NCBI GenBank assembly: GCA_017418445.1
Contig: JAFONM010000003.1
Span: forward strand, 1-50,409
DNA length: 50,409 bases
Source of the DNA: Kiritimatiellia bacterium
Lineage (GTDB): Bacteria; Verrucomicrobiota; Kiritimatiellia; RFP12; UBA1067
Direction of reading: 5' to 3'
In this document: piece by piece, positions 1 through 50,409 of the stretch
How the letters are laid out: each line of letters opens with the position of its first letter
Numbering within the stretch: the stretch's first letter is position 1
Notes under the pieces: model-generated
What the model saw: the letters and a program-made list of their open reading frames with translations, nothing else
What the model was told of the DNA's origin: nothing
The model's database searches: none
Program-made: the position numbers and the translations under genes

Positions 1-546
1 AATGTGACGACTCTGTGTACACTTTTCCCTCATCCAGAGACAATGATATTAGATACACGAGGGCAGGATGATGTTGATAACTGTTTGGAATGTCTGATGC
101 AGATGAAAAGTCTGCGTAGGCTAGAATTGAGTTGTTACGGGCACAAAGGTCCGTTGAGGAAGGATATGCTTCGGGAGTTTTTGAAGAGTTTGCCTCAATT
201 GGAGAGGTGTAAACTGTCCGTATGGTGCAATTTGGGGCCGCTGGAAAGAGGCGAGCGCAGAGGCTCAAAATATCATGCATTTGAGCTTTCCGATTCCATA
301 GAGAATAATAGTGCGGGCGTTGTTGAGGTCCCTGACTTGGGGGAGTATACGGATGTTACGTTGCGATTGTATTCGCCAACAATTCGCTTCATTGAGTTTC
401 GCCCGTCGTCCGTCAAAGGGAGCGCTGTGCCCGAAGGATTGAAGTCAATGACTCTTAGCCTTCATAATGTCATACCTTCGGGGGAGGAGAGTTTAATAGA
501 TAGCGGTGAATTGCGGTATAGTATCCATATTGATAGAAGTCGTTGA
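1..546 (+). CDS. hypothetical protein, C-terminal part (5' end probably outside window), leucine-rich-repeat-like
   Basis: Frame 1 is open from base 1; the track ORF 4..546 starts at an internal GTG. LxxLxL-like periodicity is visible (SLRRLELSCY, LPQLERCKLSVW). It lies in the low-G+C block. Confidence 0.35.
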   Translation, partial: NVTTLCTLFPHPETMILDTRGQDDVDNCLECLMQMKSLRRLELSCYGHKGPLRKDMLREFLKSLPQLERCKLSVWCNLGPLERGERRGSKYHAFELSDSIENNSAGVVEVPDLGEYTDVTLRLYSPTIRFIEFRPSSVKGSAVPEGLKSMTLSLHNVIPSGEESLIDSGELRYSIHIDRSR

Positions 547-576
547 TTGGAAGCGCCCATAGAGGTATACAGGCGA

Positions 577-707
577 GGCTACAGGGTTACCACAGTAAAT
601 TACCACAGTAGCGGGAGTTTGTGATATACTGTTCAGCATGAGACGTAGCAGGATACATCTTCCAAATCGGTGCTATCACCTGATCAGCCGCGTCGCCCAC
701 CGCGCGC
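577..707 (+). repeat. direct repeat copy 1 (~125-130 bp) carrying a promoter-like box plus the 5' end of a transposase-like ORF
   Basis: GGCTACAGGG...TACCACAGTAGCGGGAGTTTGTGATATACTGTTCAGCATGAGACG...CTTCCAAATCGGTGCTATCACCTGATCAGCCGCGTCGCCCACCGCGCG recurs at 1384..1512 with a few substitutions and one internal indel (by eye). Confidence 0.8.
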
Positions 708-809
708 TTGAGTTTGGAGGATTGCAAGCGGCGAACCGGAAGGGTCGCGCCGCTATGACAAGGAAAACCTACTGTGGCAATTTACTGTGGCAATCAGGTC
801 TGACCCTGT
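581..809. mobile_element. MITE-like / REPtron-like remnant bounded by inverted repeats
   Basis: ACAGGGTTACCACAGTAAATTACCACAGTAG (581..611) is matched in reverse complement by CTACTGTGGCAATTTACTGTGGCAATCAGGTCTGACCCTGT (769..809), with 2 mismatches and a 10-nt insertion. The enclosed segment holds only a truncated transposase-like 5' fragment. Confidence 0.45.
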
Positions 810-850
810 TGGCTCTAAGCGTAAATAACGAAATCGAGGTGCCGAAATGA
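638..850 (+). pseudogene. truncated Y1 (IS200/RayT, COG1943-like) transposase N-terminal fragment
   Basis: MRRSRIHLPNRCYHLISRVAHRA resembles the R-x-x-x-P-x-x-x-YH-[VL]-x-x-R N-terminus of REP-associated/IS200-like tyrosine transposases. The similarity to copy 2 ends after ~23 codons and the ORF is only 70 codons. Confidence 0.4.
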
Positions 851-1275
851 TATTAGGGAAAAGATCGCTTGGAATAGTGTTCGCAGTAATTGCAGGTCTG
901 CTGGTGTTTCTTTGGCCAGTTGTCTGGGCATATGGAAGTCTATTGTATATGACAGTTATGCCAATTGAGAGAGTTGAATTGGTTTCAGGGAGGAATGCGC
1001 TATTTCTGACTCTCATGAAAGGTAGATATTGCTTGAGAGTTTCTGGGGTCAAGTGTGGAAAATCCGTTAATAGTGTTTCTGTCAACGGGCACGTAAAAAC
1101 CTCCACTTCTACCAATGCTGTGAGCAAAGGTGAATGTTTTACATCCAGTGATGCATCATATTGCTTGCGATTTGAATGCAATGGAAATGTAGAACGAGTA
1201 GAAGTTATATTAGACGTCGACTGGCCAACTAATAGTGTGGACGAGGTTTCTGCTGTGGTGTTTCCATGCAAATAG
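847..1275 (+). CDS. hypothetical membrane-anchored protein (142 aa)
   Basis: ATG ORF with an N-terminal hydrophobic helix (LGIVFAVIAGLLVFLWPVVWAY). It has low G+C, no recognisable family, and sits between the two repeat copies. Confidence 0.35.
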   Translation: MILGKRSLGIVFAVIAGLLVFLWPVVWAYGSLLYMTVMPIERVELVSGRNALFLTLMKGRYCLRVSGVKCGKSVNSVSVNGHVKTSTSTNAVSKGECFTSSDASYCLRFECNGNVERVEVILDVDWPTNSVDEVSAVVFPCK

Positions 1276-1383
1276 GATGAATTCGTGAGAATCGGGTGGG
1301 ACTGTATTGAAGCTTGCAAAGCACCATTTTGCGGGTGCATTGTGAAATGTGGTACGGTGGAAATTGCTCGATGAAATTCCTGG

Positions 1384-1512
1384 AGGCTACAGGGTCTGAC
1401 ATGGTTACCACAGTAGCGGGAGTTTATGATATACTGTTCGGCATGAGACGCTGCAGGATAAATCTTCCAAATCGGTGCTATCACCTGATTAGCCGTGTCG
1501 CCCACCGCGCGT
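1384..1512 (+). repeat. direct repeat copy 2 of the 577..707 element
   Basis: Same sequence block as 577..707, including TGATATACT (1427..1435) and an ATG at 1443. Confidence 0.8.
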
Positions 1513-1547
1513 ACTTCCTTGACGAGTGTAGCGCCGAACTCGAATGA
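1443..1547 (+). pseudogene. second truncated Y1 transposase-like N-terminal fragment (34 codons)
   Basis: MRRCRINLPNRCYHLISRVAHRAYFLDECSAELE followed by a stop. It is preceded by the same upstream sequence as the 638 copy. Confidence 0.4.
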
Positions 1548-1557
1548 AGGAGGTATT

Positions 1558-2094
1558 ATGAAAAGGATAAAATCGGTGATTGGCCTGGCGGCGGCATATT
1601 TCGCGGCGTGCTTCGCGGCCGCATCCGCAGGCTACGGCATCTTCGCCGTGCTGTCGTACATGCTGTTCGGCAGGGTAGTCGTGTTCGGCGCGGCGCCCAG
1701 GATGTTCCTCTATCACTGGGAGCATCCGTTCCAGTACATCGCCGTCGCGGCCGCATCGTATGCCGTGGTGGGCACATGCTGGTCGGTCTTCCGCGACGGA
1801 ACGGTCGTCGGCTGGCGGCGATGCGTCCAGATATGGCTCGTGATTTTCGCTTCTCTGGCGCTCGCCACTCCATTCGGAAGCGCGTTGTATTCGTACCACG
1901 ACATGCTTGCCGGTTTCATCCCGTACAATTGGCAGGCGAAACTCGCGAAGGATATCATGTTGGGGTTGGCCAACACGCCGCTCATCATGCTGCTCTCCGC
2001 CCCCTATAGTGTGCTTGGTCTTGTGGCGGGCTATTACATAACCCGCGCGATTGACGGACGCTGCAGGCGTGGAGGGCTCGGTTTTGTGGTATAA
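1558..2094 (+). CDS. multi-pass membrane protein, unknown function (178 aa)
   Basis: AGGAGG lies 6 nt upstream of ATG 1558, which is in frame within track ORF 1495..2094. Several hydrophobic helices are present. The high-G+C codon usage begins here. Confidence 0.6.
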   Translation: MKRIKSVIGLAAAYFAACFAAASAGYGIFAVLSYMLFGRVVVFGAAPRMFLYHWEHPFQYIAVAAASYAVVGTCWSVFRDGTVVGWRRCVQIWLVIFASLALATPFGSALYSYHDMLAGFIPYNWQAKLAKDIMLGLANTPLIMLLSAPYSVLGLVAGYYITRAIDGRCRRGGLGFVV

Positions 2095-2095
2095 T
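2087..2095 (+). promoter_or_regulatory. extended -10 box TGGTATAAT
   Basis: Exact TGGTATAAT overlapping the stop codon of the upstream gene, ~78 nt before the ARH-family start. Confidence 0.5.
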
Positions 2096-2172
2096 GTTCA
2101 CCGCACGGTTGGGCAAAGACAAACCGGGGCTTGTCGAAGGGGGCTGGCTCCACAATGCAAAGGAGGATGGTT

Positions 2173-3459
2173 ATGAGTGCAAAACGTGATCTGGGAACTG
2201 CCATGCTGGCGGTGCTTGCGACCTCCGCGGCCGTCGTCGCCAGCGGAGCCGAGCGGCGGCTTTCGATGGAGGACTACCGCGACAAGATGGCGGGTGCGTG
2301 GCTTGGACAGTCCGCCGGCGTCGCCTACGGCGCGCCTACGGAGTTCAAGACGATCGGTGCAACCATCCTGGACGAGAAGATGCCGACGTGGAAGCCGGAG
2401 ATGATAAACAACACCTTCTCGCAGGACGACATCTACGTGGAGATGACCTTCCTCGACGTCCTGGTCCGGAAGGGGCTCGACGTCACCGCGCGCGAGGCCG
2501 GAATCGAGTTCGCCAACTCCCGCTACCGTCTCTGGTGTGCAAACGCCAACGCCCGCGACAATCTTCGCCGCGGAATCGCCGCGCCCTGGTGCGGACATCC
2601 CCGCTTCCATCCCACGCCATACGACATCGACTACCAGATCGAGGCGGACTACAGCGGAATCATCGCGCCCGGAATGCCCAATCGGGCCATCGCCCTCGGC
2701 AACACCTTCGGGGCGATCATGAACTATGGCGACGGACTCTACGCGGGACAGTTCATCGGCGCGATGTACTCCGAGGCGTTCTTCGCCGACGATCGCGTCG
2801 CCGTGGTGGAAGCGGCCCTCAAGAGCATCCCGGAGGAATCCGAATACGCCGCGATGGTGCGCCAGGTGCTCGCGGATTACCGTGCCAATCCCAAGGACTG
2901 GACGACGGCGTGGAAGAAGGTGACCGGCGAATACTACTACGGCAGGAAGGGCGCACGCTACGTCTCGTGTCCCGAGATAGACGTGAGGCTCAACGGCGCG
3001 TATGTCGTCATCGGCTATCTCTTCGGCGAGGGAGACTTCAGTCGGACGGTGGACATCGCGACACGGTGCGGATGCGACTCTGACTGCAATCCTTCCTCGG
3101 CCTGCGGTGTCCTCGGCGTCCAGCTCGGCGCGAAGGGGATTCCGCCGGAATACACGAGCGGACTCGACAAGAAGGCGAAGTGGGAGTTCACGGACTACGA
3201 TTGGGACGCCCTTGTCGCGGCCTGCGAGGGTTTGGTCCGCAAGGTCGTAGTCGCGGAAGGGGGGCGGGTCGAGCGCGATTCCGCCGGCAGGGAATGGCTG
3301 GTAATCCCCGTTTCCGACCCGCGCCCGAACAAGTTCGAGCCCGCGGACCGTCCCGGACCCCTGCCCGCCGACGTGCGTCTTACCGATGCAGAGATGGCCC
3401 GCATCGGATACCTTCCATGCGGCTGGCAGGGAGCCCAGTCCGAGCCCCGCAGGCGCTGA
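2173..3459 (+). CDS. exported ADP-ribosylglycohydrolase-family protein
   Basis: AGGAGG at 2161..2166 precedes ATG 2173. The N-terminus is signal-like (LGTAMLAVLATSAAVVASGA). ARH-type features include AWLGQSAGVAYGAPTEF, YGDGLYAGQF and the metal-site-like CGCDSDCNPSSACGVLG. Confidence 0.7.
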   Translation: MSAKRDLGTAMLAVLATSAAVVASGAERRLSMEDYRDKMAGAWLGQSAGVAYGAPTEFKTIGATILDEKMPTWKPEMINNTFSQDDIYVEMTFLDVLVRKGLDVTAREAGIEFANSRYRLWCANANARDNLRRGIAAPWCGHPRFHPTPYDIDYQIEADYSGIIAPGMPNRAIALGNTFGAIMNYGDGLYAGQFIGAMYSEAFFADDRVAVVEAALKSIPEESEYAAMVRQVLADYRANPKDWTTAWKKVTGEYYYGRKGARYVSCPEIDVRLNGAYVVIGYLFGEGDFSRTVDIATRCGCDSDCNPSSACGVLGVQLGAKGIPPEYTSGLDKKAKWEFTDYDWDALVAACEGLVRKVVVAEGGRVERDSAGREWLVIPVSDPRPNKFEPADRPGPLPADVRLTDAEMARIGYLPCGWQGAQSEPRRR

Positions 3460-3469
3460 TTCTCGTCCC

Positions 3470-4321
3470 TCAGCAGTTTCCGACGAGGACGCGTGAAAGG
3501 CGGCGGCGGGCGACATCGGCGAGGTGCCGGACGGTTGCGACGGACGTGGGCGCGGCAGCGGCCATCTGGTAGCGGGGGAAGAAGCGCGTCACATGAAGCG
3601 GAATGTCGGGCGAGACGGATTCGATGCGCTCCGCGATTGCGTCGATGTCGCCGTCTGAGTCGTTCCGCCCTGGCACGACCAGCGTCGTCGCCTCCACATG
3701 GCATCCGGCGGAATGAAGCGCCCTGACCGTCCGGCAGACGGCTGCAAAGTCTCCGCCGACCCAGTCGTAGTATTCCTGCGACGGTCCCTTCAGGTCGATG
3801 TTGGCGGCGTCTATGAGCGGCGCAAGCTCCTCGACGACCGAAGCCTCGGCGCATCCGTTCGAGACAAGGACGTTGAGCATCCCCCGCGCACGGACTTCCT
3901 TTGCGCAGTCGCGCACGAATTCCCATCCGACAAGCGGCTCGTTGTAGGTGTAGGCGAGCCCGATGTTGCCGCGTTCGCGCCTGACCCTGAGCGCCAGGTC
4001 GGCAAGCTCCGCAGGCGTCGCGGACTGGTATCGCGCAGAGTCCGCACCGCACTGCGAAATGGAGTCGTTCTGACAGAACGGGCACCGCAGGTTGCATCCG
4101 AAACTGCCGACGGAAAGCACGTTCTCGCCGGGATGGAAAAACGCAATAGGCTTCTTCTCGATCGGATCTAGCGCAATCGACGTTATCTTTCCGTAGTTCG
4201 CCGCGACGACGCGTCCGCCCTCCGCCCTGCGTGCGCGGCAGAAGCCGGTCGCTCCCTCGTTCAGCCGGCAGTGCCGCGGACAAGTCGAGCAGACAGACAG
4301 ACGTGGGTCCTTGTTCTGCAT
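3470..4321 (-). CDS. radical SAM protein, PflA/AmmeMemoRadiSam-type activase-like
   Basis: CNLRCPFCQN is a CxxxCxxC radical-SAM cluster motif. The N-terminus has the Cys-rich CSTCPRHCRLNEGATGFCRAR, and DPIEKKP is present. The start is taken at MQNKDP (ATG at 4319..4321) with GGGAGTG upstream. Confidence 0.75.
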   Translation of the reverse strand: MQNKDPRLSVCSTCPRHCRLNEGATGFCRARRAEGGRVVAANYGKITSIALDPIEKKPIAFFHPGENVLSVGSFGCNLRCPFCQNDSISQCGADSARYQSATPAELADLALRVRRERGNIGLAYTYNEPLVGWEFVRDCAKEVRARGMLNVLVSNGCAEASVVEELAPLIDAANIDLKGPSQEYYDWVGGDFAAVCRTVRALHSAGCHVEATTLVVPGRNDSDGDIDAIAERIESVSPDIPLHVTRFFPRYQMAAAAPTSVATVRHLADVARRRLSRVLVGNC

Positions 4322-4340
4322 ATTCACTCCCATGAGGAAT

Positions 4341-4349
4341 ATTCTACCA
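4341..4349 (-). promoter_or_regulatory. extended -10 box TGGTAGAAT (minus strand) for the radical SAM gene
   Basis: The plus strand reads ATTCTACCA. It lies 19 nt upstream of the minus-strand ATG. Confidence 0.45.
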
Positions 4350-4419
4350 TATTCCCGCACCGAAATCAGACCTGGGATTGCCCCCTACCAAAGTAGGGGT
4401 GGCGTCGTAACGGGCATTG

Positions 4420-4428
4420 TGGTAGAAT
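4420..4428 (+). promoter_or_regulatory. extended -10 box TGGTAGAAT for the GH2-like gene
   Basis: Exact TGGTAGAAT 43 nt upstream of ATG 4472, divergent from the 4341..4349 box. Confidence 0.45.
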
Positions 4429-4471
4429 TGAGGCATACAATTCTGAAATGGTCATTTCGACAGAGGGGACA

Positions 4472-7400
4472 ATGGAGAAAGTGGTAAAACTGGCTATGGT
4501 GGCTGCCGCGCTCGTCGCGGGCTTCGACGCCTTCGCAGCGCCGGACAAGAATGCAGACGCCAAGGTGGAGAAGCTGGCCGACGGTTCGGAGAGGATCAAG
4601 ATCGACCGGAACGGCTGGGGGCTCTACTTCGTCGGGAATCCCGAGAAGTCGAAGGAGACCGGCGACGTCACGCCGGTGAAGCTGTCGTGTCCGAACAACG
4701 ACTTCGGCGGCAGGGTGTCCGGTCCGGACCTGCGCTTCCCGGTCGACACTCCCGACCGGTGGGGAACCTTCGAGTTCGAGAAGACGGGCTGGTGGCTCAA
4801 GGGTCCGCTCTGGGAGCAGAAGCGTGAAGGCTATTCGTTCAAGAAGCCGAAGAAGGGATCGGACGCCTCCTTCGGTTCGCTGTGGGTGAAGAAGACCGTC
4901 GACATCCCCGCGGCGTGGAAGGGCACCATGGTGACGATGGAGTTCGGTTCCATGACGGACGGCGCGGCGATCGTGTTCGTGAACCGCAGGCGCGTCGGCT
5001 ATACGCGCGGCGCGGTGGACACTCTCATCGTCTCGCCGGCGCTCAAGTACGGAGCGCCGAACGAGGTCTTGATCTTCCTCACCTGCAAGGGCTGGGGCAT
5101 CCCCGAGAACATGAAGGGCGTAGTCGCCAAGCAGTACAATCCGAAGGCCGGGGCGGGCGCGCTCAACTTCGACGGCAAGGCCCCGACGCTCGTCTCCGGC
5201 GCCAGGACCCGCATCCTCGACGTCTTCGCGAACACCTCGTGGCGCAGGCACACGCTCACGGTCGAGACCGAGGTGCTGTCCGAGCGCGAGCAGAAGGCGG
5301 TGCTCACCGTCGTCGTCAAGGACGCGGACGGCAAGGTCGTCCACAAGAAGAACTTCAAGGAGAACCTGTGCGCCGGCATCTCGCACCTCAGGCCGGAGAT
5401 TCCGTGGAAGGACCCGATAACCTGGGAGCTCGGGCGCGGCTACCTCTACACGATGGAGGTGACTATCGACGGATCGGAGCGCAAGAAGGCCGTGTACGGA
5501 CCCTTCACCTTCGGATTCCGCGAAGTGTGGGTGGACGGCAAGGACATCTACATGAACGGGCACCGACAGTCGTTCCGCACCGTGTACCACCACCACAACA
5601 ACAGCGCCTACGGCGCGGACTTCCTCCGCCGGATCGGATACAACACGATCCACTATTCGCACCAGCTCCAGAAGGATCCGCAGCTGGACGCGAAGTACCT
5701 GCACACGCTCTCCGAGATGGGCATGGGCTTCATCGCCCCGGCTCCGAACATCCTATACCCGGAGCAGGGGGCCTTCATGAAGGAGCCGGCGCGGCTCGAG
5801 GCGTACGGAATGCTGATGATGGCCAACCTGCGCCGCAACCGCAACGAACCGTGCATCGTGATGTACTACACCGGCGTGAACAACTGCGTCCCCAACTGGG
5901 AGCAGCGTCCCGACTGGCTGGCTGCCGGCAGCCCGGACAGGACCATGGACCGCACCAAGCTCGCGCGCAGGGCGGCGAAGGTCGGGCACCTGTGCAATCC
6001 GAACGTCCTCTTCTTCTCCCACGGCGACGGCAACTGGGCCGGCGACATCGCGAGCCACAACCTCTACATGAACTTCATCCCGATGCAGGAGCGCGAGGAC
6101 TTCTGGAGTGCGTGGGCGACGCACGGGAAGATCCCGTGGCAGGGCAGCGAGTTCGGCCAGCCATACGAGCGGTCGTGGGACATGGGTCCGGGAGTGCCGT
6201 CCGTTCCCGAGTTCCTGGCGGAATACTACGGCGACGAGGCGATCGAGCGCACCGCTCCGCTCCAGAAGTCCGTCAACTTCATCAAGGGCTATCCCGACTA
6301 TCCGCTCGAGGCGCATCCGATGTTCTGGGAGTTCACCTCCAACCTCGTCTGGCGCGTCAACCGCGCGTACCGCGCCGACGGCGGACAGGGCGGGCTCGTC
6401 TGGTTCTATCTCAAGGGCTTCGGCAACTGGGGCGACCGGGTCTACGAGGACTTCCTGTACTACCATCCGAAGGAGACGGACATGGGCAGGCCGCTGCACC
6501 AGTTCAAGGACTTCGTCCAGGGCGAGCCCAGGTGGCTGTGGCCCAGCTACTACGTCTACCAGCTCGGCAACCACGACTTCCTCGGCTACATCGGCGGCTG
6601 GCCGCGGCACACGAACCCGGTGCACGACTACTTCCCCGGCGACAGGGTCGAGAGGCAGATCGTGATGATGTGGGACCGCTACGACGAGCGGACGTTCAGC
6701 TGCGAGTGGACGGCCGCGCTCGGCGGCGGCAGGATCGCCGGCGGAACCGTCAGGAGGCGGCTCGAGTGCAACGTCGTGGCCGGCGAGAAGATCGGGTTCG
6801 ACGCGCCCGAGGTCGCCGAGCGCACGTCCGGCACCATCTCCGCGGTCTTCCGCGACGACGCGGGCAGGGAGGTGTTCCGCGACGAGATCCCGTTCGAGGT
6901 TACGCCGCGTCCGGTGAAGATTCCCGAGGGGACCTTCCCCGCATTCGCCGTCCTCGATCCGACGAACTCGCTTCCGAGCTGGCTGGACGACCTCGGCGTC
7001 ACCGGCTACCGCAGGATCAGTTCGTTCGAGGACCTCAAGGATGGCGACGAATACCTGATCGTCGGCAGGTCCGCCCTCGAGGAGACGAAGATGTCGCTCA
7101 GTCCCGACCGCATCCGCAGGGGACTCAAGGTGATGTTCCTCTTCCAGCCCAAGGCATTCCTGGACGACATGGGCTTCAACAGCGAGGGACGCCAGAGCCG
7201 CGACCTCTTCGTCCGCGACTTCTGTTCGCCCGCGCTCGCCTCGCTGTCGCAGACGGACCTCCACCACTGGCGCGGATGTCCGATGCTCGGGGTGGGGAAC
7301 AGGTGGGGCGAGGACCACGAGTACGGCGGACTCGGCGGCGAGGGGCCGAAGTGGCTCCGGGACTACGCGCTCGCCTGCCTGCTGCCGCGGACCCCGAACA

Positions 7401-8425
7401 TCGTCGGATTCCGCCCGGAGATCGCCGGCGCCTTCAACCTCGAGTACAGCGCGCTCATGAGCTTCTTCGACGGCAGGGGCAAGGTCGTCTACTGCGCGTT
7501 CCAGTTCGAGGACCGCATGAAGGACGATCCGGGCGCCCGCCGCACGGCCGAGGCCGTCCTCCGTCAGTTCTTCCTCGAGAGGGAAGAGCCCGCCGACCGT
7601 CCGGTCGTCGCCCTGGGCGAAGAGGCGGCGAAGCTCCTCGGAATGATCGGCTACCCCGGCGCGAAGGCGCTGTCCGGCGCCGGCGACATCCCGGAGCGCG
7701 CCATCGTCGTCGCCGGATCCGACGCGAACGTCCAGGCGAAGGACCTCGCCGGGGCGATCAGGAAGGGCGCGGACGTCCTCTGCTACCGCAACGAAGGGCT
7801 GGAGGCCGGCTTCGGCGTGAAGCGTGCCGGCAAGGCCCCGACGCCCGCGGACGTCGAGGCCTGGATGGCCAACGATCCGGTCCTCAAGGACCGCGGCGAG
7901 CTCGCCCGCCTCCTGAGCCGCGAGTGGTGCGAAAGCGATTTCTTCAAGAAGCTGCCCTACAGCGTCGAGCCGTCGCCGAAGGATCCGCTCACCCGTGCGA
8001 TCGGACGCGAGATCCTGCACTGGCAGGACTGGCAGGAGATCGCAAAATACGAAATGCCGGAGAAGGGGCGTCTCGCGCTCGGCGGATACGTCGCCGTCAT
8101 CGAGACGAAGGCGGGCGGCTCGATCGTGTGCGCGCAGTTCGATCCGGTGCAGTCCCTGAAGCGTTTCGTGAACAAGTCCGCCGACGGGCAGAAGTGGGTT
8201 CGCGGACTCAATCGTCCCGACCGCATCCGTGTTCCGACGATCTACGCGCGCCTCCTGACGAACATGGGCGCCGCGCCCGATCCGCGCGCGCTTGCGCGCC
8301 AGCTCGTCTACAAGAAGTCCGAGAACTGCGTGAGGCCCGCGAACTTCGAGGAGCTGATGTCCTATTCAGGCTACTACACGCCGGGCGAGGGCTTCGGCAA
8401 CATCTACATCTTCAGGTACTGGTAA
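4472..8425 (+). CDS. exported giant glycoside hydrolase family 2-like protein (1317 aa)
   Basis: GAGGGG precedes ATG 4472 and the N-terminus is a signal peptide (MEKVVKLAMVAAALVAGFDAFAAP). The N-terminal region is GH2 sugar-binding-like (WVKKTVDIPAAWKGTMVTMEFG...VFVNRRRVGY). The barrel-entry motif FGFREVWVDGKDIYMNGHRQSFRTV and the nucleophile-like SEFG are present. It is paralogous to the next gene along its whole length. Confidence 0.6.
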   Translation: MEKVVKLAMVAAALVAGFDAFAAPDKNADAKVEKLADGSERIKIDRNGWGLYFVGNPEKSKETGDVTPVKLSCPNNDFGGRVSGPDLRFPVDTPDRWGTFEFEKTGWWLKGPLWEQKREGYSFKKPKKGSDASFGSLWVKKTVDIPAAWKGTMVTMEFGSMTDGAAIVFVNRRRVGYTRGAVDTLIVSPALKYGAPNEVLIFLTCKGWGIPENMKGVVAKQYNPKAGAGALNFDGKAPTLVSGARTRILDVFANTSWRRHTLTVETEVLSEREQKAVLTVVVKDADGKVVHKKNFKENLCAGISHLRPEIPWKDPITWELGRGYLYTMEVTIDGSERKKAVYGPFTFGFREVWVDGKDIYMNGHRQSFRTVYHHHNNSAYGADFLRRIGYNTIHYSHQLQKDPQLDAKYLHTLSEMGMGFIAPAPNILYPEQGAFMKEPARLEAYGMLMMANLRRNRNEPCIVMYYTGVNNCVPNWEQRPDWLAAGSPDRTMDRTKLARRAAKVGHLCNPNVLFFSHGDGNWAGDIASHNLYMNFIPMQEREDFWSAWATHGKIPWQGSEFGQPYERSWDMGPGVPSVPEFLAEYYGDEAIERTAPLQKSVNFIKGYPDYPLEAHPMFWEFTSNLVWRVNRAYRADGGQGGLVWFYLKGFGNWGDRVYEDFLYYHPKETDMGRPLHQFKDFVQGEPRWLWPSYYVYQLGNHDFLGYIGGWPRHTNPVHDYFPGDRVERQIVMMWDRYDERTFSCEWTAALGGGRIAGGTVRRRLECNVVAGEKIGFDAPEVAERTSGTISAVFRDDAGREVFRDEIPFEVTPRPVKIPEGTFPAFAVLDPTNSLPSWLDDLGVTGYRRISSFEDLKDGDEYLIVGRSALEETKMSLSPDRIRRGLKVMFLFQPKAFLDDMGFNSEGRQSRDLFVRDFCSPALASLSQTDLHHWRGCPMLGVGNRWGEDHEYGGLGGEGPKWLRDYALACLLPRTPNIVGFRPEIAGAFNLEYSALMSFFDGRGKVVYCAFQFEDRMKDDPGARRTAEAVLRQFFLEREEPADRPVVALGEEAAKLLGMIGYPGAKALSGAGDIPERAIVVAGSDANVQAKDLAGAIRKGADVLCYRNEGLEAGFGVKRAGKAPTPADVEAWMANDPVLKDRGELARLLSREWCESDFFKKLPYSVEPSPKDPLTRAIGREILHWQDWQEIAKYEMPEKGRLALGGYVAVIETKAGGSIVCAQFDPVQSLKRFVNKSADGQKWVRGLNRPDRIRVPTIYARLLTNMGAAPDPRALARQLVYKKSENCVRPANFEELMSYSGYYTPGEGFGNIYIFRYW

Positions 8426-8515
8426 TGCAGGGAACATCACTGCCGGCATTTCGGCGCCATCTGGACAGGTAAACACGAAGACGTGCGAACATTCACAGCG
8501 AAAGGCGGAAGACAA

Positions 8516-11500
8516 ATGAAGAAAAGCATATTGGCGGCGGTCCTGGCCGGACTGTGCGCATGGACGGGGACGGCGGACTTTCCCCGGCTCAGGCTCGACG
8601 GTGAAAAGGTCGCGATTCCCGCCGACTGGAAGGGCAGGAGCGTCGGCTTCGAGCAGAAGCTCGCCTTCTGCGAGGTGGACGTGATCGTCAACGGCAGGAA
8701 GGCGGGGACCGCCTACGCGCCGGACGGGATGGTGGAAATCTCCCAGTTCCTGAAGTTCGGATCCGAGAACGAAATCAAGACAGTGGAGCGTCCGGCAGTC
8801 GCCTACGTAGGGCGCGGCGACGGGTCCTACGCGAACCGCAACGGCAAGACGAGAGTCGGCGATGCGATGCTTGTCGCGCGGACGCCCGCCTACGTGGACG
8901 ACTTCTTCGTCCGTCCTTCGTGGCGCGAGAAGAAGCTCTACGTCGACGCCGAGATAGAGTCCGCCCGCGACATGGAGGGCGAAGTCTCCGTCTTCGTCTC
9001 GGACGCGCCCGGCTCTTCGGTGATCGTGAAGGGGTCGAAGAAGGCCAGGCTCGTCATGGGCCCGAACGTCGTCAGGGTCGAGATCGAGTGGGCGAATCCG
9101 ATTCCCTGGGAGCCCGTCGCGCATCCCAAGACCTACGACTGCCGCGTCGAGCTCGCCGCCGGCGGCGCGAAGTGCGATTCCAACCGTCCGTCGACGCTGT
9201 TCGGATTCCGCGAGATCTGGCACGAGGGCAGGGAGATCATGCTCAACGGACACGTCCAGCGCTTCCGCGGTTTCTGGAACCAGGGCGTGCCCAGGGACAT
9301 GAACGACCTCCACAAGTACGGCTACAACCTCTCCTACGAGACCCACAAGCACTGGGCATACCTGTTCGAGGACGAGAAGTCGCTCATCGAGAAGTCCAAG
9401 GCGGGCGTCGCCGTGTTCGCCGGCATGCCGTCCATCTACTTCGTCCACGACGCGATCCGCAGCGATCCGAAGTGCACAGAGGCGTTCAGGCGTTCGCTCA
9501 AGGCGTGGATGCGCACCTGGCGCAACTATCCAGCGATCATCGCCGCCTCGACTGGAGTCAACCAGATCTGCCCCGAGATGAACATGAAGCCGGAGCACCT
9601 CGGCCAGACCCCGCAGCAGGGCGGCGTCGTCGAAAACATCGAGTTCGCCGCGAACATCGCCCGCGAGATGAATCCGAACTGCCTCTACTTCTCCCACGCG
9701 GACGGCACCGAGGCCGACATCTCGTCCTCCAACCTCTACTTCAACTTCACCCCGCTGCAGGAGCGCGAGGAGTGGCTGTCGCAGTGGTCGACGAACGGAA
9801 TCCTGCCGTGGTACGCCGCCGAGTTCGGCGCGCCCTACTACGCCTGCTGGTTCCACAGCCGCGTCCCGGAGATGACCGAGTGGCTTGCCGCCTACTACGG
9901 CGAACGCGCCTACCGCGAGGAGACCGAGGACATGCTCAGGTTCTCCAAGGACTTCGCGAAGGACTGCCTCCGGAAGACCCACGGCGGATGGGTGAACGGC
10001 AAGGACCTCTACGCGTTCAATCCGCTCGCCGAGGAGTATTCGCGCATGCTTGTCTACCGCACCAACCGCGCATGGCGCTACTACGGACTCAACGGCGGAC
10101 TCATGTACCTGACGAGCTGGCCGTGGGACAGTCCCAATACGATGCGCGACCGCCAGATGCAGGCCAACGGCGACATCGTCACCTTCATCGGCGGGGAGGG
10201 CGATCCGACCGACCGCACCCACGCCTACGCGAGCGAGGCGGAGATCCGCAAGTCGCTGGTGTTCATCTGGGACGGGCAGGGAGACAACGAACTGACGGCG
10301 GACTGGAAGTTCGCCGACGCGTCCGGCAAGACCGTCAAATCCGGCAGGGAGTCCGTCAAGCTCGCCCAGGGCGAGATCAGGAAGGTGCCGGTCGTCGTCA
10401 AGGCGCCCGCCGTGAAGGAGCGCAGGTCCTTCCGCTTCGAGGCGGTCTTCAACGCGAGGCGCGGATTCGACAAGCCCGCGAACGCGACGGTCAAGACCGA
10501 CTCGTTCGATGTCGAGGTCTATCCCGTCGAGGTCCAGAAGCCCCGCAACCGCAAGGACGTCGCGATCTACGATCCCGAGGGACGCACCGCGCCGCTCTTC
10601 GTGGAGTGCGGAGTCGGGGCGAAGGCCTTTGACACGCTCGACGCGGCGATAGCCGCGAAGCCGAAGTTCCTCGTTGTCGGCTGGCGCGCGCTCTCGAAAG
10701 GCCAGGGACTGGAGAAGGCGGCTTCCGCCATCGAGTCCGGAATGCGCGTCCTCGTGATGCAGCAGAAGGCGGACGTGTGGAGGCTCCTCGGCTTCAAGGT
10801 CGAGGACTCGATGGCCCGCCGCATGTTCAACAACGGCCTCGCCGGGGTGGACGACATCGACCTCGCGCACTGGGCCGGCTCGCCGATAGAGGATGTGCCG
10901 TTCGGCAACGTGATGAAGCACGAGACTCGCCGCGGACCGCGGTGGACCCACCACCACGCCGTCTCTGGCACTCCCATCCTCATTCCGCAGCGCGGTGGCT
11001 TCGTCCCCCTGGTGCGCGGCGAGTTCGACCTCTCCTACTCCGCGCTTCTCAAGGAGCGCCTCGGCAGGGGCGCGGTCTACTTCTGCGCGTTCGACTTCGA
11101 GGGACGCGACTGCCCGGCGGCGAAGCGCGTCTTCGCCGCGGTCGCGCGCGAGTTCCTGGACGGACGCGACGTCGAACCGGCGAAGCTCGTCGTCGACGGA
11201 GCCCATGCCGAGCGCATTGCGAAGACGATGGGCCTCGACTGCTCGAAGTACGGCGGCAAGTCCGAGAAGGACGCCGTCCTCCTCGTCGGACGCGACTCCA
11301 GGCTCTCCGCCGACGTCGTGAAGGGCTGGAAGGGTCCGGCGGCGATGGTCGTCGCCAACGATGCGATAGCCGATTCAATCGCCGGACTTGGCGAGAAGGC
11401 GGAGTTCTACCGCGGCAGGGCGGGCGACCACCTGATGCGTTCGCGCGACGGCATCGAGTACCGTCCCTTCAAGGACGGGAGCGCGGTCAAGAAGGTCGGC

Positions 11501-12418
11501 AGGGTCCTCCTCGACCAGCTCGATCCGTTCCAGTGCGGCGACCGCTACCGCTCCGGGGACGGCAAGGCGGCGAAGCTTGCGCGCGGCGGCTGGGGTTCGG
11601 TCCCGAAGGGAGACAAGGACCTCCTTCTCCGCAACGCCTCCCAGAGCGAGGACAACTTCATGCGCCGCTATTCGACGACGCTCGCCGGATTCGGCGTCGG
11701 CGCCGGGGCGAAGGTGTTCGCGCGCTCGCTCTATACGAAGCCGGAGCAGGCGTACGATCCTATCTCCCAGTACAACGTGCTGGGTCCGTGGCCCAGCGAG
11801 AAGGACGACGACCACTACATGGTGGACACGATCTTCCCGGTGGACGAGTCGAAGGGCGGCGACTCCGGCAGGCTGGCGGAGGAGATGGCGATCAGGGGCG
11901 ACGTCCAGCCGAACCCGCGCTTCCATCCGCTCGGGCTCAAGTACCTCGACTCCACGCCCAAGGACCTCTGGTTCCTCGACTGGCGTCCGGTCGTGAAGAG
12001 CCGCGACGACGGATTCGTCGACTACTCGCAGGCACATCCGCTCATCGCCGCGCAGAGCTTCTGCACGTGCTACTGCGTCGGATTCTTCAAGCGCCGCGAG
12101 GCGGGCGAGATCACGGTCCGCTTCGGCGTCGACTGGCGCGGCAAGATCTGGGTCAACGGCGTCGCCTATCCGCCGGTCTACGGCGGGCACAAGGACGAGG
12201 GTTCCGTCATCTACGAGCACGTGAAGGTCCACGCCGGCGACAACTACGTCACGGTGAAGGCCGGCTGCGGGCAGTCCGCGAAGACGTTCTGGCTGAACAT
12301 CAGCCACGAGCTCCAGCCCGGCGAGGTGTCCCGCGTCCGCGTCCCCGAGCTCGACGGAACCGACCTCTACGAGACGGCGAACGCCGGCTTCGATCCCTAC
12401 GAGTACGTCTACTGGTAG
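8516..12418 (+). CDS. exported giant GH2-like protein, paralog of 4472..8425 (1300 aa)
   Basis: Signal peptide MKKSILAAVLAGLCAWTGTA. FGFREIWHEGREIMLNGHVQRFRGFW and AEFGAPYY are present. Blocks shared with the upstream gene include FSHxDG, NLYxNFxPxQERE and YCAFxFE. Confidence 0.6.
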   Translation: MKKSILAAVLAGLCAWTGTADFPRLRLDGEKVAIPADWKGRSVGFEQKLAFCEVDVIVNGRKAGTAYAPDGMVEISQFLKFGSENEIKTVERPAVAYVGRGDGSYANRNGKTRVGDAMLVARTPAYVDDFFVRPSWREKKLYVDAEIESARDMEGEVSVFVSDAPGSSVIVKGSKKARLVMGPNVVRVEIEWANPIPWEPVAHPKTYDCRVELAAGGAKCDSNRPSTLFGFREIWHEGREIMLNGHVQRFRGFWNQGVPRDMNDLHKYGYNLSYETHKHWAYLFEDEKSLIEKSKAGVAVFAGMPSIYFVHDAIRSDPKCTEAFRRSLKAWMRTWRNYPAIIAASTGVNQICPEMNMKPEHLGQTPQQGGVVENIEFAANIAREMNPNCLYFSHADGTEADISSSNLYFNFTPLQEREEWLSQWSTNGILPWYAAEFGAPYYACWFHSRVPEMTEWLAAYYGERAYREETEDMLRFSKDFAKDCLRKTHGGWVNGKDLYAFNPLAEEYSRMLVYRTNRAWRYYGLNGGLMYLTSWPWDSPNTMRDRQMQANGDIVTFIGGEGDPTDRTHAYASEAEIRKSLVFIWDGQGDNELTADWKFADASGKTVKSGRESVKLAQGEIRKVPVVVKAPAVKERRSFRFEAVFNARRGFDKPANATVKTDSFDVEVYPVEVQKPRNRKDVAIYDPEGRTAPLFVECGVGAKAFDTLDAAIAAKPKFLVVGWRALSKGQGLEKAASAIESGMRVLVMQQKADVWRLLGFKVEDSMARRMFNNGLAGVDDIDLAHWAGSPIEDVPFGNVMKHETRRGPRWTHHHAVSGTPILIPQRGGFVPLVRGEFDLSYSALLKERLGRGAVYFCAFDFEGRDCPAAKRVFAAVAREFLDGRDVEPAKLVVDGAHAERIAKTMGLDCSKYGGKSEKDAVLLVGRDSRLSADVVKGWKGPAAMVVANDAIADSIAGLGEKAEFYRGRAGDHLMRSRDGIEYRPFKDGSAVKKVGRVLLDQLDPFQCGDRYRSGDGKAAKLARGGWGSVPKGDKDLLLRNASQSEDNFMRRYSTTLAGFGVGAGAKVFARSLYTKPEQAYDPISQYNVLGPWPSEKDDDHYMVDTIFPVDESKGGDSGRLAEEMAIRGDVQPNPRFHPLGLKYLDSTPKDLWFLDWRPVVKSRDDGFVDYSQAHPLIAAQSFCTCYCVGFFKRREAGEITVRFGVDWRGKIWVNGVAYPPVYGGHKDEGSVIYEHVKVHAGDNYVTVKAGCGQSAKTFWLNISHELQPGEVSRVRVPELDGTDLYETANAGFDPYEYVYW

Positions 12419-12425
12419 GGGTCTG

Positions 12426-12441
12426 CCGCCGCGGCGGTTTT
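12426..12441. terminator. GC palindrome plus T-tract between convergent genes (candidate intrinsic terminator)
   Basis: CCGCCGCGGCGG is a perfect palindrome followed by TTTT, 8 nt after the GH2-like stop. The stem is short and the loop minimal, so support is weak. Confidence 0.35.
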
Positions 12442-12464
12442 CGGACTTGCCGCGGCGAGGGCGG

Positions 12465-13085
12465 CTACATCCGCAGCAGGTGCTTGCGGAGAGCTGTCGC
12501 GACCGCCTCGGAACGGTTTGTCGCGCCGATCTTGGCGAAGAGGGCCTTGACGTGCTCCTTCACCATCGGCAGGCTGATTCCGAGGCGGACCGCTATTTCC
12601 TTGTTCGTGAGTCCGTCGACGATCGACTCGAGGATTTCCGTCTGGCGGGTCGTCAGGTCCGGAACCGGCGGCTCCGAGTCGAGTATCGCCCTGATGTCCG
12701 GCGCGATGTAGCGCTCGCCCGCGGCGACCGTGCGGACCGCGTTCACGAGGTCCGAGAAGTCCGTGCTCTTGAGGACCGCGCCGTTGGCGCCCGCCGACAG
12801 CGCGTGCGCGATTCCGTCCGCGGTTCCGAAGGTCGTGAGGATGACAACCTTCGTGCCGGGAAGCCTTTCGCGGATCTGCCGAGTCGCCTCCACGCCGTCC
12901 GTGACGGGCATCATCAGGTCCATGATGACGACGTCCGGCGCGAGCTTCTGCGCCTTCCTGACCGCCTCGTCGCCGTCCGCCGCCTCGCCCACAATCTCGA
13001 AGTCTCCCTTCCTGCCCAGCAGGGACGAGAGCCCCATGCGCAGTATGGCGTGGTCGTCAGCTATCATCACCCGTATCTTCTTCAT
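12465..13085 (-). CDS. response regulator, NarL/LuxR (FixJ) family (206 aa)
   Basis: Receiver domain (MKKIRVMIADDH...VVIMDLMMP...) plus a LuxR-type HTH (LTTRQTEILESIVDGLTNKEIAVRLGISLPMVKEHV). Only the last 206 codons of track ORF 12465..14414 are used. The ATG overlaps the kinase stop (ATGA). Confidence 0.9.
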   Translation of the reverse strand: MKKIRVMIADDHAILRMGLSSLLGRKGDFEIVGEAADGDEAVRKAQKLAPDVVIMDLMMPVTDGVEATRQIRERLPGTKVVILTTFGTADGIAHALSAGANGAVLKSTDFSDLVNAVRTVAAGERYIAPDIRAILDSEPPVPDLTTRQTEILESIVDGLTNKEIAVRLGISLPMVKEHVKALFAKIGATNRSEAVATALRKHLLRM

Positions 13086-15196
13086 GTCGCCTCCCTGTCT
13101 TCGAGATGCGCGGGAAGCGATATCGTCGCCTCCGCGCCGTGCCCGGGCTCGCTTGCAATCGTGAATCGACCGCCGAGGTTGCCGATGCGCTCGCGGATGC
13201 CCTGAAGTCCGAAATGGCCCTGGGCGAGTCCGGGACTCGTCTCCGGATCGAATCCCCTGCCGTCGTCCCTGACGCGGCAGACGAGCCCGTCGCCGTCCAG
13301 TCGTCCCGTAATCTCGATCTTCTTCGCGCCGCCGTGGCGGACCGCGTTGATGACGAGCTCGCGAATCGCCTTGAAGAGCGAGAAGACAGTGGAGTCGGAG
13401 AGCCTGTCGCGCGGAACGTCGAAGTCGAGCGCGAGTTCGGCTTCGCCGAGGTGCGGCCTGAGGGCCTTGCCGAGCGTCTCGTTGAGGTTGGAGTCCTCGA
13501 GCGCGGTTCCGCGAAGGTCCCAGATGCAGTTCCTCAGGTCGTTCCTGCAGGACTTGAGCGCCTTCGCGGCGAAGTCGAGGTGCGGACGCATGTCCGGCGG
13601 CGCGGAGTCCGCGAAGTCGAGCGCCGTCTCGAGCTCCAGCGAGATTCCGGTCAGGTTCTGCGCCACCGAATCGTGCAGCTCGACCGCGAGACGCGTGCGC
13701 TCCTCGGTGCGCATGTCCGCCTTCGCGCGCGTCACCTGTTCGCGGAAGAGTTCGCGTCCGCGCCTGACCGCGAGCCGCCCAAGTGCGCGGTTCCATACGA
13801 GGATCGCGAGAAGGGCGGCGAACAGCGCGCCGATGACCATCAAAAGACGCTTCGGGGTCCACCACGAAGGACGCGCGAGGACGCGGATGTCGTCCGGATT
13901 CCTGAGAACGAGGAACACGCCGGTGACGTGCGGGAACGGCGCCTGCGGACGCCAGTTCTCCGTGTCCATGACGCATACGCCGTCGACCTCGATGCGGTAT
14001 CCCGGCTCGATGGGTTCCGGAGGTTCGGAGACGGATCCGATGTCCACGGCCAGCGTCTTGCCGCCGTCGGAGAGCAGGACTGTTCCGGACTCGGCGCCGT
14101 AGTCCGGAGAATCGATCACCGTTCCGGCGACCCGCAGGATCCGGCCGTGGCGCACGACGTCGAACTTGCGCAGTCCGCGGATGTCTGCGACCAGATCGGC
14201 GATGGCGACTGACTCCGGCTCCATGTCGAAGTACGTGAACGGTTCGGACCTCCTCCATATCGCGCGGGCGAGGTTGAGGTGGTAGAAGTCCGTCTCCGGG
14301 AGTCCCGCCGCCTCCACGAAGTCGCCGACCGCCGGAGGCTTCCCGCCCGAGAGCGCCACCGTCGACGCGCTGCCGTCCGGAGCCTTGAGCATCATCATCC
14401 GTCCGTGCATCCACACGGCCGCCACGCGTCCGCGCAGCTTGCGGCGGCGCGGCAGGGAGTCGTCCGGGAAGAGTATGTCGTGGACGTTGCCCTCGAGGTC
14501 TGGGACGTCGAACGGGGCGGGCGGAGGCGTTATGATCGTGATGTCCTTCCTGTCCAGGATGTTGACTTCGTACCCGAGTCTGGCGCGCGGACCGACTCCG
14601 CGGTAGCTGGAACAGACGCCGACGATGGACACCCTCGCGTCGACGAGACCGGCGAGATCGGTGTCGGTCAGCGACCGGGACGGAAAGTACATGGTGTCGC
14701 CGTCCTTGACGAGGACTATGAAGGTGTATTCGGGATTCGCCTCGTCGCGGAACGCCTCCACGACCGTCCCTTCGAGCCTGACGCGGTGCGACGTGAACCT
14801 GCCGCTGAAGACGTCCGCCGCCGAGACGTCCTCCGGATCGGGAATCGTTCCGCGTCCGACGACGGACATCTCCTCGACTACCGGCATGAAGATTCCGTCC
14901 TCGACAGTGCGTATCGCGCCCTTGAAGCGCATGAGGTCCCCGACCTCGACATGACGACCCTGGGTGAAAAGCCGCCTTGCGTTCACGGTGGCGTAGCCCG
15001 AGCCGTCCACGATCTCGAACGATCCGACCGCGGAATGGAACACGGGAGTCGCGACGGTTGCCGTGATGTCGAACGCGACTTCCTCCACGACTCCCGCAAG
15101 CGCCATCCGGTTGGCCTCGTCGGCCGTTCGCGCGATGTCGGACGCTTCCGCGCAGAGCGCGGCTGCGAGCATGGTCATGATGGCGGTCGTTCGCAT
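13082..15196 (-). CDS. sensor histidine kinase, HisKA_3/NarX-LiaS type, with a large extracytoplasmic domain (704 aa)
   Basis: An N-terminal signal/anchor is followed by a ~440-aa beta-rich region and a TM helix (LLMVIGALFAALLAILVW). The kinase core shows the H-box ELHDSVAQNL, N-box ELVINAVRHG, DDGRGF and GLQGIRERI. Confidence 0.85.
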   Translation of the reverse strand: MRTTAIMTMLAAALCAEASDIARTADEANRMALAGVVEEVAFDITATVATPVFHSAVGSFEIVDGSGYATVNARRLFTQGRHVEVGDLMRFKGAIRTVEDGIFMPVVEEMSVVGRGTIPDPEDVSAADVFSGRFTSHRVRLEGTVVEAFRDEANPEYTFIVLVKDGDTMYFPSRSLTDTDLAGLVDARVSIVGVCSSYRGVGPRARLGYEVNILDRKDITIITPPPAPFDVPDLEGNVHDILFPDDSLPRRRKLRGRVAAVWMHGRMMMLKAPDGSASTVALSGGKPPAVGDFVEAAGLPETDFYHLNLARAIWRRSEPFTYFDMEPESVAIADLVADIRGLRKFDVVRHGRILRVAGTVIDSPDYGAESGTVLLSDGGKTLAVDIGSVSEPPEPIEPGYRIEVDGVCVMDTENWRPQAPFPHVTGVFLVLRNPDDIRVLARPSWWTPKRLLMVIGALFAALLAILVWNRALGRLAVRRGRELFREQVTRAKADMRTEERTRLAVELHDSVAQNLTGISLELETALDFADSAPPDMRPHLDFAAKALKSCRNDLRNCIWDLRGTALEDSNLNETLGKALRPHLGEAELALDFDVPRDRLSDSTVFSLFKAIRELVINAVRHGGAKKIEITGRLDGDGLVCRVRDDGRGFDPETSPGLAQGHFGLQGIRERIGNLGGRFTIASEPGHGAEATISLPAHLEDREAT

Positions 15197-15202
15197 GACT
15201 AC

Positions 15203-15211
15203 ATTATACCA
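15203..15211 (-). promoter_or_regulatory. extended -10 box TGGTATAAT (minus strand), 6 nt from the kinase ATG (leaderless configuration)
   Basis: The minus strand reads TGGTATAAT-GTAGTC-ATG. Confidence 0.55.
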
Positions 15212-15246
15212 TATCGCAAGGTCGGCGGAAACGGCCGCCGTGGATT

Positions 15247-15255
15247 TGGTATAAT
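15247..15255 (+). promoter_or_regulatory. extended -10 box TGGTATAAT abutting the C69-like gene
   Basis: TGGTATAAT-ATGGGC-GTG. The ATG directly abuts the box and an in-frame GTG lies 6 nt downstream. Confidence 0.55.
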
Positions 15256-15261
15256 ATGGGC

Positions 15262-16308
15262 GTGAAAACCCTGTCGTGCATCCTTTCCGCGATTGCGCTC
15301 GCCGCCGCCTCGTCCGAGGCGTGCACGGTCGTCGTGGTCGGAAAGAACGCGTCGACGACGGGAAGGGTGATCGTCGGACACAACGAGGATGACGCGGGGA
15401 GCGTCTCGATGATTCACGGCCTCGTCCCCGCGCGCGACTGGCCCGCCGGCAGCACGATGCCGGCCGAGAAGGGATGCGCCTCGATTCCGCAGGTTCCGCA
15501 CACGCTCGGATTCTTCTGGAGCGAGGCGGTGGAGTCCGGCAGGGGCATCGAGAACGCGGACGCCTTCCTGAACGAGCGCGGCGTCCTGATCGTCTCCGAC
15601 AGCGCCGGAATCTCCACCATCGACACGAAGGACGCGTCCCGTCTCGCCGACGGCGGAATCTGGTACAACCTGCGCCGCGCCGTCGCGGAACGCGCTACGA
15701 GCGCGAGGGAGGCGGTCTTCATCATCTGCGAACTCGTGGACAGGTGGGGCTACGTCCCGTCGGGACGCATCTACACCGTCGCGGACGCGAACGAGGGATG
15801 GCAGGTGCAGATCGCGAGCGGGAAGGGACACTGGGCCGTCGAGCGCTGCCCCGACGATTCGGTTGCAGTGTGCCCGAACCACTACACGTGCAGGGACGCG
15901 AAGCGGTTCCAGGCTCCGGAATGGACGAACATCGCGCACAACACAAATCGCCAGAACTTCGTGACGTCCCGGCTGCTGGGACGCGAGTGGCGCGACGAGT
16001 CGTATCCGTTCTCGGCGAGGGCGGAGCGCAAGGTCTCTCCCGAGGACGTCGAGCGCGCGCTGTCGGCGCACCCGGCGGACTGGCCGCGCCACGAGAAGGA
16101 CTTCGATTCGCCGTCCGCCTGCCGCGCCGCGACCGTGGAGTCGATAGTCTGCGATTTCGGAGAACGCGCCGAGGATACGGTCCTCCACGTCGCGGGACGC
16201 AGGCCCTGCGAGACGGGCTACAGGAAGATCCGTCCGCTGGCGAAGCCGTCGCCTGCGGACTTCGAGAACGCGAATGCGGCGGAGAGGCTCGCCAATCACC
16301 TGAGGTAG
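15262..16308 (+). CDS. exported Ntn-hydrolase, peptidase C69 (dipeptidase)-like
   Basis: The signal peptide ends ...AAASSEA|CTVVVVGKNASTTGRVIVGHNEDD, which is the Cys-nucleophile N-terminus typical of C69 dipeptidases. The start may be GTG 15262 (leaderless) or ATG 15256. The protein is shorter than classical C69 enzymes. Confidence 0.6.
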   Translation: MKTLSCILSAIALAAASSEACTVVVVGKNASTTGRVIVGHNEDDAGSVSMIHGLVPARDWPAGSTMPAEKGCASIPQVPHTLGFFWSEAVESGRGIENADAFLNERGVLIVSDSAGISTIDTKDASRLADGGIWYNLRRAVAERATSAREAVFIICELVDRWGYVPSGRIYTVADANEGWQVQIASGKGHWAVERCPDDSVAVCPNHYTCRDAKRFQAPEWTNIAHNTNRQNFVTSRLLGREWRDESYPFSARAERKVSPEDVERALSAHPADWPRHEKDFDSPSACRAATVESIVCDFGERAEDTVLHVAGRRPCETGYRKIRPLAKPSPADFENANAAERLANHLR

Positions 16309-16327
16309 TTTCATGGAGAAGAGACAC

Positions 16328-16882
16328 ATGTTCATAAAACTGACAAGGATCGACGGTTCGCCCGTCTGGATAAACGCATCGTTCGTCGTCACCGTCGAGC
16401 CAGCCCACGGCGGATCGCTCGTAGTGCCGGTGGGAGACGGACTCGACTACGACGTGCGCGAAAAGCCCGAGGAGGTCCTCTCGATGCTCGAAGGCGCTCC
16501 CGTCGCCGCCATCCTTCCCGTCCCCGCGGTCGATGCGCTTGCGCCGCAGGCGGACGACGTCTCGCCCGAGGAAGGGGAGAAGCCCGCCGCCGAGCCGCCC
16601 GGGAAGGATGCGAAGCCGGCGACCGCGAAGAAGACGGCGACCAGGAAGACCGCGGCGACGAAGAGGCGCACGACGAAGAAGAAGGCGGCGGAGTCCGCGC
16701 CTCTCCTTGCGGACGAGCAGGTCGCGCGCCTCTCGAAGATGAAGCCCGGCAGGATCGCCGCATTCAACAACACGCTGACCGCGCAGTTCAAGGTGGCGGC
16801 GGCGGATACGGACGCCGTGCGCGAATGGCTCGTGAAGAAGGGCGTCGTCGCGGTCGACGGAGTGCGCCTCAACTGGCTGTAA
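16328..16882 (+). CDS. FlbD-like N-terminal domain protein with a Lys/Ala/Thr-rich basic tract
   Basis: MFIKLTRIDGSPVWINASFVVTVEP...VREKPEEVLSML resembles FlbD/SwrD (MIKLTRLDGSEFxLN...). The central tract is KPATAKKTATRKTAATKRRTTKKKAAE. GGAGAAGAG lies upstream of ATG 16328; the alternative start is 16313. Confidence 0.45.
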   Translation: MFIKLTRIDGSPVWINASFVVTVEPAHGGSLVVPVGDGLDYDVREKPEEVLSMLEGAPVAAILPVPAVDALAPQADDVSPEEGEKPAAEPPGKDAKPATAKKTATRKTAATKRRTTKKKAAESAPLLADEQVARLSKMKPGRIAAFNNTLTAQFKVAAADTDAVREWLVKKGVVAVDGVRLNWL

Positions 16883-16899
16883 CGGTTCGACGGCTTCAC

Positions 16900-17562
16900 A
16901 TGACGGCAAGGGACATTCCGGCTGTAGACAGGGCTCTCAAGCGGGAGTTCAAAGCGCATGCCGCGCCGGTCATCGAACTCATCGAGGCCCAGACGCACGA
17001 TCCGTTTTCGGTGCTCGTCGGGACGATCCTTTCCGCAAGAACGAAGGACGCCTGCACGACCGGCGCCGTGAAGCGGCTCTTCGCGAAGAAGGCCGGAAGG
17101 CTCTTCGCGCCGTCGGACCTCGAGAGGCTGTCCCAGTCCGAAATCGAGAAGCTCATATATCCCGTCGGATTCTTCCGCGACAAGGCGCGGCACCTGAAGG
17201 AGCTGCCGCGGGTCCTCGGGGAGAAGTTCGGCGGAGTGCTGCCGCACACGGTTGAAGAGCTCTGCGAACTGCCGGGAGTCGGACGCAAGACCGCGAACCT
17301 CACGGTCGCCGTCGGATTCGATCTTCCCGCGATATGCGTGGACGTCCACGTCCACAGGATATGCAACTGGCTCGAGCTCGTCCGCACGAAGAAGCCGGTC
17401 GAGACGGAAATGGAGCTCCGCAGAATCCTGCCGGTCCGCTACTGGAAGACGTGGAACAGCCATCTCGTCAGCTTCGGACAGACGCGCTGCGATCCTGCGC
17501 ATCCGAAGTGCGGCGGATGTCCGATATCGAAATACTGCCGCTCTCCGAAGAAGAAGGGATAG
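16900..17562 (+). CDS. nth: endonuclease III
   Basis: HhH-GPD motif (LCELPGVGRKTANLTV) and a C-x6-C-x2-C-x5-C 4Fe-4S cluster loop (CDPAHPKCGGCPISKYC). Confidence 0.9.
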   Translation: MTARDIPAVDRALKREFKAHAAPVIELIEAQTHDPFSVLVGTILSARTKDACTTGAVKRLFAKKAGRLFAPSDLERLSQSEIEKLIYPVGFFRDKARHLKELPRVLGEKFGGVLPHTVEELCELPGVGRKTANLTVAVGFDLPAICVDVHVHRICNWLELVRTKKPVETEMELRRILPVRYWKTWNSHLVSFGQTRCDPAHPKCGGCPISKYCRSPKKKG

Positions 17563-17566
17563 GAAG

Positions 17567-18289
17567 ATGCTTCACGTCGTTGCGACGCCGATAGGGAATC
17601 TCGGGGACATGTCCGAGCGCGGACTCGCCGCGCTCAGGTCCGCCTCGCTCATAGCCTGCGAGGACACCCGCCGCACGTGGCAGCTCCTCTCGCACTTCGG
17701 GATTCCGCGTCCCGAGATGATCTCCTACAGACAGGGCAACGAGGACCGCGTCACGGAGACGGTCGTCTCCGCGGTGAAGGCGGGACGCGAGGTCGTGCTC
17801 TGCTCGGACGGCGGATATCCCGGCATCTCGGATCCGGGCTACAGGCTCCTCCGCACGTGCGCGAAGGAAGGCGTCCCCTACGAGGTGGTCCCAGGAGCGA
17901 GCGCGGTGAACGTGGCGCTGCTGACGAGCGGACTCTCCACGAGCTCCTTCACGTTCCGCGGATTCCCCCCGCGCGGACCCGGCGCGCTCAGGAACTGGTT
18001 CGCTGAGGACGCGGACAGGGAGCACACGCTCATCCTCTACGAGTCGCCGTTCCGCGTGGGCGCGACGCTCGCGGCGGCGCTCGACGCGCTTGGGGACCGC
18101 GAGGCGGCCGTGTGCATAGAGCTCACGAAGCTTCACGAAAGGGTTTCGCGCGGATATCTTTCGGATCTTGCGAAGGAATTCGCTGGCGCGAAGGTGAAGG
18201 GCGAGGTCGCGATAGTGATAGCGGGGTCCAACCCGAAGTTCCGCCGCGGCGGAGAGTCGGAATCGGAGAAAATGGAGGGAATCTCATGA
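17567..18289 (+). CDS. rsmI: 16S rRNA (cytidine1402-2'-O)-methyltransferase
   Basis: MLHVVATPIGNLGDMSERGL...IACEDTRRT...LYESPFR is a tetrapyrrole-methylase-fold RsmI signature. Confidence 0.85.
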   Translation: MLHVVATPIGNLGDMSERGLAALRSASLIACEDTRRTWQLLSHFGIPRPEMISYRQGNEDRVTETVVSAVKAGREVVLCSDGGYPGISDPGYRLLRTCAKEGVPYEVVPGASAVNVALLTSGLSTSSFTFRGFPPRGPGALRNWFAEDADREHTLILYESPFRVGATLAAALDALGDREAAVCIELTKLHERVSRGYLSDLAKEFAGAKVKGEVAIVIAGSNPKFRRGGESESEKMEGIS

Positions 18290-19338
18290 AGTCAGGTCCT
18301 GTTGTTTCGCTTCTTGCGGCGATTGCCGCCTGTGCGGCCGGCCTTTGCGGATGCGCCACGGCGCAGCTCGGCGGAGGGGAAAAGGTGAAGGTCGTCCTCG
18401 ACACCGACATGATTTCGGACTTCGACGACATGGGGGCCCTTGCGATGCTGCACGCGCTCGCCGACGCCGGGGAGTGCGAGATCCTCGCGACCATAAGCTG
18501 CACGAAGGACAACGGATCCGTCGCCGCAGTTGAGATCTGCAACGCCTATTACGGACGTCCGGACATTCCGGTCGGATGCACGAAGGCTCCGGGCGCCGTC
18601 TCGGGGAAACCCTGGGGGCACGACAAGTTCCTGAAGCTCCAGAAGAAGTATCCCGGGACGTTCCGATATGCCGACAGCGACGACGCGCCCGACGCGGTGG
18701 ACGTCTACCGCAGGGTCCTTGCGGCGCAGCCGGACGGGAGCGTCGTCGTCTGCTCGCTCGGATTCCTCACGAACATGCGGACGCTTCTGGAATCGAAGCC
18801 GGACGCCCATTCGCCGCTTTCGGGCCGGGACCTCGTGAAGGCGAAGGTGAAGAAGTGGGTGGCGATGGCCTGCTTCTATCCGTACGGACGGGAATACAAT
18901 TCGGCGGGGGATGCGGAATCATCGCGCATCGCTCTCCGCGACTGGCCGACACCGATCGTGATCACGGACTTCCAGTACGGACGCCACCTCTATGCGGGGC
19001 GCGCAGTCGCCGAATCCGGGATGGAGGACAATCCCGTCGCGGATGTCTTCAGGTGGGGACTCGAGCCGAGGGAGAAGATCACGCCGACGAGCTGGGACCA
19101 GCTCGCGGGGCACCCTAGCTGGGACGAGAGCGCGGTCCTGATCGCGGTGCGCGGGGAGGACTCGATCTGCGCCGTCGAGCGCGGCTACTACGAGATGACG
19201 GACGACAAGGGCAACGACACGTGGCGCTACAGGCTCGACTCGCCCCACTGCCGCGTCCTCCCGAAGCTTTCCCGCGAGGAGGTCGGCGCCATCATGGACG
19301 AACTGATGCTCCGCCCGCCCCTCTCGGCAGCTCAGTAG
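18286..19338 (+). CDS. lipoprotein, inosine-uridine-preferring nucleoside hydrolase-like
   Basis: Lipobox-like AAGLCGC. VVLDTDMISDFDDMGALAMLHAL is a DxDxxxDD motif. The ATG overlaps the rsmI stop (ATGA). Confidence 0.65.
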   Translation: MKSGPVVSLLAAIAACAAGLCGCATAQLGGGEKVKVVLDTDMISDFDDMGALAMLHALADAGECEILATISCTKDNGSVAAVEICNAYYGRPDIPVGCTKAPGAVSGKPWGHDKFLKLQKKYPGTFRYADSDDAPDAVDVYRRVLAAQPDGSVVVCSLGFLTNMRTLLESKPDAHSPLSGRDLVKAKVKKWVAMACFYPYGREYNSAGDAESSRIALRDWPTPIVITDFQYGRHLYAGRAVAESGMEDNPVADVFRWGLEPREKITPTSWDQLAGHPSWDESAVLIAVRGEDSICAVERGYYEMTDDKGNDTWRYRLDSPHCRVLPKLSREEVGAIMDELMLRPPLSAAQ

Positions 19339-19388
19339 CGTGGCAGTAGATAATGGTTGCGAGCGGGATGCACAAGGCGGGCGGGATT

Positions 19389-19397
19389 TGGTATAAT
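19389..19397 (+). promoter_or_regulatory. extended -10 box TGGTATAAT
   Basis: Exact motif 31 nt upstream of ATG 19429, which has an AAGGAGG RBS. Confidence 0.5.
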
Positions 19398-19428
19398 GAA
19401 GCCGTTTTGAGCCGCAAGGAGGAGTGCC

Positions 19429-21573
19429 ATGACGTTGATTGACGAGAATCCTGCATTTGCGGGGACTGTCCCCGCGAATTCCAAATGGCGGGCGGCGGTT
19501 GGCCTCGTCCTCGCGCTGTCGGCGGCGCTTGCCGCGCAGGCTGCGGACGGCGAGCGGCGGGGAATTGCCTTGCCGGTCCCGGTTTCGCCGCCGACGTTTG
19601 AAATCGACGGGCGCGAGGTGGGCGGCGAGGTCGTTGCGTGGGAGTCGTCCGGGAAGGAGGTCGAACATGCCGACGGCGTGCTTGAGCGCGCGCAGTCCGG
19701 CGTGCTGCGCGAATACCCGTCCGCCCGCCTGACACTTCGCACGCGCCAGCGCAGGGGTTCGCCGGTCGTCCGGTTCCGCTATGAACTGGAAGCGCTCGCG
19801 CCCGAGGGGTTCGCGCTCACGAAGGCATCGGGCCGCGACAATCTCGTCTACGGGTCGGTTCCCGTCGCGCCCGGGGCTCGGATGACGGAAATCCGGCTGA
19901 GCGAATACGACCCGCTCTGCCACTGCCATCGCCTGACTGAAACGCCGATGCCCGACACGTCTTTCGTGGACGGGCTCTCCGCCGTCGGCCCGATTGTCGC
20001 GATAGAAGCCGGGGACCGAACCGCGCTTCTTGCCTATGAACATGGTTCGCAGTCGACGGATCGTTTCGTCGCGTTCGCCTGCACGCCGAACCGCCGGCTC
20101 GAGATCCGGGCGGTGAAGGGCAACTATTGGCGGGGACGTCGCATCGTGCCGGGGAGGTCCTACGAGACAATCTGGCTGCAGGCGGCGGAAGTCCAGGGCG
20201 GGATCGACGCGATGGCCGCGGCCTACCGGGCCTTCCAGCTCAAAGGCGCGACGGACAACCCCGCCTCGCGCGCGCCGCTGATCTTCTACAACACGTGGGC
20301 GAGCCAGGAGCGCGACTACTTCTGGGGCGGAAGCCGCAAGTACCTCAACCTCATGAACGAGAAGCGCATCCTCGCGGACATCGACCGCGCGGCGGAAATG
20401 AACATCGACGTGTTTGTCGTCGACACGGGCTGGTTCGAGAAGTCGGGCGACTGGCGCGTCAGCCGGGAGCGGTTCCCGAACGGACTCGAACCGATCGTCG
20501 CGCGGCTGCGCGAGAAGGGGATGCAGCTCGGGCTCTGGTTCAGCCCGACCGAGGCGGCGGAATCGAGCGCAATCCACACGCGGCATCCGGAGGCCGTCCT
20601 GTCGCTGAACGGCATCGCCTCCGAGCCGCATTCCGTCTGGGAGACGGAACAGAGCCGCTGCCATTGCCTTGTGAGCGAATACTGGCAGTCGGTCGCGGAC
20701 GAACTCATACGCTGCCATCGCGACTGGGGCGTGACGTATTTCAAGTGGGACGCAATCGGCCAGTATGGGTGCGACTCGCCCAACCACTTCCACGGCGACG
20801 CATCCGTCCCGGCGGCTGAACGGGCGGACTGCTACGCCTTCGAACAGGTGAGGTACATGGCGCGAATCGTCGACAGGCTCTGCGAAGCGTGCCCCGGGGC
20901 GATCGTCGACTTCGACGTGACGGAGGGCGGGCGGTGCGTCGGCCTCGCGTTCCTCGCCTCGGGGAAGTACTTTGCCGTGAACAACGGCCCGTACTTCCCC
21001 GACCTCGACCACCCCTACGACAGGTCGGCCGCCAGCTACTGGAGCAATGTCTTCGTCTATCCCGGCTCCGCCCGTCCGCGCGTTGCGCGCACGACGCTCG
21101 ACTTCGACCGCTGGATTCCGTCCGTCCTCTTCCTGACGCACTATCTGCCCGACGCGCCGCGCACGAGCCAGAAGATCAACCTTGCCTCGCTCGTGCTCGG
21201 GCAGAACGGCATCTGGGGCGATCTCAGCGTGCTGACGCAGGAGGACCGGGCCTGGTTCGGGGAGGCGCTTGCGGCCTACAAACGCGTGCGCGACGCGATT
21301 ACCTCCGCGCCGCCCCTGCGCACAGGCGTGCGCGGAGGATCGCCTGAAGTCCACGAGAAGCTCGCGGCGGATGGCGCCGGCGCCCTTGCCGTGTTCGCGG
21401 CGGGCGGCGAGCACACTTATGTGACTGCGCATCGCGCGGGGCCTGTCGCCTGGAAAACGGACAATGTCACGGTCTCGCAGGCATCCGATGGCCGTGCGCG
21501 GGCGACATGCCGGTTTGATGGCCCGGATGCCGCGCTTGTGTTGTTCGAGCCCGCGCCGGTTCACGGGAAATAG
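19429..21573 (+). CDS. exported GH36-like alpha-galactosidase family protein
   Basis: Signal-like AAVGLVLALSAALAAQA. The barrel region FYNTWASQ...IDVFVVDTGWFEKSGDWRV...FPNGLEPIVARLREKGMQLGLWFSPTE...YFKWDAIGQ matches the GH36 layout (DDGWF / GLWxEPE / KWD). Confidence 0.6.
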   Translation: MTLIDENPAFAGTVPANSKWRAAVGLVLALSAALAAQAADGERRGIALPVPVSPPTFEIDGREVGGEVVAWESSGKEVEHADGVLERAQSGVLREYPSARLTLRTRQRRGSPVVRFRYELEALAPEGFALTKASGRDNLVYGSVPVAPGARMTEIRLSEYDPLCHCHRLTETPMPDTSFVDGLSAVGPIVAIEAGDRTALLAYEHGSQSTDRFVAFACTPNRRLEIRAVKGNYWRGRRIVPGRSYETIWLQAAEVQGGIDAMAAAYRAFQLKGATDNPASRAPLIFYNTWASQERDYFWGGSRKYLNLMNEKRILADIDRAAEMNIDVFVVDTGWFEKSGDWRVSRERFPNGLEPIVARLREKGMQLGLWFSPTEAAESSAIHTRHPEAVLSLNGIASEPHSVWETEQSRCHCLVSEYWQSVADELIRCHRDWGVTYFKWDAIGQYGCDSPNHFHGDASVPAAERADCYAFEQVRYMARIVDRLCEACPGAIVDFDVTEGGRCVGLAFLASGKYFAVNNGPYFPDLDHPYDRSAASYWSNVFVYPGSARPRVARTTLDFDRWIPSVLFLTHYLPDAPRTSQKINLASLVLGQNGIWGDLSVLTQEDRAWFGEALAAYKRVRDAITSAPPLRTGVRGGSPEVHEKLAADGAGALAVFAAGGEHTYVTAHRAGPVAWKTDNVTVSQASDGRARATCRFDGPDAALVLFEPAPVHGK

Positions 21574-21714
21574 CCTCTGTCCGTCGGTAGTTGTAGATCC
21601 CGCGGAACGGGATCAAATGCGCACCACCCGCGACGCGAAGGAGATTGCCAAGCTGCTGGTAATTGAGACGTCTATTGATTTCTTGAAATACGAGTAGGCG
21701 AGAGTCCTAAAATA

Positions 21715-21770
21715 TATCAGTCAAAGTTCCGAAAATCTATCAGTTAAAGTTCCGAAAATCTATCAGTCAG
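21715..21770 (+). repeat. 23-bp tandem repeat, 2.4 copies (TATCAGTYAAAGTTCCGAAAATC)
   Basis: Units at 21715..21737 and 21738..21760 differ by 1 nt; a partial third unit covers 21761..21770. The array sits immediately upstream of the promoter below. Confidence 0.85.
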
Positions 21771-21771
21771 G

Positions 21772-21801
21772 TTGACGGATCTCGAGTTAAAATGCTATAA
21801 T
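21772..21801 (+). promoter_or_regulatory. near-consensus sigma70-type promoter (TTGACG, 18 nt spacer, TGCTATAAT)
   Basis: -35 TTGACG at 21772..21777 and extended -10 TGCTATAAT at 21793..21801, ~24 nt upstream of ATG 21825. Confidence 0.55.
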
Positions 21802-21824
21802 GCACTCAAAATCTGTTGAAAATT

Positions 21825-23093
21825 ATGGACAAAAGCAAGTATAGGCAAAGGCTGATAGATCCAAAGGTGGATTTTTATCTTTCTACTTTTGGTGCGGTAT
21901 GCATTGAAGGACCAAAATGGTGCGGCAAGACATGGACTAGCACCATGCACGCTAAAAGTGCGTTTATGTTAGCCGACCCTGAGGACAACTTTGCAAACCG
22001 GGAGCTTGCAAAGATGGACGTTTCCAAGGCTCTTGTCGGCGAGTCACCCCATCTTATAGACGAATGGCAGGAAGTTGCGTCTATATGGGATGCCGTCCGC
22101 TATTCCGTTGATCAGTCCACGGAATCCGGTCGCTATATTCTTACTGGTTCGTCTACCCCGTCGAAAAAAGGAGTCGTTCACTCAGGCACCGGTAGGATTG
22201 CAAGTCTCGCCATGCATCCGATGAGTTTGTTCGAGAGGGGCGAGTCTTCCGGGGTCGTTTCCGTGTCCGACGTCTGCGCGGGCAAGGACATCGGCGTACA
22301 GACGACAAAAAGCCCTTCGCTTGAGGAACTGGTTGCTTTTGTCGTTGGCGGAGGATGGCCGGGTTCCATAGGCAAGACGCCGCGTCAGGCTGCCGCCATT
22401 CCGCATGAGTACGTGGAGAACGTCATCAAGGTCGATATGTCCAAGCTGGATGGCATAGAACGCGACCAGGCGAAGGTCCGCAAGTGCCTGCGGTCGCTTG
22501 CCCGGAACGAATCGACCACGGTTGCCCTGGCCACCATACGCAACGACATAGAGGAGGTCGATGCAACGTCGCTCAGCATTAACACCGTAAGTGAATATCT
22601 CGACGCATTCAGGCGAATCTATCTTACGAACGACATCGAGCCGTTCTCCACTTTCTTACGTTCGCCAGCCAGGATAAAGCAGTCTCCGAAGCGGCATTTC
22701 TGCGACCCGTCCATAGCTGCGGCCCTTTTGGGCGCGTCGGAGAAGATGCTTTTGCGGGATTTGCGGACATTCGGTTTTCTTTTCGAGTCGCTTGCGATTC
22801 GAGATCTTCAGATATATGCAGAATCCATCGACGCGAAGCTCTACCATTATCAGGACTACGACGGCAGGGAAATCGACGCAGTCATCCAGTTTGACGACGG
22901 TGCATGGAGTGCGTTTGAAATCAAACTTAACCCCAATGATGCTGATGAGGCCGCAGCCAATCTGAAAAAGGTTGCGTCCATTTTCAGGCACAATCCGCCG
23001 ACGTCGCTTTCCGTGGTGGTTGGAAAATCCGGAATTGCGCACAGACGCGAGGACGGCGTCTATGTCTTGCCGATAACTTCCCTGCGCCCATGA
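21825..23093 (+). CDS. AAA+ ATPase with DUF4143 C-terminal domain (AAA_14/DUF4143 family)
   Basis: Walker A-like GPKWCGKT, Walker B-like HLIDEWQ and YILTGSS. The C-terminal part (YHYQDYDGREIDAVI...WSAFEIK) is typical of the DUF4143 PD-(D/E)xK-like module. G+C is low. Confidence 0.75.
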   Translation: MDKSKYRQRLIDPKVDFYLSTFGAVCIEGPKWCGKTWTSTMHAKSAFMLADPEDNFANRELAKMDVSKALVGESPHLIDEWQEVASIWDAVRYSVDQSTESGRYILTGSSTPSKKGVVHSGTGRIASLAMHPMSLFERGESSGVVSVSDVCAGKDIGVQTTKSPSLEELVAFVVGGGWPGSIGKTPRQAAAIPHEYVENVIKVDMSKLDGIERDQAKVRKCLRSLARNESTTVALATIRNDIEEVDATSLSINTVSEYLDAFRRIYLTNDIEPFSTFLRSPARIKQSPKRHFCDPSIAAALLGASEKMLLRDLRTFGFLFESLAIRDLQIYAESIDAKLYHYQDYDGREIDAVIQFDDGAWSAFEIKLNPNDADEAAANLKKVASIFRHNPPTSLSVVVGKSGIAHRREDGVYVLPITSLRP

Positions 23094-23212
23094 CAGCGTG
23101 GCAAGACGCGCACTGGAGAAGAGCATGCGTGGAAAATGTCGCTGGCCGCGCTCGCGTAGGTGAGGACAAATGATCCGAACCTTTGATTTTCACCCCACAA
23201 AACCACGTTTTT

Positions 23213-23221
23213 TGGTATAAT
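23213..23221 (+). promoter_or_regulatory. extended -10 box TGGTATAAT, 9 nt from ATG 23231
   Basis: TGGTATAAT-GCCCGAGCC-ATG. No Shine-Dalgarno sequence can fit in the gap. Confidence 0.5.
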
Positions 23222-23230
23222 GCCCGAGCC

Positions 23231-24490
23231 ATGAACACAAAGACTCTTACGGCCGCCTTCGCGGCATTGGCGATGATCGCTCCCCTCGTGGCGAGGGCCG
23301 CGTTTGCGCCGGAAAACACGAACACGGTCACGTTCGTCGGGCGCACGCTCGACTACTACCACCACGGCAGCGATCCGGCGTGGGGCGCCAGGAACCCCGC
23401 CCAGGAGGACGCCTTCGCCGTTCTGCACCCGAAGGACGGCGCACGCGAGAACGCGCCGCTCTACGTCGTGCTGCATTCAGCCGGCCACTCGCTCCAGACA
23501 TGCCTCGACTGCCTTCCGAAGCGCCACAACCACGACATCTACACGCCGCCGGACGACTTCTATGCGCTCTATGTCGACTGCCGCGCCAACTCAAAGACGG
23601 ACTGGTGGTGGGGACAGTCGGGCAAGGGGCTCGAGGAGACTCCGGTCGAGAAGCGCATCCTCGCAACGGTGAAGTGGACGGTCGGGAAATACGGCATCGA
23701 CCCGAACCGCGTCTACCTCGTGGGCAATTCCATGGGCGGCTCCGGCACGCTGGGCATCGGACTTCGCCATGGCGACGTGTTCGCGGCGCTCAAGGCGAAT
23801 GTCCCGGCGGGCGTCATCCACGTCTCGAACCGCCTGGGCTTCGTCGGTGAGCCGACGAATGAAGTCGAGCGTGCCGCGTTCGACAAGGCCGTCGCCTCGA
23901 TTCCCGATCCGCCCGTGCTCGTCGACTATTCCGCGCCGAACGACCAGTGGAGCAAGGGCCACGAGACATTTTACGCCGACATGGCGAAGCGCCGCTATGC
24001 CATACTCGGGTTCTGGGGCAATTTCGGCCACGCGAACGTGGACGTCGCGATTGCGCGGAGCAACGACATCATCCACGCCTTCGCGTGGACAAACCTCGTG
24101 CGGAACGCTGCGTATCCGGTCTTCACCGGAGCGAGCTGCGATTCCGCGATCGACTTCAAGTTCGGCGCCGGAGGGACGAAGGAGCCGGGGCAGGTCAACG
24201 GGTTCTTCCGCTGGCGCAATGTCTCCGACACGACCGACGCGGTGTCGCTCGAGCTTCGTCTTGTGACAGCCGAAGAGCTGAACTCGAAGTTCTTTACGCC
24301 TCCGTCGACGGCAACGGCCGACGTCGCGATTCGACGTTTGCAGCGCTTCTCCGTCCGGCCTGGCGACAGGGTGAAGTGGACGTTCGGGGATCAGAAAGGC
24401 GAGGCGACCGTAGGCGCAGACGGACTGCTTGCCGTCGGGAAGCTGACGATCTCCGCCGAGCCCGCCGTGCTGACGGTGACGAAGTCATAG
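23231..24490 (+). CDS. exported alpha/beta-hydrolase (esterase-like)
   Basis: Signal peptide MNTKTLTAAFAALAMIAPLVARA. Nucleophile elbow GNSMGG. A VVLHSAGH block is present. Confidence 0.6.
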   Translation: MNTKTLTAAFAALAMIAPLVARAAFAPENTNTVTFVGRTLDYYHHGSDPAWGARNPAQEDAFAVLHPKDGARENAPLYVVLHSAGHSLQTCLDCLPKRHNHDIYTPPDDFYALYVDCRANSKTDWWWGQSGKGLEETPVEKRILATVKWTVGKYGIDPNRVYLVGNSMGGSGTLGIGLRHGDVFAALKANVPAGVIHVSNRLGFVGEPTNEVERAAFDKAVASIPDPPVLVDYSAPNDQWSKGHETFYADMAKRRYAILGFWGNFGHANVDVAIARSNDIIHAFAWTNLVRNAAYPVFTGASCDSAIDFKFGAGGTKEPGQVNGFFRWRNVSDTTDAVSLELRLVTAEELNSKFFTPPSTATADVAIRRLQRFSVRPGDRVKWTFGDQKGEATVGADGLLAVGKLTISAEPAVLTVTKS

Positions 24491-24641
24491 GATCGGAGTG
24501 TTCGATCCCGGCGGTGGTGTCCGTCCCCTATTGAAGAACGGACACGTATCGTGTATAATATTCCAAAATGACGGTGTCGGGGCGGTTCCGAGGAGGGGGG
24601 CTTCAGACTGCCGTCAGACAACTGAAACAAGGAAAACACAA

Positions 24642-26165
24642 ATGATAGACATCAACAGACGCAGTTTTCTCTTCGGCTCTGCCGCGGCGACGGTGCTCGC
24701 CGGGTGCGCCACCAACAAGGTCGGTCTCCGTCCCGTCGGACCCGGCGAGGCGCACAACGTCGCGTTCATAGGCTTCGGCATTCAGGCGAGGTTCCTCCTC
24801 TCCGAGTTCCTCAAGTACGGCGACAAGCCCGAGTACAACTGCCGCGTCGTCGCGATCTGCGACTGCGACAAGACCCGCCGCGAGGACGGCGCCAAGCGCG
24901 TCAACGACCACTACAGGGACATGAAGTGCAGGGCCGTCGCCGACTTCCGCGACATCCTGCGCGATCCGTCGGTCGACATGGTTTGCATCGCGACGCCCGA
25001 CCACTGGCACGCCTACATGTCCGTCGAGGCCATGAAGCACGGCAAGGACGTCTACTGCGAGAAGCCCCTCACGTTCAGCCCCGACGAGGCGAAGAAGGTC
25101 TGGGCCGCGCAGGAGAAGTACGGACGCGTCTTCCAGACAGGCTCGATGCAGCGCAGCTGGCCCGTATTCCGCACCGCGGTGATGGTCGTCAGGAACGGCT
25201 TCATCGGCGACGTCAAGTACGTGGACGCGAACTACGGCAAGGGCGGAGAGAAGCTCGGCGGGCCATCCCATCCCGTCCGCTTCTTCGACGACCCCAAGAA
25301 CGCCGCCAAGGAGGGTGCGCCGAATCCGGACGTCGACTGGGACATGTGGCTCGGCCCGGCCAAGTGGCGTCCGTATTCGGACCAGCTCGCCCCGCGCGGC
25401 GTCCACGGTTTCTATCCGATGTTCTGGCGCTTCGACGACGACATCGGCACCGGCTACAACGGCGACTGGGGCGCGCACCACCTCGACATCGCGCAGTGGG
25501 GCATGGACATGGACAGGTCCGGACCCTACAGGATCATCCGCTCCGACGAGCCGTATTCGACCAACCTCTACCACGGCGGACGCCGCCAGTTCGGCATGAA
25601 GATGATGTTCCGTTCCAGGACCGGCGACATCGAGCTCTACCACGGTCCGTTCGGGACCTGGGGCACGGTGTTCTACGGGACGGACGGCATCGTCGCCGTC
25701 AACCGCGGCAAGATCGCGGTCTGGCAGGGGACGGGACTCGTCGTCCCGAATCCCGACATCCGCAGGCAGATCGCGGAAGGCACGTTCATGAAGGACAAGA
25801 TCGTCGCCTCGTCGATCGGCAAGGACTACGGAACCGACGCCGTCGACAAGAAGGACAACGCCCTCGACTCCGCGCTCAAGAAGCTGACCGACGAGTACAA
25901 GCTCGGCACCGCCCCGGTGCAGCTCTACAATAGCCCGAACCAGATCGAGAACTTCCTCGCGTGCGCGCTCTCGCGCAAGCCCACGATCTCCCCGGCGGAG
26001 ACCGGCGGCAGGAGCTCCATCCTCTGCCAGCTCTGCAACATGAGCTACGTCTACGACACCGGCTTCGACTGGGATCCCGTCAAGTGCGAGTTCGCGAACG
26101 GCACGGGCGTCGGACTCTCGCTCGGACGCGACCGCTACCGCAACGGCTGGGACGTCATCGTGTGA
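24642..26165 (+). CDS. Gfo/Idh/MocA-family oxidoreductase with a twin-arginine signal
   Basis: MIDINRRSFLFGSAAATVLAGC has a Tat RR motif followed by a Cys. Rossmann motif VAFIGFGIQA. EKP motif (VYCEKPL). Confidence 0.8.
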   Translation: MIDINRRSFLFGSAAATVLAGCATNKVGLRPVGPGEAHNVAFIGFGIQARFLLSEFLKYGDKPEYNCRVVAICDCDKTRREDGAKRVNDHYRDMKCRAVADFRDILRDPSVDMVCIATPDHWHAYMSVEAMKHGKDVYCEKPLTFSPDEAKKVWAAQEKYGRVFQTGSMQRSWPVFRTAVMVVRNGFIGDVKYVDANYGKGGEKLGGPSHPVRFFDDPKNAAKEGAPNPDVDWDMWLGPAKWRPYSDQLAPRGVHGFYPMFWRFDDDIGTGYNGDWGAHHLDIAQWGMDMDRSGPYRIIRSDEPYSTNLYHGGRRQFGMKMMFRSRTGDIELYHGPFGTWGTVFYGTDGIVAVNRGKIAVWQGTGLVVPNPDIRRQIAEGTFMKDKIVASSIGKDYGTDAVDKKDNALDSALKKLTDEYKLGTAPVQLYNSPNQIENFLACALSRKPTISPAETGGRSSILCQLCNMSYVYDTGFDWDPVKCEFANGTGVGLSLGRDRYRNGWDVIV

Positions 26166-27277
26166 TGAACCCGGCCCGCAAGCTCAGGTATGCGATGGTC
26201 GGCGGCGCGAAGGGATCGTTCATCGGTCCCATCCACCGCATGGCCCTCCGCATGGACTGCCTCGCCGACCTCGTCGCCGCGTGTTTCGCGCGGCGGCGCG
26301 CGGCGAATCTCGAGACCGCCGCGGAGCTCGGACTCGACCCCGCGCGCGTCTATCCTGACTGGCAGTCTCTGATCGCCGGCGAGAAGGGCAGGGTCGACTT
26401 CGTCGTCGTCGCGACGACGAACGAGACGCACTACGCGATCGCCAAGGCCGCGCTCGAGGCGGGGATGCACGTCTTCTGCGAGAAGCCCCTCTCCCTCTCC
26501 GTGAAGGAGGCGGGTGATCTCGGCAGGATCGCGAAGCGCAGGAAGCTCGTCCTCGGCGTTCCGTTCACCTACACCGGCTACCCGATGGTCAAGCTCGCGC
26601 GCGACCTCGTGAAGAAGGGCGAGCTCGGCAGGATCGACAAGGTCCACCTCGAGTACGTCCAGGGCAGCTTCAGGCGTCCCGGCAAGCGCAAGGCGTGGAA
26701 GAGCGATCCCAGGATCGCGGGACCGAGCTGCGTCGTCGCGGACATCGGCGTGCACGCCTTCACGATGATCGAGTACGTCACCGGACTCGAGGTCAGGTCT
26801 CTCCTCGCGGACCTCTCGGCGTACGGGAATCCGGACGGACTCGACGACGACGCGTCGATCCTCATGCGCCTCTCCGAAGGCGCGAAGGGCGCGCTCGTCA
26901 CGTCAAAGGTCGCGACGGGCGAGGAGAACGGCGTCCGCCTCAGGGTCTACGGGACGAAGGCGTCGCTCTACTTCGACCAGGAGGATCCGAACAAGCTCGT
27001 CGTGAGGTATCCCGACAGGCCCGAGGCGGTCTACCGCCGCAAGGCGTCGTACGTGAACTCGATTTCGCCGCGCTCCGCCGCGGCGTCGCGCTTCCCCGCG
27101 GGACACCACGAGGGATTCGTCGAGGCGCTCGCCAACATATACGACGAGTTCGTCGCGGCGATAAGCTCCGGCGCCGCGCGCGACTATCCCGGCGCCGAGG
27201 AGGGAGTCCGCTCCATGCGCTTCGTGGAGGCCGCGCTCGCGTCCGACAGGAAGGGCGGGCGCTGGGTCCGATTATGA
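26165..27277 (+). CDS. Gfo/Idh/MocA-family oxidoreductase (cytoplasmic type)
   Basis: LRYAMVGGAKGSFIG, VFCEKPL. The start overlaps the upstream stop by 1 nt (TGATG). Confidence 0.8.
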   Translation: MNPARKLRYAMVGGAKGSFIGPIHRMALRMDCLADLVAACFARRRAANLETAAELGLDPARVYPDWQSLIAGEKGRVDFVVVATTNETHYAIAKAALEAGMHVFCEKPLSLSVKEAGDLGRIAKRRKLVLGVPFTYTGYPMVKLARDLVKKGELGRIDKVHLEYVQGSFRRPGKRKAWKSDPRIAGPSCVVADIGVHAFTMIEYVTGLEVRSLLADLSAYGNPDGLDDDASILMRLSEGAKGALVTSKVATGEENGVRLRVYGTKASLYFDQEDPNKLVVRYPDRPEAVYRRKASYVNSISPRSAAASRFPAGHHEGFVEALANIYDEFVAAISSGAARDYPGAEEGVRSMRFVEAALASDRKGGRWVRL

Positions 27278-27284
27278 GCCTTTC

Positions 27285-27369
27285 GCCGGAGTGGTGGAAT
27301 GGCAGACACCAGGGACTTAAAATCCCTTGCCAGGTATTTGGCGTACGGGTTCGAGTCCCGTCTCCGGCA
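27285..27369 (+). tRNA. tRNA-Leu (anticodon UAA)
   Basis: Folds by hand. Acceptor GCCGGAG/CTCCGGC plus discriminator A. Anticodon stem AGGGA/TCCCT with loop CTTAAAA. Long variable arm GCCAG-GTAT-TTGGC. T arm ACGGG-TTCGAGT-CCCGT. Total 85 nt. Confidence 0.9.
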
Positions 27370-27395
27370 CTTTCAAAACGCAATCGGGAGATACC

Positions 27396-28097
27396 ATGAA
27401 CAGCATCGCTTCGATGATCGACCACACGTTCCTGAAGTCCGACGGAACCGCCGCCGACATCGCCAGGCTCTGCCGCGAGGCGAAGAAGCACTGTTTCGCC
27501 TCCGTGTGCGTCCATCCCGCCGAGGTGGCGCGCTGCACCCGGCTTCTCAGGGGCTCGGGCGTCAAGGTGTGCACCGTCGTGGGATTCCCGCTTGGACGCA
27601 ACAAGCAGGGGACTCTCCTCTGGGAGGCGTGCGAGGCGATCGAGGACGGAGCGGCGGAGCTGGACTTCGTCATAGACGTCACGCGCATCAAGGAAGTCGC
27701 GAAGCGCGGCATGAAGTCGCCCGCCGGCACCAAGTACCTCGCCGAGTGGCTGGCCATCCTCGGCGTCGCGAGGACCCGCAGGAAGGACGTCGTCACGAAG
27801 CTCATCATAGAGTGCTGCTGCCTGACGGACTCCGAGAAGGCCTTCGCGTGCAGGTTCGCGAAGGAGGCGGGCTTCGACTTCGTGAAGACGTCGACCGGAT
27901 TCGGCACGGGCGGCGCGACGGTCCGGGACGTGCGGCTCATGCGCAGGGCCGTCGGCAGGAAGATGGGCGTCAAGGCGGCTGGCGGAATCCGCACCTACGC
28001 GGACGCGCTCGCCATGGTCAAGGCCGGGGCGACGCGCCTCGGATGCTCCGCCAGCGTCGCGATCGTCCGCGAAGAGGCGCAAAAACAGGAACATTAA
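27396..28097 (+). CDS. deoC: deoxyribose-phosphate aldolase
   Basis: IDHTFLK, CVHP, VVGFPLG, and the Schiff-base lysine context FVKTSTGF. Confidence 0.85.
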   Translation: MNSIASMIDHTFLKSDGTAADIARLCREAKKHCFASVCVHPAEVARCTRLLRGSGVKVCTVVGFPLGRNKQGTLLWEACEAIEDGAAELDFVIDVTRIKEVAKRGMKSPAGTKYLAEWLAILGVARTRRKDVVTKLIIECCCLTDSEKAFACRFAKEAGFDFVKTSTGFGTGGATVRDVRLMRRAVGRKMGVKAAGGIRTYADALAMVKAGATRLGCSASVAIVREEAQKQEH

Positions 28098-28116
28098 CAA
28101 TCCGTTAACATTAGGA

Positions 28117-28125
28117 TGGTATAAT
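28117..28125 (+). promoter_or_regulatory. extended -10 box TGGTATAAT
   Basis: Exact motif 72 nt upstream of the ABC ATPase start. Confidence 0.5.
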
Positions 28126-28143
28126 CGAAGGTATCGCGGAACT

Positions 28144-28178
28144 GCGGAGGTGCGGCATGATGCGCCTCCGCCGGTTTT
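28144..28178 (+). promoter_or_regulatory. 5'-leader stem-loop plus T-tract (candidate attenuator)
   Basis: GCGGAGGTGCG-GCATGA-TGCGCCTCCGC forms an 11-bp stem (2 G-U pairs) with a 6-nt loop at 28144..28171, followed by CGGTTTT. It lies between the promoter box and ATG 28198. Confidence 0.4.
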
Positions 28179-28197
28179 CAACCAAAAGGGAAAGAAA

Positions 28198-28920
28198 ATG
28201 CTGGAAGTAAAGAACCTGAAGAAGCGCTTCGGCGACTTCGAGGCCGTGAAGGGACTCTCCTTCTCCGTCGCGAAGGGCGAAGTGCTGGGCTTCCTCGGTC
28301 CGAACGGCGCCGGAAAGTCCACTACGATGAGAATGATCACGGGATTCCTCCCGCCGACGTCCGGAACGGCCGTCGTGTGCGGACACGACATACTGACCGA
28401 CCCGGTCGGCGCCAAGCGCGCGGTAGGGTACCTGCCCGAGGCCGCCCCGAGCTACCGCGGAATGGTCGTCGAGGAGTTCCTCGAGTTCATGGCCGAGATC
28501 CGCGGATTCCGCGGCAGGGCCGCGAAGGAGCGCGTCGACGCCGTCATCGCGAAGGCGCATCTCGAGCCGGTCGCGAAGAAGACGATCGAAACGCTGTCGA
28601 AGGGCTACCGGCAGAGAACCTGCTTCGCGCAGGCGATCATACACGATCCGGCGGTCCTGATCATGGACGAGCCGACGGACGGACTCGACCCCAACCAGAA
28701 GCACACGGTCCGCGAGATGATCAAGGAGATGTCCGCCGAGAAGGCGATCGTGATCTCGACGCACATCCTCGAGGAGGTCGACGCCGTATGCACGCGCGCG
28801 CTGATAATCGCCGACGGCGAGATCAAGGCGGACGGCACGCCCGCCAGGCTCAAGGCGATGGATCCCTCCGGCAGGCTCGACATCGTGTTCCGCAACCTCA
28901 CGAAGGGAGGCGAGAAATGA
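28198..28920 (+). CDS. ABC transporter ATP-binding protein (ABC-2/GldA-like)
   Basis: Walker A GPNGAGKST, signature LSKGYRQR, Walker B LIMDEPTDGLD. Confidence 0.9.
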   Translation: MLEVKNLKKRFGDFEAVKGLSFSVAKGEVLGFLGPNGAGKSTTMRMITGFLPPTSGTAVVCGHDILTDPVGAKRAVGYLPEAAPSYRGMVVEEFLEFMAEIRGFRGRAAKERVDAVIAKAHLEPVAKKTIETLSKGYRQRTCFAQAIIHDPAVLIMDEPTDGLDPNQKHTVREMIKEMSAEKAIVISTHILEEVDAVCTRALIIADGEIKADGTPARLKAMDPSGRLDIVFRNLTKGGEK

Positions 28921-31496
28921 AGAACGTCATAAGCGTTTTCAAGCGCGAGTTCAAGGCGTATTTCGACAGCCCCGTGGCGTACGTGTTCCTGACCGCCTTC
29001 CTGGTGCTCACCGGGTTCCTCACGTTCGCCATCGCGCAGTTCTACGAAGCGAGGCAGGCGGACCTCGGAAGCTTCTTCTTCTGGCATCCGTGGGTCTATC
29101 TGCTCCTCGTCCCGGCGGCCACCATGGGACTCTGGGCCGACGAGCGCCGCAGCGGCACCGCCGAGCTCGTCCTCACCCTGCCGCTCACGACGACGGAAGT
29201 CCTCGTCGGGAAGTTCCTCGCGTCCTGGGCGTTCCTCGTCCTCGCTCTCGCGCTGACCTTCCCCGTCGCGGTCACCGTCGGCTACCTCGGTTCGCCCGAC
29301 TGGGGCGCGATCGTCTGCGGATACGTCGGCTCGGCGCTGCTCGCAGGGGCCGCGGCGGCCGTGGGACTCTTCGCGTCGTCGCTGTCGCGCTCCAGCGTCG
29401 TCGGATTCGTCGTCGCCCTCGCGCTGGTGTTCCTCCTGCTGATAATCGGATTCGATCCGGTCGTCGGCGCGCTCGCCGCATGGGGATTCCCGAACGCCGT
29501 CGTCAACGCGCTCGCGGGATGCTCGCTTCTGACGCACTTCATGTCGCTCCAGCGCGGAGTGCTGGACATCTCGGACGTCGGCTACTACGTCGGCATCGCG
29601 GCGCTTTTCATAGCCGCCGCGAAGACCGCGGTCGACGGACGCCGCGGAGCCTCGAAGGGGCTCGTCGCGCTCGCCGCGATCGCGGTGATCGTCGTCGCGG
29701 CCGTCACGATGCTCGGACGCTGCGCGCTGCGCGCGGACCTCACCGCCGAGGGGCTCTACACGCTCTCCGGCGGATCGAAGGCGGTCCTCGCCCAGCTCGA
29801 CAAGGACGTCACGCTCAAGTACTACGTCAGCGAGGACGCCGAGGAGATGCCGCAGGTCCTCAAGGCGTACGCCAAGAGGGTGGGCGACCTCCTCGACGAA
29901 TACGTCCGCGCTTCGGGCGGCAGGCTCGTCCTCGAGAAGTACGATCCGGAGCCGGACTCCGACGCCGAGGAATGGGCTCAGCGCTACGGCATCGATCAGC
30001 AGACCGTCAATCCGTTCGGCTCGGGAATCTACTTCGGACTCGTCGCGACCTGCGGCGACCGCGAGGAGACGATCGGCGCGTTCACGCCCAGGACGGAGTC
30101 CACGCTCGAATACGACCTCACCCGTCTCGTGACGCGCGTCGCGTGGCCCGAGCGTCCGGTCGTCGGCGTCATGTCGTCCCTCCCCAACGTCGTTGGCGGA
30201 CAGCCCGACAGGCAGATGATGATGATGGGCCAGCGTCCGCAGCAGGGCTGGATCGTCTTCCAGGAGCTTGCCAAGGACTACGACGTCCGCACCGTCGAGA
30301 CCGACACCGAGGCGATCGACGACGACGTGAAGACGCTCGTCGTGGTCCATCCCGAGGGCCTCACGGACAAGGCGCTCTACGCAATCGACCAGTTCGTCCT
30401 CCGCGGCGGACGTCTCGTCGCGTGCGTCGATCCGTTCAGCGTCACCGAGGCGATCGCCGCGAGCCAGAACCAGCAGGCGATGATGATGGGAATGGGTCCG
30501 AAGCCGTCCACCCTCGGCAGGCTCTTCGAGGCGTGGGGAATCGGCTTCGACACCATGAAGGTGACGTGCGACCTCTCGGCCGCGACGCAGATGGGCAACG
30601 GACGCGGCGGCGCGGAGCTCGAGCCCGCGGTCCTCTCGTTCAAGCCCGGCAACATGGCGAAGGGCGAGCTGCTCGCGGAGGGGATGGACAACGTGGTCTT
30701 CGCCTACGCGGGCGCGTTCACGTACCAGAAGAAGGACATGGACCTCGTGTTCGATCCGATCATCACGACGTCCGAGGACAAGTCCTCCGAGGCGATGGCC
30801 TCCATGCTCATGATGGGCGGCGGCACGAAGGAGGCCCGGCCCGACGGCAGGTCGAGGATCGTCGCCGCCCGCCTCACAGGAACGTTCAGGACGGCGTATC
30901 CGAAGGGACCCGACGGGACGAACGACGTCTCGAAGGCCCTTTCGGAAGGGAAGGGCGCCGTGATGCTCTTCGCCGACTCTGACTTCCTGACGGACCAGCT
31001 CACGGTGCGCGTCCTTCGGACCCCGTTCGGCAACGTCGCGCAGCCAGTCAGCGACAACCTCGGACTCTTCTCGAACGTCATCGAGCAGTTCGCGGGACGC
31101 GAGGAGCTCATCGGACTCAGGACCCGCGGCGCCAGCTCGCGCCCGTTCGACGTCGTCGACAGGCTCGAGGCGGACGCGATGGCGAAGTGGCAGCAGAAGG
31201 AGGCGGACCTTCAGGAGAAGCTCCGCCAGGCGCAGGCCCGCATCAACGAGCTCCAGAGCAAGAAGTCCGGCGAGGAGCGCATGATCCTCTCCCGCGAGCA
31301 GCAGGAGGAGATCGTCAAGGCGCGCGAGGCCGCGGCCGACACGCGCAAGCAGCTCAAGGAGGTCAGGAAGGACCTCACCGCGGACATCCGCAGGCTCGGA
31401 ACAGAAATCAAGTGGATGAACATCGCGCTCGTGCCGCTTCTTGTGGTGCTGTTCGGATTGTTCCGCGGCGCGAGGAGAATGAAAGGGAGGAAGTGA
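28917..31496 (+). CDS. fused ABC-2 permease (GldF-like) / GldG-like auxiliary protein (859 aa)
   Basis: ATGA overlap with the ATPase gene. The N-terminal ~240 aa is a multi-TM ABC-2 permease (FKREFKAYFDSPVAYVF...). The GldG-like extracytoplasmic part follows (LTAEGLYTLSGGSKAVLAQLDKDVTLKYYVS...), then a C-terminal coiled segment and a TM helix. Confidence 0.7.
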   Translation: MKNVISVFKREFKAYFDSPVAYVFLTAFLVLTGFLTFAIAQFYEARQADLGSFFFWHPWVYLLLVPAATMGLWADERRSGTAELVLTLPLTTTEVLVGKFLASWAFLVLALALTFPVAVTVGYLGSPDWGAIVCGYVGSALLAGAAAAVGLFASSLSRSSVVGFVVALALVFLLLIIGFDPVVGALAAWGFPNAVVNALAGCSLLTHFMSLQRGVLDISDVGYYVGIAALFIAAAKTAVDGRRGASKGLVALAAIAVIVVAAVTMLGRCALRADLTAEGLYTLSGGSKAVLAQLDKDVTLKYYVSEDAEEMPQVLKAYAKRVGDLLDEYVRASGGRLVLEKYDPEPDSDAEEWAQRYGIDQQTVNPFGSGIYFGLVATCGDREETIGAFTPRTESTLEYDLTRLVTRVAWPERPVVGVMSSLPNVVGGQPDRQMMMMGQRPQQGWIVFQELAKDYDVRTVETDTEAIDDDVKTLVVVHPEGLTDKALYAIDQFVLRGGRLVACVDPFSVTEAIAASQNQQAMMMGMGPKPSTLGRLFEAWGIGFDTMKVTCDLSAATQMGNGRGGAELEPAVLSFKPGNMAKGELLAEGMDNVVFAYAGAFTYQKKDMDLVFDPIITTSEDKSSEAMASMLMMGGGTKEARPDGRSRIVAARLTGTFRTAYPKGPDGTNDVSKALSEGKGAVMLFADSDFLTDQLTVRVLRTPFGNVAQPVSDNLGLFSNVIEQFAGREELIGLRTRGASSRPFDVVDRLEADAMAKWQQKEADLQEKLRQAQARINELQSKKSGEERMILSREQQEEIVKAREAAADTRKQLKEVRKDLTADIRRLGTEIKWMNIALVPLLVVLFGLFRGARRMKGRK

Positions 31497-31497
31497 G

Positions 31498-32364
31498 ATG
31501 AGCAACAGGTCTTTGGGCATTCTCGTAGGCGCTGCGGCGGTCCTCTGCGCGGCCGCGTACTTCACGTCGGGGAGCAGGTCCTCCCCGTCGTCCCGCCTCG
31601 CGGGCGAAAAGCTCGCCGAGGAGTTCGACCTCGCGAAGGTCGCGTCAGTCGACATCGGCGGAAAGGTCAGGCTCGTCGCCGGAACGAACGGATGGGCCGT
31701 CTCTACCTACCAGGACTATCCCGCCGACATCGTGAAGATCCGCGAGAACCTCCTCAGGCTGAAGGACGCGAAGGTCGGACAGGTCGTCCGCGGACGCGAG
31801 CTCAGGGAGAAGACAGAGGTCGTCCTCAGGGACGACGCGGGTGCGGAGCTCGCGAAGGTGACGCTCGGCGACAGGCACGAGAAGTGGGGACGCGGACGCT
31901 ACGCCCTGAAGGGCGACACGACCGTCCTCGTCGGAGACGCGCTCGACGGATTCGGACCCGATCCGAAGGACTGGCTCGAGACGAAGATCGTGGACGATCC
32001 GTACGTCTCGTTCCGCGAGCTCGCCGACCCCGCGCTCACCGAGGAGGAGCTCGGCTTCGCGACGGGAGTCGTCGCCAAGGTCACGATCGCGGGCGACACG
32101 AACCGCGTCGCGACGATAGGCAACGTCGTGAAGGGCGGCTCCGACCGCTACATGAAGCTCGACGGCAAGAAGTGGGTCTTCGTCGTGCCGTCCTACTCCG
32201 TCGACAAGCTCCTCCCCAAGCCTCCGCCCGAAGAGAAGAAGGAGGAAGCAAGGGAGGAAGCTGCGGAGTCCGCCGAGAAGGAGGCGGCTCCGGACAGGGC
32301 CGAGGAGCCTGCAAAGGTCGAAACCCCGGCCGCGGCGCCCGAGAAATCCGCCGCGGAACCGTAG
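31498..32364 (+). CDS. DUF4340-like protein with an E/K/A-rich tail
   Basis: N-terminal anchor. GWAVSTYQDYPADIVKIRENLLRLKDAK resembles the DUF4340 core. Position directly after a GldG-like gene is typical for this family. Confidence 0.5.
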   Translation: MSNRSLGILVGAAAVLCAAAYFTSGSRSSPSSRLAGEKLAEEFDLAKVASVDIGGKVRLVAGTNGWAVSTYQDYPADIVKIRENLLRLKDAKVGQVVRGRELREKTEVVLRDDAGAELAKVTLGDRHEKWGRGRYALKGDTTVLVGDALDGFGPDPKDWLETKIVDDPYVSFRELADPALTEEELGFATGVVAKVTIAGDTNRVATIGNVVKGGSDRYMKLDGKKWVFVVPSYSVDKLLPKPPPEEKKEEAREEAAESAEKEAAPDRAEEPAKVETPAAAPEKSAAEP

Positions 32365-32420
32365 ACCAGGCAGGCGGAGCGGAGGCTTCCGCGCGCGTAT
32401 TGCCCGTACGGCGTGTAATT

Positions 32421-32429
32421 TGATACAAT
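32421..32429 (+). promoter_or_regulatory. extended -10-like box TGATACAAT
   Basis: ATG 32430 abuts the box. A second in-frame ATG at 32439 lies 9 nt downstream. Confidence 0.4.
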
Positions 32430-32438
32430 ATGGGAATC

Positions 32439-34658
32439 ATGAAAGCGCGCATTCTCTGTCTGACCGCACTGTCCGTTCTCGCCGTCTCCGTGGCGTCGGC
32501 GGGCGAGTCGCTGCTGCTCAAGCTTTCCGCCGACCGAATGGCGGCGGACAACATCACCGGCGCGATGGTCGCGACGGGCAACGTGTCCGCCACGCTCGGT
32601 CCGTTCAGGCTCAGGTCTCCCGGGGCGTCGAAGGTCGGCGACGTCTACGAGTTCGGCGAGAACACAGTCGTCACGACCTGCACAAACGCTCCCGGACACG
32701 AGCACTGGTTCGCGCGCGGCGGCGTAAGGGTTTCGATGGAAGACGGCGCCAATGAGGTCGTCGGACGCAACATGTCCGTCGGCTCGTACGGCGTCCCGCT
32801 CCTCTGGTTCCCGTACTGGTGGCAGCCGATCAACACGGACTACGGCTGGCGCGTCGTCCCCGGCTACAGGAGCCGCTGGGGCGCGTACCTCCTCACGAAG
32901 TACGTCTACACGCTCGCGGGATCCTTCGAGGAAGGCGCGTGGGGACTCGGCGGATCGACGCGGTTCGACCTCCGCTACAAGAACGGCGTCGCGGTCGGGC
33001 AGTCCGTGCGCTGGAACCTCGGCGACTTCGGCAGGGGCAAGTTCAAGGCCTACTACGCGTGGGACGAGGATGCGGACCGCTACGACCGCGGATGGAATTC
33101 GCGCCATCGCTACCGCAACTGGGGCACGGAGGTGGACCGCGATCGCTATGCGTTCTCGCTCGAGCACAAGTGGGAGCCGACCGAGCGCGATGTCGTCCGG
33201 CTTTCCGGCGCCTATATGAGCGACTCGCACTTCAAGCGCGACTTCCTCAGGGACGGGCTGTTCGGCGTAGGCAACCGCTATCCGGACGCCGACCGCAACG
33301 AGCTTGCGTGGGAGCACGCCGAGAAGTACGTCGTCGGCGGAATCGGCGTCTCGGGTCCGCTCAACGACATCTACGGCGGCGTCGCGCGCATGCCCGAGGC
33401 CTGGTTCGACGTCCAGCCCCAGCCCGTCTTCTCGCTTCCGCTGAACTACGAGTCGCGCACGACCCTCGGCTGGCTCGACCGCGAATACGCCAAGCACGGC
33501 GACAAGCGCACGTCCCTGCCGTTCCGCTACGATCCAGGCGAATGGGCGAGCTACCAGGTCTTCAGGGCGGATTCCTACCACAGGCTGACGGCGCCGTTCC
33601 GCGTCGCGGACGTCGTCTCGGTCGCACCGAGGGTCGGGGTCCGCGGAACCTGGTGGTCCGATTCCGGCGCCGAGGTCCTCGACGGCGCGCACCGCGCCCG
33701 CTCGATGGACGATCCGGTCCTCAGGTCCATCGTCGAGGGCGGCGTCACCTTCGCCGCGCGCGGCGTCGCGTGGCTCGGCGGGGAGGAGCGCTGGCAGCAC
33801 GTCCTCGAGCCCTATCTCGACGTCCTCGCGCAGGAGGCGCAGTACTCGGGACTCCGCCGCGACGCCCGCGCCTACGTGTTCGACTCGACGGACGGCTCGG
33901 CCGACTGGCTCGACCAGTTCGCGGGCAGGAGCCGCAACCTTCCGTACACCTGGTACGGCATGACGCCCGGGCTGCGCAACGCCTTCAGGAAGGCGGACGA
34001 GAAGGGACGCCTCCGCACGGTCTTCGACTTCGACTTCTACGCCGCGGTGCAGTTCAACGACACCTCGTGGACCGACGGCGGCCGCTACCATCGCCTCTCG
34101 CGCGACCAGGAGAATCCGAACTACGGTCGCGACGGCAGGGTGACGGCGAACCCCGGGGTCCGCGCGCGCTGGTTCGCGACGAAGGAATCCTCCCTGATGT
34201 CCCGTGCGGAGTGGGACGGGGAGAACGACACGCTCGCATACGCGGACGTCGCCTTCTCGCATCGCCTTGCGGATTCGTTCAGGTACGAGATATCGTATTC
34301 GGCGCGCGACCAGCGCTGGTGGGACTACTCGTCGACGCCGTACGATCCCGCGCAGATGCGCAACGAGGACTTCAACTGGGCGAAGTTCTCCTACCTCCAG
34401 GTCGGCTTCGAGCACGAGGTGTGCGACGCCTTCGCGTGGGGGCCGTTCGTCCGCTGGGACTTCCGCGAGAACGAGCTCGACGAGATCGGCTCCTGGTTCG
34501 ACATCCGGACGGACTGCCTCGGGTTCCGCTTCTCGCTTTCCTACGAGAACGACTATCGGCGCATAGACGGTTCCGAGCACGACGACGACTGGCGCGCAAG
34601 CTTCGGCGTCTACCTCCGTGCGTTTGGACCCTCCATGGGCACCATGTTCGGCGACTGA
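32439..34658 (+). CDS. lptD: LPS-assembly outer-membrane protein LptD-like
   Basis: Signal peptide MKARILCLTALSVLAVSVASA. OstA-like N-terminus (LSADRMAADNITGAMVATGNVSATLGPFRL...TTCTNAPGHEHW). A long Tyr/Trp/Arg/Asp-rich beta-barrel-type region follows. The alternative start is 32430. Confidence 0.65.
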   Translation: MKARILCLTALSVLAVSVASAGESLLLKLSADRMAADNITGAMVATGNVSATLGPFRLRSPGASKVGDVYEFGENTVVTTCTNAPGHEHWFARGGVRVSMEDGANEVVGRNMSVGSYGVPLLWFPYWWQPINTDYGWRVVPGYRSRWGAYLLTKYVYTLAGSFEEGAWGLGGSTRFDLRYKNGVAVGQSVRWNLGDFGRGKFKAYYAWDEDADRYDRGWNSRHRYRNWGTEVDRDRYAFSLEHKWEPTERDVVRLSGAYMSDSHFKRDFLRDGLFGVGNRYPDADRNELAWEHAEKYVVGGIGVSGPLNDIYGGVARMPEAWFDVQPQPVFSLPLNYESRTTLGWLDREYAKHGDKRTSLPFRYDPGEWASYQVFRADSYHRLTAPFRVADVVSVAPRVGVRGTWWSDSGAEVLDGAHRARSMDDPVLRSIVEGGVTFAARGVAWLGGEERWQHVLEPYLDVLAQEAQYSGLRRDARAYVFDSTDGSADWLDQFAGRSRNLPYTWYGMTPGLRNAFRKADEKGRLRTVFDFDFYAAVQFNDTSWTDGGRYHRLSRDQENPNYGRDGRVTANPGVRARWFATKESSLMSRAEWDGENDTLAYADVAFSHRLADSFRYEISYSARDQRWWDYSSTPYDPAQMRNEDFNWAKFSYLQVGFEHEVCDAFAWGPFVRWDFRENELDEIGSWFDIRTDCLGFRFSLSYENDYRRIDGSEHDDDWRASFGVYLRAFGPSMGTMFGD

Positions 34659-34662
34659 GGCG

Positions 34663-35850
34663 ATGGAGGCGGTCAGAAAGGCGAGGCCCAACAGGATTGA
34701 GCGGCTCGAGAGCTATCTCGTCAGGCTCATCCAGGAGAAGGGTGCAGACCAGAAACAGCCTTTCGGCATCCGCATCCTCCTCGGCATCCTCTCCGTCTTC
34801 GGCTGTCTGTTCTCCGCGGCCGTGGCGGTCCGGTACTTCTTCTACAGGACGGGGCTTCTCCGCCGCTATCCGCTGGGAATCCAGGTAATCTCCATCGGCA
34901 ACGTAACCGCCGGCGGAACCGGCAAGACTCCCGTCACCGAGATTTTCGCGCGGACGCTGGCCGGAGAGGGACGCAAGGTCGCCATCCTCTCGCGCGGATA
35001 CCGCCGCAAGGAGGCTCCGTGGTGGCAGCGCATGTTCATGCAGGTGATCGAGAAGCCGCTCGTCGTGTCGGACGGCCGGCACGTTCTGCTCGACTCTGAG
35101 GTCGGCGGCGACGAGCCGTACATGCTCGCGTCCAATCTTCCCGGCGTCGCCGTCGTCGTGGACCGCGACAGGGTGAAGGCCGGGCGGTACGCAATAAAGA
35201 GGCTCGGATGCGACACGCTCATCCTCGACGACGGATTCCAGTACCAGAAGCTGAAGCACTCGATAGAGGTCGTCCTCGTCGACTCGACGAATCCGTTCGG
35301 GAACGGCCGGATGCTCCCGCGCGGAATCCTCCGCGAGCCGGTCGGCCACCTGAAGCGGGCGGACATAATCTTCCTCACCAAGTGCCGCGGCGACACCTCG
35401 GAGGTGATAGAGGAGATACGCAGGTACAACAGGACGGCGGAGATCGTCGAGTGCAACCATTCTCCGAAGGTCCTGAAGGACGTGTGGAGCCGCGAGGAGT
35501 TTCCGCTCGAGTGGCTCCGCGGCAAGACCCTGTGCACGCTTTCCGGCATCGCCTCGCCGAAGGGCTTCGAGAACTCTCTCAGGCACCTCGGCTCGAAGGT
35601 CGTCTGGTGCGAGCGCTACGCGGACCACCATCGCTACCATCCGTCGGAGATACTCTACGCCCTGAACCGCACGGCGGACATGGGCGCGGACGCGCTCGTC
35701 ACGACCGAGAAGGACGCCGTGCGCTTCCCGCGATTCGAGAACGCGCCCGTGAAGTGCCTCTACCTGCGCATAGCGATCGAGATCCTCCGCGGCCGCGAGA
35801 ACTTCACCCAGATCATCAACCGCATCTGCTTCCGCAGCTCCGGCCGCTGA
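34663..35850 (+). CDS. lpxK: tetraacyldisaccharide 4'-kinase
   Basis: P-loop GNVTAGGTGKTP, ILSRGY, LDDGFQ, REP motif context. Confidence 0.85.
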   Translation: MEAVRKARPNRIERLESYLVRLIQEKGADQKQPFGIRILLGILSVFGCLFSAAVAVRYFFYRTGLLRRYPLGIQVISIGNVTAGGTGKTPVTEIFARTLAGEGRKVAILSRGYRRKEAPWWQRMFMQVIEKPLVVSDGRHVLLDSEVGGDEPYMLASNLPGVAVVVDRDRVKAGRYAIKRLGCDTLILDDGFQYQKLKHSIEVVLVDSTNPFGNGRMLPRGILREPVGHLKRADIIFLTKCRGDTSEVIEEIRRYNRTAEIVECNHSPKVLKDVWSREEFPLEWLRGKTLCTLSGIASPKGFENSLRHLGSKVVWCERYADHHRYHPSEILYALNRTADMGADALVTTEKDAVRFPRFENAPVKCLYLRIAIEILRGRENFTQIINRICFRSSGR

Positions 35851-35873
35851 CCGCCTCTCCCCAACCTTCTTCA

Positions 35874-35903
35874 TTGACGGCCGGGGCACGAAAATAGTAA
35901 AAT
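35874..35903 (+). promoter_or_regulatory. candidate sigma70-type promoter (TTGACG, 18 nt spacer, TAAAAT) for hom-aspartokinase
   Basis: Hexamers at 35874..35879 and 35898..35903, ~35 nt upstream of ATG 35939, which has an AGGAGAAG RBS. Confidence 0.4.
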
Positions 35904-35938
35904 ACTACAATTCTGTCATAGCAGATAGGAGAAGATAG

Positions 35939-37234
35939 ATGAAGGAAGTTGGAGTAGGCATACTCGGCTTCGGGACCGTCGGCGCGGGTGTCGCGGACGG
36001 GCTCCTGAGGCATCGAGACGTCATGGCGAAGCGCCTGGGCGTGGACATCGAGCTGAAGAAGATAGCGGATCTCGACATTACGACGGACCGCGGCATAGCG
36101 GTTCCCGCGGGCATTCTCACGACGGACGCCGCGTCGGTCGTGGCGGACAGGGGAATCCAGATCGTCGTCGAGACGATCGGCGGCACTGGCATCGCGAAGA
36201 AGTTCGTGCTCGACGCCCTCAACGCCGGGAAGTGCGTCGTCACCGCGAACAAGAAGCTTCTCGCCGAATACGGCAGGGAGATCTTCGATGCCGCGAAGGC
36301 CAACGGAGTCGACATCTACTTCGGGGCGGCGGTCGGCGGCGGAATCCCGATCATCCGCGTCCTCCGCGAGGGCCTCGCGGGCAACGCCATCGAGTCGATA
36401 CACGGCATTCTCAACGGAACCTGCAACTACATCCTCACCAGGATGGAGAACGAGGGACTTCCCTTCGACGTCGTCCTCAAGGACGCCCAGAAGCTCGGCT
36501 ACGCCGAGGCGAACCCCTCCCTCGACATCGACGGATTCGACACCGCGCACAAGGCGTGCATCCTCGCGGCGCTCGCCTTCGGCTTCCAGCCTGACGTCAA
36601 GAGCGTGCAGGTCGAGGGAATCCGCAACCTCGCGGGCGAGGACGTCAAGTACGCCGCGGACTTCGGCTACCGCATCAAGCTCCTCGCGACCGTCACCCGC
36701 CAGGGCGACGAGGTTGAGGTCGGCGTCCACCCGACGCTCGTTCCGTTCACGCACATGCTCGCGAGCGTCAACGACGCCTTCAACGCCGTGATGGTGAAGG
36801 GCGACATGAGCGACTACACGATGTACTACGGCCGCGGCGCGGGCCGCGCGCCGACCGCCTCGACGGTCGTCGGCGACATCGGCGACATCGCGCGCAACCT
36901 CGCGCACGGCGAGACGCGCTGGGAGCGCGGGGTGCCGGACTACGCCGAGGGCAGGGTCGGCCTCCGTCCCGCGGGCGAGATAAGTTCCAAGTTCTACATC
37001 CGCTTCCTCGTCGAGGACAAGCCGGGCGCGTTCGGCAAGATCGCGACCGTCCTCGGCGAGCACGGCGTCTCGCTCGACGCGGCCTCCCAGAAGGCCGGCT
37101 CTGTCGGCAAGGAGCCCGTCCCCGTCGTCGTCCTCACGCACGGCGCGAGGACGCGCGACCTCGAGTCCGCGCTCGCGGAAATAAAGGCGTCCGGCGTGAT
37201 CGGCGCCGATCCCGTTGCACTGAGGGTCTTGTAA
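35939..37234 (+). CDS. hom: homoserine dehydrogenase
   Basis: GILGFGTVGAG Rossmann motif, the central NGTCNYIL block, and a C-terminal ACT-like domain (YIRFLVEDKPGAFGKIATVLGEHGVSL). Confidence 0.9.
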   Translation: MKEVGVGILGFGTVGAGVADGLLRHRDVMAKRLGVDIELKKIADLDITTDRGIAVPAGILTTDAASVVADRGIQIVVETIGGTGIAKKFVLDALNAGKCVVTANKKLLAEYGREIFDAAKANGVDIYFGAAVGGGIPIIRVLREGLAGNAIESIHGILNGTCNYILTRMENEGLPFDVVLKDAQKLGYAEANPSLDIDGFDTAHKACILAALAFGFQPDVKSVQVEGIRNLAGEDVKYAADFGYRIKLLATVTRQGDEVEVGVHPTLVPFTHMLASVNDAFNAVMVKGDMSDYTMYYGRGAGRAPTASTVVGDIGDIARNLAHGETRWERGVPDYAEGRVGLRPAGEISSKFYIRFLVEDKPGAFGKIATVLGEHGVSLDAASQKAGSVGKEPVPVVVLTHGARTRDLESALAEIKASGVIGADPVALRVL

Positions 37235-37238
37235 CAAA

Positions 37239-38597
37239 ATGAAAGTCTGCAAATTCGGCGGAAGCTCGCTCGCCAACGCGGCCCAGCTCAACAAGGTCAT
37301 AGACATAGTCCTCGCGGACCCCTCGCGGCGCATCGTCGTCGTCTCGGCCCCGGGAAAGCGCCACTCCGGCGACACGAAGGTGACGGACCTCCTCATCGCG
37401 CTCGCGGACACGGCACTCAAGGGCGAGAACACCGACCGCCAGTTCGGCGCCGTCGTGGAGCGCTACGCGTCCATCGCGGACGAGCTGAAGCTCGGGGACG
37501 ACATCGTCCGCCAGATCGAGGCGGACCTCAAGGACCGCCTCGCGAAGGTCTCCTCCCTCGCGAAGGAGGAGTTCATGGACCTCATGAAGGCGGCGGGCGA
37601 GGACAACAACGCGAAGCTCGTCGCCGTCGCCTTCGCCGGCCGCGGCAAGAAGGCGCGCTACGCGAGTCCGAAGGACACCGGGATGGTCCTTGCGGGACAG
37701 TTCGGCGACGCGGTGCTCGATCCGTGCAGCTACGCGACCCTCTCGAGGGCGTTCTCGAACTTCGACGGAATCGTCATCTACCCCGGTTTCTTCGGCTACA
37801 CGAAGGAGGGGAAGGTCGCGACGTTCCCGCGCGGCGGGAGCGACATCACCGGCTCCATCCTCGCGGCGGCCGTGTGCGCGGACGTCTACGAGAACTTCAC
37901 GGACGTCGACTCGGTCTTTCCCGTTGACCCGCGTATCGTCCCCGAAGTCACCGAGGGCATCCCCACGATGACCTACCGCGAGATGCGCGAGCTCGCCTAC
38001 GCGGGCTTCGGAGTCTTCGCGGACGACGCCGTCGTCCCCGCCGTCAAGGCGAGGATCCCGATCAACATCCGCAACACGAACCATCCGGGCGAGCCCGGGA
38101 CGATGATCCAGCAGTCCCGCCGCGTGGTGCCCGGCACGGTCGTCGGAATCGCGAGCGCGGACGACTTCTGCAACATCATCGTCGAGAAGTATCTGATGAA
38201 CCGCGAGGTCGGCTTCGGCCGCCGCCTCCTGCAGATCCTCGAGGAGGAGGGCATCCCCTACGAGCACACGCCTTCCGGCGTCGACTCGCAGTGCGTCGTC
38301 GTGAAGGGCAAGTTCCTTCCCAAGGAGAAGGAGCGCAAGGTCGTCCAGGCGATCAAGAACGGACTCCAGCCCGACTTCGTCGCCGTCGAGCGCGACATCA
38401 CCATCCTCATGGTGGTGGGCGAGGGCATGTGCTACACTCCCGGCATGCTCGCCAAGGCCTGCCTCGCGCTCGCCTCGGAGGGAATCTCGATGTCGATGGT
38501 CAACCAGGGCTCGAGCGAAGTGAGCTTTATGCTCGCAATCCGCAGGAAGGACCGCGACATGGCCGTCCGTGCGCTCTACAAGGCATTCTTCGGGTGA
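37239..38597 (+). CDS. lysC: aspartate kinase
   Basis: MKVCKFGGSSL, VVVSAPG, and C-terminal ACT-type repeats. It starts 4 nt after the hom stop. Confidence 0.85.
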   Translation: MKVCKFGGSSLANAAQLNKVIDIVLADPSRRIVVVSAPGKRHSGDTKVTDLLIALADTALKGENTDRQFGAVVERYASIADELKLGDDIVRQIEADLKDRLAKVSSLAKEEFMDLMKAAGEDNNAKLVAVAFAGRGKKARYASPKDTGMVLAGQFGDAVLDPCSYATLSRAFSNFDGIVIYPGFFGYTKEGKVATFPRGGSDITGSILAAAVCADVYENFTDVDSVFPVDPRIVPEVTEGIPTMTYREMRELAYAGFGVFADDAVVPAVKARIPINIRNTNHPGEPGTMIQQSRRVVPGTVVGIASADDFCNIIVEKYLMNREVGFGRRLLQILEEEGIPYEHTPSGVDSQCVVVKGKFLPKEKERKVVQAIKNGLQPDFVAVERDITILMVVGEGMCYTPGMLAKACLALASEGISMSMVNQGSSEVSFMLAIRRKDRDMAVRALYKAFFG

Positions 38598-38695
38598 CGC
38601 GGAGCCGGGAAAAGAGTATAATATCCGGAACGGCCGGGGTATGGCAACGACGGTAGGAAAATAAAACATGGTAGAACAACGAGGGAGGGTATACG

Positions 38696-40231
38696 ATGTC
38701 CGCTAAACTTCTTTTGAGGATCGGCGCGCAGGTAAGCGAGGTGCAGATTCCCGAGACCGGTATGACTCTTGGCCGGAGCGCCGAGGGCAACGACCTGCAG
38801 ATCAACGATCCGAGCATTTCAGGCAACCACTGCCGCTACATTCCGCAGAACGGACAGTGGGTCCTGCAGGACCTCGGCAGCACCAACGGGACGTTCGTGA
38901 ACGGGACCCAGATACCGCCCGCCCCGCAGGCCGTCCTCGTCTCGAACGGCGACAAGATCAAGATGGGCGACATCCTCGCGGACTTCGTCTGCTCCGCGCC
39001 CGCGGCGAAACCCGCGGCCGCCGCGCCCGCACAGCAGCAGCGCCAGGCGGCGCCCGCGCAGGCCGCGAAACCCGCCGCCCCGGCCGCCCCCGCCGCTCCC
39101 GCCGCGAAGCCCGCCGTCAAGGCCGCCCCCGGGAAGAAGGGCGCCGCAGGCGCGAAGGTCTCGGAGAGGAAGTCCACCTGGACCGCCCCCGCCCTCCACA
39201 TCGACAACACTCCTCCGCCGGAGATGTCCGCGGACGACGTCGCGCTCATCAGGCTCCTCAACGAGAAGTACTCCGCCGCCAAGGAGCAGCTCTCGAAGGT
39301 CGTCATCGGCCAGATGCCCGTCATCGAGGAAGTCCTCACCGCCGTGTTCGCCCGCGGCCACGCGCTCCTCATGGGCGTCCCCGGTCTCGCCAAGACACTC
39401 CTCATCGCGACGCTCTCGAAGGTCCTCGACCTCAGGTTCAAGCGCGTCCAGTTCACCCCCGACCTGATGCCTTCGGACATCACCGGCACGGACGTGCTCG
39501 AGGAAGACAAGGCGTCCGGTGCGAGAAAGTTCCGCTTCGTCGAGGGCCCTGTCTTCACGAACATGCTTCTCGCCGACGAGATCAACCGTACCCCGCCGAA
39601 GACCCAGGCGGCCCTCCTCGAGGCCATGCAGGAGCACCACATCACAGTCGGCTCCCACACGTACGACCTCCCCGAGCCGTTCTTCGTCCTCGCGACCCAG
39701 AACCCGATCGAACAGGAAGGCACGTACCCCCTGCCGGAAGCGCAGATGGACCGCTTCCTCTTCAACATCATCGTCCACTATCCGCAGCACGACGACGAGA
39801 TGACGATCATCCGCAACGTCACGTCCGGCACGAAGACGAAGCTCGAGAAGATCCTCGACGGCGAGACTGTCATCAAGCTCCAGGACGTCGTCAAGCGCGT
39901 CCCCGTCGCGCCGCACGTCATCGAGTACGCCTGCAACCTCGCGCGCGCCACCCGTCCGAAGGAACCGGACGCGCCGGACTTCGTCAAGGAGCTCGTCGGC
40001 TGGGGCGCGGGTCCGCGCGCCGGCATCTCCCTCATCACCGCGGCGAAGGCCCGCGCGATCCTCCACGGACGCCACCACACCACGATGGGCGACGTCTCCG
40101 CGGTCGCGATGCCGGTCCTCCGCCACCGCGTCATCACGACCTTCGCGGCCGAGGCCGCCGGCGTCTCCTCGGACGACATCGTGAACATGCTCCTCAAGGC
40201 CCTCAAGCCCGACGTCGGACTCGACATCTGA
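38696..40231 (+). CDS. FHA domain - MoxR-type AAA+ ATPase fusion (511 aa)
   Basis: The N-terminal FHA signature is GRSAEGNDLQINDPSISGNHCRY...LGSTNGTFVNG. An ~70-aa Ala/Pro/Lys-rich linker follows. The MoxR (AAA_3) core has GVPGLAKT (Walker A), LLADEINR (Walker B) and ATQNPIEQEGTYPLPEAQMDRF. Confidence 0.85.
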   Translation: MSAKLLLRIGAQVSEVQIPETGMTLGRSAEGNDLQINDPSISGNHCRYIPQNGQWVLQDLGSTNGTFVNGTQIPPAPQAVLVSNGDKIKMGDILADFVCSAPAAKPAAAAPAQQQRQAAPAQAAKPAAPAAPAAPAAKPAVKAAPGKKGAAGAKVSERKSTWTAPALHIDNTPPPEMSADDVALIRLLNEKYSAAKEQLSKVVIGQMPVIEEVLTAVFARGHALLMGVPGLAKTLLIATLSKVLDLRFKRVQFTPDLMPSDITGTDVLEEDKASGARKFRFVEGPVFTNMLLADEINRTPPKTQAALLEAMQEHHITVGSHTYDLPEPFFVLATQNPIEQEGTYPLPEAQMDRFLFNIIVHYPQHDDEMTIIRNVTSGTKTKLEKILDGETVIKLQDVVKRVPVAPHVIEYACNLARATRPKEPDAPDFVKELVGWGAGPRAGISLITAAKARAILHGRHHTTMGDVSAVAMPVLRHRVITTFAAEAAGVSSDDIVNMLLKALKPDVGLDI

Positions 40232-40245
40232 CCTGACCGATTCCG

Positions 40246-41187
40246 ATGGCCGGAATGGAAAATCAGCCCGCGTACATGAAATGGCTGCCGCCGAAGACGA
40301 CGGCGACCATCGCCCGTTGCGAATTCTTCGGGCGCACCATGAAGTCGGGCTTCATCTCCGGCAAGCACAGAAGTCCCAAGAAGGGCTTCTCCGTCGAGTT
40401 CGCCGAACACCGCCAGTACGTACCGGGGGACGATCTCAGGAACCTCGACTGGAAGGTGCTCGCGAGGAAGGACCGTCTCTACATCCGCCAGTACGAGGAG
40501 GAGACGAACCTCCGCGCCACGATCCTCGTCGACTGCTCCGGCTCCATGGCCTACGCGGGCGACTGCGCCGCGGAGGTCGACGGACGGCGCCTCTCGAAGT
40601 ACGACTACGCGCGCTACCTCGCGGCGGGGCTCACCTACATGCTCGCAGGACAGCAGGACGCGGTCGGACTCGTCCTCTTCGACACGAAGATGAGGAAGTA
40701 CCTCCCCGCGAAGTCCCAGGCCTCGCAGGTCCGGCACATCCTCGAGTTCATGGACACGACCGAGTGCGGCGGGGACACCGCCCCCGCTCCCGTCTTCGAC
40801 GAGATCGCCGAGCGCATCCCGTCCCGCGGACTCGTCGTCATCATTTCGGACCTCTTCGACGCGAACGTGGACGCGCTGCTCAAGTCGCTCCACCACTTCA
40901 ACTATCGCAGGCACGAGATAGTCGTCCTCCACACGATGGCGGAGGAGGAGCTTCACTTCGACTTCGACGGGCACATGCACTTCAGGGACCTGGAGTCCCC
41001 GGCCGAGCTCCTCCTCGACGCGAAGTCCATCCGCGCGGGCTACCTCGACCAGGTCAACAGGTTTCTCAAGAAGATCGGCGACGGCGTGAGGAAGATGAAC
41101 GCCGACTACGTGCCGATAAACACGAAGACGCCGTTCGACACGGTGCTTACCGAATACCTGAGCCGCCGCCGCTCGGGAGGAGCATGA
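40246..41187 (+). CDS. DUF58 family protein (vWA-like, MoxR partner)
   Basis: FAEHRQYVPGDDLRNLDWKVLARKDRLYIRQYEEE is the DUF58 hallmark. It sits 14 nt after the MoxR gene. Confidence 0.85.
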   Translation: MAGMENQPAYMKWLPPKTTATIARCEFFGRTMKSGFISGKHRSPKKGFSVEFAEHRQYVPGDDLRNLDWKVLARKDRLYIRQYEEETNLRATILVDCSGSMAYAGDCAAEVDGRRLSKYDYARYLAAGLTYMLAGQQDAVGLVLFDTKMRKYLPAKSQASQVRHILEFMDTTECGGDTAPAPVFDEIAERIPSRGLVVIISDLFDANVDALLKSLHHFNYRRHEIVVLHTMAEEELHFDFDGHMHFRDLESPAELLLDAKSIRAGYLDQVNRFLKKIGDGVRKMNADYVPINTKTPFDTVLTEYLSRRRSGGA

Positions 41188-41199
41188 GGGAGCCGCGAA

Positions 41200-44169
41200 A
41201 TGCAGTTCGTAAACTTCCTGATGATATCCGGACTCCTCGCGGTGGCGATCCCCGTCATCATCCAGCTCCTTACCCGCAAGAACGCCTCGATAGTCCACTG
41301 GGGCGCGTGGCTCTTCCTCGACCTCACGATGAAGCGCCGCCGCAGGAAGGTGCTTCTCGAGGACATCCTGCTCCTCGCGTGCCGCTGCCTCATACCGGCC
41401 CTCGCGGCCCTCGCGTTCGCGCGTCCGTTCATCCGTCCCGACTCGCCGGTTCCGTGGGCGATCGTGATGCCGGTGCTGATTCTCTCAATCATCCTCTTCG
41501 GAGTCTCCTTCGCGCTCTGGCGCTATCCGCTGTGGCGCTGGCTCGCGATGGCCGCCGGCATCGCGCTCTTCGCCCTCGTGCTTGCGGCGATCATCTTCGA
41601 ACGCCAGCTCAACCTCAGGCGCTTCGGCTCCGGCGCCTCCAAGGACGTCGCGATAATCGTGGACGGCTCGGCCTCCATGTCGATGGTGAACGACGGCAAG
41701 TCCAACTTCGAGCGCGGACTCGACGAGGCTCGCAGGTACATCGAGCAGGCTCCCCGCGGAACCGCGTTCTCGATCGTCCTCGGCGGACCCGTCCCGCAGG
41801 TGATGAACCCCGTCCCGATCGCCGACAGGCGAATCCTCCTCAACACTCTCGACCGCCTAACGCCCGCGAACGGCACGATGCAGATATCCCCGAACCTCAC
41901 GGCCGCCGCCGTGACGCTCGCGCAGGGACACAACGCCGTCAAGCAGATCGTCATCGTCGGCGACGGACAGACCGTCGGCTGGCACCTCGACAACCTCGAG
42001 CGCTGGAGCGCGATCCGCCGCGTCTTCGCGCAGCTCAAGACGAGCCCGATCCTCGTCTGGCGCACCCTCCCGCTCCCGACATCCATCCGCAACCTCGCGA
42101 TCGCGGAGGTCCGCCCCTCGCGCGACGTCGTCGGCACGGACCGCGAGGCGAAGATCGACGTCACCGTCGTCAACGCCGGAACCGAGGCCGTGACGCCCTC
42201 GGAGGTGACGCTCAAGATCGGCGCGGACGTCAGGAACGCCCGCAACCTCCACCAGCTCGACCCCGGCGAGAGCCAGACGTTCAGCTTCCCGTACCGCTTC
42301 AAGCATCCTGGCGGAACCATCATCACCGCACACGTCGCGGCCGAGGACGACCTCCCCGTCGACGACACCTACCGCTACGTCCTTCCCGTCATGAAGTCCC
42401 TCAAGGTCCTCGTCGTCGACGGCGAGTCCTCGGCGGACATCTTCCGCCGCGGGTCGACCTACGTCTCCCTCGCGCTCCGCCCCGAGTTCGAGCACCTCGT
42501 GTCCGGCGGCGGCTCCGCCAGGCGGCAGCCCGCCGGCGAGGGCGAGGTCGAGAAGGGCTACCTCCTCGACACGAAGGTCGAGGACATAACGGTCGCCGGA
42601 CGCCGCACCGGGTTCGGAGGCTTCGCGGCCGTCATCCTCATGAACGTCGAGAGGCTCCCCGAGAACCTGATGGCCAGGCTCGCGACGTATGTCGAGCACG
42701 GCGGCGGACTCTTCGTCATGCCGGGTCCGCGCACCGACCGCGACCTCTTCAACTCCTGGAAGCTCGGCAACGAGAACGTCCTCCCGCTCGCGCTCGGCAA
42801 GACCGTCGTGAACGTGCCTCCGGCGGAGGCGGGAGCCGAGGACGGGGAGGATCCGAAGGCGAAGACGTTCGCGGAACTCGACACCGCCACCTTCACCGGC
42901 GACGCGATACGCAAGTTCCGCACCGGAACCGACCTCGGCGGACTCGCGCCGCCGAGCTTCGTCGAGCTGAAGGAGGGCATCTCCGGCGGGGCGGACGTGA
43001 TAGCGCGCTTCTCCACGGGCCAGCCGTTCCTCGCGATGCGCGCGCTCGGACGCGGCACCGTGTGCCTCTCCGCGATCACCTTCGACCTCGATTCCGGAAT
43101 CGTCGCGAAGAGCGGATTCGTCCCGCTCATGCACGAGCTCGCCTACCGCCTCGCGCGACCCGTCTCCGTGCGCCTCGACATCGCGCCGTCGGACGGCGTC
43201 ACCGTCCTCCTCGCGCCCAGCGCCGCGAGCTCGAACGAGACCGCGGACGAGCAGGGGCTCATGGGCTACTACTACCCGAAACCGAACTACGCCGGCAAGC
43301 CCGTGGTCAGGAAGGATCCCCGCATCGACTTCTGGTGGAGGGGCGCCGCCCCCATGAAGAACTTCCCCGGGGACAACTTCAGCGTGAAGTGGCGCGGATC
43401 CATCCAGGCTCCCAAGACCGGCTACTACACGTTCGACTTCCATCAGGACGACCGGTTCAGGTTCCAGATCGACGGACGTTCCGGCAAGAGGTTCGAGCTC
43501 GAGGAGGGCAGGAGGTATTCGTTCAACGCGTCTTTCGAGGAGGACTGGGGCGCCGCCATCGCGGTGCTCATGTGGACTACGCCTGACGGGAAGAAGGAGA
43601 CCGTTCCCTCGTCCGCGTTCTCGACCTTCGGCAGCGACAGCGGCACCGTCGTCGAGATAAAGGATCCGCACGGCGAGCCGTTCTACGGCGAGATCGTCCA
43701 GAAGGAGGACGGCGTGTTCCTGCACATCTCGCAGAGCGTGATGCCGGGAATGTATACGGTCGCCGAGATTCCCGACTTCCTCAGGGAGGACCTCGGCGGA
43801 GTCATGACTCCCGACGAGACGATCGTCCTCAGCGTCGTCGCCGGCGTGGAGGAGTCGCGCATGGAGGCCGTGACGACCGAGCAGATAGACGAGCTCGGCA
43901 GGTACGTCCAGATCTCCACCGCGACCAAGGAGGAGGACGTCGTCAAGGCGATCGGCGGCGAGTCCTTCGGCAAGGAGATCTGGCGCACACTCGCGATGGC
44001 CGCGTTCATCTTCCTCATCCTCGAGGTCGTCCTCGCCCGCTGGATCGCGATAAGCCGCCGTACGGGGGAGAACATCCAGGTCGATTTCAGGAACGACAAG
44101 CTCCAGGCCTCGGAGGCCTTCAAGCGCTCCGTGGCCGCCCTCAACGCAAAGGAAGGAGCGGGAGGATAG
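41200..44169 (+). CDS. BatA_N double-TM / vWA / GATase1-like / PA14 multidomain membrane protein (989 aa)
   Basis: The N-terminus MQFVNFLMISGLLAVAIPVIIQLLTRK is BatA_N/TIGR02226-like. A vWA MIDAS motif is present (IIVDGSASMS). There is a GATase-like block (AAVILMNVERLPENLMARLATYVEHGGGLFVMPG) and a PA14-like block (GLMGYYY...FSVKWRGSIQAPKTGYYTFDF..DDRFRFQIDG). A C-terminal TM helix closes the protein. Confidence 0.75.
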   Translation: MQFVNFLMISGLLAVAIPVIIQLLTRKNASIVHWGAWLFLDLTMKRRRRKVLLEDILLLACRCLIPALAALAFARPFIRPDSPVPWAIVMPVLILSIILFGVSFALWRYPLWRWLAMAAGIALFALVLAAIIFERQLNLRRFGSGASKDVAIIVDGSASMSMVNDGKSNFERGLDEARRYIEQAPRGTAFSIVLGGPVPQVMNPVPIADRRILLNTLDRLTPANGTMQISPNLTAAAVTLAQGHNAVKQIVIVGDGQTVGWHLDNLERWSAIRRVFAQLKTSPILVWRTLPLPTSIRNLAIAEVRPSRDVVGTDREAKIDVTVVNAGTEAVTPSEVTLKIGADVRNARNLHQLDPGESQTFSFPYRFKHPGGTIITAHVAAEDDLPVDDTYRYVLPVMKSLKVLVVDGESSADIFRRGSTYVSLALRPEFEHLVSGGGSARRQPAGEGEVEKGYLLDTKVEDITVAGRRTGFGGFAAVILMNVERLPENLMARLATYVEHGGGLFVMPGPRTDRDLFNSWKLGNENVLPLALGKTVVNVPPAEAGAEDGEDPKAKTFAELDTATFTGDAIRKFRTGTDLGGLAPPSFVELKEGISGGADVIARFSTGQPFLAMRALGRGTVCLSAITFDLDSGIVAKSGFVPLMHELAYRLARPVSVRLDIAPSDGVTVLLAPSAASSNETADEQGLMGYYYPKPNYAGKPVVRKDPRIDFWWRGAAPMKNFPGDNFSVKWRGSIQAPKTGYYTFDFHQDDRFRFQIDGRSGKRFELEEGRRYSFNASFEEDWGAAIAVLMWTTPDGKKETVPSSAFSTFGSDSGTVVEIKDPHGEPFYGEIVQKEDGVFLHISQSVMPGMYTVAEIPDFLREDLGGVMTPDETIVLSVVAGVEESRMEAVTTEQIDELGRYVQISTATKEEDVVKAIGGESFGKEIWRTLAMAAFIFLILEVVLARWIAISRRTGENIQVDFRNDKLQASEAFKRSVAALNAKEGAGG

Positions 44170-47100
44170 ATGGACCAGAACCTAGTGAGAACCGATCTGC
44201 TGCCGATGGTCATGCCGACCGCGGTCCTCGTCGGGCTCGCCCTCGCGTCGACAGGCGCGTGGATCGCTGCGCACTATCTCGTCAAGCGCTTCCTCCGCAG
44301 GTTGAGGGCCGCCTACCGCGTCCTCCTCGTGATGCCGATCGGCATCATCTCCTCGTGGCTCGTCCTCCAGGCCTCCGCGAGGTTCCTCTTCCTCGCGACG
44401 AGCTGGTCCCTCTTCTTCTCCGCGATTGTCGCGGCGGCGGCGCTCGAGTCCGTCGCGGCCATATACGAGCACGAGAAGGAGCGCGTCCCCAGGAAGCACG
44501 GACGCGCCATCGTCGCCCTCAGGCTCGCCGCGATCGCGATCCTCTTCTTCATGATCATGCAGCCGGTCCTCATCGGCGAGTCGAAGCGCACCGTGAGAAG
44601 CCGCGTGATCGTCCTCGCGGACGACTCCGCCTCCATGCACTTCGTCGACAGGCAGTGGACCGACGCGGAGCGCGTCGACGCGGCCGTCGCCCTGGGCAGG
44701 ACCGGGACGGCCAAGCCGCCCGCGAGGGACTTCTGCGACCTCGTCGCGCGCGCGGATTCCCTCGCCGGCGAGATCGAGACCGTCCGCGAGCTCGCCTCCG
44801 TCGGCGGCAAGGACATGCCGAAGGACGCGATGGAGGCGGGCGCGAAGCTCGTCTCGGACCTCGCGGCGGAGCTCGACAGGTCCGTCCCGAAGCTCTCCCA
44901 GTCGCGCAAGGACTACATCGCGGAGCTCGGGCGCCTCGACAGCCACCTCAAGTCGAAGCTCGTCCCCGTCATGAAGAGGCTCGCCGGCACCGTCGCCGCC
45001 GGGGACGCGGCGGGATCCGGCGCCGCGGCGAAGGAGGCTTCCGACGCGCTCGCGGAGGCGCGTCCGGCGATGCTGAAGGCCCAGGACCTCCAGGCGCTCG
45101 CGTGGTACGACGCCCTCTCGAAGAAGGACCGCGACGAGGTGATCGCGGCGACCGAGGTTCCGCGCGCGAAGATCGTCCGCGCCCTGATGAACCACGGCGG
45201 GGAAGATGCGATACTGAAGAAGCTTTCGGATCGCTATGACGTGGACGTCTTCAGATTCGGTCACGGCGCGATGCAGGACGGATCGCTCCTAGACGAGCGC
45301 GAGCACTCCGAGCGGTTCGAGGCGGCCCTCTCCCCGCGCGACATACAGTTCCGCTCCGCGACCGACATGACGCGCGCACTCGAAACGGTGATGAGGGAGA
45401 TTCCGACCGAGGAGATCTCGTCCGTCATATTCTTCACGGACGGACGCCACACCGGCGACGCGGGCGTCGAGTCCGTGGCGCGCAAGCTCGGCTCGATGGG
45501 CGTGTCCATATCGTCCGTCATCGTCGGCGGCACGACTCCTCCGTTCGACCTCGCGATCGCCGCGGTGCAGGCCCCCGAATCGATCTTCGTCGGCGACAAG
45601 GTCCGCTTCACCGTCAACGTCGCGGCGACGATGGCCAGCGGCAGGCAGGCCGAGGTGACGCTCATGGCGGGCGAGGAGAAGATAGACTCGAAGGTCCTCG
45701 ACATAACCTCCGACGACTGGCAGGAGGAGGTCCGCTTCAAGCACGAGCCGGAGAAGCGCGGAATTTACAAGTACACCGTCGACCTCAGGCTCCTCGACAA
45801 CGAGCTCTTCGAGGACAACAACAGGTGGGAGGTCTCGGTCTCCGTCTCCGACGACCGCACGAACGTCCTTCTCGTCGACAACCGTCCGCGCTGGGAGTTC
45901 CGCTACCTCAGGAACCTCTTCTACGGGCGCGACAAGTCGGTGCACCTCCAGGACTACCTCATCACGCCCGACACCTGCACTCTTCCGGACGGCGTCCACC
46001 TCGATCCGCTTCCCGCCGCGTCCGCGAGCCGCGAGTTCGGCGACTCCGAGTCCGGCGCGTTCCCGCAGGAGTCCGAGGAATGGCGCAAGTTCGACCTCAT
46101 CATCATCGGCGACCTCTCCGACAGCCAGCTCTCCGCCGAGACGGTCAGGATGATCAAGTACTGCGTCGAGGAGCGCGGCGCGCTTCTCGTCGTCATCGCC
46201 GGACCCGAGTCGATGCCGTACAAGGTGACGAATCCGGACTTCAGGGCGATGCTGCCCATCGAATACGATCCCGACGGACAGGAACACCGCACTCCGCCCG
46301 AGGAGGAGTACACGTTCTCCCTCACCCCGGCCGGCCGCGGGCATCCCGTCATGGCCCAGTCCTCGTCCTCCTCCGAGAACGAGGAGATATGGGGCGAGCT
46401 CCCTGACTTCCACTGGCGCATTCCGATCAAGGGCGTGAAGGCGGGCTCGGAGGTCCTCGCCTACGCGCGCTCGAAGAAGGATGCCGAGGCCGGCGACGCC
46501 GCGGTCGCGCAGTCCATCGCCGCCACCATCGAGGAGGATCCCGAGGCCGCCGTCAAGCGCCTCGAGGACATCCGCAACGAGCAGGCCCGCAACGCCGTCG
46601 TCGTCGCGAGGACGTGCGGACGCGGCAAGGTGCTGATGATGAACACGGACCGCATGTGGCGCCTCAGGTACCGCGTCGGCGACACGCGCCACCACCGCTT
46701 CTGGGGACAGGTCGTCCGCTGGGGCGCGGGCGAGAAGCTCCAGACCGGCAACGAGTTCGTCCGCCTCGGCACGGACCAGCTCCGCTACGACGTGGGCGAG
46801 CCGATCAAGGTCTACGCGAGGTTCCTCGACTACAACTACGGCGGACTCCAGGACCTCGAGCCGACGGTCGTCCTCACGGACATGACCGGCGGCCACCGCA
46901 ACGAGTATCCGCTCCGATTGAGGCCGGACTCCAACGGATTCTACGAAGGGGAGATTCCGGGAATCGGCGACCCCGGCGCCTACCAGGTCGAGCTCGTCTG
47001 CGAGGGCGCGATCGAGAAGATCGGCCACAACTTCCCGCGCCACCTCAAGACCCGCTTCGTCATCGTCATGGCGAAGCAGCCCGTCGAGACCGTCAACATC

Positions 47101-47322
47101 ACCGCGAGCCGCGACGCCCCGACGAGGATGGCGAAGGCGACGAAGGGACGCGTGATGACGCCGACGGAATGGACCGGGCTCACCGACGACTTCGGTGCCG
47201 GCAACAAGACGATGAGGGACCGCACCGAGTACCAGCTCTGGTGCATGCCGCCGCTGTTCATATTGCTGATGGGGCTCCTTACCGCGGAGTGGATAATAAG
47301 GAAGCGCGCCAAGCTCGCGTAG
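44170..47322 (+). CDS. vWA-domain membrane protein with a GATase1-like (DUF1355-type) module (1050 aa)
   Basis: Starts on the base after the upstream stop. It has N-terminal TM helices, a MIDAS-like VLADDSASMHF, FFTDGRHTGD, FDLIIIGDLS...GALLVVIAGP, and a C-terminal TM helix (LWCMPPLFILLMGLLTAEWII). Confidence 0.65.
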   Translation: MDQNLVRTDLLPMVMPTAVLVGLALASTGAWIAAHYLVKRFLRRLRAAYRVLLVMPIGIISSWLVLQASARFLFLATSWSLFFSAIVAAAALESVAAIYEHEKERVPRKHGRAIVALRLAAIAILFFMIMQPVLIGESKRTVRSRVIVLADDSASMHFVDRQWTDAERVDAAVALGRTGTAKPPARDFCDLVARADSLAGEIETVRELASVGGKDMPKDAMEAGAKLVSDLAAELDRSVPKLSQSRKDYIAELGRLDSHLKSKLVPVMKRLAGTVAAGDAAGSGAAAKEASDALAEARPAMLKAQDLQALAWYDALSKKDRDEVIAATEVPRAKIVRALMNHGGEDAILKKLSDRYDVDVFRFGHGAMQDGSLLDEREHSERFEAALSPRDIQFRSATDMTRALETVMREIPTEEISSVIFFTDGRHTGDAGVESVARKLGSMGVSISSVIVGGTTPPFDLAIAAVQAPESIFVGDKVRFTVNVAATMASGRQAEVTLMAGEEKIDSKVLDITSDDWQEEVRFKHEPEKRGIYKYTVDLRLLDNELFEDNNRWEVSVSVSDDRTNVLLVDNRPRWEFRYLRNLFYGRDKSVHLQDYLITPDTCTLPDGVHLDPLPAASASREFGDSESGAFPQESEEWRKFDLIIIGDLSDSQLSAETVRMIKYCVEERGALLVVIAGPESMPYKVTNPDFRAMLPIEYDPDGQEHRTPPEEEYTFSLTPAGRGHPVMAQSSSSSENEEIWGELPDFHWRIPIKGVKAGSEVLAYARSKKDAEAGDAAVAQSIAATIEEDPEAAVKRLEDIRNEQARNAVVVARTCGRGKVLMMNTDRMWRLRYRVGDTRHHRFWGQVVRWGAGEKLQTGNEFVRLGTDQLRYDVGEPIKVYARFLDYNYGGLQDLEPTVVLTDMTGGHRNEYPLRLRPDSNGFYEGEIPGIGDPGAYQVELVCEGAIEKIGHNFPRHLKTRFVIVMAKQPVETVNITASRDAPTRMAKATKGRVMTPTEWTGLTDDFGAGNKTMRDRTEYQLWCMPPLFILLMGLLTAEWIIRKRAKLA

Positions 47323-47332
47323 GAGGTTGCAG

Positions 47333-50300
47333 ATGAAATTCCTGTCCAGACTTTTCAACAGAACGCGTCCGCAGCTCATCTCCGAGCGGATCCCCTCCGC
47401 CACGTACGCGCAGCTGCCGAAGGAGATATCCTCGAAGCTCAAGGCGGCCGCCCGCCGCGTCAGGCGCATCGTCCTCGTCCGCGGACTCTGCGCGACGATC
47501 GCCGTCTTCACGGTGGCGATACTCATCGTCATGGCCGTCGACGCGATGGTCGTCATCTTCTCCCCGTTCGTCCATTGGGGGCTCTGGCTCGCGGTCGTCG
47601 CGGCAACCGTCGTCACCGCCTGGCGGACCATCGTCCAGCCGCTTTCGATTCCGCTGACCCCCGCCCGCATCGCGGCTCTCGTCGAGGCGAACCATCCCGA
47701 GCTCGAGGAGCGCCTCTCGTCTGTCGTCGAACTCCTCGGCATGGGACAGGAGCTCAAGGCGTCCGCCCGCCTCATGGAGGTCCTCGCGCAGGACGCCGTC
47801 ACCGACGTCAGGAAGGTCTCGGTCAGGAAGGACTTCTCCGCCCGCACCGTCAAGCCTCGCTTCCTCGCGGCGCTCATAGCCATATCGATCGTCGCGCTCC
47901 TCGTCCTCGCGTTCCCGCGCGCGATGTCGCGACTCATAATCCGCGCCGTCATCCCGACCGCAGAGGTGGACAACGTCTATGCGGACGCCCTCAAGGTCAC
48001 GCCCGGCGACGCCGTGATCCTGCAGGGCACCCCGTTCACCGTGCAGCTCGCCGTGGAGTCCGGCTATCCGTCCCGTGCGTACGTGAGGACGCGCGGCATG
48101 GAGTCGAGGAGCGAGACCGCGGAGCGCATGACCCAGACCTCCGCGGAGGGCGGGGGCGGTCCGACCTACTACTCGTTCAGCTATCCGCTCGTCCAGAAGT
48201 CCTTCGCCTACCGCGTCCACTGCGGGAGCGCCCTCACGCGCGAGTTCAAGGTCAAGGCCCTCGCTGCGCCAGCGTACACCAATCTCGAGGTGAAGCTCCG
48301 GTATCCCGCATACACGAAGCGCGAGCCGGAAGTCGTCAGGGAGCAGAAGCCCGCCCCGATCTCCACCGTCGCGGGGACGAAGATCGAGATTTCCGCGGAA
48401 CCCAACAGGACGGACCTCAGGGAAGAGCTCCTCCTCCCCGGCGACAGGGCGATCGAGCCGTCGTCCGAGGGCGACGGACGCTTCACGTTCAAGTTCGACC
48501 TCGAGGACATGAGGGGACAGTGGGGAATCCAGCTCTCGGACGACTACGGCTTCTCCAACCAGGTCGAGTTCGCCTCCATCGAGGTCGTCAAGGACGCCGC
48601 TCCAGAGATAAAGCTCCTCGCTCCGAAGACGCTCGCGATGGAGCTTCCTACGTTCGGCGCGATTCCGTTCGAGTACAGGATTACGGACGACTTCGGCTTC
48701 TCCTGCGTCCGCGTCGAGATCACCGGCGAGAACGGACAGTACGAGGAGGCGATGTCCCTCGAGCCAGCCGAGACCGAGCGCCGCGTCTGGACCGGCGCCG
48801 GCACGATCGAGCTCTCGAAGTTCAACCTCGACAAGCGCCGCGCGGTGCGCTTCCGCCTCGCCGCCGCCGACAACTATCCCGAGGAGCTGGGCGGACCCCA
48901 CGTCTCCTATTCCGAGGACATGTCCGTCCGCATCGCGCAGGACGCGACATCGCTCGCCGGCAAGGCCCTCTCGGAGCAGATCAAGAACGCGAATCTCACC
49001 GTCACCGAGGTCGTCAAGAAGCTCACGGCCGCGAAGAAGGACGCCGGCGTCGCCATCAGGGGCTTCGGACTCGGCGATACCAACGCGGGAATGCACAACA
49101 AGGGCTTTGAATCCCTCGACGCCGCGAAGAAGGACCTCCTCGAGGGCGAGAAGATGCTCGGCGACCTCGTGAAGGAGCTCGACAGCACGATGCTCACAGC
49201 GGGCGGCGACATACTGGAGAAGGCGCTCGACGACTACCTGGTCCCGACGCGCCGCTTCTGCGAGGACATCTACCTCCTGCAGGGCGACGACAAGGAGAAG
49301 GCCGCGAAGACCGAAGAGCTCGAGAAGAAGATCCAGGAGACGATCGACGCGCTCACCAAGGCGCAGAAGGACTTCGACAAGGCCGCGGAGGACGCGAAGG
49401 ACCTCCAGAAGCTCGCCGAGCTCGCCGCCCGCGAGAAGGCGCTCGCCGAGATGGCCGAGAAGGGCGAGATCGACCCCGAGCAGTTCGCAAAGATGCAGAA
49501 GGCGCTCCTCGACGAGTTCAACAAGGAGTTCGAGGACAAGCTCAAGGATCCGCTCCAGAAGGAGAAGGACCAGGTCTCCGCGTTGAAGGAGAAGGGCGAG
49601 GACCTCAAGAAGCAGCAGGAGGAACTCCAGAAGGACGCCGCCGCGCTCAAGGGCGACGACCCGGAGGCGAAGGCCGAGGCCGAGAAGGACCTCCGCGAGA
49701 AGACGAAATCGATGCCGTCCGAGACCTCCGCCGAGGACCGCCTCGCTGAACTCGAGGACCGCATCGCCGAGGACATCGACAAGCTCGCCAAGGAAGCCGA
49801 CAAGATGTCCGACGAATTCGACAGGAAGAACGCCCGGAACGCCGAGAACGCCGATTCGCCCGAGAACGCCGAGAAGGCCGGCAAGGAGGCCTCCGAGAAC
49901 GCCAGGGAGGCGTCCCAGAGCGCCCAGGATGCCGCGAAGGACGCGAAGGAGGCGGCCGACGCCCTCAAGGACGGCAACCAGGAGTCCGCAAACGAGAACA
50001 TGGACCAGGTCAAGGAGAACCTCGACAGGACGGGCGAGAAGCTCGACGAGACGATGTCCAGCCTCGACCAGCAGTCGGAGGCGATGCAGGGCGACGTCTC
50101 CGACTACAGGGACGCGCAGTCCGACATGCAGGCCGCGACCGAAGCCGCCGAGCAGGCCGCGCAGGAGGCCGCGGAGGCCGCGCAGAACGCCGAGGGCAAT
50201 CCCGAGAACTGGGACGGACAGAAGGACCCGAACGCCGAGGTCCCGGACTCCGGCATGGACGACGGCCAGCGCGACCCCAACCAGCAGTGGGACGGACAGA

Positions 50301-50409
50301 AGGACCCGAACGCCGAGGTTCCGGACTCCGGCATGGACGACGGCCAGCGCGACCCCAACCAGCAGTGGGACGGACAGAAGGACCCGAACGCCGAGGTTCC
50401 GGACTCCGG
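47333..50409 (+). CDS. membrane/coiled-coil protein, DUF4175-like, 3' end outside window (>1025 codons)
   Basis: Not in the supplied ORF track because it has no stop in the window. AGGAGG at 47321..47326 is followed by a 6-nt gap and ATG 47333. Hand translation of this frame to base 50409 shows no stop. It has two N-terminal TM helices, a beta-rich middle, a long E/K/A/D coiled-coil-type tail and tandem repeats at the end. Confidence 0.65.
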   Translation, partial: MKFLSRLFNRTRPQLISERIPSATYAQLPKEISSKLKAAARRVRRIVLVRGLCATIAVFTVAILIVMAVDAMVVIFSPFVHWGLWLAVVAATVVTAWRTIVQPLSIPLTPARIAALVEANHPELEERLSSVVELLGMGQELKASARLMEVLAQDAVTDVRKVSVRKDFSARTVKPRFLAALIAISIVALLVLAFPRAMSRLIIRAVIPTAEVDNVYADALKVTPGDAVILQGTPFTVQLAVESGYPSRAYVRTRGMESRSETAERMTQTSAEGGGGPTYYSFSYPLVQKSFAYRVHCGSALTREFKVKALAAPAYTNLEVKLRYPAYTKREPEVVREQKPAPISTVAGTKIEISAEPNRTDLREELLLPGDRAIEPSSEGDGRFTFKFDLEDMRGQWGIQLSDDYGFSNQVEFASIEVVKDAAPEIKLLAPKTLAMELPTFGAIPFEYRITDDFGFSCVRVEITGENGQYEEAMSLEPAETERRVWTGAGTIELSKFNLDKRRAVRFRLAAADNYPEELGGPHVSYSEDMSVRIAQDATSLAGKALSEQIKNANLTVTEVVKKLTAAKKDAGVAIRGFGLGDTNAGMHNKGFESLDAAKKDLLEGEKMLGDLVKELDSTMLTAGGDILEKALDDYLVPTRRFCEDIYLLQGDDKEKAAKTEELEKKIQETIDALTKAQKDFDKAAEDAKDLQKLAELAAREKALAEMAEKGEIDPEQFAKMQKALLDEFNKEFEDKLKDPLQKEKDQVSALKEKGEDLKKQQEELQKDAAALKGDDPEAKAEAEKDLREKTKSMPSETSAEDRLAELEDRIAEDIDKLAKEADKMSDEFDRKNARNAENADSPENAEKAGKEASENAREASQSAQDAAKDAKEAADALKDGNQESANENMDQVKENLDRTGEKLDETMSSLDQQSEAMQGDVSDYRDAQSDMQAATEAAEQAAQEAAEAAQNAEGNPENWDGQKDPNAEVPDSGMDDGQRDPNQQWDGQKDPNAEVPDSGMDDGQRDPNQQWDGQKDPNAEVPDS
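50210..50409 (+). repeat. 78-bp in-frame tandem repeat, at least 2.6 copies, running off the window
   Basis: Units start at 50210, 50288 and 50366. They differ by a single C/T substitution (GAGGTCCCG vs GAGGTTCCG). Each encodes WDGQKDPNAEVPDSGMDDGQRDPNQQ. Confidence 0.9.

What the first reader, a model, noticed from the sequence alone, without database searches (positions are those of the whole stretch)
38696..50409. Five-gene MoxR/vWA (Bat-like) operon with unusual domain additions: the top candidate for an undescribed envelope system
The operon encodes, in order:
- an FHA-MoxR fusion ATPase
- a DUF58 protein
- a BatA_N/vWA/GATase-like/PA14 protein (989 aa)
- a vWA/GATase-like membrane protein (1050 aa)
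- a >1025-codon DUF4175-like coiled-coil membrane protein

All five are on one strand with gaps of 14, 12, 0 and 10 nt. The backbone (MoxR, DUF58, proteins with the TIGR02226-type double-TM N-terminus, DUF4175) is the widespread but functionally unresolved Bat/aerotolerance-type module. MoxR ATPases are thought to chaperone vWA partners. This version adds three things: a phosphothreonine-reader input (FHA), a carbohydrate-binding-type PA14 domain, and a repeat-expanded acidic tail. As inference only, I suggest a membrane-anchored, kinase-regulated complex that senses or binds glycans.
Basis: partly seen in the sequence, partly recalled or inferred. Interest (0 to 1): 0.7.

Follow-up and report, generated by a model that had tools for sequence, protein, structure and literature searches.

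The report
PVC-wide MoxR/vWA envelope operon, FHA-fused variant
This is a real operon, but it is one lineage's version of a gene cluster conserved across Verrucomicrobiota and Planctomycetota: a cytoplasmic MoxR ATPase and DUF58 protein paired with giant membrane-anchored periplasmic proteins. Only the phosphothreonine-reading FHA domain fused to the ATPase is lineage-specific, and the function is still untested.

Summary
The gene coordinates, order and gaps (14/12/0/10 nt) are exact. Pfam confirms FHA, AAA_3 and AAA_lid_2 in g1, DUF58 in g2, and BatA_N/TIGR02226, VWA_2, CARDB and PA14 in g3. Three calls are weaker:
- The g4 vWA hit is sub-threshold.
- "GATase-like" is supported only by profile-profile homology.
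- g5 scores 25.7 bits against DUF4175, below the 27.3 cutoff.

The operon does not stop at five genes. A conspecific contig shows g5 complete at 1256 aa. It is followed, with a 4-nt overlap, by a sixth conserved gene for an exported squalene-cyclase-like α/α-toroid protein.

The window is a Kiritimatiellae MAG contig. Among the 80 best of at least 596 related loci in genome representatives:
- 48 of 53 testable loci keep MoxR–DUF58–g3–g4 in order.
- 41 of 57 have g5 next, and 36 of 57 have g5 then g6.
- 46 of 53 keep the PA14 region, so PA14 is ancestral rather than an addition.

Planctomycetota have the same core without PA14 or FHA. FHA occurs in 6 of 53 loci, all of the Kiritimatiellia/Lentisphaerae type.

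Best reading: a Bat-like MoxR/vWA envelope module whose large domains face the periplasm, with phosphothreonine-dependent control of the ATPase in this lineage. It is a new variant of a known, functionally unresolved kind. Interest is moderate.

The parts
38696..40231 (+). g1: FHA-MoxR fusion ATPase, 511 aa, with no TM segment (cytoplasmic).
   Evidence: Pfam AAA_3 E 1.5e-63, FHA E 1.3e-19, AAA_lid_2 E 1.4e-16. Walker A GVPGLAKT and Walker B LLADEINR are read directly from the translation.
38765..38968 (+). FHA domain of g1 (aa 24-91).
   Evidence: G26, R27, S42, H45 and N64 are at least 95% conserved in 116 FHA-MoxR homologues.
38993..39235 (+). Ala/Pro/Lys/Gln-rich low-complexity linker between FHA and the AAA+ core. 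Its length varies between strains.
   Evidence: Tandem 9- and 21-nt repeats at 39054-39116. Conspecific contigs give g1 lengths of 511, 512, 518 and 521 aa.
39359..39763 (+). AAA_3 (MoxR-proper) ATPase core of g1 (aa 222-356).
40246..41187 (+). g2: DUF58 protein, a vWA-like fold with a DxSxS motif (LVDCSGSM) and no TM segment (cytoplasmic).
   Evidence: PF01882 E 9.8e-40, weak VWA_2. Sequence.
41200..44169 (+). g3 (989 aa): four N-terminal TM helices (the first two are BatA_N/TIGR02226), vWA, CARDB Ig-like, GATase1-like α/β domain, PA14, a β-rich region, a C-terminal TM helix and a basic tail.
   Evidence: D155/S157/S159 MIDAS residues are invariant in 16 orthologues.
43249..43608 (+). PA14 domain of g3 (aa 684-803).
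   Evidence: PF07691 E 8.5e-14. Best solved relative is the RsgI3 PA14 domain, 6qe7, E 1.2e-18.
44170..47322 (+). g4 (1050 aa), a distant paralogue of g3: four TM helices, a vWA domain split by a helical insertion of about 190 aa (aa 165-355), an Ig-like domain, a GATase1-like α/β domain, an MG2-like β-sandwich and a C-terminal TM helix.
   Evidence: AF2 model, pLDDT 75.8. hhalign to g3 96.7%. hhalign to a PF07090-bearing protein 99.9%. Alpha-2-macroglobulin MG2 domain E 5.5e-4.
47333..50409 (+). g5, truncated by the contig end (full length 1256 aa in L002), DUF4175-like: basic cytoplasmic N-terminus, three TM helices with a conserved cytoplasmic helical hairpin (HPELEERL), three Ig-like domains (aa 220-535), then a long acidic coiled-coil and low-complexity region.
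   Evidence: AF2 model, pLDDT 87.9. Foldseek finds Ig-chain matches. DUF4175 25.7 bits. Full-length copy.
50210..50409 (+). 78-bp tandem repeat (26-aa unit, WDGQKDPNAEVPDSGMDDGQRDPNQQ) inside the g5 tail. The contig ends in it.
   Evidence: 2.6 copies, 99% identity. L001 and L004 have N-gaps at the same place.

Best explanation
**What it is.** This is the Kiritimatiellia version of a gene cluster conserved across the PVC group. It belongs to the MoxR-proper/DUF58/vWA (Bat-like) class of envelope modules.

**Shown**
- The cytoplasmic pair is an AAA+ MoxR ATPase (g1) and a MIDAS-bearing DUF58 protein (g2).
- g3 and g4 are paralogous inner-membrane proteins. Each has four N-terminal TM helices, a large multi-domain body (vWA, Ig-like, GATase1-like, another Ig-like domain, plus PA14 in g3) and one C-terminal TM helix.
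- g5 is a DUF4175-like protein with three TM helices, three Ig-like domains and a long coiled-coil or disordered stalk.
- A sixth gene, just beyond the window, encodes an α/α-toroid protein with a signal peptide.

**Inferred**
- The large bodies of g3, g4 and g5 face the periplasm.
- There they form a membrane-anchored scaffold with two MIDAS sites and a glycan-binding PA14 module.
- The scaffold probably binds an envelope polymer or polysaccharide and contributes to envelope organisation or integrity.
- The MoxR hexamer, with DUF58 as its vWA adaptor, acts from the cytoplasmic side. It would work on the short basic loops and tails of g3 and g4 and on the conserved cytoplasmic hairpin of g5, to assemble or remodel this scaffold.
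- In Kiritimatiellia and some Lentisphaerae, the N-terminal FHA domain tethers or gates the ATPase through a phosphothreonine. That mark would be written by a Hanks-type kinase encoded elsewhere in the genome.
For: **Domains.**

**Topology**
- Positive-inside pattern and TM counts.
- CARDB, PA14 and MG2-like are domain types typical of extracytoplasmic proteins (my background knowledge; hits).
- g6 has a signal peptide.
- The BatA homologue BB0173 has its vWA domain facing the periplasm by experiment (PMC5700661).

**Conservation and order**
- 48 of 53 loci keep MoxR-DUF58-g3-g4.
- 41 of 57 have g5 after g4, and 36 of 57 have g5 then g6.
- The same core occurs in two Planctomycetota loci.
- The g4 family has 14,755 clusters at 50% identity.

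**Co-transcription**
- Gaps are 0 to 14 nt, and g5 and g6 overlap by 4 nt.
- The only terminator-like site on the + strand in L002 lies after the tRNA genes downstream of g8.

**MIDAS.** DxSxS is invariant in g3 and g4 and present in g2.

**FHA.** The pThr-contact residues are conserved.

**Precedents**
- The Bifidobacterium PFNA operon clusters a Ser/Thr kinase, a PP2C phosphatase and an FHA protein with an MRP MoxR and DUF58. Its kinase phosphorylates the MoxR (PMC8430577).
- Rhizobium RL3499, an MRP MoxR, is needed for membrane integrity and cell morphology (PMC3893208).
Against: - No experiment exists for any PVC member, so the function is extrapolated from distant Bat and RL3499 systems.
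- How a cytoplasmic AAA+ ATPase would act on periplasmic vWA domains is unexplained. It rests on short cytoplasmic segments.
- Topology is predicted, not measured.
- No kinase or phosphatase lies in the 50-kb window.
- The GATase1-like and DUF4175 assignments are sub-threshold for the window proteins themselves.
- PA14 is absent from the Planctomycetota versions, so glycan binding by g3 cannot be essential to the core mechanism.
- About a quarter of loci with enough downstream sequence lack g5 and g6 after g4 (16 of 57).
Confidence: 0.55

Rival explanations
1. This is the first reader's model: a kinase-regulated signalling complex that senses extracellular or periplasmic glycans. The PA14 domain would act as the sensor and the FHA-MoxR as the transducer.
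For: - The PA14 domain is most similar to the polysaccharide-sensing PA14 of anti-sigma factor RsgI3.
- The Planctomycetota versions carry an NPCBM carbohydrate-binding-module gene next to the cluster.
- The FHA domain is intact.
- The genome neighbourhood is rich in glycoside hydrolases.
Against: - No output domain was found in any of the six proteins: no sigma or anti-sigma factor, DNA-binding domain, cyclase or kinase.
- FHA is absent from most lineages that keep PA14: 6 of 53 against 46 of 53.
- PA14 is absent from the Planctomycetota versions.
- The stoichiometric, scaffold-like architecture looks structural rather than regulatory.
Confidence: 0.15
2. It is a MoxR-vWA based conflict or anti-phage system, of the type of the MoxR-vWA-β-propeller ternary systems.
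For: g1 gives a secondary hit to PF20030 bpMoxR (E 3.8e-9). vWA partners are present.
Against: - The AAA_3 hit is far stronger (E 1.5e-63).
- There is no β-propeller and no effector domain.
- PADLOC finds nothing for any of the six proteins.
- The cluster is conserved in order across two phyla and sits among housekeeping genes (lpxK, hom, lysC). That pattern is unlike a mobile defence island.
- The paper on those systems does not describe FHA-MoxR fusions.
Confidence: 0.03
3. It is part of a surface adhesion, gliding or secretion apparatus. g5 would be a long stalk or adhesin, working together with the GldF/GldG-like ABC system encoded 7 kb upstream.
For: - g5 has tandem Ig-like domains that match adhesin and S-layer Ig chains by Foldseek, plus a long repetitive stalk.
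- A fused ABC-2/GldG-like protein (ABC_transp_aux) and a DUF4340 protein lie upstream.
- vWA MIDAS domains are classic adhesion modules.
Against: - g5 is anchored in the inner membrane by N-terminal TM helices. No outer-membrane or secretion component is present.
- The ABC genes are separated from the operon by lpxK, hom and lysC.
- The Ig-chain matches are generic, with TM-scores of 0.13 to 0.26.
Confidence: 0.1

Closest known systems
Bacteroides/Spirochaete Bat (aerotolerance) operon: moxR, DUF58, batA, batB, batC, batD, batE
   Same: - An MRP-type MoxR followed by DUF58, then inner-membrane proteins with a BatA_N double-TM N-terminus and a MIDAS vWA domain.
- The vWA domain faces the periplasm by experiment in Borrelia BB0173 (PMC5700661).
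- The function is also unresolved.
   Different: - No TPR (BatC), BatD or SH3 (BatE) proteins are present.
- The vWA proteins here are three times larger, with Ig-like, GATase1-like, PA14 and MG2-like domains and a second C-terminal TM helix.
- A DUF4175-like stalk protein and an exported α/α-toroid protein are added.
- The MoxR carries an FHA domain.
Rhizobium leguminosarum RL3499-RL3502 type operon (MRP MoxR, with an envelope-integrity phenotype)
   Same: An MRP MoxR operon linked to membrane integrity and cell morphology (PMC3893208). From memory only, and not checked here, its last gene is a DUF4175/TIGR02302-type membrane protein and its third a TIGR02226-type protein. That would match the g3 and g5 positions.
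   Different: - That operon has four genes rather than six.
- It has no PA14, no g4-type second giant vWA protein, no α/α-toroid gene and no FHA.
- TIGR02302 does not hit g5.
Bifidobacterium PFNA operon (pkb2, fn3, aaa-atp, duf58, tgm, prpC, fha)
   Same: An MRP MoxR and DUF58 are coupled to Ser/Thr-phosphorylation components. These include an FHA protein and a kinase that phosphorylates the MoxR (PMC8430577).
   Different: - FHA is a separate gene there and is fused to the MoxR here.
- The partner proteins are FN3 and transglutaminase, not BatA-type vWA or DUF4175 proteins.
- It is a Gram-positive context.
MoxR-vWA chaperone pairs (RavA-ViaA, NorQ-NorD, CbbQ-CbbO)
   Same: An AAA+ MoxR hexamer works with a MIDAS vWA adaptor to mature or remodel a specific target complex (PMC3893208, PMC9976466). 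MoxR with DUF58 is the likely equivalent pair here.
   Different: Those belong to other MoxR subfamilies, have soluble cytoplasmic targets, and lack giant periplasmic partners.

Membership tests
MoxR AAA+ ATPase, MRP (MoxR-proper) subfamily | AAA_3 (PF07726) core above the gathering score, plus AAA_lid_2 | tested here: met
   212.9 bits against cutoff 27. Lid domain 60.4 bits against 22.7.
MoxR AAA+ ATPase, MRP (MoxR-proper) subfamily | Intact Walker A and Walker B motifs | tested here: met
   GVPGLAKT and LLADEINR are read in the translation.
MoxR AAA+ ATPase, MRP (MoxR-proper) subfamily | An adjacent gene for a vWA or DUF58 partner | tested here: met
   The DUF58 gene lies 14 nt downstream.
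FHA domain | PF00498 above the gathering score | tested here: met
   70.9 bits against 20.7.
FHA domain | Conserved pThr-contact residues (loop Arg, SxxH, NG) | tested here: met
   G26, R27, S42, H45, N64 and G65 are at least 95% conserved in 116 homologues.
FHA domain | Actual phosphothreonine-peptide binding, and identity of the ligand | not testable with these tools
   Needs biochemistry.
Bat (aerotolerance) operon | moxR and DUF58 followed by BatA/BatB-type proteins (BatA_N double TM plus vWA) | tested here: met
   g3 has BatA_N, TIGR02226 and VWA_2. g4 has an analogous 4-TM plus vWA layout, but no BatA HMM hit.
Bat (aerotolerance) operon | BatC (TPR), BatD (oxygen-tolerance family) and BatE (SH3) genes | tested here: not met
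   No TPR, BatD or SH3 hit in any operon protein at E of 0.01 to 1.
Bat (aerotolerance) operon | An aerotolerance or oxidative-stress phenotype | not testable with these tools
   Uncultured MAG.
DUF4175 (PF13779) | Score at or above the gathering threshold | tested here: inconclusive
   Full-length g5 gives no hit. The N-terminal 556 aa give 25.7 bits against 27.3, E 3.6e-6. Fourteen of 26 relatives hit, best E 6.9e-14.
GATase1_like (PF07090) domain | A direct HMM match | tested here: not met
   No hit for the excised g3 or g4 segments at E up to 5.
GATase1_like (PF07090) domain | Homology to bona fide members by profile comparison | tested here: met
   The g4 profile against P0146 (PF07090 at aa 418-583) gives probability 99.9%, E 5e-31, spanning that region. 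g3 against g4 gives 96.7% over the same domain.
PA14 domain | PF07691 above the gathering score | tested here: met
   52 bits against 24. RsgI3 PA14 E 1.2e-18.
MoxR-vWA-β-propeller ternary conflict systems | A β-propeller component and an effector-bearing vWA protein | tested here: not met
   No propeller or effector domains. PADLOC is empty. The bpMoxR hit is only secondary to AAA_3.

The most novel reading that the evidence does not exclude
The six-gene cluster is a PVC-lineage-wide trans-membrane machine that nobody has characterised. A cytoplasmic AAA+ motor, switched by phosphothreonine in Kiritimatiellia, would drive the assembly or conformational state of a giant periplasmic scaffold. 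That scaffold combines glycan-binding and MIDAS modules (g3, g4), the g5 stalk and the g6 toroid. It would organise the unusual PVC cell envelope, for example by tethering or spacing peptidoglycan or surface polysaccharide.
Probability: 0.15. Interest if true: 0.75.

Novelty: new variant of a known kind. Interest (0 to 1): 0.42.

Why it matters
MoxR/DUF58/vWA (Bat-like) operons are among the most widespread bacterial gene clusters that still lack a mechanism.

This analysis shows that PVC bacteria share an enlarged version: six genes, two paralogous giant vWA proteins, a stalk protein and an exported toroid protein. It is found in hundreds of species representatives, and its largest component (g4) has no Pfam family of its own. 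The g4 family has about 15,000 clusters at 50% identity.

The FHA fusion in Kiritimatiellia gives a concrete, testable handle on how the ATPase is controlled. It parallels the kinase/FHA/MoxR linkage seen in Bifidobacterium.

The cluster also appears to occur in cultivable, genetically tractable lineages such as Planctomycetota, Verrucomicrobiales and Akkermansiaceae. A knockout there could assign a function to the whole class.

Tried and rejected
- **BLASTP of g3 against g4** was not significant (E 0.71). Only profile-profile comparison revealed the paralogy.
- **Whole-model Foldseek of g4** gave only multi-domain GH2/GH42 matches with TM-scores near 0.1. These reflect shared Ig-like and α/β sub-domains and carry no functional meaning. 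The model could not be cut into domains with the tools available.
- **Direct PF07090 scan** of the excised g3 and g4 segments was negative.
- **Literature searches** found no description of the PVC cluster. They covered MoxR/DUF58/FHA, DUF4175, Akkermansia with MoxR or DUF58, Akkermansia transposon screens, Planctomycetes with BatA, and MoxR with PVC phyla. Only 9 held papers mention MoxR and DUF58 together.
- **A remembered lead**, Kamneva et al. 2012 on PVC gene content, turned out to concern DUF1501 clusters and not this one.
- **Cluster look-up of the 'Akkermansia' orthologues** returned no names or locus tags. One 'A. muciniphila' MAG label (L049) looks unreliable, so no claim is made about the type strain or its Tn-seq data.
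- **Defence-system reading** was rejected.
- **g7 (GDSL lipase) and g8**, downstream of g6, are found only in conspecific contigs. They are not counted as part of the system.
Full report

Yes. Five + strand ORFs lie exactly where stated:
- g1 38696-40231
- g2 40246-41187
- g3 41200-44169
- g4 44170-47322
- g5 47333 to the window end

The gaps are 14, 12, 0 and 10 nt. In this 65% GC sequence many spurious ORFs overlap them, but GC3 of 0.90-0.93 identifies these frames as the coding ones.

Pfam and NCBIfam confirm most domain calls:
- g1 has FHA (aa 24-91), AAA_3 (aa 222-356) and AAA_lid_2.
- g2 is DUF58.
- g3 has BatA_N/TIGR02226, VWA_2, CARDB and PA14.

Three calls are softer:
- The g4 vWA hit is below threshold (19.5 to 22.8 bits). 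An invariant DxSxS motif is nevertheless present.
- "GATase-like" has no direct PF07090 hit. The g4 family profile aligns end to end with P0146, which carries PF07090 at aa 418-583, at probability 99.9% and E 5e-31. g3 aligns to g4 over the CARDB-like and α/β region at probability 96.7% and E 3.9e-10. g3 and g4 are therefore distant paralogues that share this domain.
- Full-length g5 hits nothing. Without its low-complexity tail it scores 25.7 bits on DUF4175 against a cutoff of 27.3, and 14 of 26 relatives hit that family.

**2. What lies beyond the window?**

The window is an NCBI MAG contig of a Kiritimatiellae bacterium. P0147, labelled 'IIZ70_00290, partial', sits on a contig of 50409 bases.

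Conspecific metagenome contigs carry the same operon. In L002, g5 is complete at 1256 aa. After the acidic coiled coil come the 26-aa repeats, a run of roughly 100 residues of Q/G, and a conserved C-terminal motif, VPAEYRGLVKEYFDQL.

The window ends inside a 78-bp tandem repeat at 99% identity. Two other assemblies have N-gaps at the same spot. The contig break is therefore an assembly effect of the repeat.

g5 is followed by a sixth gene with a 4-nt overlap. It encodes a 344-aa protein with a signal peptide and squalene-hopene-cyclase-type QW repeats, which indicate an α/α toroid. A GDSL lipase gene, a small membrane-protein gene and two tRNA genes come next. The only terminator-like site on the + strand in the L002 region scanned (bases 1-15000, covering g1 through g8) lies after those tRNAs.

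**3. How special is the architecture?**

Not very, within its phylum.

A scan of GTDB species representatives with the g4 profile found at least 596 loci. The best 80 come from Kiritimatiellia, Lentisphaeria/Victivallales, Verrucomicrobiales, Akkermansiaceae and Roseibacillus, plus one MAG labelled Brocadiaceae.

I mapped each window domain onto these loci with tblastn:

| Feature | Loci with feature / loci testable |
|---|---|
| MoxR, DUF58, g3, g4 in order | 48 / 53 |
| g5 directly after g4 | 41 / 57 |
| g5 then g6 after g4 | 36 / 57 |
| PA14 region of g3 detectable | 46 / 53 |
| FHA N-terminus on MoxR | 6 / 53 |

Three shorter loci also show FHA. All FHA-bearing loci are of the Kiritimatiellia, Lentisphaerae or Victivallales type, apart from the Brocadiaceae-labelled MAG. 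Verrucomicrobiales MoxRs are plain proteins, mostly about 335-350 aa.

g5 orthologues range from about 860 to about 2000 aa, so a long variable tail is the norm. A minority of loci (16 of 57) stop after g4. Some loci fuse g3 and g4 into one protein (L079; P0145 and P0209 as proteins).

Two Planctomycetota loci have this order: PQQ β-propeller, MoxR, DUF58, BatA/vWA, a g4-like protein, a g5-like protein, a small protein, a prenyltransferase-like protein, and an NPCBM protein. They have no FHA and no PA14, but a different carbohydrate-binding module sits next door.

An exhaustive HMMER search with the g4 profile finds 14,755 clusters at 50% identity with E up to 1e-3, and 4,023 with E up to 1e-30. 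None of the g4-family members listed carries a precomputed Pfam domain covering most of its length.

The FHA-MoxR fusion itself appears in well over 100 clusters at 90% identity. Where named, they are labelled only 'AAA family ATPase [Kiritimatiellae]'.

**4. Anatomy and topology**

g1 and g2 have no TM segments. g1 has intact Walker A and B motifs. g2 has a DxSxS motif.

g3 and g4 each have four N-terminal TM helices and one C-terminal TM helix. Strongly basic loops follow TM1 and TM3, and a basic tail follows the last TM. That pattern places the N-terminus outside and the large body in the periplasm.

Other evidence agrees with a periplasmic location:
- The domain types CARDB, PA14 and MG2-like are typical of extracytoplasmic proteins (my background knowledge).
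- g6 has a signal peptide.
- The vWA domain of the BatA homologue BB0173 was shown experimentally to face the periplasm (PMC5700661).

The AF2 model of g4 (pLDDT 75.8) shows these parts in order:
- a vWA domain split by a helical insertion of about 190 aa (aa 165-355), which the roughly 900-aa orthologues lack;
- an Ig-like domain;
- an α/β domain;
- an MG2-like β-sandwich (alpha-2-macroglobulin MG2, E 5.5e-4).

The AF2 model of the g5 N-terminal 556 aa (pLDDT 87.9) shows these parts in order:
- a basic cytoplasmic N-terminus;
- two TM helices;
- a conserved cytoplasmic helical hairpin (HPELEERL; A114, P122 and L128 are invariant);
- a third TM helix;
- three Ig-like domains (aa 220-535);
- the start of the coiled coil.

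Foldseek matches for g5 are generic Ig chains.

**5. Mechanism (inference)**

The system divides into a cytoplasmic engine and a periplasmic assembly. The engine is the MoxR hexamer with DUF58 as its vWA adaptor, by analogy with RavA-ViaA and NorQ-NorD (PMC3893208, PMC9976466). The periplasmic assembly is anchored in the inner membrane. It offers two invariant MIDAS sites, a PA14 glycan-binding module, Ig-like spacers, a long stalk and a soluble toroid protein.

The only physical links across the membrane are the short basic loops and tails of g3 and g4 and the conserved cytoplasmic hairpin of g5. These are the likely docking sites for MoxR and DUF58.

By analogy with RL3499, which affects membrane integrity and cell morphology (PMC3893208), and with the stress phenotypes of Bat and MoxR mutants, the most likely role is envelope organisation or maintenance.

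The FHA domain keeps its pThr-contact residues in 116 homologues. It is joined to the ATPase by a repeat-derived Ala/Pro-rich linker whose length varies between strains. It probably recruits or gates the ATPase through a phosphothreonine mark.

There is a precedent for this coupling. The Bifidobacterium PFNA operon clusters a Ser/Thr kinase, a PP2C phosphatase and an FHA protein with an MRP MoxR and DUF58, and its kinase phosphorylates the MoxR (PMC8430577). No kinase or phosphatase is encoded in this window.

**6. Rivals**

- **Glycan-sensing signalling complex.** It lacks any output domain, and FHA and PA14 do not co-vary across lineages.
- **Conflict or defence system.** This is excluded by conserved vertical synteny next to housekeeping genes, the absence of propeller and effector domains, and an empty PADLOC search.
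- **Adhesin or gliding apparatus.** This is weakly suggested by the Ig chains and an upstream GldF/G-like ABC system. But g5 is anchored in the inner membrane, and three housekeeping genes (lpxK, hom, lysC) separate the ABC genes from the operon.

**7. Novelty and verdict**

The class (MRP MoxR, DUF58 and BatA-type vWA proteins) is known and functionally unresolved. The enlarged six-gene PVC form is not described in any paper I could find. Its components sit in databases as hypothetical, 'VWA domain-containing' or 'AAA family ATPase' proteins.

The window's operon is an ordinary member of that PVC cluster. Its distinguishing feature is the lineage-specific FHA fusion. I rate it a new variant of a known kind with moderate interest. 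Its main value is to define a large, conserved and testable cluster, and to provide a regulatory handle on it.

Noticed in passing
L002:12081-13115 (just beyond the window's 3' end): A sixth conserved operon gene overlaps the g5 stop by 4 nt. It encodes an exported 344-aa protein with squalene-hopene-cyclase-type QW repeats (α/α toroid) and a degenerate DxDD-like stretch (RDSDTS). It follows g5 in 36 of 57 related loci. In Planctomycetota it lies one gene further downstream.
   Followed up: partly
window 50210-50409; L001 and L004 at the same place: The contig ends inside a 78-bp tandem repeat at 99% identity, and other assemblies have N-gaps there. In L002 a 21/42-bp CAG-rich array encoding a Q/G run of roughly 100 residues follows. 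The true tail length is unresolved by short reads and probably varies between strains.
   Followed up: partly
window 39054-39116: The g1 FHA-to-AAA+ linker is built of 9- and 21-nt tandem repeats. g1 is 511, 512, 518 or 521 aa in conspecific contigs, and orthologues range from 465 to 570 aa because of this linker.
   Followed up: partly
window 44662-45234 (g4 aa 165-355): The g4 vWA domain is interrupted by a helical-bundle insertion of about 190 aa. The roughly 900-aa Kiritimatiellia orthologues lack it. Its role is unknown.
   Followed up: no
L087:15249-16571; L088:20768-21883: In Planctomycetota versions of the cluster, g3 lacks PA14, but a separate NPCBM (carbohydrate-binding module) gene follows the toroid gene. 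A PQQ_2 β-propeller gene precedes moxR. This may be non-orthologous replacement of the glycan-binding part.
   Followed up: no
window 28377-34658: Three adjacent genes lie just upstream of lpxK: a 1039-aa fusion of ABC-2 permease, DUF7088 and a GldG-like ABC_transp_aux domain; a DUF4340 protein; and a 742-aa protein with no Pfam hit. ABC_transp_aux is, from memory, in the same fold clan as the GATase1-like domain of g3 and g4.
   Followed up: no
window 4448-12418: Two tandem giant paralogues (1325 and 1311 aa) have only a GH2 sugar-binding/Ig-like hit. They sit amid other glycoside hydrolase and hydrolase genes, which fits a polysaccharide-degrading lifestyle.
   Followed up: no
window 1-2000 and 22001-24000: GC content drops to 0.50 and 0.59, against about 0.65 elsewhere. 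The first 2 kb also has a strong positive GC skew (0.16). This could be foreign or non-coding DNA and was not examined.
   Followed up: no
L059, L075, L079; P0145, P0209, P0211: In some lineages g3 and g4 appear fused into one protein of 1340 to 2000 aa. That fits the idea that the two act as one unit. For L059 and L075 the merged ORF also overlaps neighbouring ORFs, so those two are less certain.
   Followed up: no

Follow-up and report, generated by a model that had tools for sequence, protein, structure and literature searches.

Operons that join a MoxR-proper ATPase to DUF58 and vWA proteins are, to our knowledge, among the most widespread bacterial gene clusters still without a mechanistic explanation. 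In Bat-like operons, an ATPase with AAA_3 and AAA_lid_2 domains is followed by a DUF58 protein and then by a BatA_N double-TM/vWA membrane protein; examples include bat of Bacteroides fragilis and operons of Leptospira (PMC3557215) and Borrelia (BB0170-BB0176; PMC5700661). Also related to the locus described here are two actinobacterial systems in which MoxR-proper and DUF58/vWA proteins are tied to Hanks-kinase, PP2C, and FHA signaling. The PFNA operon of Bifidobacterium has the order pkb2-fn3-MoxR-duf58-tgm-prpC-x-fha, and the kinase Pkb2 phosphorylates its MoxR (PMC8430577), while the Esr pathway combines MoxR, vWA, a kinase/phosphatase, and a separate FHA protein (PMC13622651). In Sulfolobus, ArnA (FHA) and ArnB (vWA) are partners under Ser/Thr phosphorylation that regulate archaellum expression, and in other settings vWA proteins of the ArnB type often have a MoxR/GvpN ATPase as partner (PMC4858521). 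An FHA domain is also found occasionally in MoxR-vWA-beta-propeller ternary conflict systems, where the vWA/effector component carries it (Kaur et al. 2020, PMC7159879).

The link between MoxR/DUF58 proteins and Ser/Thr-kinase/FHA signaling has already been published at the operon level for PFNA and Esr, and only a direct fusion of the two would be new. We found no published description of an FHA-MoxR fusion, a provisional result with most subscription journals outside the search.

As an N-terminal input module, FHA is known from Bdellovibrio DgcB, an FHA-GGDEF protein (6hbz, 6hc0, 6hc1), and from the Mycobacterium tuberculosis FHA-ABC transporter Rv1747 (6cah). Jelsbak et al. (2005) reportedly described sigma-54 enhancer-binding AAA+ proteins of Myxococcus that bear an FHA domain. 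In GarA/OdhI and in Bdellovibrio DgcB, the FHA domain takes part in self-regulation in cis.

The gene analyzed here lies in a 50,409-nt stretch of a Kiritimatiellia genome (GenBank assembly GCA_017418445.1, contig JAFONM010000003.1), called the window below. Mis-binning of the contig (C73) was considered and rejected: with a GC content of 64.5% it is close to the genome value of 64.1%, and it is the fourth nearest of 63 contigs to the tetranucleotide centroid. Like the ATPases of Bat-like operons, the product of this gene has AAA_3 and AAA_lid_2 domains and is followed by a DUF58 gene, but an FHA domain and a tether have been placed in front of it.

Architecture of the FHA-MoxR fusion protein

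Features of the fusion gene and its upstream region, in window coordinates, are as follows.

38594..38622, + strand: sigma-70-like promoter match, GTGACG-17-TATAAT, about 74 nt 5' of the start codon (consensus match only)
38681..38689, + strand: Shine-Dalgarno-like GAGGGAGGG, with a 6-nt spacer to ATG 38696 (read off the sequence)
38696..40231, + strand: FHA-MoxR fusion gene, 511 aa, TGA stop at 40229-40231 (ORF listing, Pfam, homologue alignment)
38696..38995, + strand: FHA domain, residues 1-100, all-beta fold; the Pfam core, residues 24-91, is nt 38765-38968
38768..38779, + strand: FHA Gly-Arg loop, L25-G26-R27-S28 (LGRS); conserved in 128 fusions at G26 (100%) and R27 (96%)
38819..38830, + strand: FHA S-x-x-H loop, S42-G43-N44-H45; S42 and H45 each in 99% of 128 fusions
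38876..38893, + strand: FHA (S/T)-N-G loop, G61-S62-T63-N64-G65-T66; S62 in 99%, N64 in 98%, and G65 in 99% of 128 fusions
38996..39196, + strand: low-complexity Ala/Pro/Lys/Gln linker, residues 101-167, predicted disordered (composition, AF2, tandem repeats)
39197..39226, + strand: H-I-D-N-T-P-P-P-E-M at residues 168-177, the junction motif that joins the linker to the N-terminal helix of MoxR
39224..40228, + strand: MoxR-proper AAA+ core, residues 177-511, comprising N-terminal helix, AAA_3, and AAA_lid_2 (Pfam)
39374..39397, + strand: Walker A, GVPGLAKT, residues 227-234, invariant in alignments A1 (16 diverse fusions) and A2
39566..39589, + strand: Walker B, LLADEINR, residues 291-298, invariant in alignment A2
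39692..39706, + strand: sensor-1 block, ATQNP, residues 333-337, invariant in alignment A2
39737..39757, + strand: EAQMDRF, residues 348-354, with the candidate arginine finger R353, invariant in alignment A2
40004..40024, + strand: GAGPRAG of the lid domain, residues 437-443, with a candidate sensor-2 arginine, invariant in alignment A2

More than 100 homologues could be aligned across 100% of the length of the fusion, FHA part included. This comparison shows that the FHA-MoxR fusion is real and, as far as can be read from the sequences, made as one protein. The assignment of the start to ATG 38696 is solid: this codon lies upstream of the FHA region, has its own Shine-Dalgarno site, and leaves within the protein a domain that the homologues keep. 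A search for sigma-70-like consensus matches returned three, against 0.2 expected in shuffled sequence.

The N-terminal domain was recognized by profile, fold, and sequence searches. The Pfam FHA model (PF00498) matches residues 24-91 with an E value of 1.3e-19 and 70.9 bits against a cut-off of 20.7, spanning profile positions 2-67 of 67, and a scan of the whole genome for FHA domains recovered the fusion gene at the same nucleotides with 75 bits. In an AF2 model, residues 1-100 form nine beta strands at a pLDDT of 83-92. Foldseek superposes this part of the model on the FHA domains of GarA, OdhI, and DgcB over about 100 residues with an rmsd of 1.4-2.1 A (1.4-1.5 A for GarA and 1.8-2.1 A for DgcB) and target TM-scores of 0.8-0.9, and the matches include the DgcB FHA domain bound to a pThr peptide (6hc1) and kinase-bound GarA (6i2p). 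A phmmer search of the PDB gave 1uht at an E value of 2e-14 and the DgcB FHA domain at 7e-12, with 31-33% identity.

The residues expected to contact phosphothreonine are intact. In addition to the positions listed above, among them R27 of the Gly-Arg loop, which we take to be the phosphate-binding residue, T63 is Thr in 74% of the 128 aligned fusions and Ser in a further 20%. Across 16 diverse fusions with 22-65% identity, G26, R27, S42, H45, S62, and G65 do not vary, and N64 is kept in at least 90%. These alignments show strong purifying selection on the pThr-binding residues of the FHA domain. In a few distantly related fusions (P0163, P0156) the FHA residues are degenerate, and pThr binding is therefore probably not universal for the FHA-MoxR architecture.

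Between the FHA domain and the ATPase lies an Ala/Pro-rich stretch, reported earlier at about 38995-39160 and located here at residues 100-154 (nt 38993-39157). Residues 101-160 include 27 Ala, 10 Pro, and 8 Lys of 60, and AF2 assigns a pLDDT below 50 to residues 102-159; these predictions place the FHA domain at the end of a flexible tether about 65 residues long. At the DNA level, TRF finds imperfect period-21 and period-9 tandem arrays at 39054-39116, and in P0001, a variant of the protein with 98% identity, every difference falls within the linker: one 7-aa (21-nt) indel and two substitutions. Linker length and composition vary widely between homologues: the Ala/Pro type is limited to close relatives, and the linkers of distant fusions are rich in Ser, Thr, and Glu. 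The existence and position of the linker thus stood, but its Ala/Pro character belongs to the near clade and not to the architecture. The junction motif that follows is also of restricted occurrence. In near relatives D170 is conserved in 90%, P173 in 91%, and T172 in 69% (Ala in 20%), and neither the FHA-less orthologues P0072 and P0117 nor distant fusions have the motif.

Behind the tether the complete MoxR core proposed in the initial annotation was recovered, with Walker A, Walker B, and the ATQNP block in place and Pfam matches to AAA_3 (PF07726, residues 222-356, E value of 1.5e-63) and AAA_lid_2 (residues 431-497, E value of 1.4e-16). From general AAA+ knowledge, we take R353 as the candidate arginine finger and the Arg of GAGPRAG as the candidate sensor-2 residue. 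The nearest solved structure of the core is 2r44, a MoxR-type ATPase from Cytophaga hutchinsonii (E value of 9e-77; 38% identity in Foldseek). At 330 residues, 2r44 bears out the view that canonical MoxR proteins have no N-terminal module, as does a 341-aa paralogue encoded in the same genome. The combination of AAA_3 and AAA_lid_2, the intact motifs, and the adjoining DUF58 gene all fit MoxR-proper, while the whole protein, at 511 aa with FHA and linker in front, does not fit the description of a single-domain ATPase of about 320-350 aa; by its domains and motifs, the ATPase core itself is a MoxR-proper member.

Three findings had been named that would speak against this architecture, namely, failure of the FHA profile to match, absence of the pThr-binding residues, and a start codon downstream of the FHA region. 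Instead, the profile matched over its full length above the curated cut-off with the LGRS, SGNH, and GSTNGT motifs located, G26-R27, S42, H45, and S62-T63-N64 were invariant or nearly so, and the start codon was found upstream.

A conserved operon and a recurrent trait of PVC bacteria

Downstream of the fusion gene the window contains four further genes on the same strand.

40246..41187, + strand: DUF58 (vWA-like) protein, 313 aa, beginning 14 nt 3' of the ATPase gene (Pfam DUF58, E value of 1e-39)
41200..44169, + strand: 989-aa membrane protein with BatA_N double-TM, vWA, CARDB, and PA14 (Pfam, NCBIfam TIGR02226)
44170..47322, + strand: 1050-aa membrane protein, abutting the 989-aa gene, with only a weak vWA_2 match, below cut-off
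47327..50407, + strand: large ORF running past the window end, probably the last operon gene, with an equivalent of more than 1100 aa in loci L024 and L025

The partner found most constantly beside the fusion is DUF58. Its gene lies directly 3' of FHA-MoxR in L024, L025, L032, L033, and L113-L115 and one gene further downstream in L026. The product of the third gene is matched by BatA_N (PF07584), vWA_2, and TIGR02226, and its BatA_N-vWA-CARDB-PA14 architecture recurs in L024, L025, L028-L031, and L032. Relatives also carry an unannotated equivalent of the 1050-aa gene, of about 900-1070 aa. This recurrence shows that the fusion heads a conserved operon, whose domains mark it as a MoxR-DUF58-BatA/vWA envelope operon. 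Assignment to a Bat-type system, as first suggested, holds for MoxR, DUF58, and BatA_N/vWA but not for the remaining Bat components: in the proteins encoded at 41200-47322, Pfam found no TPR (BatC-type) protein or other Bat-specific family, including BatD/BatE.

To follow the fusion across genomes, we used a profile spanning the FHA domain to Walker A and ran it on whole-genome samples by phylum. Of 401 genomes sampled from the GTDB phylum to which the window belongs, about 33 gave a match, compared with 13 of 301 Planctomycetota and 0 of 301 Bacteroidota. The fusion was present in 14 of the best 150 representative clusters (50% identity), and a Walker A pattern scan of a near-random MoxR sample gave at least three fusions among the 80 loci listed, all of them PVC. 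FHA-MoxR is shown by these surveys to be a recurrent PVC lineage trait, found in Kiritimatiellia, Lentisphaeria, Verrucomicrobia, and Planctomycetes, rather than an oddity of one gene.

The same operon is also carried by FHA-less orthologues that are about 90% identical, and no FHA coding sequence was found within 6 kb on either side of them. In addition, contig C6 of the same genome encodes a canonical, FHA-less paralogous operon, whose ATPase is sister to the FHA clade in our tree. A 749-aa open frame at this paralogue was rejected as GC-rich read-through; the true gene, with AGGAGG ahead of its start ATG 27346, codes for the 341-aa protein mentioned above. Because such orthologues and a canonical paralogous operon exist, we regard the FHA domain as an accessory input module, and the comparison of gene contents shows it to be dispensable for the core machine.

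Signaling genes and the possible role of the FHA domain

Components that could write and erase a phosphothreonine mark are encoded in this genome, which is 65% complete and contains at least six Hanks kinase (Pkinase) genes and one PP2C phosphatase gene, the latter between two kinase genes on contig C46. Three further FHA proteins are present, and one of them is likewise a fusion, of FHA to a T2SSE/CpaF-type secretion ATPase. No kinase or phosphatase gene was found in or near the operon in the window or in its relatives L024-L033 and L102; the one Pkinase gene seen, some 10 kb upstream of the operon in L025, is not conserved in L024. Nor did any of the lineages compared show an obvious phospho-target encoded within the operon or beside it.

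The fusion suggests that Ser/Thr kinases control a Bat-like machine in PVC bacteria. As for how, we lean toward a mechanism in which the FHA domain would tether or gate the MoxR hexamer via a kinase-marked partner. A membrane kinase of the Hanks type, with its gene at another place in the genome, would phosphorylate a threonine of this partner, which could be the juxtamembrane segment of the kinase itself or the cytoplasmic part of an operon client or adaptor. The six tethered FHA domains of the hexamer would then bind such marks in trans, and the ATPase would thereby be concentrated or activated at the marked site. Chaperone-like remodeling or assembly of the DUF58/vWA membrane proteins would be limited to when and where the kinase is active, and the PP2C phosphatase would reset the system.

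Candidate phospho-targets were sought within the operon. A Thr-rich N-terminal motif of DUF58, LPPxTTATI, was rejected, as it is equally present in FHA-less operons; its occurrence in both operon types means that it does not mark a phospho-target.

An alternative, which we consider unlikely, is that FHA binds pThr on MoxR itself, either in the linker/junction or on a neighboring subunit, and controls hexamer assembly or ATPase activity as a switch in cis. Such behavior has close precedents, since the DgcB FHA domain, which binds the phosphorylated tail of DgcB itself, is among the nearest solved FHA domains, and those of GarA and OdhI are close structural matches. The Bifidobacterium PFNA MoxR is itself a kinase substrate (PMC8430577), and the junction xDNTPPPEM with T172 is confined to near-clade forms that bear FHA. 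As a phospho-acceptor in cis, however, T172 was rejected: no more than 69% of near relatives have Thr at this position and 20% have Ala, and distant fusions from Lentisphaeria, Verrucomicrobiales, and Planctomycetota lack the motif. Comparison of FHA-bearing with FHA-less orthologues revealed no FHA-specific Ser/Thr column in the ATPase core, and the linker of the window protein is almost free of Thr up to residue 161. The FHA domain also begins at about residue 2, which leaves no N-terminal tail of the DgcB/GarA kind.

It is also conceivable, but improbable, that the FHA fold is only a protein-protein or oligomerization module, as in T3SS YscD/EscD, with no link to a kinase. The Pfam model Yop-YscD_cpl matches the domain as well (E value of 7e-11), the operon has no kinase gene, and canonical residues are lost in the distant fusions with degenerate FHA domains. 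Yet the FHA model scores 70.9 bits against 42.7 bits for the YscD model, the nearest structures are bona fide pThr binders, and near-invariance of the pThr-contacting residues in the fusions would not be expected of a phospho-independent fold. That the fusion is an artifact of mis-assembly, a mis-binned contig, a frameshift joining two genes, or a wrong start codon is essentially refuted: the source genome is a MAG and the fusion gene is absent from three congeneric genomes, but the reading frame is unbroken, with its own Shine-Dalgarno site, and the same architecture occurs with full coverage in hundreds of independent assemblies.

Returning to recruitment of MoxR by a kinase-marked partner, a more specific version can be put forward tentatively. 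The FHA-MoxR hexamer may act as a multivalent phospho-sensor that docks on an autophosphorylated membrane Hanks kinase or on the substrate array of that kinase, which would turn a MoxR/DUF58/vWA chaperone for envelope assembly, otherwise constitutive, into a kinase-gated checkpoint. If this multivalent reading is true, the FHA-bearing orthologues, the FHA-less orthologues, and the paralogue would represent regulated and unregulated versions of one machine, and the fusion would provide the first regulatory handle on Bat/MoxR-proper systems. The FHA-CpaF ATPase would likewise point to a general PVC strategy that places ring ATPases under Ser/Thr-kinase control.

These bacteria are uncultured or little studied, the finding is purely computational, and FHA is a promiscuous domain. 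The fusion is likely to strike a specialist as plausible rather than startling. It nevertheless offers practical openings. The FHA domain could be used as bait for the marked partner, orthologues about 90% identical with and without FHA form a natural comparison, and an internal control is at hand in the paralogous operon of this genome.

Comparison with known systems

Set against Bat-like operons, the locus shares the order of ATPase, DUF58, and BatA_N/vWA protein. It differs in the N-terminal FHA domain and tether of the ATPase and in the membrane proteins that follow, where the BatA-like protein reaches about 1000 aa, includes CARDB and PA14, and is followed by two more giant membrane proteins. 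From ternary conflict systems, which have the same core of MoxR plus vWA, it is distinguished by the position of FHA, which here lies on MoxR. The fusion scores 36.3 bits with the bpMoxR model compared to 212.9 bits with AAA_3, and Pfam detected no beta-propeller, effector, or NACHT-type domain in the operon, which on these features does not fit the ternary conflict type. Archaeal ArnA/ArnB offers another parallel: the ArnA FHA domain (structure 5a8i) is among both the sequence and the fold matches of the fusion FHA, but it is carried on a zinc ribbon, whereas here FHA is carried on the ATPase.

The PFNA and Esr systems share with this locus the association of MoxR-proper and DUF58/vWA proteins with phospho-signaling, and differ in how it is arranged. 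They belong to Actinomycetota rather than PVC bacteria, and their kinase, phosphatase, and FHA protein are encoded by separate operon genes. Here FHA is fused to the ATPase, neither the operon in the window nor the related loci include a Hanks kinase, PP2C, transglutaminase, or separate FHA gene, and the kinases and PP2C are on other contigs.

In domain order, the fusion matches DgcB, Rv1747, and the Myxococcus proteins, in which an N-terminal FHA domain and a flexible linker precede an NTPase or enzyme that is gated by pThr. No match to Sigma54_activat (PF00158) was found by Pfam in the fusion protein, which is not an FHA-type sigma-54 activator, and the fusion has no phospho-acceptor tail ahead of FHA, in contrast to those proteins. 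Its output is a MoxR chaperone-like ATPase instead of a cyclase, a transcription activator, or a transporter. To the enzymes with an N-terminal FHA domain, which include GGDEF cyclases, sigma-54 activators, ABC transporters, and secretion ATPases, the fusion thus adds a chaperone-like AAA+ ATPase.

The FHA-MoxR gene and its operon

The open reading frame at 38696..40231 on the forward strand runs without interruption for 511 aa and encodes, as the initial annotation had proposed, an N-terminal FHA domain joined through a linker to a MoxR ATPase. The Pfam domains and all of the motifs quoted in support of that architecture were found in their places, and the FHA profile, which might have failed to match, instead matched over its full length.

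Features of the FHA-MoxR protein, by residue
24-91, FHA domain (Pfam E=1.3e-19, 70.9 bits against a cut-off of 20.7, profile positions 2-67 of 67)
25-28, LGRS of the FHA domain
42-45, SGNH of the FHA domain
61-66, GSTNGT of the FHA domain
100-154, Ala/Pro/Lys-rich stretch (nt 38993-39157)
222-356, AAA_3 (Pfam E=1.5e-63)
227-234, Walker A, GVPGLAKT
291-298, Walker B, LLADEINR
333-337, ATQNP
431-497, AAA_lid_2 (Pfam E=1.4e-16)

The start codon, ATG 38696, is well supported, since GAGGGAGGG can be read in the sequence 6 nt ahead of it, a sigma-70-like GTGACG-17-TATAAT lies at 38594-38622 inside the 98-nt gap behind an unrelated aspartokinase gene, and more than 100 homologues align across 100% of the length, FHA domain included. 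A true start downstream of the FHA region, raised earlier as a concern, can be set aside. The intact ATPase core belongs to the MoxR-proper subfamily, with catalytic motifs that are invariant across homologues; its closest solved structure is 2r44 (38% identity, E=9e-77), to our knowledge the only one solved for a protein of MoxR-proper type. In public records, FHA-MoxR proteins go under no more specific name than 'AAA family ATPase' or 'MoxR-like ATPase'.

The gene is the first of a tightly packed operon.

Genes behind FHA-MoxR in the window
40246-41187, DUF58 gene, 14-nt gap behind the FHA-MoxR gene
41200-44169, 989-aa protein with BatA_N double-TM, vWA, CARDB and PA14, 12-nt gap behind DUF58
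44170-47322, 1050-aa membrane protein, abutting the 989-aa gene
Last in the window, a large ORF that runs past the window end

This operon is like the Bat operon in its first three genes, but no BatC-type TPR protein was found among the products of 41200-47322. In the BatA-like protein, CARDB and PA14 are placed between vWA and the C-terminal anchor, an architecture that relatives keep with or without FHA (L024, L028-L032). Two Kiritimatiellae metagenome contigs (L024, L025) and a Victivallales MAG (L032) have the fusion in the same gene order. A Verrucomicrobiota contig (L026) has DUF4159, FHA-MoxR, one unknown gene, DUF58 and BatA; DUF58 alone follows the fusion in a Verrucomicrobiales MAG (L033) and stands directly after it in Planctomycetota (L113-L115); and in a Lentisphaerae MAG (L102) the fusion ends an operon containing a TPR-containing protein, with no DUF58 behind. 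DUF58 is the most constant partner of FHA-MoxR, and no kinase or phosphatase gene was found in the operons of the window, L024-L026, L032, L033, L102 or L113-L115. The DUF58 proteins have the N-terminal motif YM(K/R)(W/L)LP-x-x-T(T/V)-x-(T/I)I-x-R-x-E (window 40246-40330; homologues in L013-L061), which is kept whether or not the adjoining MoxR has an FHA domain.

FHA as an accessory module and its distribution

Four metagenome loci (L028-L031) encode orthologues, P0072 and P0117, whose ATPase core is about 90% identical and which have no FHA domain, in an operon that is the same as the window's (MoxR, DUF58, BatA/vWA/CARDB/PA14, large protein). No FHA coding sequence lies in any frame within 6 kb on either side of them; the upstream neighbours are DUF3465 (L028, L029) or an unannotated 469-aa protein (L030, L031). 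A second, canonical Bat-like operon is present in the same genome as the window.

Genes of the second operon, contig C6
27346-28371, MoxR, 341 aa, no FHA, 64% identical to the window's core
28379-29296, DUF58
29301-33356, 1351-aa fused BatA-like protein, looking as if counterparts of the third and fourth genes of the window's operon had been joined

The 1351-aa protein shares RPRWEFRYL(K/R)NLFYGRDKSV with the window's fourth gene product, and the C6 ATPase is sister to the FHA-bearing clade in the ATPase-core tree. In P0123, a sister representative, the place of FHA is taken by a Cys-rich, zinc-ribbon-like segment (CSVCG...CRCGH) at the N-terminus, P0121 and L112 (the latter from Planctomycetota) carry FHA followed by two tandem MoxR cores, and P0006 combines two tandem cores without FHA with a C-terminal zinc ribbon. 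FHA-less orthologues, the C6 operon and these alternative architectures support the view that the domain is an accessory module: the core machine works without FHA, which adds an input.

The linker behaves as a flexible tether. AlphaFold2 assigns residues 102-159 a pLDDT of <50, and among homologues the linker spans about 30 to >130 residues, Ala/Pro/Lys-rich here and Ser/Thr/Glu-rich in distant fusions. Its length is polymorphic between strains, since the only differences between the window protein and P0001, a 98%-identical metagenome strain variant, are two substitutions and a 7-aa (21-nt) indel, and these lie within the linker. Slippage is probably the source; imperfect 9- and 21-nt tandem repeats occupy the linker DNA at 39054-39116.

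The fusion is recurrent in PVC bacteria. Among representatives of 50%-identity clusters (from 1.84 billion proteins), 14 of the best 150 combine FHA with MoxR, and close homologues carried the source names Kiritimatiellae/Kiritimatiellia. A profile covering everything from the FHA domain to Walker A was searched against genome samples. Of 401 genomes from the window's phylum (GTDB), 27 had a match along the entire profile and 6 more had it as two neighbouring pieces in one frame, about 8% in total and in several classes. The profile also matched 13 of 301 Planctomycetota (about 4%) but none of 301 Bacteroidota, the phylum from which the Bat operon was first known. Three fusions turned up among 80 MoxR loci, a near-random sample across many phyla, and all three were PVC (Victivallales, Verrucomicrobiales and Lentisphaerae). 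FHA-bearing proteins group strongly on the ATPase-core tree, where the label needs 10 changes against 18.7 when shuffled and none of 500 shuffles came as low; well-supported branches still force at least three gains or losses of FHA. Three genomes of the GTDB genus of the window's genome (G438, G447 and G472, 91-93% complete) have no orthologue of the FHA-MoxR gene or the C6 paralogue, their best MoxR being 46-48% identical, and the contigs carrying the two operons (C73 and C6) do not stand out from the rest of the bin in composition. Either the genus carries these operons patchily, as accessory genes, or this bin, which is 65% complete, is only loosely assigned to it.

Probable phosphothreonine reading and its candidate partners

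Residues 1-100 of the AlphaFold2 model (36 sequences; pLDDT 83-92) form nine beta strands, and Foldseek superimposes the FHA part on GarA (rmsd 1.4-1.5 A) and the DgcB FHA (rmsd 1.8-2.1 A, 31-33% identity; phosphopeptide entry 6hc1), as well as on OdhI and Rv0020c. By sequence, the closest solved FHA domains are Arabidopsis 1uht (E=2e-14) and Bdellovibrio DgcB (E=7e-12), with GarA, OdhI and Rv1747 also matched. An alignment of 128 fusions bears out the expectation that the phosphothreonine (pThr)-binding residues are conserved, with seven positions at 96-100%.

Conservation of FHA residues in 128 fusions
G26, 100%
R27, 96%
S42, 99%
H45, 99%
S62, 99%
T63, 74%, with Ser in a further 20%
N64, 98%
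G65, 99%

Among 16 fusions chosen for diversity (22-65% identity across the N-terminal part), G26, R27, S42, H45, S62 and G65 are invariant in 16 of 16 and N64 is kept at ≥90%, while neighbouring positions vary freely. Such a pattern would be expected of a working pThr reader, and not if the FHA-like fold had decayed or served structure alone. There are exceptions, since some of these residues have been lost from P0163 and P0156, two distant representatives.

Writers and erasers are encoded elsewhere in the genome, where at least six Hanks-type kinases pass the Pfam cut-off and mostly have a transmembrane segment. Besides FHA-MoxR there are three FHA proteins, one of them also an ATPase fusion.

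Signalling genes of the genome
Contig C46, 11220-11996, Pkinase
Contig C46, 12254-12856, PP2C_2 phosphatase, between two kinase genes
Contig C46, 13018-13779, Pkinase
Contig C17, about 29267-32186, minus strand, 579-aa FHA-T2SSE/CpaF-type secretion ATPase (locus L010; FHA E=9e-17, ATPase E=7e-66)

Both kinases of the C46 cluster (11220-13779) have a C-terminal hydrophobic segment, probably a membrane anchor. In the C17 protein an N-terminal FHA domain is joined to the secretion ATPase through an acidic/Pro-rich linker, which makes it the second ring ATPase known here to be built with FHA as an input.

Recruitment through the FHA domain is plausible, and we lean modestly toward recruitment or activation of the FHA-MoxR hexamer by pThr in trans as the most likely reading. 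A trans-encoded membrane kinase would put pThr marks on a partner, the hexamer would bind them through its six FHA domains on their tethers, and binding would recruit or activate the chaperone-like ATPase, such that DUF58/vWA proteins would be remodelled only under kinase control. Binding in cis, to pThr on MoxR itself, would have possible parallels in DgcB and GarA, which operate in cis, and in the MoxR of the Bifidobacterium PFNA operon, a kinase substrate (PMC8430577); a junction motif, xDNTPPPEM, also co-occurs with FHA in the near clade. However, that motif with its T172 is confined to near relatives, only 69% of which have Thr at this position, the protein lacks an acceptor tail at its N-terminus, and FHA-bearing and FHA-less orthologues, when compared, showed no core Ser/Thr position specific to the FHA-bearing forms, leaving binding in cis unlikely. 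A phospho-independent scaffold is more doubtful still, being disfavoured by the conservation of the pThr-binding residues, and an artefactual fusion is excluded for practical purposes.

Relation to known systems

N-terminal FHA domains are known as enzyme inputs in DgcB, FHA-type sigma-54 activators and Rv1747, and since FHA is a promiscuous input domain the finding is not startling. The value of the fusion is that it opens the regulation of a widespread but unexplained system to testing, with natural FHA-bearing and FHA-less controls at hand. The initial annotation was right at the level of domains, but the link that it drew between a Bat-type system and Ser/Thr kinase signalling was already known at the system level.

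Published links of MoxR/vWA systems to pThr are at the operon level or involve other components only. The PFNA operon of Bifidobacterium has a kinase, MoxR, DUF58, transglutaminase, PP2C and a separate FHA protein (PMC8430577), the Esr pathway of Actinomycetales ties a MoxR/vWA system to pThr signalling (PMC13622651), ternary conflict systems have FHA on vWA/effector proteins (PMC7159879), and Sulfolobus has ArnA (FHA) with ArnB (vWA) (PMC4858521). No description of FHA fused to MoxR was found in the literature searched, whose coverage was partial. In the window gene, FHA is fused to MoxR, whereas it is a separate protein in the PFNA operon and resides on vWA/effector proteins in ternary conflict systems; what appears to be new is a phospho-reader built into a MoxR-proper envelope operon.
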